Source of the DNA: Folioceros fuciformis
Lineage: Eukaryota
Direction of reading: 5' to 3'
Assembly: GCA_049999805.1 (NCBI GenBank)
Contig: JBNGIO010005880.1
Location: forward strand, 45,391 to 109,390
DNA length: 64,000 nt
Both the position numbers and the translations under genes were made by a program. The notes beneath the pieces are model-generated. The model ran no database searches and was not told the origin of the DNA. It was given only the letters and a program-made list of their open reading frames with translations. The first letter of the stretch is position 1, and each line of letters opens with the position of its first letter. Positions 1 to 64,000 of this stretch are shown here, piece by piece.

Positions 1-474
1 GTAGGGGTTGAAGGAAAGGGAGGGAAGATTTCTGCCCTGCAACTGCCCGTAACTCCCACTGCACACCCCGGAAGATGGGACCAGCGAGCACCACTGGGCG
101 GCTGCCGCCATGGCGACTCCTCTCCGTGCTGAGTAAGAAGCGGCTCGGTCTTTGGGAAAATCTACTCAAATGCAGCTTCCTTTTTGTCCCTGTTTGTTCT
201 CGAGCTTGATCGTTGGCAGGGGCCCGTGTAATTAAGTTTCCAGAACTTGAAGAGTTGCCTCAATTTTGATGGTCAATTGTTGTCATGCTTGCTTGGTGCT
301 ATGTTTGGTACTTAAACTGATTGTGAACTGAGTCCCACAGTGGCCCACAGAGGTGAACTCTGGCGTGAAGGAATGGTGGAAACCATGAATTATAGGTACC
401 GAAAAAATAGCGTTCAACGACACTAGACTAATCGAAACGCATAAAAATGGGGAAGGCATCGGAGCCGGGAATAG

Positions 475-2550
475 CTACCGGGGCGCCTCAAAGTCGATGG
501 GAATGGACTGAGGTTCCTTCTTACCCTGTTGGACGGTCACCTCAATGGTGGAGCGACCGAAGAAGAGGGAAACCTTCAGCTTCCGTTTCATGTCCTTCTT
601 GACAAGCCAGCCGTCGGACATCTTGAGGATGAAGCTGCCTTCTAAATGCACGCCAGGTTCGTCTACGAATGCCGGATCCCTGTCTGCGCTCGAGCTGTAC
701 AGCGATATCTTGAGTTCCTTCTGACCATGTTCTGTGGGGTAAAAGACATGGGAGAAGGTATCGTTGGTAAGGATTTCCTGGCCCCGTCGCACAAACACAT
801 GGAACACGTTGGTACACCTTTTTTTGCCATCACTTGTGCGGAATGCATGTGACTCCGGATCTGTAGGCTGAAACTCCCGAGTCACAAGAACGCCGTAGGT
901 TTTTCTCAGCACCCTGGAAACCACGATATCCGGAGAAAGGCCCAGAGTGACAGCTCCTTGGCAGATAGCACTCCCTGCATCCTTATGGCTCACGATCTCA
1001 CAACTCTCCCCGAACCTTCTCCTTAGTCTGTCGTTCAGATAGACACACTGAGAGAAGCCCCCTACCACCATTATGATCTTGATATCGGCCGTCATCTCCT
1101 TTTCAATAAGGAAGATGATCTCATCCACCACAGGGTCGAAAATTCCCCTCATGTCTGCCTCCGAAACCTCTATTTCCCCATAGTGACCTTCCTCACCATC
1201 CTTTGTGCTGTCCATGGAACCATTCCTGTCCTCCTCATAGCTCTGCCAGTGCTTCTCCATCCTGGACGGGATGGCAAGGGTCTGAGGCCCATCCGGGTAC
1301 TCGCCGCTGAAGTCATACTTGAGATCTTCCCACTGGCTCATGACGTAAGATACAGCATGTGGGTAACTGACCAAGATCTCATCCAGGCACCCGATCCTCT
1401 TCCTCAGAAAGCCCAGAAAATTCTTGTCCACATAAGAACCTCCACACAGCCCTCCAGTGCTGGGCGTCATTTGCCGGACTTTGAGAGACGTGGTCCCCTC
1501 GTTGTCCTTGCACTGCACCACAATATCCACCGTCCCTCCACCTACATCAGCAACCAAAAACTTGTCCCCCTTCTTCAGCTTGCTGTGCACTTCGGTGTGC
1601 TTCCAGCAGAAGACAGAGGCAGCCTCAGGCTCTAGCACAATGATGAGTGGGTGCTGGCTCCCAGGCTCTTCGCCATCCATACCCGGGCCGCCTGGTCGGG
1701 TCGACGGCATCCTCTCGTAAATTGCGGTGGAGGTGACAAGCCCAGCAGCCTGGGCGCAGTTTCTCATCTTCTGCTTTGCTTCATCCTCCCATATGGCAGG
1801 CACAGTCAGGCACCATTGAATCTGGCGGGCAAGCAGAACAAGCACACCAACAGCTCAGCCCGAATGCCACTGGCAACCATGCCGGAACACCACCTGGGTC
1901 ATGCAGGACATGCGATACAAACACTGCCACCACGTTCTTCTTACCTCGCTCTTCTTGAGCTGAATCATAGTCAACCTCAGCTTCTCCAGAATGAATTCCC
2001 CAATCGCCTTCAAATAGTCCGTGATAAGGATGTCCACTGTGAGCCCTTCGGGAAGCGGGTCCACATTCCAATTGTTCATCTGCTTGCTGTTGCTGCCTGC
2101 AAGATGGAGCTTGAACTTGGTGAGAAACAGTTTCCCCTCCACAGTGGCGACAGGGGTTGTATTCTGCGTGACTGGTGGAGCTACTGGCGTTGTAGCTGAC
2201 GCCACTCGAGTCCGCCTGCTCCGGGGCGCGTAGGCTGGATTGAGCGCCACGGGTTGCCCAACCCTCCTGTCCTTGTGCGCCTTCTTCATGGCCTCGGAGT
2301 AGGCCACATGAGCAGGCCACCCCCATTTCGTAAACACCCACGTCCCGTCACCGCTAGCCTCGTACAGCAGACTGGTCTGTGTCTTGCAATACGCTCGCAC
2401 CTTGGCCTGCGCTTGCCCAGGCCACTCAAAGAAGGTCCGAATTCCATCCGGATCCGCCGTCTCCGCATACGCAAATCCAGAATACGTGGTCCCGAAATCC
2501 AGCCCGACCACCACCCTGGGCCGGTCCTTGGACGACCCGGAGCGAAACAT
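475..2550 (-). CDS. HSPA12-like atypical Hsp70 / actin-like ATPase; two exons (1945-2550, 475-1821)
   Basis: Motifs VVGLDFGTTYSGFAY, WCLTVPAIW, IVLEPEAAS, VADVGGGTVD, GGLCGGSYVD and VVGGFS. A GT-AG intron at 1822-1944 joins ORFs 1855..2550 and 475..1845 in frame (KKSE|IQWCLT). Confidence 0.85.
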
Positions 2551-3575
2551 CTTCAGATGCGATCAACCGACCATGCGCAGCTGCAGCTGCACAGTCGCAG
2601 ATCCGGATCACACGCTCGCTTCCTTCCTTCCGTCCCTGACGAGCCAGCCCTTAGTAGCTAGCCACTTCCTTCATGCATCCTCCCCAAATCCAATAATGGC
2701 AAGTACAGCAATCGCAGCAGCGAACGCGTGTTTGCGAGACGGGGTAGCCACAAGTACTAGAAGAGCTCGTGCTCTCTCCTCTCCAGCCCTGGGCTTGCCT
2801 TTGCCCTTCCCTCGTCGCCGCCGCTGGTAATCTAGCAGTCGCTGGGGGAGGTTGCAACTGGAAACCGGAGACTGCGACACGGTCAGAAGGCGGGGGACTA
2901 GGCCACAGATCGCGGCTGTAGGCCCGGGACGCGGATTCCCCTGCTCCTTTAAAGTGCATTTTGTGAGAGAAGCAAGGACTGCACTCCCCTGCAAGTGCAG
3001 GCCCTGGCCCAGGCCCAGGCGAGGATAGGTAGATGCATTACGAATGCCTGCCAGAGTTCAAACAACCTACCTCACATGCAGTCGGAATCACTAAGGTCAG
3101 AGCTGTCAGGTCCACGGAGCATGCGACTTGGTGACAAACCCGCGTACAAAACATCCAAATTCCATGCCCAGCATTTTCCCGGGCTCCGGGCCCCAGGCTT
3201 CCTGGGTCATGCAATTTCATGCTGTCATCCGCCTGGTGTTGTAGACTGCTGTAACATATATACTTATTAACAGACGGCTGTAACATACATACTTAGCAGA
3301 CTGCTGTAACTGGGATTGGTTGCTGACGCAGTGATGGATTTTTCGTGGCATCACTCGCTAATCCTGGCATTACTGTGGATGTGGCGTCTTGTAAGCCCTT
3401 CTCTCTTCTGGCAGTACGGCTAGCACATGGTGCGGGTGTGGCTGTGGATCTGCTACGCGGCGTGTGAAGGAGATCCGAGCTTGTTGGCCGAGAGTCTGAG
3501 AAATTGGGTTTGTTAGGTTGCCTTGAGGTCTTGGGAGGAGGAGGAGCAGCAGGAGCAAGAGGAGGAGAGGACGGA

Positions 3576-4299
3576 ATGGCAAGCGGGGTGCTGATTGGCA
3601 GATCTGTCTTCACCGGGCTGGGCCTGATCACAGCTTCTACAGTGCTCTACACTTGTGTCACAGATGGCTCTCCTTTCCGCCGAGAGCTTCTCACACCGTA
3701 ATAGAGTCTTGGAAACTTCTCTGCCAGCAAATGGTGGGTCTGATTAGGTTGAGGGACGGAACTAAAGCCCTACTTCATTGTGATATGATGCAGGTGGATG
3801 TTCGCCACACTCGCTGACTTCTACATCAACATTGCCGTATTCTCGGTGAGATAAATAAAACAGTCTCGGTTGCAGAATGCTTACAGGCCTTTCATCAAGG
3901 CAAGCGGTTGACACTGGCCAGGGCGGTTGCAGATCTGGTTGTGGTATAAAGAATCGTCGTGGGGTCCCCGCCTCATTTGGACATTGCTCTTCATCGGTTT
4001 AGGCAGGTGAGTTTGGATATTGTCAAGACTTCAACTAGCAGGTGGTTGGTTGCATGCACCCGTTTGACAACTAGTTTTTCTTCTTCTTTCTCTGGTGTCT
4101 GCAGTGTGACAGTGTGCTGGTATATTGCCCTTGAGTTCTGCAAGCTGTCTCCCGAAGATCCTCCGCATCTGGTTCTTCTGAGGGAACGGCGGTACAAGTA
4201 TGTGTCATTTTCACCTGCTGCTGCCAGTGCAATCTCGTGTGTCTTACGCTCGGCTATCTGAATGCTTGCCCTGATGCAAGCAGGCTTCGTAGGGAGTAG
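3576..4299 (+). CDS. DUF1475-family small membrane protein, multi-exon (3' end uncertain)
   Basis: Exons separated by GT-AG introns read MASGVLIGRSVFTGLGLITASTVLYTCVTDGSPFRRELLTP / WMFATLADFYINIAVFS / IWLWYKESSWGPRLIWTLLFIGLG / SVTVCWYIALEFCKLSPEDP, matching the plant DUF1475 pattern. Confidence 0.75.
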
Positions 4300-4929
4300 T
4301 AGGTCAGGTGGAGGATGGGTTCTCCCTTAAACTGGTGAAAACTTACATCCACATTCTTGGCAGGAAAGGTGGATAGTCTCAGACGGGTTGGATGTGTCGG
4401 AGTTCATAGTCTCGGATGGAGGGTCGTAATCGAAGAGGAACAGTGCAGTTTTATCACCCTATGTGTACTAAGTGTAGATAGGCGACAACGTTTGCAGCAT
4501 GTATGTACCTGGACATGTGCTGTACCTTGAGGCTAGAGACGTGGTGCTGGGCCCTCATCGGTCCTCGGGATGATAACAGCACACCGGTGGCTTGGGGCAA
4601 AGGACGCGCACAGAATGACTTCATGGATGAGCGTGAAGGGCCAGATAGGGACCCCGCTAACAATATCAAAATCTGGAATAGAAGCTGTCCACGTACCACC
4701 GGACTTGATGAAGGTGCCACACAAACAGCCACACAAACAGGTCTTATAGGAAGAGATAAACGACTCACCCAGCCAATATTCCGAACAGGACCGAAAGCCA
4801 AAAGGGAACAGGACCGCTGGCCAGAAGGGGCACGCACTTATGCCAAAGCTGAACACGCAAGCTTGCACAGACAATATAATATATTAAATTATCTTGTATA
4901 AAATACTCAAAGAGAGCCCGTAGAGTAGG

Positions 4930-5700
4930 GCGCTTGGCTCCGACTTGCAACATGGCAGAAAAAGTGCACTGTGATGTGTTGCCTAGTGGCAGTCCTTCGG
5001 AAAGGTGTTGGAAACGTATGCAAAACGTGGTTTTTGACAGCGTAGCCACAAAGAACGGTGACATGGGATGCCCTGATATCTGGGTAAGCACGGATAGGAC
5101 TTGGCCAGGGGGCACTCCTTCTGCATGGAGAACTGGAGTAAGAGGGCCTCATTTGACCATGTTACTTTGGCTTGCGGACTGAAGGCTTGCGGGAGCACTG
5201 GTGCCTTGCAGAAGGGCAGGCAGCTGCATGAAAGATGCACACCAGTCTTTTGGTATCATGAACACCAAGGTTGTGGTGACGTAGAATCCCCTTACGGCAA
5301 TTGTGATCAGATTCACAAGACACTAGCGTGTTTTGATGAGATGTTATTTGCCGGTGTTCAGACTGATGGTGCTACTTTTCCTTGCCTTCTAGTTAGCATG
5401 CATGCACGAGGGACTGCTTGACGAGGGGGCCGCAAGGACTTTGATTCAATGTCTGCGTAGCATGGCATTACACCTACTATTGAGCATCACATTTGCTTGA
5501 CTGACCTTCTTGGCCGTGCGGGCCATTTGGACAGGGCAGAGGAGATGCTGTTGTTAAGTGAGGGACAAAGCAAGGTTTGTGGGCTTGACGTCTGTGTTGA
5601 ATGCCTGCAAAAGTAACGGCGACATACAGAGGGCCATGTGGTATTTTGAAAAGATTGTTAGACCGCTGCTTACGCAGTTGCAGGCAAGTAGAGCGATATA
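4930..5700 (+). pseudogene. Degenerate PLS-class PPR gene fragment
   Basis: Fragments in different frames, with stops and frameshifts: LKACGSTGALQKGRQLH, FDEMLFAGVQTDGATFPCLL, HGITPTIEHHICLTDLLGRAGHLDRAEEML. Confidence 0.7.
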
Positions 5701-8276
5701 GACAGGATTGGGACACAGAGCCGTGGCAGGAACTAACAAGAAACCTGCCGAGGCAACCAGTGAGGTGAATAACCAGGTAGGTGAATTTTTGGTGGGAGAA
5801 AGGAGAGAGGATATTGCACTAAAGGTGGAGAGCACGAATGCAGGTGTGAAGCAGGAAGGAGGTCATGTACCTCACAAATTTGGCGTTGAAGCCACTGCGT
5901 GAGAAGGAGCAGGAAGATGTGTTTTGTGGACATGCCCAGTAGCTAGCTCTGGCGTATGGTCTCTAGGACGTTCCTAGTGTGGGACACCTCTAGTGGTAAC
6001 CAAGAATCTCCGCACGTGTAGCCACTGTCACTGTCCAACGGAGATCAGGTCAATGGTGAAGGATGAGTACCGTGTGCATCGACTCGAAGCTGGTTTCTTT
6101 CGCCAAGTTTCTTTTTGTGCTTTAAAACAAGACAAAGACAGTAATAGGTAGATCTTTTTTTTTTTCCTCGGTTGTTTCTCCAATCTTTGGCCCTACTTGG
6201 TTGTTCCTCCCATTTTTGACTTTATTTAAGTTATTCTTTTTTTTTAAATAGATAAAAAAAAATTTATCTTTTTTCAATAATAAAAAATATACGGATGAAG
6301 CTATTCGATTGTTCCACTTAAAGATAGATGGAATTTTCCTTTTTTTAATAATAAAAAGTATACCAATGATCAATAATAAAAAATTATACCAATCAAGTTG
6401 ACAGAGACATAGGTTTGCCAAGAATAGCAAGCTACATATCCCAGGAGAAACACATAAGAAAAGCTGTGGGCCTTCTCTATCCACTTTGGGACGCCATAAT
6501 GTTGCGCACGTATTCATGTGGATGTCCGCTATAGAGGCCATGGGTGTGTCCACAAGGTGGGCAAAAGCCAAACGCTAAGTATGGGAAACGTAATGAGGTT
6601 GTGCAACTGTACCCTTGTGCAACTCTTTGGATTGCCATCTTGTATAGTGTGGCCTACCTAATTCGATCAAGAATCGCCATCCATCAATGGGGAGATCGAA
6701 GAGGAAGAATTCTGTTAGGTAGGTTATCCCAAGCCGCTCCTACCGCTTTCTCCTGCTGATGCTGCTGCTGCAGCCGCCACGACAGGTGTCTTTCTCGTAG
6801 GGACGAAGGGAAGACCGCAGCAACTGTTAAGCTTGCCTTTCTGACAAATGTGGGACACTAATCCGATGCTGGTCTTCCCACTATTGCTCCCTAACTGCAG
6901 GGGACTCGGCGTTTGCTTGCACCCGAAAGGTAGTAGCACCAACTCCATCACAGCTGATTACGCTCAACGAAACAATAGCTCTTCTCGCATGATGGAGAGG
7001 CAAGCTTACAGTGGTCTCCATCCCTTTCTCAACCTACTCGCCTTTGCAGCATTCCAAAGACATGCTCAGTCCTTGGTTGCGGGCTGGAACCGGGGGGTGC
7101 GTGTGGGGGTGGAGTAGACTGTGCATCAACTTGGACAGCGACTGGTTCGTGAGGCAATGCGCTACCAACCATGCTTCGTCACCACTCTGCTCCGTCTGTC
7201 CCTGCCGTCTCCCCAAACGGACACAAGCTTGTTGTGCGGCTGGTTGCCAGGCTGATCCCTGACGTTCTTACGTCTCTCATGAAGATCACAAGGCGTCCAT
7301 GCACCCCACGTTACCACATAACGAATGCAAAGGCTCATGCACGCAGGAATCTTGTGGGCCCGCTGACAGTGCAGCAGCTCGTCAAATCCAAACTCCCAGT
7401 CACCATCACTCATCACGCCAGCAGAGGCATGTGATTGAACTGCTGCATACAGTTACTGGAATAGTCTGGAATCAATCCAGTCGCTTGGCATCTTGACTGG
7501 GCGTAACGCCGGCTTATGTGTGATATGAGCGGAGCCTAGCGTTTCCCTAGTGCTGTCATGCCCCTCTCATCTCAGTTTCATCGCTCTGGTGAACTGTATC
7601 GCACAGCACCGTTGCTGTCACGGGTGGTGTGTCCCTTTGTTGGATTCTGAGCGACTGTACTGATGTATCCTGTACAGGATGACCACTGTACAGATGACAC
7701 ACGGTCCTGTCGGTTGGGCCCAGATGGGCATCGTCGAGTTTCGGCTGCTATCCGGGGAAGGTAAAAGGACTCCTCAACAAGGGAGATGGGACATTGGGTT
7801 AGGCATCTTCCCTATGGACGCCTTGTACTTGTGATGTGTGAAGTGAAGCTGGTACCTCATCTGCAAATTCTCTCGAGCTGCCCAGGGCCAGTGGGTCCTC
7901 TCGGCACTGACCGGTTCCCTAAAATCTGCTTTCATGTTAGTGTCACTGTATTTGGCTGTGAAGCTGTTACAAATGTTTCCCCACTGTGTCCATGATCAGC
8001 CACGTTGAAAGGAGAATGATGGTCTTTAGCATTGTTGATTTGTACGCTACCCAGATCTCCCGACCCATCTTACATGAGAAAACGACGAAGTGCACTGAAA
8101 TTCTGTATCGCTGGCACAAACCATCTCTCTGTCCTTCTGCTGTCAGCGGGTGACGATCGAAACCGCCATATGAAAGTGCCGATCTATAGCAGGTGGTTAG
8201 CGTGAGTGTATTCGTCTGCACAGACACCTGGGGGGCTGGCTTTAGGGCTCGCTGCAAGCTGGTCTTCCGAGGCTGG

Positions 8277-9596
8277 ATGATTCGTGCTGCTCGCAAGCTG
8301 CGGATTCGTTGCGACATTCTCAAAGCTCAGCGAACTGGCCGTCCACCTCCGGTTTCTTGCATGGCTAGTGCCAGTGCTGTCTGCCTTGGAGTCCAGTTTA
8401 ACGCCGTAGCTGATGCTTCTGGTGACGGTCAATATTCAGCGAAAGAAGCCACAGAGGGCACGGAATTGGGTGACAGTGTGGACAGGGGTGGAACTGATGG
8501 TGCTGCAGAGATGAGCTCCGCCGTCAACGGCACGCTGCGGAGCCCTGCTGGTCTGGCGACGCCGGAAATTGAAAGGAAGTATGTGCACAGGGTATACGAT
8601 GCCATTGCGCCGCATTTCAGTGCAACTCGCTTTGCAAAGTGGCCGAGAGTGGCCGACTTCCTGGATTCCCTTCAGCCAGGCTCGGTTGTGCTGGACGTTG
8701 GATGTGGAAATGGAAAGTATTTGGGCTTGAATCCCAGGTGCATCTTCATGGGATGTGACATCAGCGCTCCTTTGGTCTCGATTTGTGCCAAACGGGGTCA
8801 CGAAGTACTCGTTGCTGATGCGTTGAACATTCCTTACCGTTCAGATGTCTGCGATGCAGCCATTTCCATAGCTGTATTGCACCACTTGAGTACGGAGCAA
8901 CGGAGAAAGAGGGCAATCACTGAGCTGTTGAGAGTGGTTCGTCCGGGAGGGAAGGTGCTCATCACTGTGTGGGCCTTGGAGCAGGAAAATCCCTCGCTCT
9001 TGTCGAAATGGACTCCCCTCACGAGAAAGTACATGGAAGAGTGGGTGAGGGGATCAGAACGCAAGCTGAAACGCAGTGGGTCCAGCTCCTCGCTGGGGAG
9101 CATCAAGGAAATGAGCAGGGAAGATATGATTGACGATGAACAGACCCCCAGAATTAAGGAAGACTTGGAGGGGCTGGAGCTGGATTTGGATGACTTGAGT
9201 ATTTCCGCTGGGTACAACAGCGGGGAGCAACCGGAGGCTCCAACAAGTGTGCTGGGCGACCAGCGGGAATACTTTGTTCCTTGGCACCTACCATATCACA
9301 GAGCCGAGACTGGTGGAGCTTCAGCAGCTGCTGTAGCCACCGGATTTGCAAGAAAAGATGACAAGAAAGGAGCTGTGGTTTATGATCGCTATTACCATGT
9401 GTTTTCCGAAGGAGAGCTGGAAAGGTAAGCAGTCCTGGCACTTCCTTCTTGTGCACAGCATCCAAGAGTTTTCACCTTCCATAGTGACCATGTGGCTTGT
9501 GATTCTTTAAGGGTGGTAGCGGAAGTCAGTGGAGCATTGCTTGTTGATCATTTTTTCGATAAGTCGAACTGGTGTGTCATCCTCCAAAAGGAATGA
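8277..9596 (+). CDS. TRM9: tRNA wobble-uridine (carboxymethyl-U34) methyltransferase, TRM9/ALKBH8 methyltransferase-like; exons 8277-9424, 9512-9596
   Basis: Motifs YVHRVYDAIAPHFSATRFAKWP, VLDVGCGNGKY, AISIAVLHHLST and RYYHVFSEGELER. The last exon after a GT-AG intron reads VVAEVSGALLVDHFFDKSNWCVILQKE*. Start ATG is 8277 or 8361. Confidence 0.85.
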
Positions 9597-10198
9597 AGGC
9601 CAGTGTCCGTCCCAGCATCAGCAGTTTGGAGAGGATATACGTACCCAGAAGGCCGTGTTTCTGAAGCAGCTGACGAATCAAGTGTGGTTTTTGCAATGTC
9701 CGATGATTTGGGATGACTCCCATCAGCGTTACATCCATTGAAACTATCCGGAGCTCCAAATTCCATACGTGGAAATACATTCACAAGATAACAGCAGGGT
9801 TTTGCATGGAGCAACCTTTGGGTTATCCCTGAAAGGTGAGATGAGATTGCTGACAAACTCTCTTGGCTACTCTCAAGGCAATTTCTCCTTTTCGGTGGCT
9901 CTAATGTAATTTGTTTGGCAGAGTGATAAATTCAAGCTAGTTTTGGGCATGAGTCAGTTGACGAAGACTGGTCTGTTAGTCGTTTGGAGTGTATATCTGC
10001 AGGAGCTCTTTAATCTCTGCGTTCAGGAGTGATGTAGATCAGCTGCTTACTTGTAAGTTTGTGGACATCTTGATAAATTGAGGCAGGCCATGTTTTGCAA
10101 ATGATAGCCTTGTACAAGCACACGGTAGTGAGCAAATACAACATTAGATGTCTTATTTCTTGGAGACTCGGTCTCTCATCTAATTATCAGAAAAAGTA

Positions 10199-11398
10199 CA
10201 TTACGTTAGGCCTACCGGCTGCATAAGCACACCAGGAAGCCAGAAGCAGCAGCGTGATCTCGAATTTTTTCCCTTTTCCTCCATCTCCGAGGTCAAAACC
10301 AGCTTATCCCGGTACAGCATGATCACCACACCCGGGTGCAGCTTGACAGCAGTCTTGAGTAGGAGGAAACGTGGATGCAGCATGATGGTCCGCCTTGGGT
10401 TGCAGGAAGATAGTCGTCTTGGGTAAGAGGAAACGTGGAGACTTTGTTGTGAAAAAGAGATGACAAACTCAAGATAAAGACTGGAAAAGTTGTCATCTAC
10501 CCAAGATAAGCATAAAATCACTCTTCTGATCTTCTATTATGCCTAGGATATCAAAAGCGGGATATGGAAGAAGCTATGATAAAAGGACGGGCAAGAAGCC
10601 ATGAATTTCCTCCTTTTTAGACATGAGGAAGAGCAAAGGCAATCCCCAGCCACCTTTAGGATGGACAAGTCTCAAAGACGAAGTAGTTTACGCTTGTCTT
10701 CCTTGGGATGAACACTTGAAGCCTATACAAGCTAACCTTGGAGAGCCAAGTTAAGGAAAGTGAGGTAGTCTTAACCTTTGAGGATAGGGAACCCTGCTTA
10801 GCCTTTGAGGATAGGGAACCCTCCTTAGTCTTAGCCTTTGAGGATAGGGAACCCTCCTTAGTCTTAGCCTTTGAGGATAGAGAACCCTCCTTAGTCTTAA
10901 CCTTTGAGGATAGGGAACCCTCCTTAGTCTTAGCCTGTGAGGATAGGGAACCCTCCTTAGCCTGTGAGGATAGGGAACCCTCCTTAGCCTCTCATGATAG
11001 GGAACCCTCCTTAGCCTCTCATGATAGGGAACCCTCCTTAGCCTCTCAGGATAGGTAATAGGTAACCCTCCTTAGCCTCTAAGGATGAGAAACCCTACTT
11101 AACCTCTGAGGATGAGAAACCCTACCAACCAAAGGGAGGCCTACAAGGAAAGATGCTTTGCTTTACTCCTAAAACAAAGGACTCCAAAATGTAGGAACCC
11201 CTTAAGACGAAATATCTTCACCTCTGAGAATGAGTAACCCTTGCCAAAAGGAGGGATGCTTACTTAGAGAAAGATGCCCTCCTCTACTCCCGAGACAAAG
11301 ACTCCAAAATGCAAGAATCCCTTGCATCTTGTTATTGGAGATCACACTGCAGCTTCTAGCTTCCTGGTGCTGATGCAGCTGGTGGGCCTAACGTAATG
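10199..11398. mobile_element. Putative non-autonomous element bounded by imperfect terminal inverted repeats of about 61-63 bp
   Basis: 10199-10261 (cattacgttaggcctaccggctgcat...gtgatctc) is the imperfect reverse complement of 11338-11398 (gagatcacactgc...ggcctaacgtaatg). No transposase ORF and no clear target-site duplication. Confidence 0.6.
10765..11125. repeat. Minisatellite of 27/33-bp units (ttagcctttgaggatagggaaccctcc[ttagtc])
   Basis: Visible directly as about a dozen units; it produces the repetitive 'FEDREPSL' ORF 10738..11058. Confidence 0.95.
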
Positions 11399-11775
11399 GG
11401 AGTTAGAAGGACTGTCATGGCAAGGCCAAAGAAAACGACCATACAAAGATGACAAGGAGATTTATGCTACACATTGTCGTGTTTGTATCGTAATCATTAT
11501 CATTGTCCAAAATTTTATTAAAACATGTCCTAGCATGTATATTCCAATAATTCACCCGCATATCTAGACATTTAAAGAACATATCTCAAAGTTGGATGGT
11601 ACTTGGCCAAGGAGTTTGCTACTCATCGACTTCTTGAGCAAGTATAAGGGTGCATTTTAGGAGCAAAGATAAGGGTCCATCAAAGGCATAGGCTCCATAC
11701 ACAAACGTTCTCCAAATCAGGTCCTCTCGAGCGACACAAGCTAAAAATTCTGTGTCTGCGGTAGCGCGGAGCGCA

Positions 11776-11841
11776 CAAAACCCTACAATCCGGTGTTTAG
11801 GGTGTTGATTGGCCCCTTACACCTGTTTAGGGTTTAGGGTT
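11776..11841. promoter_or_regulatory. Cluster of telo-box-like motifs (aaaccct / tttagggtttagggtt)
   Basis: aaaaccct near 11777, tttaggg near 11796 and tttagggtttagggtt near 11826. Telo-boxes are known plant promoter elements of ribosome-biogenesis and snoRNA genes. Confidence 0.4.
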
Positions 11842-12444
11842 CTAGCAAGGACTCATAGAAGGAGAGGCTACGACCGATGGCTGTGCGCCAAGTGGTGGCC
11901 TATCCTTTCAGGCCACGGTCAGAAGTGGGAAGAACCGCGTTCGGCATTTACTGGAGGGAGAGCTGAGCAAACTCAGGGGATCTAAAAGCATGTTTGGCTC
12001 CCGATTGATCGAAGCTGATGGCCATTAGAAGCCATCGCCTAAGCGAACGAAACCGCTGCACGGAATCGTGGCTTAACCGGCTGTACCGTGTGTCGATTCG
12101 ACGGTGAGAGGTAAGTTAAGGCGGTTAACAAGTAAAGTAAGGGAGCCACCGCACAACAACGTGGATGAATCCTTGGGGATGGCACCCAACGTCCCTTCGC
12201 TTGACATAATGACCTGCTCAACAATAACAAGCACGAAAGCGCGCAGAGACTATAAAACTTGTGGGAAAGCATGAATTGCTAAGTCTCATGAATTTAAATA
12301 ATACTACAAAGAATGAAGTCGCCAGTGAAATCAAGAACACACTAGTGACCAGAAGCTTTTCTTGGGACCGAAAGGGGACGGCGATCAGAAACATGCTTCA
12401 CTACAAACTGTTAACCAACACGAGAGTCAACCCACATGCAATCA

Positions 12445-15400
12445 TCACATCATTTCGTGATATCTTGCGAGGGCCTTCTTTTGGATTACGATTCGATAGC
12501 TGTCCCCCGGCTGAGTTTCAAACCGGGCATCGACTTTTCGCTGCTGTGCTTGACTACCTAGGCCTGCTCTCTCCCCCGATACCTGGGCCTGGACAGGCTC
12601 AACAATCCCAGTTCCTTCTTTCCCAAGGCCCTGCGGCAGACAACAAGCAGCTTTGAGCTATTTGCTAGATTTCTTGCCAAGGTGGAACACTTGTCAGCCA
12701 GTGTTAATGCAGAGGAAGCACCTCCATCCATACAAGTCCTCTAGGCTTCACAATTCTGACACATTATCTGTTCATACGCACCGAGCCTTCTTGCCAACCC
12801 ATGTTGCGAAGCATCCGGTTTCCGACATTCCTCTCATCAATCGCTCTCTCACCCGTAATGACCTCAAACGACTCTGCTTCTGGACCAGCTAATACTGGCC
12901 CCGAGCCAGCCCCAAGTGCTTTGGCTCCCACCCCTGGAGGAAAAGGCATGTCCAATCCTCGAGATCCTCCCACACCCCTGCTTCCAACACCTGGTGGGAA
13001 AGGCATCTCCCGACCTTCACAGTCACAAAGGCAGCATCAGAACACAATTCCAGCAATAACCCAGTTCAGGCAAGAGCGTTCCTAACATTAATCATACCTT
13101 TTTCCTTGATGTCATTATCTACTGCCAAATCACCGGGCAATGAATGGCCGTGCAGGTTTCGCCTTTCTGCTGCTCGGTCTCTATACCCTGATTGAGGGGT
13201 CTCTGAGAACCTTCGTTTTGTGCCAGCCATAGGGCCATATGACCCTAAAGCTGAAGCATCTGTCCTGAATGGAGGTGCTGTGCTTATTTCTGCACATACA
13301 GACACTGAAGGTAAGACTGAGGCAGAAGGGACGCTTGGGGCATAAGGAAGGCTTGAGGTTGAAGGGAGGCTTGAGCCAACTCCCAGGCCAGTACCAGCAC
13401 CTCTCCCTGCTCCTTTACCCATTCCTGATCCTGCAACCCCAGGGGAGTTGACTTGTCTGGGCCTCACGGCACTATCCGCAGAATGAAGATTTCCACCAAA
13501 GACATTCCCTGCCCCACGGCCCAGAGTGCTCATGCCACGTCCTACAGACTCTTTGTAGGTGATGTCAGCCTTAAATCTCGTTGCACTCATTTGGCTTGAA
13601 GTGGCCACTGTCGAGGAATTCTGAGAAAATTTGTCACTTGAGTTCACTGCACCAGTAGCAGAATCCTCAGGGACTGTCAAGCCTGCCTGCCCCTCATGCT
13701 GGCGCTGCTTCCACAGGGACAGAGACGAGGTTATCTTTTTCTTGCTGCCCATCACAGGACCTTTGCCAAGCCGAGCCTCCCGCTCTCTCTCCTTCATTTT
13801 CTCTTTTTCCTTCTTCACAGCAGCCTGTGCAGCAGCAGCAGCTGCTGCAACCTGCTCTGCAAGAGAGTGCTTCTTTTCTACACCTGTGTCTGGATCAACT
13901 AAATTAGTAGATGGGGGAGCAGAAATGACAGCCTTAGAGTGAACCTCTGCTGAGGCGTCACCACCCTTGTCATTCCCCACTGCTTTCACAGGATCTTTCA
14001 CTACCGAGTTGTCAACAGTCGGCTCGATGTAAGGTGTATATTGCTGAGTCTCTTGATCATACGTATACCAGACACCATTGTTACCATCATAGTACAAACC
14101 TGGAAACAGAGAAGTCACAAACGTGACAAGCAAAATCAAAATACACTACACGGAACCCGGATGAAAACACAAGATATGTCATCGATACATACACGACATG
14201 ACCATAAACACATCCTATGATCTACAGTCCTACCTCGGTGTCCATCGTAGTAGAATCCTGACGCAGAATCATAATAGTAGCCAGAAGCTTCATCCCAGAC
14301 AAAACCAGACTGGGGAGCCCTACTGCCTCCAGTGGAGGCTTGATCCGATACAGAGGCTTCACTTCCAACCACGTGCTGTGTGGTTTGACCTAACCTATCT
14401 CTCCCACCCATACCATTCTTGGTGTGGAAACTGTTGCCTGAGGCAAGCATACCAGATAGTGCACCACGTCCAGTGTCTTGGTCTGGATTGTATTCCTTCG
14501 GAGCCCAGCCAACTGAATCATACTGCACAAACATGTTCTGTTCCAGTGAGTGCCCAACACAGCTGGTTTGATAAATAGAAGGCCTTCCGAAACGGGGAAC
14601 ATGAAAGAGGACTCCCCGCCAGAAAGAATGAATGAAGAAACAAAACCTGCTGAGCAAAAGTTGCAGCTTCAATAGCAGCAGCTGCAGCTAGGCTGCACTG
14701 TGAGCCATGAATGCTCTTGGCAAAAGCTACCCTCAAACACTGTCCATTTTTTTCAAGTGCAGTCCCGTTTGTAGCCCCCAATGCCTTCGTAGCATCTTCT
14801 ATCTGTGTAGGAAAGGAGAATACACAGCTTGAACTTGCGCTTCATGATCAGGGATAAGGATCAAGCGCGGGCCTTCCTCTTTTCCTTCTAAACGAGCATA
14901 TACCACCCGATCAAGCAAAACATACCGAGTGAAAATGGACAAACGCAAAACCTTTCGACACATGGGTGAACTTGTCACGGACAAGGCGCAGATCCTGGAA
15001 CTCAACAAAATACAAATGTCAGGCGTAATCTGGAATCATTTTTGGAAAATCACAATCTGATGGGTGCTTACCTTTACATCTTACTCAGCAAACAAGCAAA
15101 GCATGCGCTCTCACAACATAGAAAAAGTAAACCTTACCTTTATTGGAGCATACTTTGAGAACTCATAATGCAGGGTTTCTTCATTGACACTTTCATCCAA
15201 ACCTCGTACAACCAGAACATGCGTTGGCCCTGCTCGACAATAATTGTTCAGCAAAACAATCGAGGACACCCTTCCCCCAATGAACACACACAGACCATCA
15301 GTGTTCAGAACCGTCACCTGCTTCAGCTCGCCTCAAAAAAGAGGCAGGGCCTGCAGATCCCAGATCAACCACTAAGGAGTCCTCAGACCGCCCCTCATTG

Positions 15401-17442
15401 CACTGTAGGCACATGACAATTCGGTCAGAAGAAATACTTCCCAAGATGACGCTCCTAAATTGAAGAACTAGAGGCACACCTGGAAGCACAATGTTCGACG
15501 TGCAAAGTTCACACATCCACAGACAGCACACATCCAATCAGTTACAGCTGAGCTTCCAGTTCGGCTAGAAAAACCGGCACCCACTTGTGGTGCTCCTGCA
15601 CCTCCAGTTGGTTTGCTACTGCAACAACACGTTGTAAACCTTAGCCCCAATCCGAGTAAGTGAATTGCCCCTGGGCATCTTAACTCTGGGCTACAATAGC
15701 TTAAGACAAACTGCCCAAGCCCTGATACTGATCTGCCAGTTCACCAGGGAATAACACACAACCATCACCAACAAACCTGTATTCAAAGAAGAGGCGTCGA
15801 CCGTCTACAACCAGCCCATCCCATCCAGCAGTATCCATCATCTTCTGGGCGGCCTCCTGGAAACCACCATACCAATGTCACCAGTTAGAACATCCGTCCC
15901 CAAGACAGCACTGGACAAAGCAGTGAAAGCAGACAGGTCCTACAACTTACCACAGAGTGAAAATCCACGAAGGCAAAACCCCTGGAAGCACCTGAGCTTC
16001 TCTCCTTTATTACTCTTACATGCCTCAAAGGACCAAAGTCAGCCTGTGAAGATGAAGCAAACCAATCCAAATATAGGCACTTCATAAGTTTTCGGGGAAG
16101 CATGTCTTGAACACATCCACGAATATCTCCTCGGTTCTCAGACCATGAACTGGAAGGGAATGGTCAGTCTCGAATCTAAAAGCGCGAGGACCACATACCA
16201 GAGCTTTGTACAGGTCATCTTCAACGATTTTTTGCGAAAGACCCTTCACCACGAGGGTCGCGGATGGAGCCTACAAATTCGAGTTTACACACAACCGAAG
16301 GTAATGGTCAAGCAACGAAAAGAAAACGAGAAGCTTGTACAATAAATGCCTGCCCAGCAGAAGGAGATCACTCCAAAAAACACTTGCTGGATCTCCAAAC
16401 TTCCAAAAAGAGTCATGCTCACCAAGGAAGCTCGATCCTGATACCGCACCAGATCACGATCTCTCCGCTTCTCAGCCCTCCCTTCGTGACGGGCATCCTC
16501 ATAACTGTCCTCCCGCCAGCTCCTGCTGTGCGTCCGAGGAGATCGCGATCTGCGCCCATCATGGCTAAACGATCGCGACCTATCCCGGCGCCGCTCTCTC
16601 TCAGGGCTGCAATCCCGTTCCCTGCTTCTGCTCCTCTCCCAATCCCTGTCTCTCCGCCTTCGCCAATCCCTTTCCCTCCTACCCCTCTCCCTGTCAGAGT
16701 CGTAGTCCCGGTGCCTGGAATACTCATGGTCCCCATCCCGGCTCCCCTCCCGACTACCTCTCAAACCCTTCCGATTGCTGTTGTACTCATAGTCGTCCCC
16801 ATCGAAACTATCTCGATCCCTGCTACTGTGCCTGCCAGCGGGTCTCTCATACCCGTAATCCCGATACCCTTCCACAAAGCCCGCCTTGTCGTGCCTCTGC
16901 GCCTCTCTAAGGAGAGCTATATCCTCCTCCAGCGAACGCCTCTGCACCGGTGGCCAAAGTGCCGCGAAATTCTGTGCCCCCATGGGAAAGCCGTCCCGCT
17001 CAAGAAGGACGTCCCTCTCAAAATGCGCTCTGGGATACGAGCTGTCGCGAGTCGCAAAGCCACCGTCCACTCTGGAAAATCCAGCTTCCCCTCTAGCGTA
17101 GCCAGTGTCCCCTCTAGAGTAGGCAGAAGCAGCAGCGGCATCTCCCCGCATGTAACTACTCTCTCCTCTGGGATACCCACCAGAGTCCCCCCGCTGGTAG
17201 CCAGCATCCCGCGCAAAAACTCCATCGACGAAAGCTCTGCCACCATAGGCTCCCCCATTTCTATCACAGCAACGAGAGGGGGTGAGAAATTGGTAGAAGT
17301 CCATAACTTCAACTCAAGAAGACACATCAGTTGGCCTGCGAACATACAAGCCTCCTCTGAACCCAAAGCCCTCGCAGTCTAGGTATGGCCCCAGGGAATC
17401 GTAGTCGCCGCTGCCTACCACGCGCGCATCCGCCTCGCTCAT
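12445..17442 (-). CDS. SUA: SUPPRESSOR OF ABI3-5 / RBM5-RBM10-like splicing factor (RS-rich, RRM, RanBP2 zinc finger, RRM, OCRE, G-patch); multi-exon
   Basis: RD/RS-rich N-terminus, RRM SRGFAFVDF, zinc finger DWMCAVCGCVNFARRTLCFQC, second RRM THVLVVRGLDE, OCRE GFVWDEASGYYYDSASGFYYD, G-patch NVGNRMLRNMGWQEGS|GLGKEGTG, ending KKALARYHEMM*. The start is inferred from in-frame splicing of an ATG at 17442. Confidence 0.9.
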
Positions 17443-17749
17443 AATTCTTCAGCATCATCTTTCCCCGGGTTTCGCCGCTAGGGCTTGATGCATGTCTCCG
17501 CGACCTGGAGTTGCCATGCCATCCAAACTCCCCCCTAGGGTTATAGCTACGCCAGTCCGCTCTTTATCACCTACGATCCGCTCGATACCTTCCTGCCGCC
17601 GAGTACATATAGCTGCTAGCCGGATCTAAGACGACAGGTTCTCACGGGGAAGTTACTTTGTCTTTCTTATCGCTAATAATTCTATTCTATCATCTATATC
17701 ATAGTCTACTTAGCTGGGCGTGTATTAGATAATGGAGACTTTATCATGG

Positions 17750-20700
17750 AAGAAGAGACATAAGAGAGAGTCTACCGCATGCAGTAACTTTAAGTAGAGT
17801 AGTTCTTGTCTTCAAAGATAGAGAGGCCTTAACAAGTCTTATGGAGGCATGTAGAAGAAAAACTTGCTCCTCAATGTCTTCAACGAATACCTCTAAGATA
17901 TGCAAGTCCAAAATTAGGAAATGTGAGGATAAGATGGCGATAAAAATATGGGTCATCTTCTTAGGAAAGCCATTAGTGTTAAAGTTTTCAAGCTAATAGA
18001 CTAATGCCCCCGGAAGTAATACAAAGGCATGCATGTCTCTTGGCCAAGTCACTAACTACTTAGTCAAAAGTGTATGGGCCAATGATGTCCCTGAACATGA
18101 AACAAAATTTCTTGGATTGGAACTAGTTCGAATCTATATCTAGTCACTAAACTGAAGCTTCATGAGCATTCCAAACTCATTGGTGCCTTTCATGACTACA
18201 ATGTGGCCAATTGTGAATTAGGGCATGCATGCAAAATGGGTGGCCGCAGGTGTAGGTGAAGTTAAGGTGTTGGGGCAAGGCAATTAAGGCTTCTACGTTT
18301 GAATAGATGTTTAAGCATTATTGTTTAATGCAAATTAGCACAAGTCTTGTTCCTCCTATTTTTTTTCATGGAAAAAAGTTTGAAGTATGATAGCTTTGGC
18401 TGCTTATATGATTACAGGGATAAAAACAAGGAGCAAGCACAAGATGCCTCCTTGAGAAACACACGCTAATCCAATACTACCTGACTGAGCTCTTAAGGCT
18501 CTGAAAGCAAGCAGAACCTCGCACAGTCAAGAGGCCTCTACTCTGAAAACGGAAATAAGAAGAAAAAGCTACCCTCTCTAATAGAACGAGTGATTCCACC
18601 TTATTTCCCGGCCTATGGCAAGGAAGCCAACTTGTCTCCACTCCCTGCACTTGAACTTCCTCAGGGACGCTCATCTTATGTCCTCTGCCATAACGCTCAT
18701 CTTATGTCCTCTGCCATAATCAAAAATTGTTCCTAGATCTTCTAGGGCAAGGCCTTTACTATTAGTGGTCTTGTTCCTTGCATTGAGTGTGCGAGGTTGC
18801 ATTCGAGTAGCAAGAGGGGTGCTTAGTGATAGTGGTGTTCATGGTGATGGTAGCGATGTATATAGACTTTGAGAATGCTTGGGGCATGTGTTGCCTTTGC
18901 CACTAGCATCTCTTGGTAAAGCTCCAAGTTGTGAGCTAGCAAAAGCCCAAGCGTTAGTGGGCAAAATATGACTTTGCAAAGAGGGCACAAAAGACTGAGC
19001 AATTGGAGGGGGAGGATGAATGGAACACAGATACCGAACTAGACCTAGATGTAGAGGACTTGGAGGGACCAGAGGTTGTGAAAGGGGAAGACGAGGTGAG
19101 CAGGAAGGCATGGAGAGGGATGTCAAGGTTAGTGAAAACCCGCTATGCATGGCTCTTATGTATGACAAGGTGGTCAATCAGCTGTGTTTGTGTAGCTGGT
19201 AAGGTGGGAAAGTAGCAAGTTCGAGTAGTAGGAAGGAGAGGATGATTTCGAGTGGAATGAAGCATTTGGCCTCCCATAGCAGGAGGCTGAGGTGGGAAGA
19301 GTGCTCGGTAGCCAAGTGTTTGGCCACTGAGGGGACAGCACCAGGCATTGCTAGGGGTAGTCGCACACCTGGAGAGGCTAGAGCCTTATCAATAATGGGC
19401 TAGATGTGGGTGGAGAGTGGAGACACTAGATGCATTCGAGATAGGGCTACAAGGTTGGAATCAACTTTCCATGCAAATATGATAGTTGCTAGTCGGCATG
19501 TGTTCTTACCTATATTTGGTCGAAATGGACTTGAACTAGATGATTGACTTCATAGATAACGTGACACTTTTGCGAGCGTTGGTGCGAGTGTGTACAGTGT
19601 CATGGGTGTTAGGAGAAGTGGATATAGATCTTTATCCATAGGATTGTGGGAGGGAGGGGGCTCGAAGGCGAGAGCAGGGGATGTGCCCCATAGCACTTGG
19701 GGGCATTGTCGATCCAATAATAAAGCTTCGGAGTATCCTCTGATAGTGCACCGGACATGATTCCGGAGTAAGTAAGTTTTTTTTGTATTTAGCGAAGTCG
19801 AGACGACCGGAGGAAAACGCTTGCCGAACCTTAGTGAATGGACTAATAGTCGTTCGGACAAGACCAAGGCAAGTACTCTGGCAACATGCAGATGGTGGGG
19901 CGTAATCGTCCCGAGCGGTTGCAGTCGTGCCGAGTCAGCCATTGTAAAGTCTTACGCTTGAGAAAATCAGCCTTACGCTCCACTCATCGCCCCCTCTCCT
20001 TGCCTCGCCGTCCCACCTTCTTCCTCTCAACGAGTTTTTGCCTCCTAGTTTTCTTGTTCCGACTACCGTTTCTCTAATCTTGGGCAAGCCGACTCAAGCG
20101 TCTCCAACAACAGGATCTACACATCCACACTCCTTCTCCTTCGACACCAAGATCGCGCTCACGACCATGTCTCCAGGATACTTTCTTGAGGCCGGCAACC
20201 CCTGGCGCATCAACGCAAAACAGGTCCAGACACGGGCGTATCCCAGTTTCGCTCCGTGGATCACCACCGCCGATGATTTGATGGAGCCTGGGAGCTAGGA
20301 CTGTTTCAGTTTCCTTGGGCTATCAATTCCACAACCATCGTCTTGGAATTTGCCCGAACTATGCTGCGGTGCGCTTGAGGGAAAGTGGCCTCCGAGAAAG
20401 TACGAGACAACCCCACGTTGTGGACAGTACAAGTGATGAGGGAAATCTACCAACGACCTGCGGAGAAACGCAGAGGACTCTACCTCAACTCCCAACGGAA
20501 TAAGGAGTTCGTGAAGGAAGCCGCAACTGCACTCCTGGCAACAAACTCTACCAAGACCACCAATGGGTGGTTAATCCACGACTTAAAGGATCCTCGCATT
20601 CGAGGTGTGGCGCGTCTAATAGTGAACTAGTTGTTGGTCACCAAAACAGATCACATCACTGATGGGGTGTTGCTGCTGCTTTACAAACTAGCGAAGGGTA

Positions 20701-23700
20701 CCCCGATGGATTGGGGGAAAGTGGTAGCCCATCGGATTCAGTCTAATGTCCACAAGCTCAGGTAGGAGAAGCCTCCGCCCTCCGAGTTGGCGCCCTTTCT
20801 TTTCCACATTTGGGATCACTACAAAGTCCTGACGAACTTGGAAAGGGCGGCTCTTGCTAGGGTACCACTAGCCTCGACTACTTCATCTCCCTCCTTGGCA
20901 CCTGCTCCTCGGAAGAAGATGGCCACCCTAGTGGCGCAGCCCAAGGCTCTCCCCAGCACACCAGTCCCCCTGCCAGTATCAGGGCTATCGAAGGATAGCA
21001 ACCGAGTAGCTCCAGCATCTCCTTTTATGACTCCAGCACCCAACTCTCCTCCTTTGAAGTGAAAAGCGAACACTCCACCAACTCCAGCACTCTTGGCCAA
21101 GCGACGCGCTATCTGGGCGATGTCTATGGCAGGCTAGAGGTTTCCTATTTGGAGTGCTCCACCCCCACCAAGTTCATAGCCAAAGGACTTCCTACCTACC
21201 ATCGTAGGAGCAACAAAACCGCCCAGGACGCGAGAGGCACTTGACAAGATGGAGTTGGTCTGGCTAGCAGCCCAACTCAATTATAACGAGAAGCATGGAA
21301 TTGGGCCGTCCAGAGTGACACGGCCCCCTTTGCCGCATGGGAGAAAGAAAGGTCGAGGGCCTTGCTCTCCCAATCAGCCGCTCACTGGAGTAGTTCTGAC
21401 TCGTGCTCCTCAACTAGCCCAAGAGGAAATCGACTAGCGGAAGGCTTTACCAAGGTCAATCGTGCTGGAGGACCTTATCAAAGGAGGGATTACGGACCCT
21501 CATGCCATGAGGAGGGCGATTTGGACAACTTTTGGACGGACTCCCCTACCTCCCAATTACTGCTTCTTTACCAAAGCAACCGCAGAAGGGGCGACGCAAG
21601 CGGCCCAAGGTATCATCACCAGTGTAGCGGAGGGGATGGCTTGGTCCTTTAGGTAGGTCGCGGCTAGGGAAGGGGAAAACATTGCCCTCCGAAGAAGGAT
21701 GACTGAGTTGGCAACTTAGCTATCCGCTTTAAAGGAAAACGTTACCGGGCACACCGCCGGACTCCAGGAGGACTCCGAGAAATATCGACGAGAGCGAGAT
21801 CAGTGCTGATAGGAGCTTGAGGAACTCCAAGTGCAAGTTGCCAACTAGACGGCCAACCTGGAGAGGTAGTGGGGAGAGGTGCAAGAGGAGAACGTCTGAG
21901 CACAAGTAGTGATGGAGACCATCCACACGAAGGAGCGACAATCTTGGAGGAAGAGGGAGCTCAACATCCAAGAGGCTTGCAAACGGCATACGACGGATCG
22001 CGATAGGTACCGGAGAGAGCGGAACCAAGCCTTCGAGGCTGAAAAAGAAGCAATCCGAAAGGTAGCTGAGTTAGCTCAACAGCTGGAAGAGATGAAGGTC
22101 AAGCTCAGGGAGGGCTGCCCAAAAGGAAATTCGGACTCTCAAAGTGCACCTGGTCCAGATGCAGGAGAGTATGAGGACTCATGGGGATATGTGGGATGGA
22201 GAGTAGAAGGCACTGTTGAACCAGTCCAATACATTGCGGGCTCAGGTGCAAGATTTGGAGGCACGGCTCACGAAATTCGAAGCGCGGGAAGAACAGCAAG
22301 AGGTGGCCCTTGTCTAGGAGCAGACATAAGTTGTCGCCAACCTCCGCCTGCGAGAATCAGCCACCTCCACTTTGGTGGCTCTCGAGGAACTCCGACGTTA
22401 TGTGGCCTTGGCCACAGCGCAACATGCCGACCTTCTGGAAGCCAGATGGCGACTGGAGTATCGAACCCTTCAGAGGATGGTGGTGGACACAATCCAACAA
22501 CTAGATGACAGCCATGCCTTCTTCCACAGTGAGATACTTTGGGTTCTAAACGAAACAGCAGAGCCCGTAGCAATTACAACGGAGCCAGACTTACCCTCCG
22601 GCGAGTGAACCGTCCCGGGCAATCCGACACTCCGGTCTCTCAGACCTCCTTCGTCAAATTTGCAGGGGCCTGAGGCAATCCATTCCCCTCTTAGGTAGGT
22701 ACCACCGAAAGCACCCCTACCAATTGATGTTTAGGGAACTCCCAAGGGACCCACCTCTCCCGCCAGATCCGTGGATGATGCTCCTTTGCCGGACCCCACC
22801 CCACCCACTCCACCGTCAACCCATTAAGGCTTGTGACAAGATCTAGCTGTCACACGATCCTCCCTAGGTACTCGTAGTTATGTGGCACTTAGCTTTCTTT
22901 TTACAGTCATGCATGCCGTCCGGACTTGGGATCCAGTGATGTATAAGTATCCCCTGGTTGAGAACAATAGAGAGTGCGCTTGGGAATAACACTCCGCCAA
23001 CTCATCTGTTCTCGTCACCCGCTGGTCTCTCTTTTCTGACCCGTGTAGGTTTCTACCAGAGTTCGCGAGCAAGAGTGCAACCCGCTCCGGGGCATACAGC
23101 CTCGGCAAATGCTTAGAGGCATGCGAGTGAGAGACACAACCGGGAGGACTTCGACCGTGGAATTCGTGTAGCCTACGGTGGAAAGTTGACAAAGAGTCAA
23201 GGTGCTCGAGGACCGGACTCGGCAACCCTGACTATAGCGACCCAGACTAGGTGTTCCCATTTGGATATGGCGATTGTCCACGTTAGGACATCGGACTTCT
23301 GTTAGCGGATTGTTGCTCACATTTTGTATCCTACGGACCATTCTGCCAGTGCCCTCGCCCGCCCCGTTTTCTCGCCTAAGGAGCCTTGCCCGGCCTCCGG
23401 TCGAGAGGCCACACCGATGATCCGACCTGGGCAAAGCAAGGATCGATAGGCATGGATGAGAGACGGCGGGCAAGGTTCATAGACGCAATGAGCACAAGGT
23501 TGGACAATGCCTTCAATGGTTAAAGCAATAGAAGGATGTGCCTCGAGTAGTGAAAAGGGAATTGTGCGATGAGGTGTTAGACTTGTTTTTTGAGCTAGGA
23601 AGAGCGAGTGTGAGCAAGCTATTCTCACAAGTAACGCGCAGAAGGAACGCAAGGTGCATTGCAAACGTGAAGGTGGTCGTGTTAGAAGAGAGCTAGAAAG

Positions 23701-24215
23701 GTGCCTTGAATATAGACCATAGACCATGGAGAACAAATTACAAATGGTAAAACGATGCAGTCGGATGGGCACAAATGCAACTTCAATAGAATGGAGGATT
23801 TTTGACGAGCCAAGCCTAACAATTAAGGTAGCAAATGGTTAAGGGATGTAAGGATGAGATGTCGAACAGGTATGGGCCTTGAACCGAACAATAATAACGG
23901 GGCTTGGAGTTATGTGAGGTGGAAGGGGAGGAAGTATGTGTGATATAGAGAGAGAAGGAGGATGGGGCCAAACGTGGACCTTATTCAATGCACATATGAG
24001 GGAGTCGAGGTGAGATCCTTCCACTATGCATAGCATGGGAGTAAAATGTGTGGGCATGGAGAGCGACACACACACGAGACCCTTCAGACATAATGGAGTA
24101 ATAGGGAACTCTCAATGAGGGAGAGCAATGGCAATTGGAGGGGTGTAGGGGAGGCGACAAATAAAGATGGCGATGGAAAGGGCGTAGGGGATGTAGAGGA
24201 GGAGGCCTTAGATGT
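17750..24215. mobile_element. Decayed retrotransposon-like region, including a degenerate accessory/coiled-coil ORF on + (about 20168-22830)
   Basis: A long reading frame broken by in-frame TAG/TGA (e.g. RLIVN*LLVTKTDHIT...PMDWGKVVAHRI...KLR*EKPPPSELAPFLFHIW), then a coiled-coil stretch. No intron-exon structure. LTRs, RT and integrase not recognised. Confidence 0.55.
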
Positions 24216-24217
24216 CA

Positions 24218-24424
24218 GCTATGGAAACCCTCTGCCTAGAGCCGTGGAAACCCTCTGCCAAAAGCCGTAGAAACCCTCTGCCAAAAGCCGTAGAAACCCT
24301 CTGCCTAGAGTCGTGGAACTCCTCTGCCTAAAGCCGTGGAAACCCTCTGCCAAAAGTTGTGGAAATGCTTTACCAAAAGCCATGGAAACCTTATGCCCAA
24401 AGCCATGTAAACCCTCTACCGAAA
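24218..24424. repeat. 23-bp tandem repeat, 9 copies (gccgtggaaaccctctgccaaaa)
   Basis: Units counted directly; no spacers. Confidence 0.95.
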
Positions 24425-26039
24425 AATGCTACAATATATGAAAGAGGAAGACCAAGCCTATTTTTCCTATTGTGAACCATCTTTGACTTTGAAACCAACC
24501 ATTGTGTGCGAAAAAGGAAAAGTGTATATAAATAGTATAGTGCAATATAGTATATCAAGGTGTAGTATATCAATGGTTTATTTCCAGTATAGTATTATAA
24601 TATTATCAACACATGCTTGCAAAATATATTTTTAAATAAATATAATGGTCTATATTATTTTCAATCTTTATGTATGATGTATGCATGTAAGAGATGTAGG
24701 TATGGAAGGAGTAGATTGATGGTAGGAAAATTTGAAGTGTAAATTCAAAATTCAAATCTTGATTTCCAGTTCCAAATTTTAAATGTATGAATTCAAATTT
24801 CAAACCATAGCCATAAATGTAACAGGCACTTGAATTAACCAGAAAGCTGTGCACAACAATCAAGGTAAACCTGAGATAAGATAAGAGTTACCAAGCTAGG
24901 TATGGAACCTCCATAAGTGTAACATAAAATGTAGCAATCATCAATGTTAGACTTAAAGACACCTTAGTGGTTCTACTTTATCGAGAGTGCAATGTAATGT
25001 AACAAGGATGGGAGCACCACCTCAACCTAGTCCTCTACAAAAGTGCAACATCATGTAATAATGCATCATAACCAGTTCCTATCAAAATTGTAATAAACTG
25101 TTTCAAACTAATCCATCCTTGTGGTGGCTCATATCTACATCAACTGCTGAAGTAAAGAAGTGCATTCATAGCTTCTTAAGCATTTTAAGTCGAGCAACAA
25201 CAAGGTTTAGGAAATAAGATTTGTATCTTGCACTCTTAACATTATTTTTATTAGTATCATAAATAATAAATTTTATTAGACTATCCTTCACAATAACTCT
25301 ACGTTAAAATACATACCTTAGTTGTTATATTTTACAATAAAATTTTCACCAATAAAAAGATCACAACAGAAGTCTTTCTTAGTTTAGAGAAATTTCAGCA
25401 TATATTAAGTTTGTGGTGTTTTCATGGTTTGTAATTTGTTCCATTTCAAGGCAAGTATAACACCTCTTATTTGGGAGTACAAGACTTTATGAAACATATT
25501 TATGAACACAAGACTATAGTGATGAATGCAAAGTTCATTTTTAGTTCATTCTACACTATGGTCATATCACATCATTCCTATCATCTTCCATCCAAGACAT
25601 TAGTGTGTAGCATGCTAGTTTGTAGTTATCTTATCATTAAACTCACTTAAATTTTTTCTTGTTTCAAGCACATCTTTAATAGATATTCATAGTATACACA
25701 TTAGCTTGCCACATCCAAAAAGAAGGTCATGGCCGAGGACACAAAGCAATGAATGTAATTCAAGTTATAGTCCACTTTTAATGTTAAAGTATATCTTGTT
25801 CAAAAATATCATCACGTAGTTATGCATTATGTACATATCTAACAATACGTTATTCTAAAAAAAAATTCTAATCTCATATATTTCTTTAACTTTCCATTGT
25901 ACCTTATATAAAGATGATAAATTTTAAAAATATATCACAACATATCTAAATATCATATTAATTAGCATAACATATTCCCAAAAAAAAATCTCATCAAGAT
26001 TCAATGCAAAATTTTGGTATATGAATACACATCCAACAT

Positions 26040-27906
26040 TTAATATTCCCTTGTAAGAAATTCATCCAACTCCGCATCATCTGCATTATTTCCATCTCTA
26101 TCCTTCTTAAGATTTCGTCTCTTTCGCCAAATATAGGATCGAAACATAATAGGAGGCCCTTTTCTTTTAAAAATAGGAGCTCTAGCACGAGCTAAACTTC
26201 GTTGTCTCCTTTCCTCTTGTTCCTGTTTTTGTTGCAGCAATTTGGCTGCTCGCATTCTATACCTTCTTTCCTTCTCCCTTATCTTTTCAGTTTGAATCAC
26301 GAAATCCACAGGGATATGTTCAATTGTGGTTAAACATTCTTCCAACTTGGCTTCTATGTTTGTGAGCATTTGAAGTGTATTTTGAGATACATCATAGTCT
26401 AACCCACATCTTGGGTATATTTCTATCACCTTACCTGCAATCTGCTCAAAAGTGACCGCATGTTTCTTATCCTCAACGTTTACAGTGGTTTGAGTTTGAA
26501 GGGTTTTGTGCCTCTCCTCTTCATTCTGGATGGCCAGCTCCAAGTCCTTCAGTTGTGAACGAAGGTTCGCTATCTTGGTGTCATTTTTCATGTGCGTAGC
26601 TTTATACTTGGTTTGGAGTGACTCAAGAGCATCTTCAGTATCTTGGCTCTGCTGCATCAGAGCCAAATTTTCCCCCTCCAATTCTCCAAACAGTTCCAGT
26701 AATTGATTGGGTTGTTCAAAGTACATTTTTTCCTCTAACTCATCTTCAATGTCACTTTCTTCTTCATCCTCATCGTTGTCCATACCAAGTATTCTAACCG
26801 ACATCTTCTCAGCGCGATCTAACTTTTGTGCACGTTCTATGTTCTTCTGTGCACTTTCTTGAGCTTTCTTCTCTTTGAGCTCTAGAATCATCTCTTGTCT
26901 CAACAATTTTTGCTCGTCTAGCCACTCTTTTGGAGTAAGGCTGACCAGGAAGTCTTTGTATTTTTTGCAATCCTCGAGTTGTTCCTCGAGTTTGTTTACA
27001 TCGCTGCGAAGCATTGCAATGATACCATTAAGCTTCTTGATTTNNNNNNNNNNNNNNNNNNNNNNNNNNNNNNNNNNNNNNNNNNNNNNNNNNNNNNNNN
27101 NNNNNNNNNNNNNNNNNNNNNNNNNNNNNNNNNNNNNNNNNNNCATCAAATTGTATGGTGTCTTCTTCCAACATGTCTTCACTCTTTCTCAATGCTTCCT
27201 CCCGTTGAAAAGTTTTATCTTCAAGTTTTCTGATTTCAGCGCGCTTTATGTCAAGGCTCATTTGTACAAGAAATATTTCTCTCTTTTTCTGGATGAACTC
27301 TTTCATATTTTCTTTCTCTCTATGGTAATGACTGGTTTGAAGAATTGGAGTCACTGGATTTTCTTCCATCACTTTTGCCATTTCTATATCCATTTGCTTC
27401 AGAATGCTTTTCAATGCATTTGAGCCGATTGTAGCACCCATCCTTGAAGCAAATGTTGTTCTCTCTGCAAGTGGCAGAGCTTGGATTCGCTTGATTTCTT
27501 GCCTCTCTTTGATTTTCTCTTCGGCTCTAATTTGAAATACTTTCTCATCAGGTGGCATGACAAATGGTATTTCAAACCACTCGTTGCAGAGTATCTCATC
27601 TTTGTCCATTTGCTCAGAAGATGCAGCATTTTCATTTTCAAGAGGTGGTGATTGCCAACTACTTTCTCCAATTCCAACTTTATCCTTTGTATGATTTGCA
27701 CTACTATCATGGCTATGCAGGGAAGTGGGTCTTGATGGAAGTTGGAGAGAGGTTGAAGTTGTATCAGAAACATTATCATTGCTACATGATCTAGCATCCG
27801 ATTTAGTTGAATTAACTGATGTTATGTCCGGTTCATTTTGTTTAAGAGATGGACTTGCTCTTGAGTCTGGCACAAGTGATGCTCTATTAACTACGGGAGC
27901 TGACAT
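26040..27906 (-). CDS. CFAP100: Cilia- and flagella-associated protein 100 (CCDC37/DUF4200), apparently intronless, spanning an assembly gap
   Basis: EKENMKEFIQKKREIFLVQMSLDIKRAEIRKLE...REEALRKSEDMLEEDTIQFD before the gap. After it: CKKYKDFLVSLTPKEW, MYFEQPNQLLELFGELEGENLALMQ, RARAPIFKRKGPPIMFRS. Confidence 0.85.
27044..27143. other. Assembly gap (100 N)
   Basis: Run of n characters; the round length suggests a placeholder. Confidence 0.99.
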
Positions 27907-28759
27907 GGTGATGGTTATTGTATCATATGTAGTTGAAAATTAAATAATAAAAATATTATTAATTAAACCCAAAACCTAAACAATATTTTAATTTACTTGA
28001 CTTAATTTTATTTTATATATAATTCTTTAGAGGGCCCTATGTTAAGGTACCCTACCTTTTCTCTCCTCCCTAGTCATTACCTACTACTTAGATCTTAATG
28101 TTAGAATGATAGCCAATTTTAAAATATTAGAATGTTCTATCTTTCTGGGATTAACTATGGAGTCTTGAAAAACAAAGTACCCTAATTATCATTGGAGGTT
28201 TGAGATGTTTTGTTCTTTGCATTTGAATCTCATCTTGAAAGTTTATGGTGTTGAAGGTTGTATCCCTTACTTTTGAAGCTCCTCTTAAAGGTTGTGTTTT
28301 TCAATTCACTTTGTAAATGCTTTATCATTGCCAAAAGATAGGCACCACATATGAAAGTGTGGTTGATACGTTCTTGGGGATATGGTATGTTTTAACACAA
28401 GCCTTGATAAACCCTTGAGAGTAGTCCTTGTTCTAAAGCCTTGTGGGTGAGTTTCAATTATAAGGAGAATGAGCATTACTAGACTGGGACATGGGGGTGT
28501 GTTGATGAAGCCAAGTCTCACATGTCATAGGGAAGCAAGGATCTCAGTAGTGAGAGGTGATGTGCTTGTGGGCTAAACAACAAGCAAGTAAACATACTTC
28601 ACTTCTAACATGCGCAAGTCACGTTCAAGCAAGCAATCCTTCGAAAGAACATCTCCCGACATGGAACCAATCATATCTTGGTTGAACCTTATCATATTTT
28701 CGAAGTAGTTGTATTTTCTTCTTTCTTTTGTGTTCTATTATAAGCATAGTTCATTCAAA

Positions 28760-29990
28760 GTTCCTTGGTTTGTTGGGTGAGAAATAAAATGGAGTCAAAT
28801 AGTCCTCACCATGTAGAACTTCTTGTCTAATAAAGCACTCCAAGCAACTTTGAATACGATGGATCATGGACTAATGTAGTTGACAAGTCAAGACTCCGAT
28901 ATGGCAAATCGAGGCAAGGGCAATCGCTATGTACTTGACAAGTCAAGACTCCAACATGGCAAATCGAGGCCCGGGCAATTGCTATGAAGCGTAATCGTCG
29001 AGGGATAGTTGCAGCGTAAGCTGTTGAAGCTTTACTCTACTACAGACTAGGTGGCCAGAAGGTGGTAGGCAGCGTTAGTTAATGCCCTGCAAGCGGTTTA
29101 GACTCCACTTCTACCTTCATCTCCTTCTCCTCTACATCTCGTACTTCTCCCTTATTTAGGGCTATCTCGTCGATATTTGACCACCCAAGGAATTGATAGC
29201 CCAAGGATAGTTTGTGGAGCCTAGCAAGGAAGTTGGTAGAGTCTAACATCCGAACTCACAACTACCTCGACTTTACCCCTTAGCTCAAGGAGGTAGGTGA
29301 CTTGGTTGAGCAAGTGGACCTAAGAATTTTCTAGGCTTACTGGAACATTTAGAATGCCACAGTACACAAGTTTGCATGAAATCTTTTGGCCTACGCACAG
29401 GGGAAGATGTGCTCTAAATAGATTCACAACAACCCCATGCATGTTATGGACCATCTAGATACTAGAAGTGGTATGTGAATGAGTTGCGATATAGTGGGTT
29501 GGGTTGTACTTGAGTGCCCACGGAATAAAGAGGAATTGGCCATGACCACAAAGTTTGTTGCTTCCTAGTTAGCAAAACAACTGTAGCCTCGATTCCATCC
29601 ACCGGTTCGCAACCACAATCGTAACATGAGTTCCACCTCGAGGCACTAGAAGAGATGGGGGACTTTGTGACATGCCTACAATGGCAATAACAAGAGATAG
29701 CGATGCAACTACATCTAGGATTAGCACCTGCAGCTTGGCCACATAGGAGACTTCCAACCCTAGCACACTAACACCTCATTTTCAAGCTTCTTGAGCCAGC
29801 ATGCCAAAGGAATGACAATCCTGTAATAGGCACCATAACTCTTATGAGCAACCATGAATCAAAACCTAAGGATGCAGGTAGGGGGTTACAACCCACCTTG
29901 TCAAGATGGTCCAATGTAACAAATGCTGTTTGTCCATGGTTCCAAGTATAGAGCCCTTGGTCAACATGTTTGACTTGCATGCATCAAACC
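28760..29990 (+). mobile_element. Decayed transposon relic apparently related to the 19.8-21 kb element
   Basis: Shares motifs with 19840-19950 (ggactaat...gacaag; cgtaatcgtc...gttgcag). Has an internal tandem duplication of about 52 bp near 28881-28986 and many stops. Confidence 0.4.
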
Positions 29991-30448
29991 ATTAGTAAGA
30001 GATGGAACCGCGAGTCTATTTAAAGTAGTTGTTGAATGAAGAAGGTTAATAAATCCCACACAACAAAAATATGTAAACCTAAACAAAACAACGGTAGAAA
30101 GTTGCACCAAATTCATGCAAGCTTCAGTTTTCCTTTAGAAGGCAGCCTTCAGCTAAATGATCCTAATTACAACGTAGCTAAATTGGAGCTGAAATAGCCC
30201 GGATTCATTACATCCAGAAAAGACAAATGAGGTCTAACTCTTGTAAAGGTTCAGGTTCAAGTCTTGTAATAGGTTCACACACGCAGCAACACATGGCTAA
30301 TTTAGTGTAACAAAATGGAATTGTCATTGTGGCTTAATTAATGTTTGCTACAATGTACAAAGTCATTATCAATTCCACAGCCATGAAAACTATAGTTATT
30401 CTTCAAGAACGATAGTCCACTAGAACAATTTACGGTTGACCATCTTTT

Positions 30449-31279
30449 TTATAAGAACCTCTCTCCACGAATGCGTCGTGCCAATTGCATGTCTTTGGGC
30501 ATTATAGTAACCCTCTTAGCATGGATGGCACAAGTGTTGGTGTCTTCAAAGAGCCCTACAAGATAGGCTTCACTTGCTTCTTGAAGGGCAAGAATTGCAT
30601 GGCTCTGAAATCGCAAGTCGACCTGTAGACATGCATATAATCTAACAAGTCAAGCAAAACTTCAAACTTACAACAAAAATAATGTAGACATGCATATAAT
30701 CTAACAAGTCAAGCAAAACTTCAAACTTACAACAAAAATAATATAAACCATAATATCGTTGATTACAAACAACTATGCATGTACAATTTCGCAAGGAAAT
30801 CTAGCATTTCAAAGACCAACACATAGCATTATTATAACATGAATCCAACTATAAGAGGTTGCTTGTTGTACCTTAAGGTCATGGGCAATCTCCTTCACCA
30901 AGCGTTGGAAGGGCAACTTTCGGATTAATAACTCCGTACCCTTTTGGTACTTCCTTATCTCACTGTACAACATATAATATACAACACACATCTCCGCAAC
31001 TCTTAAGATCATTCAGTACAAGCTGATGTACATTAAAGAGCTTAACTAAGGAGTTTCCATGCATACACAAAGAATGTGTGAAAGAAAGCTATTACACATA
31101 ACCTTCTCTTAATGCTTGTAGAGAGCTTACCGAAGAGCCACGACTCCAGGACGATAGTGACGTGGCTTCTTGATGCCTCCTACCATTTGACTTTTCCCCT
31201 TAGTAGCCTTGGTGGCAAGTTGCTTTCTTGGACCCATACCACCATTGCTCCTACGGGCAGTTTGCTTAGTGCGAGCCAT
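30449..31279 (-). CDS. Divergent histone H3 variant (H3.3-derived); exons 31131-31279, 30872-30962, 30449-30622; 136 aa after Met
   Basis: Spliced translation: [137 protein letters not shown]. Both introns are GT-AG and the frame is intact. Confidence 0.93.
30624..30741. repeat. Perfect 59-bp tandem duplication in H3 intron 2
   Basis: tgtagacatgcatataatctaacaagtcaagcaaaacttcaaacttacaacaaaaataa occurs at 30624-30682 and 30683-30741. Confidence 0.95.
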
Positions 31280-32009
31280 AGTATGCTTAGTATGAATTGA
31301 GGGTGTTCTTATCCGGTTAAGTAATGTCTTGTATAGAGCAAAAGCTTAGTTTCAGATCTAAAAAGCTAGTAGGTCTAAGATATTTACATATGTGTGCAAC
31401 TAGTGCATATATAGGCATAAGGATCTAATAGTGCTAATAGAAAAGCACCCTAGTTAGAATATTTCTCGGAATAGATCATTCCTTCTTCATTCTAAAAGGA
31501 TTCAAGAAAAAGTAATGTATTCATAGTATTAAAATAGTATTTTTTTATATTTTAAATTATTAATAATAAGATGTGAATATTTTGATAGTTAGAATCATAT
31601 AGATACTATGAGTATATTATTTTTTTCTAGAATCCTTCTCCTTGAAGAAGGAATGATATATTTGAAAAATATAAATAAAATTTCTATTTTATACCAAGAA
31701 AGAGGAAGTGTTACATTCATGAAGAAAGATGAACGAAGTAAGTGCATGTAGGTACATCATACGAAAGATAAAAACAATTGATACACATAGATGGAGGAGA
31801 ATGCAGCTATGAGTAGCTAATTACTAAGAAAATTACACATGTTTGGAACAATGTGTAATCCTGTACATGAACTTGGATCACAAATTAAGTTAAATATTAT
31901 TAGTGTGATAATTTTTTATGCTTGTAGCAAACGTCTCTCTTAAGTTTAGCTAGTAGAGTAATATGGTAATACATTTTAGTTGATACAAAAGCAAACTTTT
32001 TCTATGTGT

Positions 32010-32468
32010 CTAATCAGCTGCACTAACGTCATAACCAAGATAACAATCTGCGAGATGGAAACATACTGTAAAAGAATCTTTACATAACCGAGTAAAAATA
32101 ATGTGCTGGATGTATTGAATACAAGTACGACATTGAAGTGGAGTTATCATAGTCGAATGACCAAGAGAGCAGTAGGCATTACCTCTTGCTCTTATGATGC
32201 TTCCACCAAGCTTAAGTGTTAATGGACGAGGAGTGTTTGGAAAAGTGTGATAAGCTTCTTCTACTAGTGAAGAAACTAAAATTTGAACTAAGACTTGTAA
32301 CTTTTGATCCACAATTTGTCCATCACAATACATTTCTTTTATTGTTGTATTGGGTGGAAGCTCGGGACCATAAAGAGAGAATGCAAATCCGTTAGCAACA
32401 TTGATGAAAATAACATAGTATATATATACATAATAAACTATATATAAAAACAGATTTGAAGAAGCCAT
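32010..32468 (-). CDS. Secreted cysteine-containing protein, Gnk2/DUF26 (ginkbilobin-2)-like
   Basis: Hydrophobic N-terminus followed by YC...GNAYC-x12-CRTC...LC...DCYLGY. The spacing resembles a single DUF26 domain with a lengthened C-x8-C-x2-C loop. Confidence 0.6.
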   Translation of the reverse strand: MASSNLFLYIVYYVYIYYVIFINVANGFAFSLYGPELPPNTTIKEMYCDGQIVDQKLQVLVQILVSSLVEEAYHTFPNTPRPLTLKLGGSIIRARGNAYCSLGHSTMITPLQCRTCIQYIQHIIFTRLCKDSFTVCFHLADCYLGYDVSAAD

Positions 32469-32966
32469 TCTCACTTATATATATGTGCCAATTGAATTCC
32501 TTGGCATAACACCTGGTAGTGGATTTGTTTCGTGAATGTAGAATCTCTAGATCCAAATCGGTGTGCATATAATTTGGTGGAACTCGTAAACACCGTGCAG
32601 ACTCTGGTGCCCTAATTCGTGAAACGAAAACAAGCTACTGCCGTACCTGAGACCGAATTCCCAGATTCCTCTGCCGTATGAGTAGTGAAGCACTTTGAGA
32701 ATTTTGCTGTCGTCAGAGAGATTTCCCGCTGTTTAGACTCTCACTCAGCGGCCACGCCTAAACCTTTTCCAGCTGGCATACATTTCAACGAAAACATCAA
32801 TATTGTAGACACACAGCTGCTGCACTCCGCGGAGGTCCTGCTTACGGTAGAATCTGCCAAGAAAACTTGCGACGACTCCGCTGAGCTTAGGATACCGGCG
32901 AGTTCAGCCCACCGAACTACAATAAAATCTAGATGCATTTACGCAGAGCTGTCTGTGCGGCAGCGG

Positions 32967-35401
32967 TTATGCCAGACCAGCCTCCTTCAATACTGCTTCG
33001 AATGCGTCGTCGTCGTTATATTGTACCTGAAATAAGGAAGAACAACATACATGTGGGGCTTAGAATACAGAGAAAGACGTCAACAAGCGCTGTGACTGCA
33101 TGCAAGTAAGTGCAAGACCCCTTACATTCGGAATAATGCGGTTGAAATGGCGTGCGATTTTGTCGAGATCTTGTTCATCCTGCTCACTCACCACCAAATT
33201 GAAGGCAGCACCTGGTAAAAGACCCATTCTCCAGAGGTTAGCACTCTGAAGCCAAAGAGACAACTTCATCAACAAGCCTAATGTTATGAAACTGTATGTA
33301 CCTTTGCGACCAAATCGTCCACTCCGTCCAATCCTGTGTAGATAGACTTCGTAGTCGGGTTCATACGGACGGTTTTGCTTGACCGGAATGTCAAAATTCA
33401 CAACTAAGGTCACCTGCAATTGTACACGAAGACTCACATCCTCTATTTGAGATTGACGAGAGGCAACAAAAACCCTACACAAACGCATGTACTTACTTAC
33501 CTGTGCCTGGTCGAATCCTCGCGCCAGTAAATCTGTTGCTATCAGGATCTTAGTCTCTCCAGACCTAAACTCTCGAATTACGCGATCTCGATCCTCGTGG
33601 CTGAGTCCCCCTTGGATTGAAGTGCACTTGTGTCCATCTGCTTCTAGTTTTCTGTGCAACTCACTGGCACTGCTTCTGCTTCGCACGAAAATGATGGACT
33701 GACCAAGCTTTTCTGCCACTGGAAATATTCGGTCCCTCAATACTTCAATCTTATCCAGCGGGGTAGGACACTTCACTCGATACTGCTTGATTACGTCCAG
33801 TGACAAGTTCTCTTTGGGGACAAAAATAAAGTTCGCTCTCTGGACAGTCCTCAGAGCAAATTGCTTCACTTGCTCACTGTAAGTAGCTGAGAAAAGTAAT
33901 ATCTGCCAGGAGCGCACCACACACAGCTTGCTTCAGCAGATGTGCACCAATTCATATCACAACGGGACAAAAGGGAAAAAATAACAAGACGAGCTTCTAC
34001 CTGGAAGTCTCCTCCTCTGGACCTGCTTACGTCCTTGATGATCCGTTCAGAATCGTCCTTGAAGCCATACTGCAGGTGCCAACGGCAAGTATTACTGAAC
34101 ACCAAACCCTGAGGACGATTACGTTCCGAGAAGAAGTACTCGGCTTCTACGGCTGAAAAGGTCAAGCTAATCTCCCATGGCAAAACACCTCCATAACTCT
34201 CAAAATAAACATGGGCATGCCTTCCTCGCACACCTGATCTAACATATGGTCTGCTTCATCGAAGACAAGCACTCTGATAGTTCTGGTATTCAGAATCTTA
34301 TCCTTCGTCATCCACCTCTTCAAGGTACCCGGAGTGCCTATCACAACCTGATCCACCACTACCCCACGCCTTGTAGAGGAAAGCAAACTAGACTCAGTTG
34401 GAATAGCAAGCACCGATGTGATGCCAGTATACTTTCCCATTCTCAGCAAAACCTCCTGATTCTGCACACACCAAAACCTTCCTGTGAAACATGACCGATA
34501 AGCACAACCCGAGCGGCGGCAGCGCCAACACCACCATCAATCTACCACGTAGTAACACTGCCACTTTCCAGGCCAGCAGTTCCAAGCCACCACCCACACA
34601 GACCTGAATAGCCAGCTCCCTAGTCGGACAAACACAGAGAGCCTGCGGAGCTCTCAAAGTGGGATCCACTCGGCTAAGCATCCCAAGCACAAAGCACGTG
34701 GTTTTTCCTGATCCGTTGTGTGCCTGCGCAATCAGGTTCTGATACGGCGGCCTGACTATCATCGGCAAAGTAATCGCTTGAATTTTGCTCGGCCTCTCAA
34801 ACTTCATTTCTGAGTAGATGCCTTGAAGAAGGGCGGGACTCAGCATCAAGTCCTCAAACGAACTAGCCGACTCATACGGAGTGTTGGGATCGGCAAGCAC
34901 TTTCTTGATTTGTGTATCAGGCAACGCTTCCACATCCTCGTTCAGCTGCGGTGCCTGCAAAGCTACCTCAGGCTTGTCCAATTTCTCGCCTTCGTCCACT
35001 TTCAGCGACTCAAGTGCCAGTGCCGCTGTCAGATCTGCCGCAGTCCCCGTTTGAGTCTCCTCTTCCTTTCCATGCACCTTCTCCTTAACCTGGTCCTCCT
35101 CCCCCGCTTTCTCGTTCACCTGCTCCCTCTCCTTCACCTGCTCCTTCCCCGTCACCTGTTCCTTCTCCTCATCCTTCACCTGCTGCTTCTCATCCTTCAC
35201 CTCCTGCCTCTGCTCCTTCTCTTCATCCTTTTCCTTTTCCTTCTCCTTCGCCATCACCGGCGTCCCAACCCGCTCCTTCTGTCCCTGGTCCTCGTCCGCG
35301 ACGGTCACGGCCCTGGTTTCATCTTGGGCTGCGATGTCAGGCGGGTCCACCATCAACGAGACCAACGCCAGACCAGCCAGGTCCTCATCTGACAAGTTCA
35401 T
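32967..35401 (-). CDS. LOS4: DEAD-box RNA helicase DDX19/Dbp5 (plant RH38/LOS4), multi-exon
   Basis: FERPSKIQ, QNLIAQAHNGSGKTT, PTRELA, GTPG, DEADHML, FSAT, ARGFDQ, HRIGRSGRFGRKG; C-terminus AFEAVLKEAGLA*. Confidence 0.92.
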
Positions 35402-36200
35402 TCCCGGTCCGTCCTAAACCCTTCTGCTTCTCCAAAACCTGGAGCAAAGCACTGTTGTCGGACTACTTAAGATTTATAGCCGGGACATCACACCGTTCTC
35501 CAGATTCGAGGACAATTTCGTGTAAGAATAATACCCTTAAAATAATAATAAGTCTTCATGTGACCGTTGGCCCGGTACCTGCTTCATGCTTCCTTCTTGC
35601 ACTGCAGGCCTCGCGGCCTGTCAGTGAATCCCAGCTCGCTCGCATCATCAGCTGCGGTCGATTCTGCTGCAGCCTGGCTTCGTCCAAGCGAGGTGGAGAA
35701 CCCTGCGTCGGTCTTCAGACACGCACGTTTGTGCGGCTGTTGGGATTGGACTCCTGCGGCTTCTGGTGCTCTTCTCGTTACACTTTGAGGGGATTCTCGT
35801 CAAGGACGTTTCTCCGGGGATCCGGTCAAGAGGCGGAGGATTGCGTGTGAATCTCCTTCTTTGGTTGGCGAATTTGCAGGATTAGGCACTGCGGGGAGCA
35901 TCGGATTGCTGACGGTTTGCATGGTGGAGAAGGCGGCTTGGCGGGCGTGGATGAAGCTTCCATTGCGCAAGAGCCTTACGGGGATGGGAGTGGTGTTCGG
36001 TGACCCGAATCTAGGAAATTCACATCGTCAATTGTTCCGGCCTCCTGCCTGACATTTGATTTTACCCGATTCCAGGAAGTTCACCTCGTCAATTGTTCCT
36101 GCCTCTACCCTGACATTTGATTTTCTGAGTGGGTATGTTGTGTGAGGTGTAGTGTAGGTTGTGTGCATGTGGCGGTGCCTTGCAGGAGAGTGCAGTAGGA

Positions 36201-38241
36201 ATGGTGACGACTGTGCAAGTCCCAGAGAAGACAATTCGTGGACGAGCTGATAGACAACGGCCCTCGAACCTGCTTATTCCCAGTAATGGAAGAAATCTCT
36301 CTCAGTTTCAGGTGAGAGGGTCATGAAGTTGAGCGTTTTTGGGTGAAAAAATACTGCCTCAGCTGAGGGGTTGCATCTGAAACAGGGTGACAGGTTTATC
36401 CCAACCCGCAGTTCCATGGATCTGGATGTGGCCAATTTCAACTTGTTGAGGGTGACTAAAGATAATGCAGCTTCATATCTAGACGTTTCCTCTCCCATTA
36501 AGGTTGAACTCAGTTCCTAGCCACTGTTAGCTCAACTCTTCGGGTGCGATGGGCGGTCTGCAGTTTTTGTTGATTGGGAGGCATTCGATTTTTGTGCAGG
36601 AGGTGTATAAGCGGCAACTTGCTGAGAATCTGTTGCACGATGTGTCAGCAGTGGACAGCCCAAAAATTCTGTCGTTCAAACAGAAAAATCCTTCTTCACC
36701 TTGTTCCTTGCAAGCGGACAAAGCTGGATTGACTATTCCTTCACCGAAAGCTTTCCGGCACATACCACAGGTCAGTGTCTCTTCACATGCATCAGATGGA
36801 GAGCTGGAGTATCACTTGTCTGATTGGTTGAAGGTTTTTGTTCCTTGTGCAGTCGCCAGTGAGGATCCTGGATGCACCCGAGTTGGTCGATGACTACTAC
36901 TTGAATCTTCTGGACTGGAGCTCCAACAATGTGGTGGCAGTGGCACTGGGCACCTCGGTCTATTTGTGGTATGCTGATAGTGGAGAAATAAAGAAACTGA
37001 TGAACGCATCTGCGGAAGAAGACTTTGTGACTAGTATCGCGTGGGCTGAAGATGGGAAGCATATTGCAGTAGGTCTGAACAGCAGTGAGATACAACTGCT
37101 AGATGTGATGGAAACATGCAAGGTTTGTTAGTCAACCTAGAGACTTCGCTTACATGCTTTGACTGCCTGGGAGCGTAATTGTTGACACCCTTATTTCTAC
37201 ATATCAAGGTTAGGAGCATGCAAGGGCATCGATCACGTGTTGGAAGTTTGGCTTGGAATGGATCAACACTGACATCGGGAGGTCGGGACGGCAACATCAT
37301 GAACCACGATGGTACAGCTCCTTTCAGGAATGGCTGTCGTATTCAATTGCTTGGTTTTTCAACGGTTGCTTTCACGATTTTCTCACATGCCCTATGTGAT
37401 TGTTTCTTCAGTGCGGGTACGAAACCATATCTCCTCAGTTCTTTCAGGTCACACGCAAGAAGTGTGTGGACTCAAGTGGTCCCCATCTGGACAACATCTA
37501 GCAAGCGGAGGAAATGACAACATTCTGTGCATATGGGATGCAAGTTACATCAGTGCGGCAAGACCAGGACAACAGAGCGCGTCCTTCTTGTACAAAATTG
37601 ATCAGCACCAGGCAGCAGTAAAAGCCCTTGCATGGTGTCCATTCCAGCGCAACTTACTAGCATCCGGGGGAGGTACAGCTGATCGGTGCATCAAGTTCTG
37701 GAATATACACACGGGAGCTTGCATCAAGAGCGTGAACACGCTTTCGCAGGTTTGTCAGTCGTTTCCAAAAATGCTCGCCCTTGTTCCTGGTCGCATCCAC
37801 ATTTGCTTTGATATCAAGTTGCCATGGTTTGTTCCGCTTACAGGTTTGTGCACTGGAGTGGAGTCCATTTCAAAAGGAAATTTTGAGCAGCCATGGCTTT
37901 AGTCTCAACCAGTTATGTTTGTGGAAGTATCCCACGATGGTGAAGATAGCTGAACTCAGGGGTCATACTGCCCGTGTCTTACATCTCGCTCAGGTCAGAA
38001 AAACTCGGGAAGACATCAACCAGGTGTTTGTCAAGCTAGTCTGTTGCACCTGGTGCTCCAACTTGATGCTGAATAGACGACGTATTTCTGACAGAGCCCA
38101 GACGGAAGGGAAGTCGTGTCTGCTGCTGCAGACGAGACACTACGATTTTGGAACGTTTTCGACTCACCTTTGCAACATAAGAAGCTCTCTCGCTCTGCCG
38201 GAGTACAGGCCGAGAGGATGTCCACGCGGAGCATACGATAG
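36201..38241 (+). CDS. CDC20: CDC20/Fizzy APC/C co-activator (WD40), multi-exon
   Basis: C-box [50 protein letters not shown]...[15 protein letters not shown] and a C-terminal IR tail (RSIR*). The start is inferred. Confidence 0.9.
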
Positions 38242-39677
38242 ATCATCTCAACAAGAACAAAGTGGACCTGGTTGAGCTCGAAGCCTCTCTGTAAATTGTT
38301 GTACATCCTAGGCACTTGAAGTCAGACTGAAGCTCAAGATGGGTAGGTGGTTACGTCATTGCGGTTACATTATTGCTTCTTTCAGAAGCATGCCGCACCA
38401 AACTTGAAGGAGATAGCAAGCGCGCATGTAAGTCTTGTTCGTAGTGCAGAATGGTTTTGTGTTTGTGTCGTTTTATTTCCAGCATTGATAAACAGTTTTG
38501 CTCGTCAGTTGAGACAGAAGATGGCTTGGAAGAGGCGGTTGGATCACTTCCAACCAGCCAAGCCAACCTTGCAGGGACAGGACTTGCTGTGAGTGGTTTT
38601 TTGAGTTCCCGCTTTGTATAATATTCCAGATAACAATGCGAGGGTTTCCACTGCCGAGCATCTCAAAGTTCGTCAGCCTTCTTCTGTCTTCCTGCGCAAG
38701 GATTCCGAAATGGTCCAACTTGCAAAAGCAGCAAGTGCGAGCGCCTGAAGCACCCATTCTCAGGCGATGCATCTTCAGTAGCGTGTCGGTGCGTTGGAAG
38801 GACCAGGGTAGCTTTCTGATCGATTTTTAGTTAGGATAGCTGATTTCCTTCGAGAAACCTCTAGAGAGTGTGCTCTGCAGTTTCTGCAGACTCAGAGCCT
38901 TTAGACTCTGTGCTTTGAGCTTACTTGTGCATTGAAGGTCACGACGCTCATCGCTGATTACCTGTGAGCTACGCTCCAGTCTTCAATCGCAGCGTCTTGG
39001 GAATAAGTCCAGGGAATTGTTTGCAATTGCAGCGCCTTGGAAATAGATACAGGTTCGTTGCCACGCGGAATTCCAGAAAGCTCCGAATGCCGACCGGTCG
39101 AGCCCGGCTGCTGGCCATTCGTGAGAGCTCTTGTGAAGGCGCAGACGAGGAGAGCCCTTGTGAGGCTAAGACGACCAGGTGCGCATCGGAGAGGCCAAGC
39201 GTGGAGACTGGAAGCAAATATTGAACCTTAATTTATAATAGTACAATGTGGGCTAATCGTGTCCAGCATCGTATGTCGTTTACCTGCATTGCGAAGCTCC
39301 AGCCTTCCCCCTTTACCCATTTCCTTGCATGTACTCCTTGTGCCATGTATACTAAAATCAATATGGCAGCACTTTGCATACAACTGATACTTGATAGTTT
39401 TACTCTAGTAAGTAATACATTAGTTTAATGAGTCTTAATACATTAGTTTTGATAGCTCATAGAAGAGAAAAATTTTATGAGAGTTCAATCATGATGATTT
39501 TTAATCGCTGAACTTGTAAAGTACTTAACACTTTCTATTAACTAGCTATTTGCTCTAAGGGACATCCTTCCACCATCTAAGTATTGAGCCAGAGTATAAG
39601 ATGCTAATCTAACTAATCACACTTGTTTTGATCAGAAAAGTTATTATATAATTTTTACTTTAAGCGAGCTATGAGAA

Positions 39678-39749
39678 GCCGTCCTAGCTCAGTGGTAGAG
39701 CGCGTGGCTTTTAACCACGTGGTCGTGGGTTCGATCCCCACGGACGGCG
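39678..39749 (+). tRNA. tRNA-Lys (anticodon UUU)
   Basis: gccgtcc/ggacggc acceptor stem, D arm, cgtgg-cttttaa-ccacg anticodon arm, GTTCGA T loop. Confidence 0.95.
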
Positions 39750-40299
39750 CTGTTATTACCTACTGATTTCTAGCTCATCTCATTTTCTTTCTGCCCGCTA
39801 ATTCACCCAGTGTCCCTCCACGTCAAGCTTTCTTCCCTCGGTCCAGGGCAGCCAGTGTGCGTGGGTCTACTTATGCTTCCGCCTTCATCACACCCACAGT
39901 CCTGCTGATAACGACTTTCCCTCTCCCCTACTCTAGCGTTCCTGCTGCAGAGCCTCCCTCGCTTTGCGTCCAGAGGCACTGGTCCGCCTTGGCTGAGGGG
40001 AATGTTCACAGATAAATCTTTCGTGCTAGAAACGCGATTGCTCGTTTCCGCTTCTTTAACCGACAATATTTCATATGGATTCCAAGGCTTTCAAGATTGC
40101 TCGGATGGCAGAGTGACGACAATTTTTTGTCATGTACTCCAGTAACAAACGTGTCAAAACTGTCCAGAGGTCAAGTAGGCCGAGAGACGCCTTTGTCATC
40201 AAGAATCGCGCACTCCACTTGTGAGACCTCAAGGCCTGGACCAGTGGCGCATGGATGCCATGTTTTTCGCAGGACGGGAATCCACAAAAGCATCGACAC

Positions 40300-42449
40300 T
40301 CAAGGCGCTGGCAGCTCCTGTACTGGGGGGCGTTCCAAAGCTAGCCATCCAAATTTGCCAGACCGGAAGTCGTTGAGCACTCTATGTGCCGTTTGGTCAA
40401 CGTCTCCATTGAACATGGGGCTCAGTTGCTCCAAATACCTGAAGTCGAGCCATCATTGCGGAAGTCACAGTTGGCTCCACACCCACGCAGTACAAGAACC
40501 TTTTCCTAAGATACATCAAAAAGCATGGGTTGAGGAGACTCACTCCTCTCCTGACAAGCTGCCGACGTCAACTTTATAACGCTGCTCGAGGGCTTTAGCA
40601 CCTGAAACACCGAGGAATTATTGTGGGCAGGGTGAGAACAAGGAACAACTCTCACTTCCTGGAGGACATTCACTTGAACCGCAGCTTCACCTGCAGTAGG
40701 CATACGCTTAATCATCTCGATCAGCACAGCCGCAACACCCGCCACGGCGTAAGCTGCCTCTCCGATGTCATTGCATATAGCAAGCCTAGTTGCAGCTGCC
40801 TGATCCAGTATCTTCATGGGGAGTACTCCTGGGGCGTCCAACAAATCAAGATCCTCACCAATGCGTGCCCATCTTGGGGCACACACAGACATTTAATGAG
40901 GAAAAGGTTGTCTCTTATCACCTAGATTACAGGAGCGAAGCAAAGAAATCAAGTTCCAATCCAGACAGTAAAACATACTTCAGATCTCGGGTGACCCCAG
41001 GTCTTGGAGCAGCTTCACATACTTTGCGTCTCAGAAGACGGTTTATTAGAGACGATTTCCCAACATTTGGATACCCAACAACAGCGGCACGCACCTGTAA
41101 ACCACACAGGGAATTAGACTGCGTGAAGTATACACCGCATATGCCAGTTTTGAAGTGCCCATGGCAGCCTCATGCCTCACCGCACGAGGAAGAAGACCTT
41201 TTGATTTGCGCCTTGCATTGATATCTGCTGCCACTGTTTTTGATGTTCGGGCCAGCTTCATTGAACCCTGCACGAAATAGAAGGACATAAATCCACGAAG
41301 TCTGAACAATGCACGAGACAGAAGGACACAAAATCCTCGGAACAAATAACAGCAGAACATCACTCCCATCCTCTGAACTAATAACAGCAGAGCAGTACTC
41401 CCATCCTCTCAACAAATAACAGCAGAACAATACTCCCATCCTCTGAACAATTAACAGCAGAACAATACTCCCACTGCAGCACCATAACAGCGGGACAGGG
41501 AAAGCACTAAAGCCTAAAATTGAGCTCCTTATCACAACAGAATCTAGCGCAGAATTCCACTAGTACCACAAGAAGTGTACTAGATTCACAACACTGTCCT
41601 AGATTCCGTTATGATAATCAGCTCAAGTCTAGGTTCGCCTAGTCTTCCCTGTCCTGTTGCTATGGGCTATGGGTTTACCCTTGAACTTACAGCTCCTCGT
41701 CGGCCATCGGTGAACAACGCAGTCTCACCACGTTGGGCAAAATAGGCAGCCCACACATTCCGGTCTGCAGCGGATATCATGTCCTCCCGGTTCAACACTA
41801 GTATCTTCATCTTGTCCCCTATCCACAAGTCAATCTGCGGCAAGGACTCCTACTAAGAGAAATCCAAACGCCAGAAAAAAAGAACTACAATCACCCATCT
41901 ACAAGCTCATGCTCGACCGTTGGATCCTTACAGACCTCAGGGTGGCAGGTTGACATGGGAATCCTTGCATCTCGCACTTCAATTATCACATCCATTAACC
42001 GCAGCTGCTCTTTAAGTTTCCTCTCCGCTTTCGCAATGTGTCCTGGATACCACTGTCAAGACATGCTCCTCCATAAACCTTCACATGTGCAAAGGCCCTG
42101 CGATCTGGCAAGACGTCAAGCTGTAGATGGTTGTGTACCTGGACAAGACGGGCGGATCTGGTGAGGTAGCCCACATCTGCATCCAAATCAGCCCACTCTT
42201 TATGTGCAGTCGATGCCACGCGGGCTTTCGCCGTAACACGGCAAAGTTTCCATGAATTTCCAGGGCATCTACTCTGCTCAAACATGGATCACGAGATCGT
42301 CAGGAATGGCCGGAGACAGATCACAAAAGCACCCGGGACAGTTGGCGTTGAATCCGTACCTTCGCTGGCGACACCAATTCCCTGAAACGGGAATGGGCAG
42401 CCTCGCAGCTCGATAGCTGTACCACCACCGTCGGATATGCTCCAGCCAT
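40300..42449 (-). CDS. RbgA/YlqF circularly permuted GTPase (DAR GTPase 3-like, probably organellar), multi-exon
   Basis: [82 protein letters not shown]. Confidence 0.88.
41341..41474. repeat. Intronic 35-bp tandem repeat, about 4 copies
   Basis: aacaaataacagcagaacaatactcccatcctctg units. Confidence 0.9.
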
Positions 42450-42669
42450 GGCAAGTGGACACACAAACGGAGGTTAACTGGACAATCCTCTGCCGACACA
42501 GCTAGCTTCCGCAAACGGCCCTCCTCAAACAGTCGAGGGGGCAATTCCAGCCCTAATATCGTATATTCACGATCGCACAACTTTAACTGAGCTCCGAGGC
42601 ATCTACTGTGGTGACCACACGAGCGCGTTCATCCGGCGCCTTCCAGCTACATCTCTTTGCGAGGACGTC

Positions 42670-43785
42670 ATGGTAAGTCAATCAACCAGATTGGAGAGCG
42701 GATTTGCTTGGACCAGCACTTGGCGTGGAGGAGGAGCGTTGTTCCATATATGGGGTGTTGTGGAATGCGGCATCCACATGCATTCCGTTGCTTATTGACA
42801 AAAGTTGACATCCAACTGCTGCAGATCCAATTTGTGCTGCTCATAAGTCGACAGGGCAAAGTGCGATTGACGAAATGGTACTCGCCTTACTCTCAAAAGG
42901 AGAGAGCCAAGGTCGTTATCTAACGTTTGAATCTTCTCGTTGCAATATGTCTGCTCCAAAATGGTATGCAGATTTCTGATTCGTGATCTCGATTTCCAGG
43001 TCATCCGCGAGCTCAGTTCTCTGGTCCTCGGAAGGGGACCAAAACTCTGTAACTTTGTAGAGTGGCGAGGCTTGAAAGCTGTGTATAAAAGGTAACTTGC
43101 TGGAGCTGCTAGCCTGTCTTCGCTGTTTTGTCCTAGTGAATCCGAAATCTGACTGTTGCATCATGTTGCAGGTACGCGAGTCTATACTTTTGCATGTGTA
43201 TCGATGCGGATGACAACGAGCTGGAAACCCTGGAGATAATACACCACTACGTTGAGATTCTTGACCGATACTTCGGCAATGTGAGTCTATTTGTTGCTGA
43301 AGTGGAAGGACTCGCCTTGATGTTGACTTCCAGTCTTCTAAGGTTTGGATTCTGATCCTTTGATGTTTGCAGGTGTGTGAGCTGGATCTGGTCTTCAATT
43401 TTCACAAGGTGTGTAACTGCTGGCGACAATACCCTTCAGCTGATGAGATAGGCTGCTGTTAAAGTTGTCAGGATGATGGGATGGTTCAGTTCCACCAACT
43501 TAGGTGTGGTGTGTGCAGGCTTACTATATTCTGGATGAGGTTCTGATTGGAGGGGAATTGCAAGAATCGAGCAAGAAGTCGGTGGCTAGAGTAATCTCTG
43601 CACAGGTGCTGGTCTGGCCCACTCCTTTACATTGAAGGAAAGGTTGAGTCGTGCTTTCAGTGCCTTGTGGTTAGGAGTCAAGCACCACTGAGCTGGTTGT
43701 TTGTGGGTGGCAGGATGCCCTGGTGGAGAATGCCAAGGAGCAGGCTAGCTCACTGTCAAATATAATTGCTCAGGCCACGAAATAG
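42670..43785 (+). CDS. AP-1 clathrin adaptor complex sigma subunit, multi-exon
   Basis: [20 protein letters not shown]...[10 protein letters not shown]...[40 protein letters not shown]...NIIAQATK*. Confidence 0.92.
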
Positions 43786-44090
43786 ACAGACGGACGTTGG
43801 GCATCCTGCAGGGAATGTGATACGGAAAGTGGCGGGCCGGCCTGCTGGCTGAAGTTGAGCTTGGGACCTGTTTGAGAAACTGCCTGCAAAGATGCTGCTG
43901 ACAGTGCTGACTGTTGTCGAGGGTTGACCTCCACTGGGAACGTGAAGAGCTTGTACATAGCTTGTGATTCCGGTTCACGGTGAAATTTGAGAGTCAAGCA
44001 CCACCGAGCAACCACCTGAGTGAAAGCTTTCAGCGCCTCTTTAGTTTTGCCATGCCGCGAGAGTGCCGAGGGTGGAACCTGCATATACTT

Positions 44091-44490
44091 CGTTGTCCCT
44101 TCCGGACCGCATTTGCAAGGGACGATTGTTGAGTGGAGCTTGCTTTCTTTGTTATCCCTTCCATGACCACATTAGCAATGGACGATGGTTGGGTGGAGCT
44201 TGCTTGCTTTATTGTCCCTTTCAGGACCGCATTTGCAAGGAACGATTGTTGGGTGGAGCTTGCTTACTTTGTTATCCCTTCCACGACCACATTAGCAAGG
44301 GAGGATGGTTGGTGGATCTTGCTTACTTTATTGTCTCTTTCACGCCCACATTAGCAGGGACGATAGTTGGGTGGAGCTTGCTTACTTTGTTGGCTGTTCC
44401 ACGACCACTTTAGCAAGGGAGGATGGTTGGGGTGGGGCTCAATTACTGTATTGTCTCTTCCACGACCACACTGGCAAGGGATGGTGGTTG
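44091..44490. repeat. 60-bp degenerate tandem repeat, about 6-7 copies
   Basis: Period-60 units tatcccttccacgaccacattagcaagggacgatggttgggtggagcttgcttacttt, lying between convergent genes. Confidence 0.9.
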
Positions 44491-44807
44491 ACACTTCAAT
44501 ACCGAAGTTTTCATTGTTTGGCCTACAAAACGTTTTAAATGTGAGGGGTATTAGCTTTGATGCAGGGCAGAGGCTTGAAGACGGGACAGGACAGTTTACG
44601 CGGGCTTGGCACGTGATGCCGTGTATGATACAGCTCCATTTATGAAGAAAAAAATGCGTGCAGAACACGTTGTTATATACCTACACGAAGTTTGGCAGCA
44701 GGATGCCGGCCGGAGGAATTATCATTTCTTGGCTGCAACTTTGGAAAGACACAAACAGCACGCCGCATGTCGGCGACTTTGCTAAGTGTCAGCATACATC
44801 CAAATTG

Positions 44808-47365
44808 TCATTGTCGATCACCATCTCGAACTTTCCTCACATGCGGAGAGTTGGGGTCTTCGGGAGGGACCTCAGCCACCCAGTATACTTTAAGGCACAC
44901 CAAAATTTTCTCGTGGTTGAACGGGCCTTCCTCATGGTCAGCCAGCCTACACTTCCACCTCATTCCGTTGATGATCCTCTTCACGGCGATGAGAACATCC
45001 ACGTCATCACGGATAATCACCGCACCCTCTGGACGCAGAATACGATCCATTTCCAATAAGATGTATGTGATGTCACACCTGAAGACCAAAGTCCTTAGGT
45101 TAGCAATCATTCAAATGTCTCAAATACAAAGAAGGAGAAGGAGATATGGACTACGTGCTTACTTCTCTCGGTACAGAGTGAAGAGCCTATTGGCATGAAT
45201 CATGTCGTAGGTTCGGGGATATGTTGAGAAGGCCTCACACCTGTACAGCCCACCGGAGCGTTAGGATAGTACTGGACCGGCTGCTGCGTGCAACACAGCT
45301 CAGAACTTTTTAGGTAGCAGAATACCAGTCTTGGTAAGTGCCAATAAGCCCTCTCTCGTATATGACGCCCAGAGTGTCCTCTTGAATCTTCGGTGATACC
45401 ACGTTCATCACCCAGCTCTTTTCTTGATCAAGAGCCGCTGCAAATCCACCCAACCCAGCATTCATGTCCATGATGTTTCGATACCGGCCATGAGCTAGAA
45501 GATTAACGAGCCGCTGCCTGTAATAAGTGAATCGGGTCTGCCAAAGCGCAGTGTCTTTTTTGTAGGACTCTGCAGTCACTGAAGGGAATGATCCACCAGA
45601 GACCCTTGGAGGTACTTCAGTTAAGCGATCCGGCCATCGAGCCAGTTTGCCTCCTGCAATAGCTTTCAGATGATTTACGGCTGGCATCGGTGTCATGCAG
45701 GGTTCCATTTTCACATACCTGTACACGAGCGAAAACACGCAGGTCCACTCACTCATGAACCTAGATCATGAACACACGGCCCATAAACATGCCATGCTAA
45801 TGCGCGGCAATGAGAGACCTACCACGCATCATCAGGGTTGCCTTGATTGGTGCAGAAAGCTGGATTGTTCTCAATCTGGTTATGCCTTTTCGCCTCCATG
45901 CATTCATCGTGGTTGACGGGTTTCTTCCAAACAGCAAGGTTGCCCTTTTCTGCCACCTTGGTCCAGCAAAGACGCCTTGCAAGGTCTTCAATAGCATCCA
46001 TTTCAGCCTTAAGGTCCCTCTTAGTCCTCTGCCAACCTTTCCAGTGGGCTTGCCAATTCACAGGCGGGCCAGACAAGATCCAGAACCCACCAGGCCTAAG
46101 CACTCGGTCTATTTCAGCCAGATACAGCCCATCTGCACAAGCGAGTGGTGGTAGCAGTAAGAACCCAAATCCAGGATCATGCAACAGCCACCGACGGCCA
46201 GCTCACAGATCTCACTCACCATAATCCTTCCAAGGAATAAGGCATCGAGAGCAGTGAGCCAAATCAAACGACCTCGCAGGATACGGTAACTTGATGGACG
46301 CCATTGTCACAAGCATGGCAGGAACCCCACGTTCCAGAGCAAACTGAACCTGCGCTTCATGCGTGTCTCTCGGTGCGAACGACATGGTCAGAACATTCCT
46401 TTTCAGCAGGTAGGCACCAAAGCTGGCCACCTACACCAACGGCCAAAAGACAATGCATCAGTAGGCCAAGTCCTGAAACAGCAGCAGCCTTCAAAACGTT
46501 GAGAACACCGGCAAGCACAAGCCGTACCCCGCATCCAGTATCCAGCGCAGTGCGGATTTGGCCTTTACTCAAATCCACAATCGCATTGATGTCATCAATG
46601 TAAGCATCAGCCCCGTGAGGAAACATAGTCCCTCCCCCGGGAAACCGAAAGCGGTCCCCCTCGTACTGGATCCAGTTTTGGATAGCCTTCTCCACCGTGA
46701 GCTCCTTGTGCGGCACGTTGGCGAACCAAGACTCGTCTCGACTCTGTGGCCAGGGGAAGGGGTTCTTGTAACCCACAGGCGCTGGCACAAGGCACCTGAT
46801 CAGCTCCACCTGCACGGGACAATGCCTCTCCCGGTATATCATCCTCTCCCGGGGGAAAGGCATAGACCGCTTGGCATCCTGGCACGGCGTGTACTCGCTC
46901 AGCGAGACGTCGCAGCTCGGAAAAACCTCCACCTGCCCGCCCTTCGCCTCTCCTCCGGCCTCCCCACCGGACCCGTGGTGCGCGGAGAAGTCCAGCGAGT
47001 TGCTGCAGGCCGAGGCATCGGAAAAGACGCCGTAATCGGGCGTCGACCACCCGGCCCGCCAGTACCCCACGGAATAGCTCAACAGCGACAGCGCCAGCAG
47101 TCCCGCAACGTGCACCCAGCTCCACCTCCTCTTCCCTTCCTGATGTTGCTTGGGAGACGAAACTCTGCCGTTGGCCCCGTTCCCTGCCAAGAAAGCATCC
47201 CCTCAGTCCCTGCAGTCCCTCCAATCCCCCCCCCAATCCTTCCTCCCCCTCCCTCAGCTGCAAACAAGCACAAGACACGCATGCAAAAAGATCCGACTCC
47301 TCACCTTCCAGCGGGAACAGGTCCTGGATCTTCTGGTAGGCATGGCTCACCCCCTGCTGGAACAT
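44808..47365 (-). CDS. DUF248/Methyltransf_29 putative Golgi methyltransferase (PMT family), multi-exon
   Basis: N-terminal transmembrane segment, then [91 protein letters not shown]. Confidence 0.92.
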
Positions 47366-48257
47366 CACATTCCCCTTCTTGGCCGCGCCGAGGCCTGGAA
47401 GGGGACGGAGAGCTGCGGGCGCGCCAAGGGGTGCCGGCCAGGCAGGGAGCCGGCACGATATGTGATAAATCGAAGGCAGCGTCGGGGCCGCGAGAGGCAC
47501 GGGATCAAGAAGGGGACGAAGGCACGCAGAGTGCGAGATAGCCAGAGCTAAACGAGGCTGGCTTTCATACGACACGAACCAAGGCCCAGGCCCGCCCAGG
47601 GCCCGCCCGGGCCCGAGGCTGCCTGCCTCGGGCACGAGCCAGACTGCGAGACCGGCCCGGCCCGACCCGGCCCCCGGTTCCCGCCGCGGCCCGCTCCAGG
47701 CCGCGACAAAAAATCGGACGCGCTCGCTCTCCTGTCAAGTACACGAATAGGTACGATTTTGGGGATTTCGGAGATTTTAGGGATTGCAGGGACTGCAGCC
47801 TGTGCAGTGTGCAGGGGTTGGTCTCCTGGCGAGGAAGGTGGCCCAATGGGTTGAACGTGAATGCTCTTCCTGTATCAAGCAAGGTTCCTACTAGGTCTCC
47901 AGGCCCCGTTTCCAGTGGCCTTAGATACTCGGAGGAGGAGGAGAAACTTGAAGTATTTAAACAGAGGAGGTCCTCTTCTCCTTTTTCTACCCCGCGTCCC
48001 TCGAAGCCGTCTGTATCGGTATCCAGGCCTGCCAAGTGTTTGTGTGGGTCTCCAAGGCTGCCAAGTGTGGCCGACAGCAGAGAGGCCGGGGCCGGCTCAG
48101 GCTCCGGCTCCGGCTTCGGGTCAGGACTTTCTGCAGAGACCGATCTTGCACAGCTGTTACACTGCTTGCTTCGCTGCTGCAATTGCCTGTCCGTGTGGTA
48201 GGTGGCACCACACGTTGCATTTGAATCTGTACTAATTGGTCTTATGAAATTGGTAAT

Positions 48258-48328
48258 GCCATCTTAGCTCAGCGGTAGAGCACGTGGCTTCTAACTACGT
48301 GATCGTGAGTTCGATACCCGGCGCGGCT
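48258..48328 (+). pseudogene. Degenerate tRNA-Lys-derived copy with anticodon TCT
   Basis: Colinear with the tRNA at 39678, differing mostly by transitions; T stem and acceptor stem are mispaired. Confidence 0.7.
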
Positions 48329-49967
48329 TAAGACGAGTGCCCTTGTAGACAACACGACATGCGTAGTGGCGGAAGACCTAAAAGATGGCACGGGACCACC
48401 CTCTGCCAGCAGCAGCGAAGAAGGAGGAGGGGGCAAAGTAGAGCTCGGCGTGGACAAAAAACGCGGCACATATGCCTCCAGGTACCACCTCTCCGTGAGG
48501 ACATATGTGTGTACTGAGCTCCGGTGGGTAGTGAACACATAGGCAGACTTGCGTCCAGTTATGACCCACGGTGAGCAGTGATGCACCAAGTAATGACCTG
48601 CGGCGGGCACTGATGCGTCCAGTTATGCCCTACGAGGGGCAATGATGCGGACCAGATGTACTTGAGGGAATGCACGACACACGCTTTTTAGGGCGCCTCC
48701 GGAGCCGCGTACGGAGCGCTAAAAACGTCCTCCGGGTGCCCGATCCGCTGGCATTGGCGTCCCCGCTGGTACAACGGCTTCGCGACTCGCACAGGAAGGA
48801 AATTCCGTTCACAATGTGGGGAGGGGAAAGCCAGTCCATGCGCGGGGAAACGTTCCTGGGCTGGTGCCAGTGAAGTCGGCAGATTAGAACGCAAGCGCAA
48901 GCCACTGGTTTCGGGATCTGTAGGAGTGAGAATCGGGCGTTGGAATGCGGCCCACGCCCATGCGGTTATGGGCTGATAACGGGAGTGGAATGAGTGGTAG
49001 CTGCTTCGTTTCCGGGGAGGTTGGAATACCGGACCTGGGTCCATGCCCCCATGCCCTTGACTTCCCCTCTCATCCTCGGGATTTGGACAAGTATGCGCGC
49101 AACTATGTCAGCTGCGAGATGCAAGCATGTACTGCTCGGACGGAACGCTTATCGCCTAACTGTGATGGCAGGGGAAAATTTAGTAGGGGAGAAGCAGACT
49201 CGGAGTCACATGAACCCATCTATGTACAGATATAGATATGATGTACAAGGAGAGACGAGAAGAGAAGAAGGGACGTGTCTCCAGACCAAACGCAAACGGC
49301 TTGTGAACCCTTGTGGGCCTCCTTGTCAGCATACATCACATTACCACACGCCGCGGCCTTGTGTATCACGCACGTCCTGTACCAGCACTCCCAACATTAG
49401 GCTACATAGTTAGTTTTGATCATGAGGTGTTTGCCCACTTTGTCAGCCTTGATCATGCAGTGTTTCCCTCCCCACGTTGTCAGCCTTGCTCTTGCTGCTG
49501 GACAAGCCAAACCTAACGCCGTTGTAGAGGACGCATTCACAGTACAACATGTAGCCCATGTAAGTATCCCGCAATACCAAAGGTGAAGATTCACCTGTCG
49601 GTGCAGAATGCATCGGAAAAGGAGATGCGGTAGCTGTGGCCGGCAGCCTCCGCTTCAACGGAGGCGACACGACGTCTTCACACTCTACATAGATAGATAC
49701 ATACATCGCGTCCATTGCTCCCAGCTTCATTTTCGTGCTTCTTTCGGGAGCTCAGGCTGGAAGATAGTACGGATGTCAGGTGCTCAGAAACCGGGCGCTG
49801 GGACGTTGATAGGGTTCGAGATCCACTGGTCGGATTCTAACGTCATCCACATTATGTACTTGACTCAGTCGACCACGTCATCTATGAGATTTCGTCGACG
49901 ACGAAGACGTGGCCCAAAAAGGGTTCCTTTCACACAACTCCCTACATGCCCAGATGCACTACGCTTG

Positions 49968-50120
49968 TTTGATGCATTCAAACCAAAATTTGACGCAATC
50001 AATCCAACATTTGACGCAATCCATCCAAAATTTGATGCAAATAATCCAAAAGTTGATGCAACTAATCCAAAATTTGATGCATTCCAACCAAAATTTGATG
50101 CATTCCAACCCAAATTTGAT
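49968..50120. repeat. 21-bp tandem repeat, 7 copies (tttgatgcattccaaccaaaa)
   Basis: Units counted directly. Confidence 0.93.
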
Positions 50121-50578
50121 TGCAGTTGTTTTGCTTAGTCTGTACACAGCGGGACGACCTGGTGTGAATCGACTCTCTCACAGGGATGTCAATCCCTGCC
50201 ACTGCTCATGGTATGCCTACTTTGGCAGTTAAGCTTTGAAAATCATAATTCACAGTTCAAGCAGTAACTCGTGACGTTTTCATCAAATTCAACAGTTCCC
50301 ATGCTCATCTAGCAAGTAGCTTGTGGTGCGAAACAACCTTGGGGTCTTGGATTTGGACGTGATGTCCACTGAGACTTGAACATTCCTAGGCATTAGATCG
50401 CGGAAGTACTGCAACCTCCTGCTATGTCTCCAGCTGCTGGAATATCCTTCTATGCCTGCAAACCTCTCTGCCACTGCCTGAGCCCGAGGTCATAAACGAA
50501 CCGGGGTCAATAGAACATCACAACATACATGATACAGCCATTGCAGAATAAGAGATATGGTAACCCTCCTACCTGTAC

Positions 50579-53500
50579 TCAAGATCGTTGCCACCACTTG
50601 CTGAGGAAGCTCTTCTTTTTGTCTTCCTTCTTCAGCCGGGCTTCCAGAGATGGGAAATCGATTGCGCCGGCTGAAGTGTCCAGCACAATCGGGCGGCAAG
50701 GAACTGACTGGAATGGTGGAGGCACCTGGGCGATTCTCGGGAGCTCTTTTGTCCCAGCCCGGCCCACAGCAGATTCGTATGTATCTAGTCTGTCCATCAG
50801 ATACTGAACGTCCTCCTGCGAGCATCAGTTCAAATGCATAAGCACAGCAGGAACCGTAGCAAACGTGACTGCCTTGAGTGATTCAAGACCCACCTTGGTC
50901 GAAGGCTCATCTTCGATGGTTAATGTGGAGACTGCATTCTGAAGACCTTCAGTCAGCTTTGCGTTCTCTGCGATGCCTTTTGCATGAACGAGACACTTTT
51001 CGGCGCGGGCACGTTGTACTAGCTCCTTCAGTTCTTCAGACTGTGGCTGATAACAGGCCCATTGTCAGAATTTTGGCCAGTGCGGGTCTCAACAACCAGA
51101 GAAGTGGTTGAGAAGCTTACCGCATCTGTTGCACTGAACTGATGCAAGGCAGACACTGCATTTTCAATTGCCCGATTATAGAGCAGATAGGCTTCAGCGT
51201 GTTTTGAGCCCACGAGGTACGACTGGGCCAGGTAAAAGGATCTGCCAGTTTAAAACATTTGTAAGAACCAGAAACGACCTCAGCTACATGACACGACCCC
51301 AAGCCAACAAGCATATACCTCTCTGCTTGGAGGGATAGCAACTGAAAAGCCAGCTCTCTGCTGTACTGCAACTCCTCTGATCTTTTTTCCCGTCCCGATG
51401 TAATCAGATCTGACAAGTCTGTGACATTCTGCAAGGGAAAACAGGAGGTTTTAAGCATGTTGATAACATCCGAGTACACCGTGTACTATTGCACCACCAT
51501 CCCTTACTTGAATGAGCAAGTCACACAATCGGACAACATCCTCTGGCTTTGCAGGTTTTTCACCCCTTTCTTCTTGCAAACCCTGCCTCTGCCGGTTGAG
51601 GCGATTCTTTGCTCCAGAGATGAGCATCAGGTTGCGATTAATAGTCTGCTGCAAAAGGATGCTACCAACTGCCTTATCCAGGCCATTAAGCTGGTCTTTG
51701 ACATCATCTGCGTTTCCTGCCGTTACCTGTTTCAGAAAGCCACAAGAAATTAACCCTTCCAAGCCCATCTGTGCTTCGCCATGATCAGAGCTGGCCATGC
51801 CATCCACATTAGATTTCTATATCCTCCCAATTCCACACAAAATGGAGGAGAGGCTACAAACCAGATCCTCGCGAATATGACGCCTAGCATCTTGATACGC
51901 AATAAAAATCTTATCATATATTCCAAGCTTCTTGTCCACATGAAGTGAGGTCGGCGCCAACTCTTTCTCCAGCTCTTGGCCTGGTAAGAATCAACGGTAA
52001 AGACCTATGTCTGATGATCGGCAGATTCCTTGTCAGCCAGCCAAGGTTGAAAATACACCTTTCAAAATACAAACACCTTAGGTTGATAACATACCTTTCA
52101 GAATACAAACGCGAGTTTTTTGATTATTCACAGGATGCTTCCGCCCTAGCCACTCTAATTCTGTCATGGAAACAGCCTGCTGTGACCGTGCCTCCGCAAG
52201 TACAACCTGCAAGGAAAGACTACACGAAGCCAATGAGATGCTTTCAAACCATATTTGGCACGTCCTTGGAGTTTATCCACTTTCTGCAAACAAGCTCAGC
52301 ATCCAGCATCAAGTCGCTGAGCCAACTGCCACCCACCTCCAGTTTTGACTGCAAGAGCTCCAGTGCTGGGTTTTCCTCCATGCTTGGGTCTAGGATATCC
52401 GAACCCTGTACCTCGCTGTTGCCGAGTTTGTACAAGCAATACCGGATGATAGAGTTTAACTCTTCAACGCGTTGCCGGCATAAAACTTGCGTCTCAACGT
52501 CTCCATACGTCCCAAGCTTGTCATATACAGCCCTGCCAATCGACTGACTAATGAGCAGGACGATGCACAATCACGGCTAGCGGCAAGGACCACGAGCTTC
52601 AGAAAGTCAGCTACCACAAGTGGCAGTAAACAGGAGAACGAACTTTGCATTCTTAAACTTCATCGAGGCTTTCTCCCAGTCATCTTCACGCTCCAACAAC
52701 AGGTTTCCACGCATGTAAGAAGCATATGCCTGGGAGGATGCAGTCATACCACTAAGCGTTGATGCAAATTTTGGCTAGTACAACATCTGACAGTCAAACT
52801 TGGCTGTGGAACAAACCTCAGCTTCCAAACTGGTCCTTGAATCCGCCTTCATAGCACATAGTTGGGCAAACAAGTCACCCCACTTTGCTGCCTTGGACAG
52901 CCTTCGGATCAGATGGTATCTTTGGCGTGAATTTTTCTTCCCTGGCCGTTGCTTGATCTCCATGGCATACGCCCAAGCTCGTTCCGCAAGGTGGACAACC
53001 ATCTGAAGATGTCTGCTCAGGCATCCGTTGCAATCAGTCAGTGAAGCAACAGGCTTCCGTTACATTTCTCAGTGACTAAATCTCCCGTCAGCCTCGTGCA
53101 GCGGTCGGCACAACCAACGCTCCAACCTCCCAATACATGTAAATCAAAAGGCATCACAGCGTGCAGCGGCAGATCGAGACCTGACATCCGACACAATGGT
53201 CACCGTAATTGGCTTCTTCACATACTTGCCTCGCCCATGCAGAAACTTGAGAGACTTGTACAGCCTCAACAAGCGTGCAGTGCAATACTGCCTGCCAGGA
53301 GCAAACGTGTCAGCCTGTCAGCAGGCCCCCTCACACTCCCCCTTTCCCACCAGATTCCGCCATCAGCACCTACCTGTATCTCTTGTAGTCCACCTGCCGG
53401 AGCCCATGCTGTGCCTGCCCAGTTTTGATCAGCTGCAGAACTGCCACACAAGCGCAGGACATTCGATTCAGCCAGCCAGAATTCCGAGTCCAAGCAGTCC

Positions 53501-53651
53501 AGACTGCGCAGATCTCAGAAGCCCACAAACCATTGATTGAAAATCTCGGCCCCGGGGAGGAGCCCGCAGATACAGCAGCATCAGATTCCTCCGTGTCCAT
53601 GGAAACAGCCCCCGAGGCCCCATTGCGCACGGACGGCGCCTCCACGCCCAT
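50579..53651 (-). CDS. SRP68: Signal recognition particle subunit SRP68, multi-exon
   Basis: FSINVLQLIKTGQAQHGLRQVDYKRYRQYCTARLLRLYKSLKF, AERAWAYAME, RRLSKAAKW, IIRYCLY, PPPFQSVPCRPIVLD, FPSLEARL. Confidence 0.9.
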
Positions 53652-53998
53652 GCTTCGTGCTTGATTTGGCTACAAGGAGGAGCAGTGCTGAAACAGGACT
53701 CTCCGCATCCACGACATAACTTGTCCGATAACTCGTTAACCTTGTTAGCTCTGTTAGCTAACCCTAACATGCAATGTGACCTGATGAGAGTCTCAATTCC
53801 CTTTCGATTCCATGCATCACGTAGGACCAGGTGGGCTAATCGCACACCTTAGAAACTAATTATGTATTTAGCTTTTATTTAAAATGGTAGGCGTGATGGC
53901 GATGGCGGCTAACGAGTCCATGCCTCATGTTTGAATAGCCCACGAGGAGCATCGCTCAGACACAGGACTGGGTCTGGAATGGTGCTGTTCCGGCAAGC

Positions 53999-56968
53999 AT
54001 GGCCTTGTCCCACATCCACATGCCGCTTTCGGATGCTAATGCTCCAGTCTCCGGAGTCGTGAAGGCTGAAACCGTGAGAGGACTGTGTCAGCATCGGCGG
54101 CTCAGTGAGGCTGTTGAGGCTCTAGGAGTTCTGGTGCACACAGACTGTCATGTCTCCGCGTCTCTGCTCTACGCGGTGCTGAAGGGATGTGTGGGTAAGA
54201 GGGATCTGGCTCTGGGTCGCAGAGTTCATGCTCTTAGTGTGAAGAAGGGGTATGAGTCGGACACGTTCTTGTGCAACCACATCCTGCGGATGTATGCTTC
54301 TCAGGGCAGGTTGCAAGAGGCAATGGATGTGTTCACCACGGTTGCCAGGCCAGATGCCTTCACGTGGTCTGCCATAATTTCTGCACACGTTAGACATGGG
54401 CAGGATCGGCAGGCCTTGGAACTGTATGATCGGATGCGTAGGTCACGTGTGGCGCCAGATGGACATGTTTTCGTAGCAGCCCTGCAGGCTTGTGCGAGGG
54501 GAGCAGATTTGGAGTCCGGGCAGCAGGTTCATGCTGATGTGTTGACAAGTGGCCTTGAGCGTGACTTGTTTGTGCGAAATTGCTTGATTGACATGTACGC
54601 AAAATGTGGCAGCTTGAAGGACGCGCAGAGATTGTTCGTCGGGGTTGGGGACAGGGATGTAGTCACTTGGAATGCTATGATAGCAGGGTATTCCCAGCAG
54701 GGCATGGGGCCGAATGCCCTTCGTCTTTACACGGTTATGCGAGATGAAGGAATCGTGAAGCCGAATGCTGTGACGTTTGTGTGCCTCCTTCAGGCTTGTG
54801 CATGTGTGGGTGCACCGGCTTTGGAGGAGGGGAAGGAGCTTCATGCACGGATTAATGAACTAGGACTTCAGGCTGATGTGGTTGTGGCTGGGAGCCTTGT
54901 GAACATGTATGTGAAGTGTGGCAGCCTCGTGGATGCCCGGGGAGTGTTTGATGGATTGGGTCAGAAAAATGTGGTGACCTGGAGTACCATGATAGCAGGA
55001 TATTCTCAGCAAGGAATGGGGCAGGAGGCTCTGCAACTGCACGCCATTATGCAAGAAGAAGGCATTGCCGCCCCTGATTCTGGGACATTTGTTTGCCTTC
55101 TGCAGGCATGTGCAAGTGTGGGCACCCTGGCTTTGGAGATGGGAAAGAATCTTCATTCACAAATTAGAAAAGAAGGACATGAAACTGATGTGTTCGTTGG
55201 CAGCAGTTTGGTGAGCATGTATGCTAAGTGTGGCAGCCTGGAGGACGCCCAGAGGGTATTTGACGGACTCTGTCAAAAGGATGTCGTGACATGGAATGCC
55301 ATGATTTCAGGGTATTCACAACAGGGCATGGGCCAGGAAGCCCTTCGTCTTTACAGTATTATGCAAGGAGATAGCAAGGCCGTACCAAATTCTGTGACAT
55401 CTGCCTGCCTCCTTCAGGCATGTGCATGTGTGGGCAGCCCGGCGCTGGAGATGGGGAAGCAGCTGCACGCACACATTAAAGAACGGGGACAACAAGCCGA
55501 TCTTTTTGTAGCCAACAGTTTGGTAAACATGTATGCAAAGTGTGGCGGCATCGAGGATGCCCAGAGGCTGTTTGACGGGCTTGGTCAGAAAGACATCGTG
55601 ACATGGAACGCCATGATCGCAGGGTATTCCCAGCAGGGCATGGGCCAGGATGCGCTCCATCTATACAGTGTTATGCAGGAGGCACCTGGCATCGCTCTAC
55701 CTAATTCCATGACATTTGCGTGTCTCCTCCATGCATGTGCTAGTGTGGGGACGCCAGCTCTGGAGGAAGGGAGGCAGCTCCACTTCCAAATCAGAGAACG
55801 AAGACATGATTCCGATGTGTTTGTCGCCAATGGGTTGGTCAACATGTACGCAAAGTGTGGCAGCTTGGAAGATGCCGAGAAAGTGTTCGAGGAACTCGTT
55901 CAAAAGGACGTGGTGACATGGACTGCTCTCATTGCCGGATATTCCCAGCAAGGCATGGGCCAGGAAGCCCTTCGTTTGTACAGTGCTATGCAGGAGGATG
56001 GGAAGACGGTACCTGATTCCGTCACATTTGTATGCCTCCTGCAGGCATGTGCAAATGTTGCAGCTTTGCATTTGGGACGGCAGCTACACGCACAGATTGA
56101 AGAACAAGGGCTTCAAGCGGGTGCATTTGTAGCCCACAGTCTGATAAACATGTATGCCAAGTGTGGGAGCATGGTTGAAGCGCAGGAGGTGTTTGATGCA
56201 TTGCCCCGAAGAGATGCTGTAGCCTGGAATGGATTGATTGCAGGATACAGTGCACAAGGAGATAGTAAGGACGTCTTTGAGTCCGTTGTCAGGATGAGGG
56301 ACTGTGGTATACAGCCGGACAGTATAACGTTCCTTGGTATATTGATGGTATGCAGTCATACGGGTCAAGTGAACAAGGGGCAGGAGTACTTCGACGCCAT
56401 GAGCAGCCACTACGGCATCGCAGCCTCGGTGGAGCACTACACATGCATGGTTGATCTCCTGGGGCGCGCAGGTCGACTGAATGAGGCAAAAGCATTGATA
56501 AGTACAATGCCTGTACCTCCCAATGCTGTGGTTTGGCACACTCTGTTAGCAGCGTGTAGTAAGTGGAGCAATGTGGAGGTCGGACGCCATGCCTTTGATG
56601 AGTCGCTGAAGCTGGATGAAAAAGATGCTGCAGCGTATGTGTTGATGTCAAACATATACACCAGTGCCCAGATGGGGGAGCAGGCGCAGGAGATGCAGGC
56701 GAGGAGAAAAAGCATCCAGGCCTGGAAGCAGGCGGGTCAGAGCTGGTGGACGGACATGGACGGGACGGTGCATTATTTCCTGGTCGGGGTTAGGAAGAGT
56801 CCATCAAGGCTCAAACTCTTTCGTTGCAAATTGAATAATGCAGCATATCCTCAACGTCTTCCCTCTTTAGCATGTCACATCTTTGATGATATAAAGCAAT
56901 GCCATTTGCGTGGGCTCAGTCAAAAGCTGGCAGAAACGCATGCTCTAAACGACGCGGTCTCCCTATAA
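53999..56968 (+). CDS. PLS-class PPR protein with E domain, WW-type PG box and degenerate/truncated DYW domain
   Basis: Intronless 989-aa ORF of P-L-S triplets (NSLVNMYAKCGSLEDA, VVTWNAMIAGYSQQG), then HYTCMVDLLGRAG, WHTLLAACSKW and KQAGQSWWTD. Confidence 0.93.
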   Translation: MALSHIHMPLSDANAPVSGVVKAETVRGLCQHRRLSEAVEALGVLVHTDCHVSASLLYAVLKGCVGKRDLALGRRVHALSVKKGYESDTFLCNHILRMYASQGRLQEAMDVFTTVARPDAFTWSAIISAHVRHGQDRQALELYDRMRRSRVAPDGHVFVAALQACARGADLESGQQVHADVLTSGLERDLFVRNCLIDMYAKCGSLKDAQRLFVGVGDRDVVTWNAMIAGYSQQGMGPNALRLYTVMRDEGIVKPNAVTFVCLLQACACVGAPALEEGKELHARINELGLQADVVVAGSLVNMYVKCGSLVDARGVFDGLGQKNVVTWSTMIAGYSQQGMGQEALQLHAIMQEEGIAAPDSGTFVCLLQACASVGTLALEMGKNLHSQIRKEGHETDVFVGSSLVSMYAKCGSLEDAQRVFDGLCQKDVVTWNAMISGYSQQGMGQEALRLYSIMQGDSKAVPNSVTSACLLQACACVGSPALEMGKQLHAHIKERGQQADLFVANSLVNMYAKCGGIEDAQRLFDGLGQKDIVTWNAMIAGYSQQGMGQDALHLYSVMQEAPGIALPNSMTFACLLHACASVGTPALEEGRQLHFQIRERRHDSDVFVANGLVNMYAKCGSLEDAEKVFEELVQKDVVTWTALIAGYSQQGMGQEALRLYSAMQEDGKTVPDSVTFVCLLQACANVAALHLGRQLHAQIEEQGLQAGAFVAHSLINMYAKCGSMVEAQEVFDALPRRDAVAWNGLIAGYSAQGDSKDVFESVVRMRDCGIQPDSITFLGILMVCSHTGQVNKGQEYFDAMSSHYGIAASVEHYTCMVDLLGRAGRLNEAKALISTMPVPPNAVVWHTLLAACSKWSNVEVGRHAFDESLKLDEKDAAAYVLMSNIYTSAQMGEQAQEMQARRKSIQAWKQAGQSWWTDMDGTVHYFLVGVRKSPSRLKLFRCKLNNAAYPQRLPSLACHIFDDIKQCHLRGLSQKLAETHALNDAVSL

Positions 56969-57439
56969 ATTCAGGTCCGCCGGTTTGCAGGTTTCGAGAG
57001 TGTCATCGTGGACTTTCATGTCGAGGAATGACAATAGGAAAGCAATTCGGCCCTTCAAATCAAGAACAACCATCAGTCCTCAAGAACAACCATCGGTCCT
57101 CTCATGAGATGGCTGTAGGCATATCGAGTTCGCAGTTCGGCATATGATGCACTCTCAGCTTAGCAACCTACATTCTAACAAGCATTGCAGCTCTGAGCTT
57201 CTCCCTTCAGCGATTACTAAAAATGGCCAACATTTGAGGGGGCAGATTATTTGATGATGTAGAAGACCTCCACCTTCAAGACCGCCTGTACGACTATCAG
57301 ATGAGCTGATCTTTGCACAACAACATTGTGTAGGAAGCAGGGGCTGAACATGTCGATGCGAGATCCATCTCTCTTGAAACCTCGTCATCATAGCAATGTA
57401 TCGAATTTCACGTAGCGCCCTTGCATTTCATAGGCTCAG

Positions 57440-57800
57440 CGCTTGTTCCTACGGGCCACGTTCTCTTGGAGGTCAAGAGGTATTCTAGGAAGAGTTCCTG
57501 CTTATCTGAATTCCAGGGAGCACGCTTTGGCACGCAAGCAAGCCGTCAGCATCAGAACGCAAGCCCGTCCAAGCGGATCCCTGCCTGGAAACGGACCTTC
57601 CAGAAGGGTCAAGCCTGCAGAATACGAAAGGGTCGTAACAGCTGGAACTGTGAGAGAGCTGTGTCATGAGGGTCACCTTAGTGATGCTGTTGAGGCTTTG
57701 GGAGCTCTTGCGCAGACAGATGGTTGTCTCTCCTCATCTATCTTTCTCACAGTCTTGTCGGACTGTGATGTAAACAAGGACCTCGTGCTGGGTCGCCGAG
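57440..57800 (+). pseudogene. Truncated paralogue of the 5' end of the neighbouring PPR genes
   Basis: GILGRVPAY...YERVVTAGTVRELCHEGHLSDAVEALG...KDLVLGRRV parallels the N-terminus of the 58095 gene, then diverges and stops. Confidence 0.75.
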
Positions 57801-58094
57801 TCGCGTCGCGAACCAGGGGCAAACGTCGATGCAAACTTTCTTGAGCTCAACCCATCATTTTGTGGTTGGTGATTCGCAGTCTCACTGTCAGTGTGAAAGG
57901 ATTTGCATCCGGGTGGAGGCCGATCGCCTGCTCGGTTCACCGGGTCTGCTGCTCAGTTGGGAAGCCACGGACGGCCTCCGGAATGTCCCTGACGGCTCGC
58001 TCGAGCTTCTTCTGCAACATGACAATTCTTGGTTTTTCAGGCAGTTCTTTCAGACGGGTCCGTAGCTATTACATCCGGCGTGCTCCTGCGAGAC

Positions 58095-61000
58095 ATGCCT
58101 GTGCCGAGGTTGACAGGCATTCTAGGAAGATCTCCCGCTCGGTCAAGGTATCAATTGTTGGCATTCAACCAAGCCGCCAGGTCTGCAAAAATCCCAGCCC
58201 TTCCAAGCGGATGTCTGGCTGGAGACGGACTTTCCACCTGGCCGGGCTATCTTGAGCCTCACAAGACCTCAGGCTACGAAAGTGTCGTCACGGCTGAAGC
58301 TGTGCGCGAGCTATGTCATGAAGGCCAGTTCATTGAGGCTGTTGAATTATTGGGAATTTTGGTGCAGACAGACTGTTGTGTTTCGAGATCTCTGTTCTAC
58401 ACTATCCTGAAAAGATGTGTGGAAACTAAGGATCTCGTGGTGGGTCGCCGTATTCATGCTTTAGCGGTATACAATGGATATCAAACGGACACGTTCCTCT
58501 GCAACCACGTATTGAGGATGTATGCTTCTCATGGCAGACTGGGAGATGCGATGGATGTGTTCACCATGGTTTCCGAACCCGATTCTTACATGTGGTCCTC
58601 CATCATTTCTGCGAATGTAAAACATGGAGAAGCCAGACAGGTCACACAATTGTACAATCGGATGCGCAGGTCGAGTGTAAGGCCGGATGGGCATGTATTT
58701 GTGGCAGCCCTCCAGGCTTGTGCAAGGGGAGCAGACCTGAGAACTGGGAAGCAGGTGCATGCTGATTTGCTGGCCAGTGGGGTTGAGCCTGATTTGTTTG
58801 TCTGCAACGGGTTGGTGGACATGTATGCAAAGTGCGGTAGCTTGGAAGACGCTCAACGAGTGTTTGATGCACTCTGTGTTAAAGATGTTGTAACGTGGAG
58901 TACCATGATAGCTGGGTATTCTCAGCAAGGCATGGGAAAGGAAGCACTTGATCTGTACAGTATCATGCAAGAAGATGGCATGGCTGTGCCCAACTCGGTG
59001 ACATTTGTGTGCCTCTTGCAAGCATGTGCAAGGTTGGGGACAGCCGCGTTGGACAACGGGAGGCAGCTGCATGCGCAGATCAAAGAACGAGGTCACGAAG
59101 CTGATGTCTTTGTAGCAAACAGTTTGGTCAACATGTATGCCAAGTGTGGCAGCTTAGAGGATGCCCACAGCGTGTTTGATGAACTTGTTGGAAGAGATGT
59201 GGTGACTTGGAATGGCATGATAGCAGGGTATTCCCAACAGGGCATGGGGCAGGAAGCCCTTCATATGTACGGTGTTATGCAAGAAGAAGGCATATCTTTG
59301 CCCAATTCTGTGACATTTGTCTCTCTCTTGCAGGCCTGTGCAAGTTTGGGTACTGTAGCATTGGACAAGGGGAAGCATCTGCATGCACAGATAAAGGAAC
59401 TAGCACTTCAAGCTGATGTGGTTGTTGCAAGCAGTTTGGTGGATATGTATGGGAAGTGTGGCAGTCTAGAAGATGCTCGTGGCGTGTTTGACACCCTTGA
59501 TAACAAAAATGAGGTAGTGTGGAGTGCCATGATAGCAGGATATTTGCAGCAAGGCATGGGCCAGGAAGCCCTTCGTCTTGACATTGATATGGAAAAGGAG
59601 GGCATTATTGCAGCCGATCCTGTGACATTAGCATCCCTTCTGCAGGCTTGTGCCATTGTGGGTGCCCCAGCTTTGGAGAAGGGGAAGCAGCTTCATGCAC
59701 GGATTAGAGAACAAGGACTTGAGGCTAGTAACTCGTTAGCAAACAATTTGATCAACATGTATGCAAAGTGTGGCAGTCTAGAGGATGCTCAGAGCGTGTT
59801 TCAGGAACTTGGTGAAAAAGATGTGTTCACGTGGACTGCTCTAATTGCAGGATATTCCCAGCAGGGCATGGGGCGGGAAGCCCTCCGTCTCTACAGTCGT
59901 ATGCAACAGGCCAGCAACATTACCCCTGATCATGTGACATTTGTTTGCCTCCTGCAGGCCTGCGCAAATGTGGGCACCCCAGCTTTGGAGAAGGGAAAGG
60001 AGCTTCATGCACAAATTAGCCAACGAGGACATCAGGCAGTTGTGGTTATGGCCGACTGTTTGATAGACATGTACACGAAGTGTGGGAGCCTAGGGGATGC
60101 TCAGATGCTGTTTGACGGACTTGGTGAAAGGGATGTGAAGACATGGAATGCTATGATTTCTGGATACTCCCAGCAGGGCCTGGGCCAGGAAGCCCTTCAT
60201 CTCTACAATGCTATGCAAGAAGAAGGCATTGCGACACCCAGTCCCATTACTTATGTGTGCCTCCTGCAGGCGTGTGCAAGTGTTGGCAGCCCAGCTTTGG
60301 AGATGGGGAAGCAGCTGCATGTGCAAATCAGAGCACGTGGACATGAAGACGATTTGATTGTGGCAAACAGTTTGGTGAACATGTACGCAAAGTGTGGCAG
60401 CCTAGAGCATTCGGAGCGAGTGTTTTACGGACTTGGACAGAAGGATGTTGTGACATGGACTGCGCTAATTGCAGGATATTCCCAGCAGGGCAGGGGCCTG
60501 GACGCCCTTGGGCTTTACATTTCCATGCAAGAAGATGGCATGGCTGTACCCGACTCTGTAACATTTGTGTGCCTCTTGCAGGCGTGTGCTAGTGTGGGTG
60601 CCCCAGCCTTGGAGAAAGGGAAGCAGCTTCATTTACAAGCCAGAGAACGAGGCCTTGAAGGCAATACATTTGTCGCCAACAGCTTGGTAAACATGTATGC
60701 AAAGTGTGGCAACGTGGAGTGCGCCCAGAGAGTGTTCGATGGACTCAGTCATAAGGATGTGGTGACGTGGAATGCCATGATAGCAGGGTATTCCCAGCAG
60801 GGTATGGGCCACGAAGCCCTTCAACTGTACAGTGCTATGCGAGAACAGAGCATAGGTGGACCTGATTCCTTGACATTCGTCTCCCTCCTGCAGGCATGTG
60901 CAAATGTCGCAGCCTTGCATGTAGGACGGAAGCTACATGCACAGATTGAGGAACAAGGGCTTCAGGCTGATGCGTTCATAGCAGGCAGTTTGATAAACAT

Positions 61001-61718
61001 GTATGGGAAGTCCGGGAGCATGGTCGATGCACAGCAAGTGTTCGAGGCCCTGCCAGGCAGGGACGTTGTTGTCTGGAACGTGCTGTTTGCAGGGTACAGC
61101 AGCCAAGGAGACAGTGAAAAAGTCTTCGATTTGGTTCTCCGAATGTCAGAGGACGGAATACAGCCGAACGGCATCACCTTTCTCAGTATACTCGCAGCAT
61201 GCAGCCATGCAGGTCTTGTGGACAAAGGGCAGGACTACTTCGAGCACATGAGAACAAAACACGGCATTACCCCAACTCTACAACACTACACCTGCATGGT
61301 GGACCTTCTGGGCCGTGCAGGCCAACTGCACCAGGCTCTAGCATTGGTAAGCACGATGCCCACACTCCCAAGTTCCTCAATCTGGCACACTCTCCTGGCT
61401 GCCTGTCGAAAATGGAGCAACTTAGAGGTCGGTCAGCATGCCTTCGCCGAAGCAATCAAGCTAGACCAGAATGACGCAGCAGCATACACGCTGATGTCGA
61501 CCATATACTGTACTGCCCAGATGTGGAAACAGGCCCAGGACATGCAGTCCAGGAGAATCCAAATCAGGGCATGGAAGCAGCCCGGCCAGAGCTGGTGGAC
61601 AGACATGGCTGGACTGGTGCACAGTTTTCTGGTTGGAAATGAAAAACATCCCACGAGAAGAGCATTGTTGCTGCCCGGATGTGAGGAACAAGATGCTCCA
61701 CATGCAGTCACGGAATAG
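58095..61718 (+). CDS. PLS-class PPR protein with E domain and WW-type PG box, DYW domain truncated
   Basis: Intronless ORF 58029..61718 with first ATG at 58095. P-L-S triplets, E domain and KQPGQSWWTDMAGLVHSFLVG, followed by an early stop. Confidence 0.93.
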   Translation: MPVPRLTGILGRSPARSRYQLLAFNQAARSAKIPALPSGCLAGDGLSTWPGYLEPHKTSGYESVVTAEAVRELCHEGQFIEAVELLGILVQTDCCVSRSLFYTILKRCVETKDLVVGRRIHALAVYNGYQTDTFLCNHVLRMYASHGRLGDAMDVFTMVSEPDSYMWSSIISANVKHGEARQVTQLYNRMRRSSVRPDGHVFVAALQACARGADLRTGKQVHADLLASGVEPDLFVCNGLVDMYAKCGSLEDAQRVFDALCVKDVVTWSTMIAGYSQQGMGKEALDLYSIMQEDGMAVPNSVTFVCLLQACARLGTAALDNGRQLHAQIKERGHEADVFVANSLVNMYAKCGSLEDAHSVFDELVGRDVVTWNGMIAGYSQQGMGQEALHMYGVMQEEGISLPNSVTFVSLLQACASLGTVALDKGKHLHAQIKELALQADVVVASSLVDMYGKCGSLEDARGVFDTLDNKNEVVWSAMIAGYLQQGMGQEALRLDIDMEKEGIIAADPVTLASLLQACAIVGAPALEKGKQLHARIREQGLEASNSLANNLINMYAKCGSLEDAQSVFQELGEKDVFTWTALIAGYSQQGMGREALRLYSRMQQASNITPDHVTFVCLLQACANVGTPALEKGKELHAQISQRGHQAVVVMADCLIDMYTKCGSLGDAQMLFDGLGERDVKTWNAMISGYSQQGLGQEALHLYNAMQEEGIATPSPITYVCLLQACASVGSPALEMGKQLHVQIRARGHEDDLIVANSLVNMYAKCGSLEHSERVFYGLGQKDVVTWTALIAGYSQQGRGLDALGLYISMQEDGMAVPDSVTFVCLLQACASVGAPALEKGKQLHLQARERGLEGNTFVANSLVNMYAKCGNVECAQRVFDGLSHKDVVTWNAMIAGYSQQGMGHEALQLYSAMREQSIGGPDSLTFVSLLQACANVAALHVGRKLHAQIEEQGLQADAFIAGSLINMYGKSGSMVDAQQVFEALPGRDVVVWNVLFAGYSSQGDSEKVFDLVLRMSEDGIQPNGITFLSILAACSHAGLVDKGQDYFEHMRTKHGITPTLQHYTCMVDLLGRAGQLHQALALVSTMPTLPSSSIWHTLLAACRKWSNLEVGQHAFAEAIKLDQNDAAAYTLMSTIYCTAQMWKQAQDMQSRRIQIRAWKQPGQSWWTDMAGLVHSFLVGNEKHPTRRALLLPGCEEQDAPHAVTE

Positions 61719-62286
61719 ATGCTCCTCATGCAGTCAGGCAGTAGGTGCTCCCTCCACATGCAGTCACGTCACTAGATGCTCCACATCTTTGTCATGAAAG
61801 AAACAACTACCATTTGCGTGAGCAAAGCAACACGCTGGCCACCGCATGGTCTGCCTAAAAACCGCCCATGAATGATGACTACAGTCCCTCCTTTGAGGCA
61901 GCTTGTCAGGCCAATTGGACACTCCGAGTAGCTAGTCTCACTTGGCACGTAGCTCCGTTCTTGAGTACCAAGTTCCACACCGGAAAACAGTAATAGGCTA
62001 TGACTCGATTCGATATCATAAATTAACTACAAAAGAATTTCTATACACCAGCTTGGTCTATATTTGTCTACGACACCTGCTGTACTTCAACAACGTAAGT
62101 ACCGTGTATATTGCAGATGTGGGGCAAGTTCCAGCGAGTGAACTCGCATGGAGGGAATGGTGAGCGGATTTGATCGTTGACCGCGTTGTATGAATCTTGC
62201 ACGTCCCTTCATTGTTGCGCTGCTGGGGTGTGGACCCTTGAAATAATCCTGAAGACCTTGTGTGGAGCTGTCGGGTTTGGCGCATT

Positions 62287-63106
62287 ATGTCTCCGGTCGT
62301 GGGGCAGGGGAAGCATGGGGATCCTCTGAGCTCCTTTTTTGTGAGTGGTCCAATTATCAATGCGGGGCATGCGCAAGGAGCGGAAACAGCAGAGAGCAGG
62401 ACTGAGCATCAGGGAGGTCCCCGCGCTGGCGCTTTTACTCTCAACAGGAACAATATTGGGTTCCAGGTGAGGCAGGTGTTGCTGATTTCAGGGTTTCAGG
62501 GGACCGCAGAGGGCTTGAGACTTGTCTGTAAGGAGCCTGACTCGTGTGGAGAGGTTGTAACCATGGGATGAATTGTCGGGTGATTGGCAGCTTCTGAGGA
62601 AGTCAGGGTGGAAGGAGGGCTCGGGCCTTGGAGCAGCGGAGCAGGTTAGGGTTTTTCGTTGTGAAGAGTGTTGGGTCTGGTGTGACCTATGTTTCAGAAT
62701 TTTTGAAGGGGCTGAATGGAGTGTTGGTTCTTTCTGCAGGGAATTGTTGCTCCGGTGGAGCCTCGAATCAAAACTGGACGGGAGGGGATAGGATCTTCGA
62801 AAGACGACACTAAGAACATTTATGTAGCGTCTACAAGACGGCCGCCGAACCTCCAGGTGAGGCTGTCGTTGCCCGGAGTACAACTGGTGAGTGGCCGTGG
62901 CTTGTCATTTCTGTAAAGCCTTCGGTTCTTGTTCTGACCTCGAGATGATTGGTCCTCAGAGCCTGAAGAAGGAGAAGGAGAAGCAGCAGAAGCGGTCGAA
63001 ACGGTCGAGGAAGAGAGCAAGAGAAAGTCTGGAAGAGGAGATGCGCATGAGGGCGGTGCAACAAGAAATTGATTTCCGAAGGGAATTCTGGCCTGACAAC
63101 GTCTGA
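62287..63106 (+). CDS. Small G-patch domain protein, multi-exon (start uncertain)
   Basis: NNIGFQ|LLRKSGWKEGSGLGAAEQ|GIVAPV...GREGIG, ending in a basic/coiled-coil tail FRREFWPDNV*; GT-AG introns. Confidence 0.8.
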
Positions 63107-64000
63107 TGAATCAAGGGGTCCCGACTCGCCTCAAAATCTATACGGATCTCTATCTGCTGTAAGCAACTGTTCTAGAACTAGCTGTCACCTCGATTTGTAA
63201 CCATTTAACTGCTTGCCATGTTGCTGACTACGAGTTTATGCACAGGTGAGAGGATTCGCATACCGTGTTTATCTAAGTGACTGCCTTAGTCTGACAAGAA
63301 CACCCGTGTCACGGTCGTCGGCGAATGTGGGTAGACTCTTGCATGGCCTTTCGCTTTCTTTCACTAGTCGGCTCAGTTTGCTCGACAATTTCCTCTCTGG
63401 GGTATTAATTTGAGTTCGTTGGTAAATCAGGTCCATACGAGATTCTAGGGACGGTGATTGAGGCAAAAGCATTTAGTTGGTGGGTTTGAAGGGAGTACCT
63501 TACGGCTACAAGTCCTCTGAGAGAACTTCCAGGTGGAGTTCCCCGCGAAGTGCCGCAAAGTGAGGCGGCAATAGTAGTAAGAGTCCAAAAAAGTTTAAAT
63601 AAAAAGAAAGCCCGTCCTCCGACTGGGATCCGGTGGCCTAATCAAGGTAAAGCAGGATCTCCATCAAAGTGCCGTCGAATGCGGCGCAAGCTCAGGTTCA
63701 GTGACAACTGAGTACAGCATATGCTACCTGGAGAGTAACATAGGCGGCTCTCGAACGCGAACCAATGATTATCCCGTTTCCAAGTTACTGTTGGCGGCAC
63801 CTGGCAGTTCAGAGGCCCCTGACTAGCGAACGCTGAGTGGACAGCACCATCCTGTTCCGCAGAAGCAGTCTTTTATGTACATGTGTGGGTGGACAGCACT
63901 CATTCCAATGCTCGTGCCTTTGTAACTCGGGAACTGTCAACACTGGGTGTGTTTCTTTGTCCACCTCCTAGTGATGAGCATAACTTGCAGCTGTCATCAT

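Follow-up and report, generated by a model that had tools for sequence, protein, structure and literature searches.

An atypical histone H3 gene in Folioceros fuciformis, of likely H3.3 descent, with altered tail positions 9, 14 and 25–32

A histone H3 tail that has lost the lysines at positions 9, 14 and 27 while the fold behind it is largely kept raises the question of whether its gene still supplies a working histone or is a silent copy that is decaying into a pseudogene. Such a gene lies on the minus strand at 30449–31279 of the window, the 64-kb stretch of Folioceros fuciformis DNA that was analysed. Its three exons splice into a 414-nt coding sequence for 137 residues that contains zero stops. 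Exon 1 (31279–31131) runs for 149 nt from the ATG and encodes residues 1–48 together with two bases of the codon for R49; it carries R9, N11, M14, G15 and the sequence T-K-G-K-S-Q-M-V at positions 25–32. Intron 1 (31130–30963; 168 nt, GC 0.35) is a GT..AG intron in phase 2 that opens with GTAAGC and closes with ACAG. Exon 2 (30962–30872; 91 nt) encodes residues 49–79, with K79 as its final residue, and carries G57, K72, H76 and L78. Intron 2 (30871–30623; 249 nt, GC 0.30) is also of the GT..AG type, running from GTACAA to ACAG in phase 0, and exon 3 (30622–30449) supplies residues 80–136 and the TAA, with V80, H87, I89, L90, S96, T109, M124 and a C-terminal F-L. The first-pass annotation, made from the sequence alone, had described three in-frame exons with canonical splice sites and no stops, and the spliced coding sequence confirms that structure. 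No second in-frame ATG lies between the upstream stop and the start ATG.

Exon 3 alone matches the Pfam Histone family (PF00125) with E=7.1e-23 and 81.6 bits (cut-off 26.4). The tail (residues 1–49) can be aligned to solved H3.3 chains with no gap and an E of about 5e-15, mouse H3mm7 (5xm1) being its top solved-structure match, and a tblastn search of the 64-kb window with two H3 proteins matched only these three exons. The Pfam match and the tblastn exon matches show that the reading frame is not a product of chance; the locus is a real, unbroken plant gene encoding a protein that probably derives from H3.3. Within intron 2, next to the acceptor, a 59-nt sequence is tandemly duplicated (30624–30741), its two copies being 100% identical. 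The AG of the acceptor is completed only at the exon-side copy, by the G that follows it, and the DNA unitigs of sequencing run X1 end within the duplication (30653 and 30713).

How far the protein has moved from its presumed source was judged against the canonical plant H3.3 unit inside database protein P0147 (residues 1–136), which has the signature T31 Y41 H87 L90. The two are 81.5% identical over 135 residues with no indels, the best of 339 alignments of at least 125 residues to the retrieved proteins, and the total difference amounts to 26 substitutions and one added C-terminal Leu. Sixteen of the substitutions lie in the tail (residues 1–45: K9R, T11N, K14M, A15G, A25T, R26K, K27G, S28K, A29S, P30Q, T31M, T32V, V35I, H39R, R40H and T45V), where the block at 25–32 is wholly replaced, A-R-K-S-A-P-T-T having become T-K-G-K-S-Q-M-V. 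The other ten lie in the fold (S57G, R72K, Q76H, F78L, T80V, V89I, A96S, L109T, I124M and A135F), leaving 80 of its 90 positions unchanged. Since an H3.1-type unit (P0249) likewise has S96 and M124, two of the ten fold changes could be ancestral states. When set beside 101 distinct ungapped H3 units from the retrieved proteins, a sample biased by one search that picked tails resembling this one, nine of the 26 substitutions occur in no unit (T11N, K14M, A25T, K27G, P30Q, T31M, F78L, T80V and L109T), and Arg at position 9 is common.

Every substitution in the initial list is present in the alignment, although V35I, H39R, R40H, T45V, T80V, V89I and A96S had been omitted from it. The alignment to H3.3 likewise bears out the statements that K4, S10, K18, K23, K36, K37 and K79 are retained, that K9 is lost and that the ARKS context at 27 is destroyed. 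The accompanying view that the protein had shed its repressive sites and kept its active ones is too simple: it holds for K4, K18, K23 and K36 only, whereas K9, K14 and K27 have also disappeared as acetylation sites, as have T11 and T32 as phosphorylation sites. As to the origin of the 25–32 block, a compensated frameshift was rejected, the other two frames, read by eye, giving stops and no ARKSAPTT-like peptide. An in-frame route is possible, by which a Gly codon was gained before K-S and one codon was lost after it, K28-S29 then corresponding to the former K27-S28.

In addition to the PF00125 fold match, the protein opens with the H3 N-terminal sequence ARTKQTAR, and its place within the plant H3 family can be read from published rules. 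Plant H3.3 genes have introns and the signature T31 Y41 H87 L90 (PMC4357034, section 3.1); H3.1 genes are intronless with A31 F41 S87 A90, and the H3.1A of non-flowering plants has A31 Y41 (S/Q)87 L90 (PMC4357034). An 'H3-like' or atypical class is set apart by deviation at 31, 41, 87 or 90 and/or a degenerated N-terminal tail, with introns optional (PMC4357034, section 3.1), and substitutions of K4, K9 and K27 are frequent among its genes, for example K27M in rice Os02g25910 (PMC4357034, section 3.2). The present gene has the introns of H3.3 but, with M31 Y41 H87 L90, only three of the four signature residues, so that by the published rule M31 makes it H3-like, or atypical, and not H3.3; the 16 altered positions among the 45 of the tail are the second feature that it shares with that class. 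Its introns, M31 and H87 rule out H3.1 and H3.1A, and the gapless tail alignment, the level of identity to H3.3 and the lack of any indel rule out CENH3.

Descent from H3.3 is nevertheless likely from the introns taken together with H87 and L90. The same ancestry had been proposed at the outset, and the introns and H87 still speak for it, but Y41 and L90, which had also been cited, are found as well in the intronless H3.1A of non-flowering plants (PMC4357034). The metagenome H3 loci retrieved are uninterrupted in 71 of 80 cases, in a set that has no land-plant H3.3 gene structure; in one locus of TYHL type (L046) an intron lies three codons beyond the position of intron 1 and in a different phase. 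A viral or transposon origin was also considered and rejected, given the spliceosomal introns, the 81.5% identity to plant H3.3 and the identity of viral H3 tails, which reaches at most 68%. No terminal repeats were found flanking the gene.

The distribution of the substitutions indicates what kind of history the gene has had. Changed positions make up 16 of 45 in the tail and 10 of 90 in the fold (Fisher p=0.0011, or p=0.00026 once the two possibly ancestral sites are dropped). In a neutral simulation of 3000 runs, in which the coding sequence was mutated randomly until it held 26 replacements, which required about 41 substitutions on average, the tail took at least 16 replacements in 0.07% of runs. 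So marked a skew is improbable under uniform decay and the fold therefore appears constrained: purifying selection was acting on the fold while most of the divergence built up, and a working histone fold was encoded for most of the history of the gene. The concentration of change in the tail had earlier been held to favour selection over decay. The skew itself stands, but relaxed constraint on the tail fits it as well as positive selection does.

This history has to be weighed against a rival account in which the locus is now a silent relic, a long-functional or slowly drifting duplicate that is no longer expressed and is becoming a pseudogene, its frame open for lack of time. We consider this possible, though on balance doubtful. 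The tail-to-fold skew (p about 0.001) places most of the divergence under fold constraint, and the gene shows neither indels nor stops, its splice sites and ATG being undamaged. Counting substitutions only, with indels and splice sites not counted, the open frame and the ATG were kept in 21% of the simulated runs, a proportion that leaves room for a relic; under an assumed indel:substitution ratio of 0.05–0.2, however, the chance of no frameshift is 0.2–0.001 on top of that 21%. Exon GC, at 48% (GC3 0.48), has also not relaxed to the 30–35% of the introns and the AT-rich surroundings. On the side of a relic are the position of the gene in an AT-rich island (GC 0.29–0.45), a foldback element in its promoter, the fresh 59-nt duplication in intron 2, and the fold residues T109 and L78, each found in none of the 101 sampled H3 units. 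The H3-like class, moreover, is reported to include likely pseudogenes that go undetected in expression data (PMC4357034, section 3.4).

A relic would also be consistent with the outcome of the searches for an orthologue. With the tail as query, a protein database search gave a best identity of 73% among the matches listed (120 of 201; 232 candidates) and a second protein search gave 71% (16 matches, 19 candidates). Protein-guided scans gave a best tail identity of 71% in metagenome contigs (80 loci kept of 472 relatives) and of 68% over the whole tail in viral contigs (45 loci), and a scan of metagenome contigs with a degenerate tail motif gave 0 matches. Neither an orthologue nor a near-identical tail was thus found in the protein databases, the metagenome contigs or the viral contigs, where the matches listed were only of canonical-type H3. 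The search with the exon 3 protein is uninformative, as its matches, with a top identity of 91% among the 120 listed, were almost all fused multi-histone predictions. The collections searched are poor in non-model plant lineages, so the blank is no sign that relatives are without the gene. In the accessible text of the literature searched, no plant H3 combining K9R, K14M and a replaced 25–32 block was found.

From the intact structure, the constrained fold and the altered tail we favour the reading of a lineage-restricted and apparently single-copy duplicate of a plant H3.3 gene, one that probably still encodes a nucleosome-competent atypical H3, and would put the probability of this reading at roughly one in two. 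Its expression would be expected to be confined to an unsampled tissue or condition.

The genomic surroundings bear both on the soundness of the locus and on where such a histone might be used. The gene sits within an AT-rich block at about 24–33 kb, where GC is 0.29–0.45 compared with about 0.5 elsewhere in the window; the window also contains two long PPR-repeat ORFs. Upstream, the H3 gene borders on a DEAD-box helicase gene, also on the minus strand (32455–35405; Pfam DEAD and Helicase_C), whose 3' end at 32455 bounds the 1.2-kb upstream region of the H3 gene. Within that region a TATA-like element (TATATA; 31407–31414, minus strand), picked out by eye from the sequence, precedes the ATG by about 130 nt. 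Farther upstream, 190–380 nt from the ATG, lies an imperfect, MITE-like foldback of about 190 nt (31470–31662) made of nested inverted repeats with arms of 20 nt (95%), 16 nt (94%) and 23 nt (87%). A gene for a DUF4200 coiled-coil protein (26040–27939), likewise on the minus strand, is the next one, 2.5 kb downstream; it is a long ORF starting at about 27906 whose sole interruption is a run of 100 N at 27044–27143.

The abrupt fall in GC across 24–33 kb, that run of N and a 23-nt repeat array (24222–24425), where the DNA unitigs have many loose ends, could be taken to mean that the block was mis-joined or is a contaminant and that the H3 gene came with it. We consider such an artefact very improbable. 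Unitigs of X1 cross the edge of the block (31863–32751 overlapping 32723–37000) with no differing letters and a depth of about 12 on both sides, and they tile the H3 gene and both flanks, again with no differing letters, at a depth of 11–14; X1 is possibly the assembled sample itself, so this agreement is not independent. RNA run X4, from a separate 2017 study, yielded a spliced helicase contig with six CT..AC joints that extends, free of mismatches, to 32455 in the stretch of lower GC, from which X4 can be taken as RNA of the same species. The H3 gene is itself of plant type, with H87, L90, the stated identity to plant H3.3 and spliceosomal introns.

The same RNA run says little about expression of the variant. 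Neither the variant nor its DUF4200 neighbour is covered by an X4 contig, which is no evidence either way since rare transcripts drop from contigs. No run catalogued as RNA was listed as containing the stretch, and runs X5 and X6 contributed no sequence to it. The only X4 sequence over the H3 gene is a 36-nt piece (31209–31244) that belongs to another H3 mRNA; the loose ends of that mRNA, read by eye, encode a canonical tail with K9, T11, ARKS at 27 and A31.

The DUF4200 neighbour suggests one particular place of use. The N-terminal part of its ORF matches the Pfam family above the cut-off (E=2.2e-10, 41.4 bits), and the closest clusters in the atlas consist of animal DUF4200 proteins, with scores of 0.90–0.93. 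We take the family to be ciliary or flagellar, in which case its expression in a land plant would presumably be in sperm, and a ciliary DUF4200 gene would imply a plant with flagellate sperm. The H3 variant might accordingly be imagined as an independent counterpart of Arabidopsis H3.10, at work in spermatids or antheridia of a species whose sperm swim, where methylation at K9 and K27 would be reset as sperm chromatin is remodelled or ahead of that step. That the DUF4200 gene is the next one downstream, shares the strand of the H3 gene and lies in its AT-rich island is suggestive, and Talbert et al. describe lineage-specific H3 variants, often of the germline, as common, polyphyletic and fast-evolving (PMC3380720).

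We nevertheless hold a role in the sperm lineage to be unlikely. Adjacency to a single gene is weak evidence, and the loss of acetylation at K9, K14 and K27 is not obviously a design for keeping active marks. H3.10 is reported to be sperm-specific and a direct target of DUO1, for which the consensus is RRCSGTT (PMC6290024). This consensus is absent from 29098–32962, which spans the gene, its introns and the 1.2-kb upstream region; in the whole window it has 27 matches compared with 38.25 expected by chance. The same source reports that Marchantia has no male-germline H3 variant and that its sperm chromatin uses a protamine-like protein (PMC6290024). The use in sperm reprogramming put forward in the first-pass annotation thus gains no direct support, there being no DUO1 consensus in the promoter and no orthologue found. 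Unlikelier still is the fuller form of the idea, a gametangium or sperm H3 refractory to both the H3K9-CMT loop and PRC2, lacking K14 and encoded next to a flagellar gene within an AT-rich block that is silent in vegetative tissue, as an H3.10 analogue of a non-seed plant. If true, it would place a sperm-type variant in a group in which Marchantia is reported to have none.

For the reading that we favour, a lineage-restricted atypical H3 that can still enter nucleosomes, a general mode of action may be proposed wherever the gene is used. The kept fold with H87 and L90 would allow incorporation into nucleosomes outside replication, possibly by HIRA-type deposition. Both residues are tied to HIRA in two sources (PMC10426802, PMC12591220), but H3.14, which has H87 and L90, is there reported to be deposited without HIRA (PMC12591220), so these residues do not settle the chaperone. 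L109T, which adjoins the H3–H3' interface region, and F78L might reduce the stability of the resulting nucleosome.

Once deposited, the variant would offer no site for methylation or acetylation where it has Arg (position 9), Met (14) or Gly (27). The core recognised by the SET domain of PRC2 is A25-R26-K27-S28, and peptide arrays are reported to favour R or K at −1 and A, V or L at −2 (PMC9255955). Of the two lysines that the variant has in this region, K28 (G-K-S) is preceded by G at −1 and by K at −2, and K26 (T-K-G) by T at −1. Neither context fits the preference, so neither lysine is a likely PRC2 substitute. We infer that the 25–28 region would resist PRC2, by extrapolation from the animal enzyme. 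Deposition of the variant would replace marked H3, diluting K9 and K27 methylation and breaking its propagation by readers and writers; for H3K27me3, such dilution is reported with Arabidopsis H3.15 (K27H) and H3.10 (PMC8566409, PMC10426802). Variant nucleosomes would also be blind to GCN5-type acetylation at K9, K14 and K27 and could no longer be phosphorylated at T11 and T32, whereas K4, K18, K23 and K36 would stay usable. If the gene is expressed, it would constitute a natural experiment in how histone exchange by itself can clear chromatin of, or shield it from, the action of the two repressive pathways, and the principle known from H3.10 and H3.15 would reach beyond flowering plants. As it stands, it is another lineage-specific atypical H3, a kind of gene that is common and polyphyletic and whose function is often unproven.

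Among known systems, canonical plant H3.3 (HTR4/5/8 type) shares the introns, Y41, H87, L90 and the same length to residue 135; the present protein differs in having M31 for T31 and in the loss of K9, K14 and ARKS(27). Arabidopsis H3.15 (HTR15, At5g12910) resembles it as an H3.3-like histone with no lysine at 27, and is reported to be unable to receive PRC2 methylation, its deposition removing H3K27me3 (PMC10426802). H3.15 differs, however, in having His at 27 (K27H) and in being wound- and callus-induced, and the variant described here is also without K9 and K14. H3.10 (HTR10/MGH3, At1g19890) is likewise H3.3-derived, with introns, H87 and L90, and is reported to be immune to K27 methylation (PMC8566409, PMC10426802); the Folioceros gene lacks the DUO1 consensus in its promoter. 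The lily generative-cell H3s, the mammalian testis histones H3.4/H3t and the H3mm proteins are alike in kind and not by descent, all being lineage-specific, fast-evolving paralogues. The likeness to the plant H3-like class (Cui et al. 2015, PMC4357034; after Ingouff and Berger) lies in a deviant position 31, a degenerated tail and introns, although that class is heterogeneous and forms no clade. Atypical plant H3s are thus already known as a class; what appears to distinguish this member is that K9, K14 and the whole of 25–32 have changed jointly while K4, K18, K23, K36 and the fold are kept.

The H3 variant, a three-exon, atypical H3.3-like gene on the minus strand (30449-31279), lies together with a DUF4200 gene inside an AT-rich block at 24000-33000, where GC content per kb is 0.29-0.45 compared with approximately 0.5 in the surrounding sequence. 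Depth of the DNA sequencing run X1, which may derive from the sample used for the assembly, is approximately that of the flanks across the block, with the exception of 26170-27900, where it is about 5-8. At the edge of the block (24222-24425), a 23-nt unit forms an array with 8.8 copies. In the X1 unitigs this array has numerous loose ends and a depth raised to 66.8, and the unit therefore probably has further copies elsewhere in the genome.

Two repeat structures are associated with the H3 gene itself. A perfect 59-nt tandem duplication (30624-30741) occupies the 3' end of intron 2, where it doubles the branch-point and pyrimidine region and leaves the AG single; given that its copies are 100% identical, the duplication is regarded as recent. 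In the promoter, 190-380 nt upstream of the ATG, nested inverted repeats make up a foldback that resembles a MITE (31470-31662). Separately, 2.1 copies of a 55-nt unit with 89% identity occur at 28874-28986, between the DUF4200 and H3 genes.

The DUF4200 ORF (26040-27939, minus strand) is uninterrupted over approximately 630 codons from a start near 27906, with a 100-N run (27044-27143) hiding its middle. Its GC3 is low at 0.29-0.40, and its product is a coiled-coil protein of the cilia/flagella type. The ORF has zero introns, whereas the neighbouring DEAD-box helicase gene (32455-35405, minus strand) has at least six. For the helicase, a single spliced contig of depth 238 from X4, an RNA run of a separate 2017 study of the same species, confirms six introns of 87-164 nt, and a 3' UTR of approximately 600 nt extends into the AT-rich block. 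Elsewhere in the window, two PPR-like repeat ORFs lie next to each other on the plus strand, both uninterrupted, at 53939-56968 (1009 codons) and 58023-61718 (1231 codons). Judged by eye, the C-terminal end of each looks similar to the E/DYW region known from editing factors and is apparently truncated.

A 36-nt piece of the variant's exon 1 (31209-31244) is shared with an X4 RNA contig that comes from a different H3 gene of this species. The loose ends of this contig, read by eye, are GC-rich and encode a canonical tail with K9, S10 and T11, A-R-K-S at 25-28, and A31 and A32. In the X4 sample, then, the species transcribes an H3 gene of the canonical A31 type. A metagenome contig, L046 (3001-3729), encodes an H3 with the plant-type signature T31, Y41, H87 and L90. 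This gene has a single phase-0 intron placed after the residues R-E-I-R, three codons further downstream than intron 1 of the Folioceros fuciformis variant (31130..30963, phase 2).
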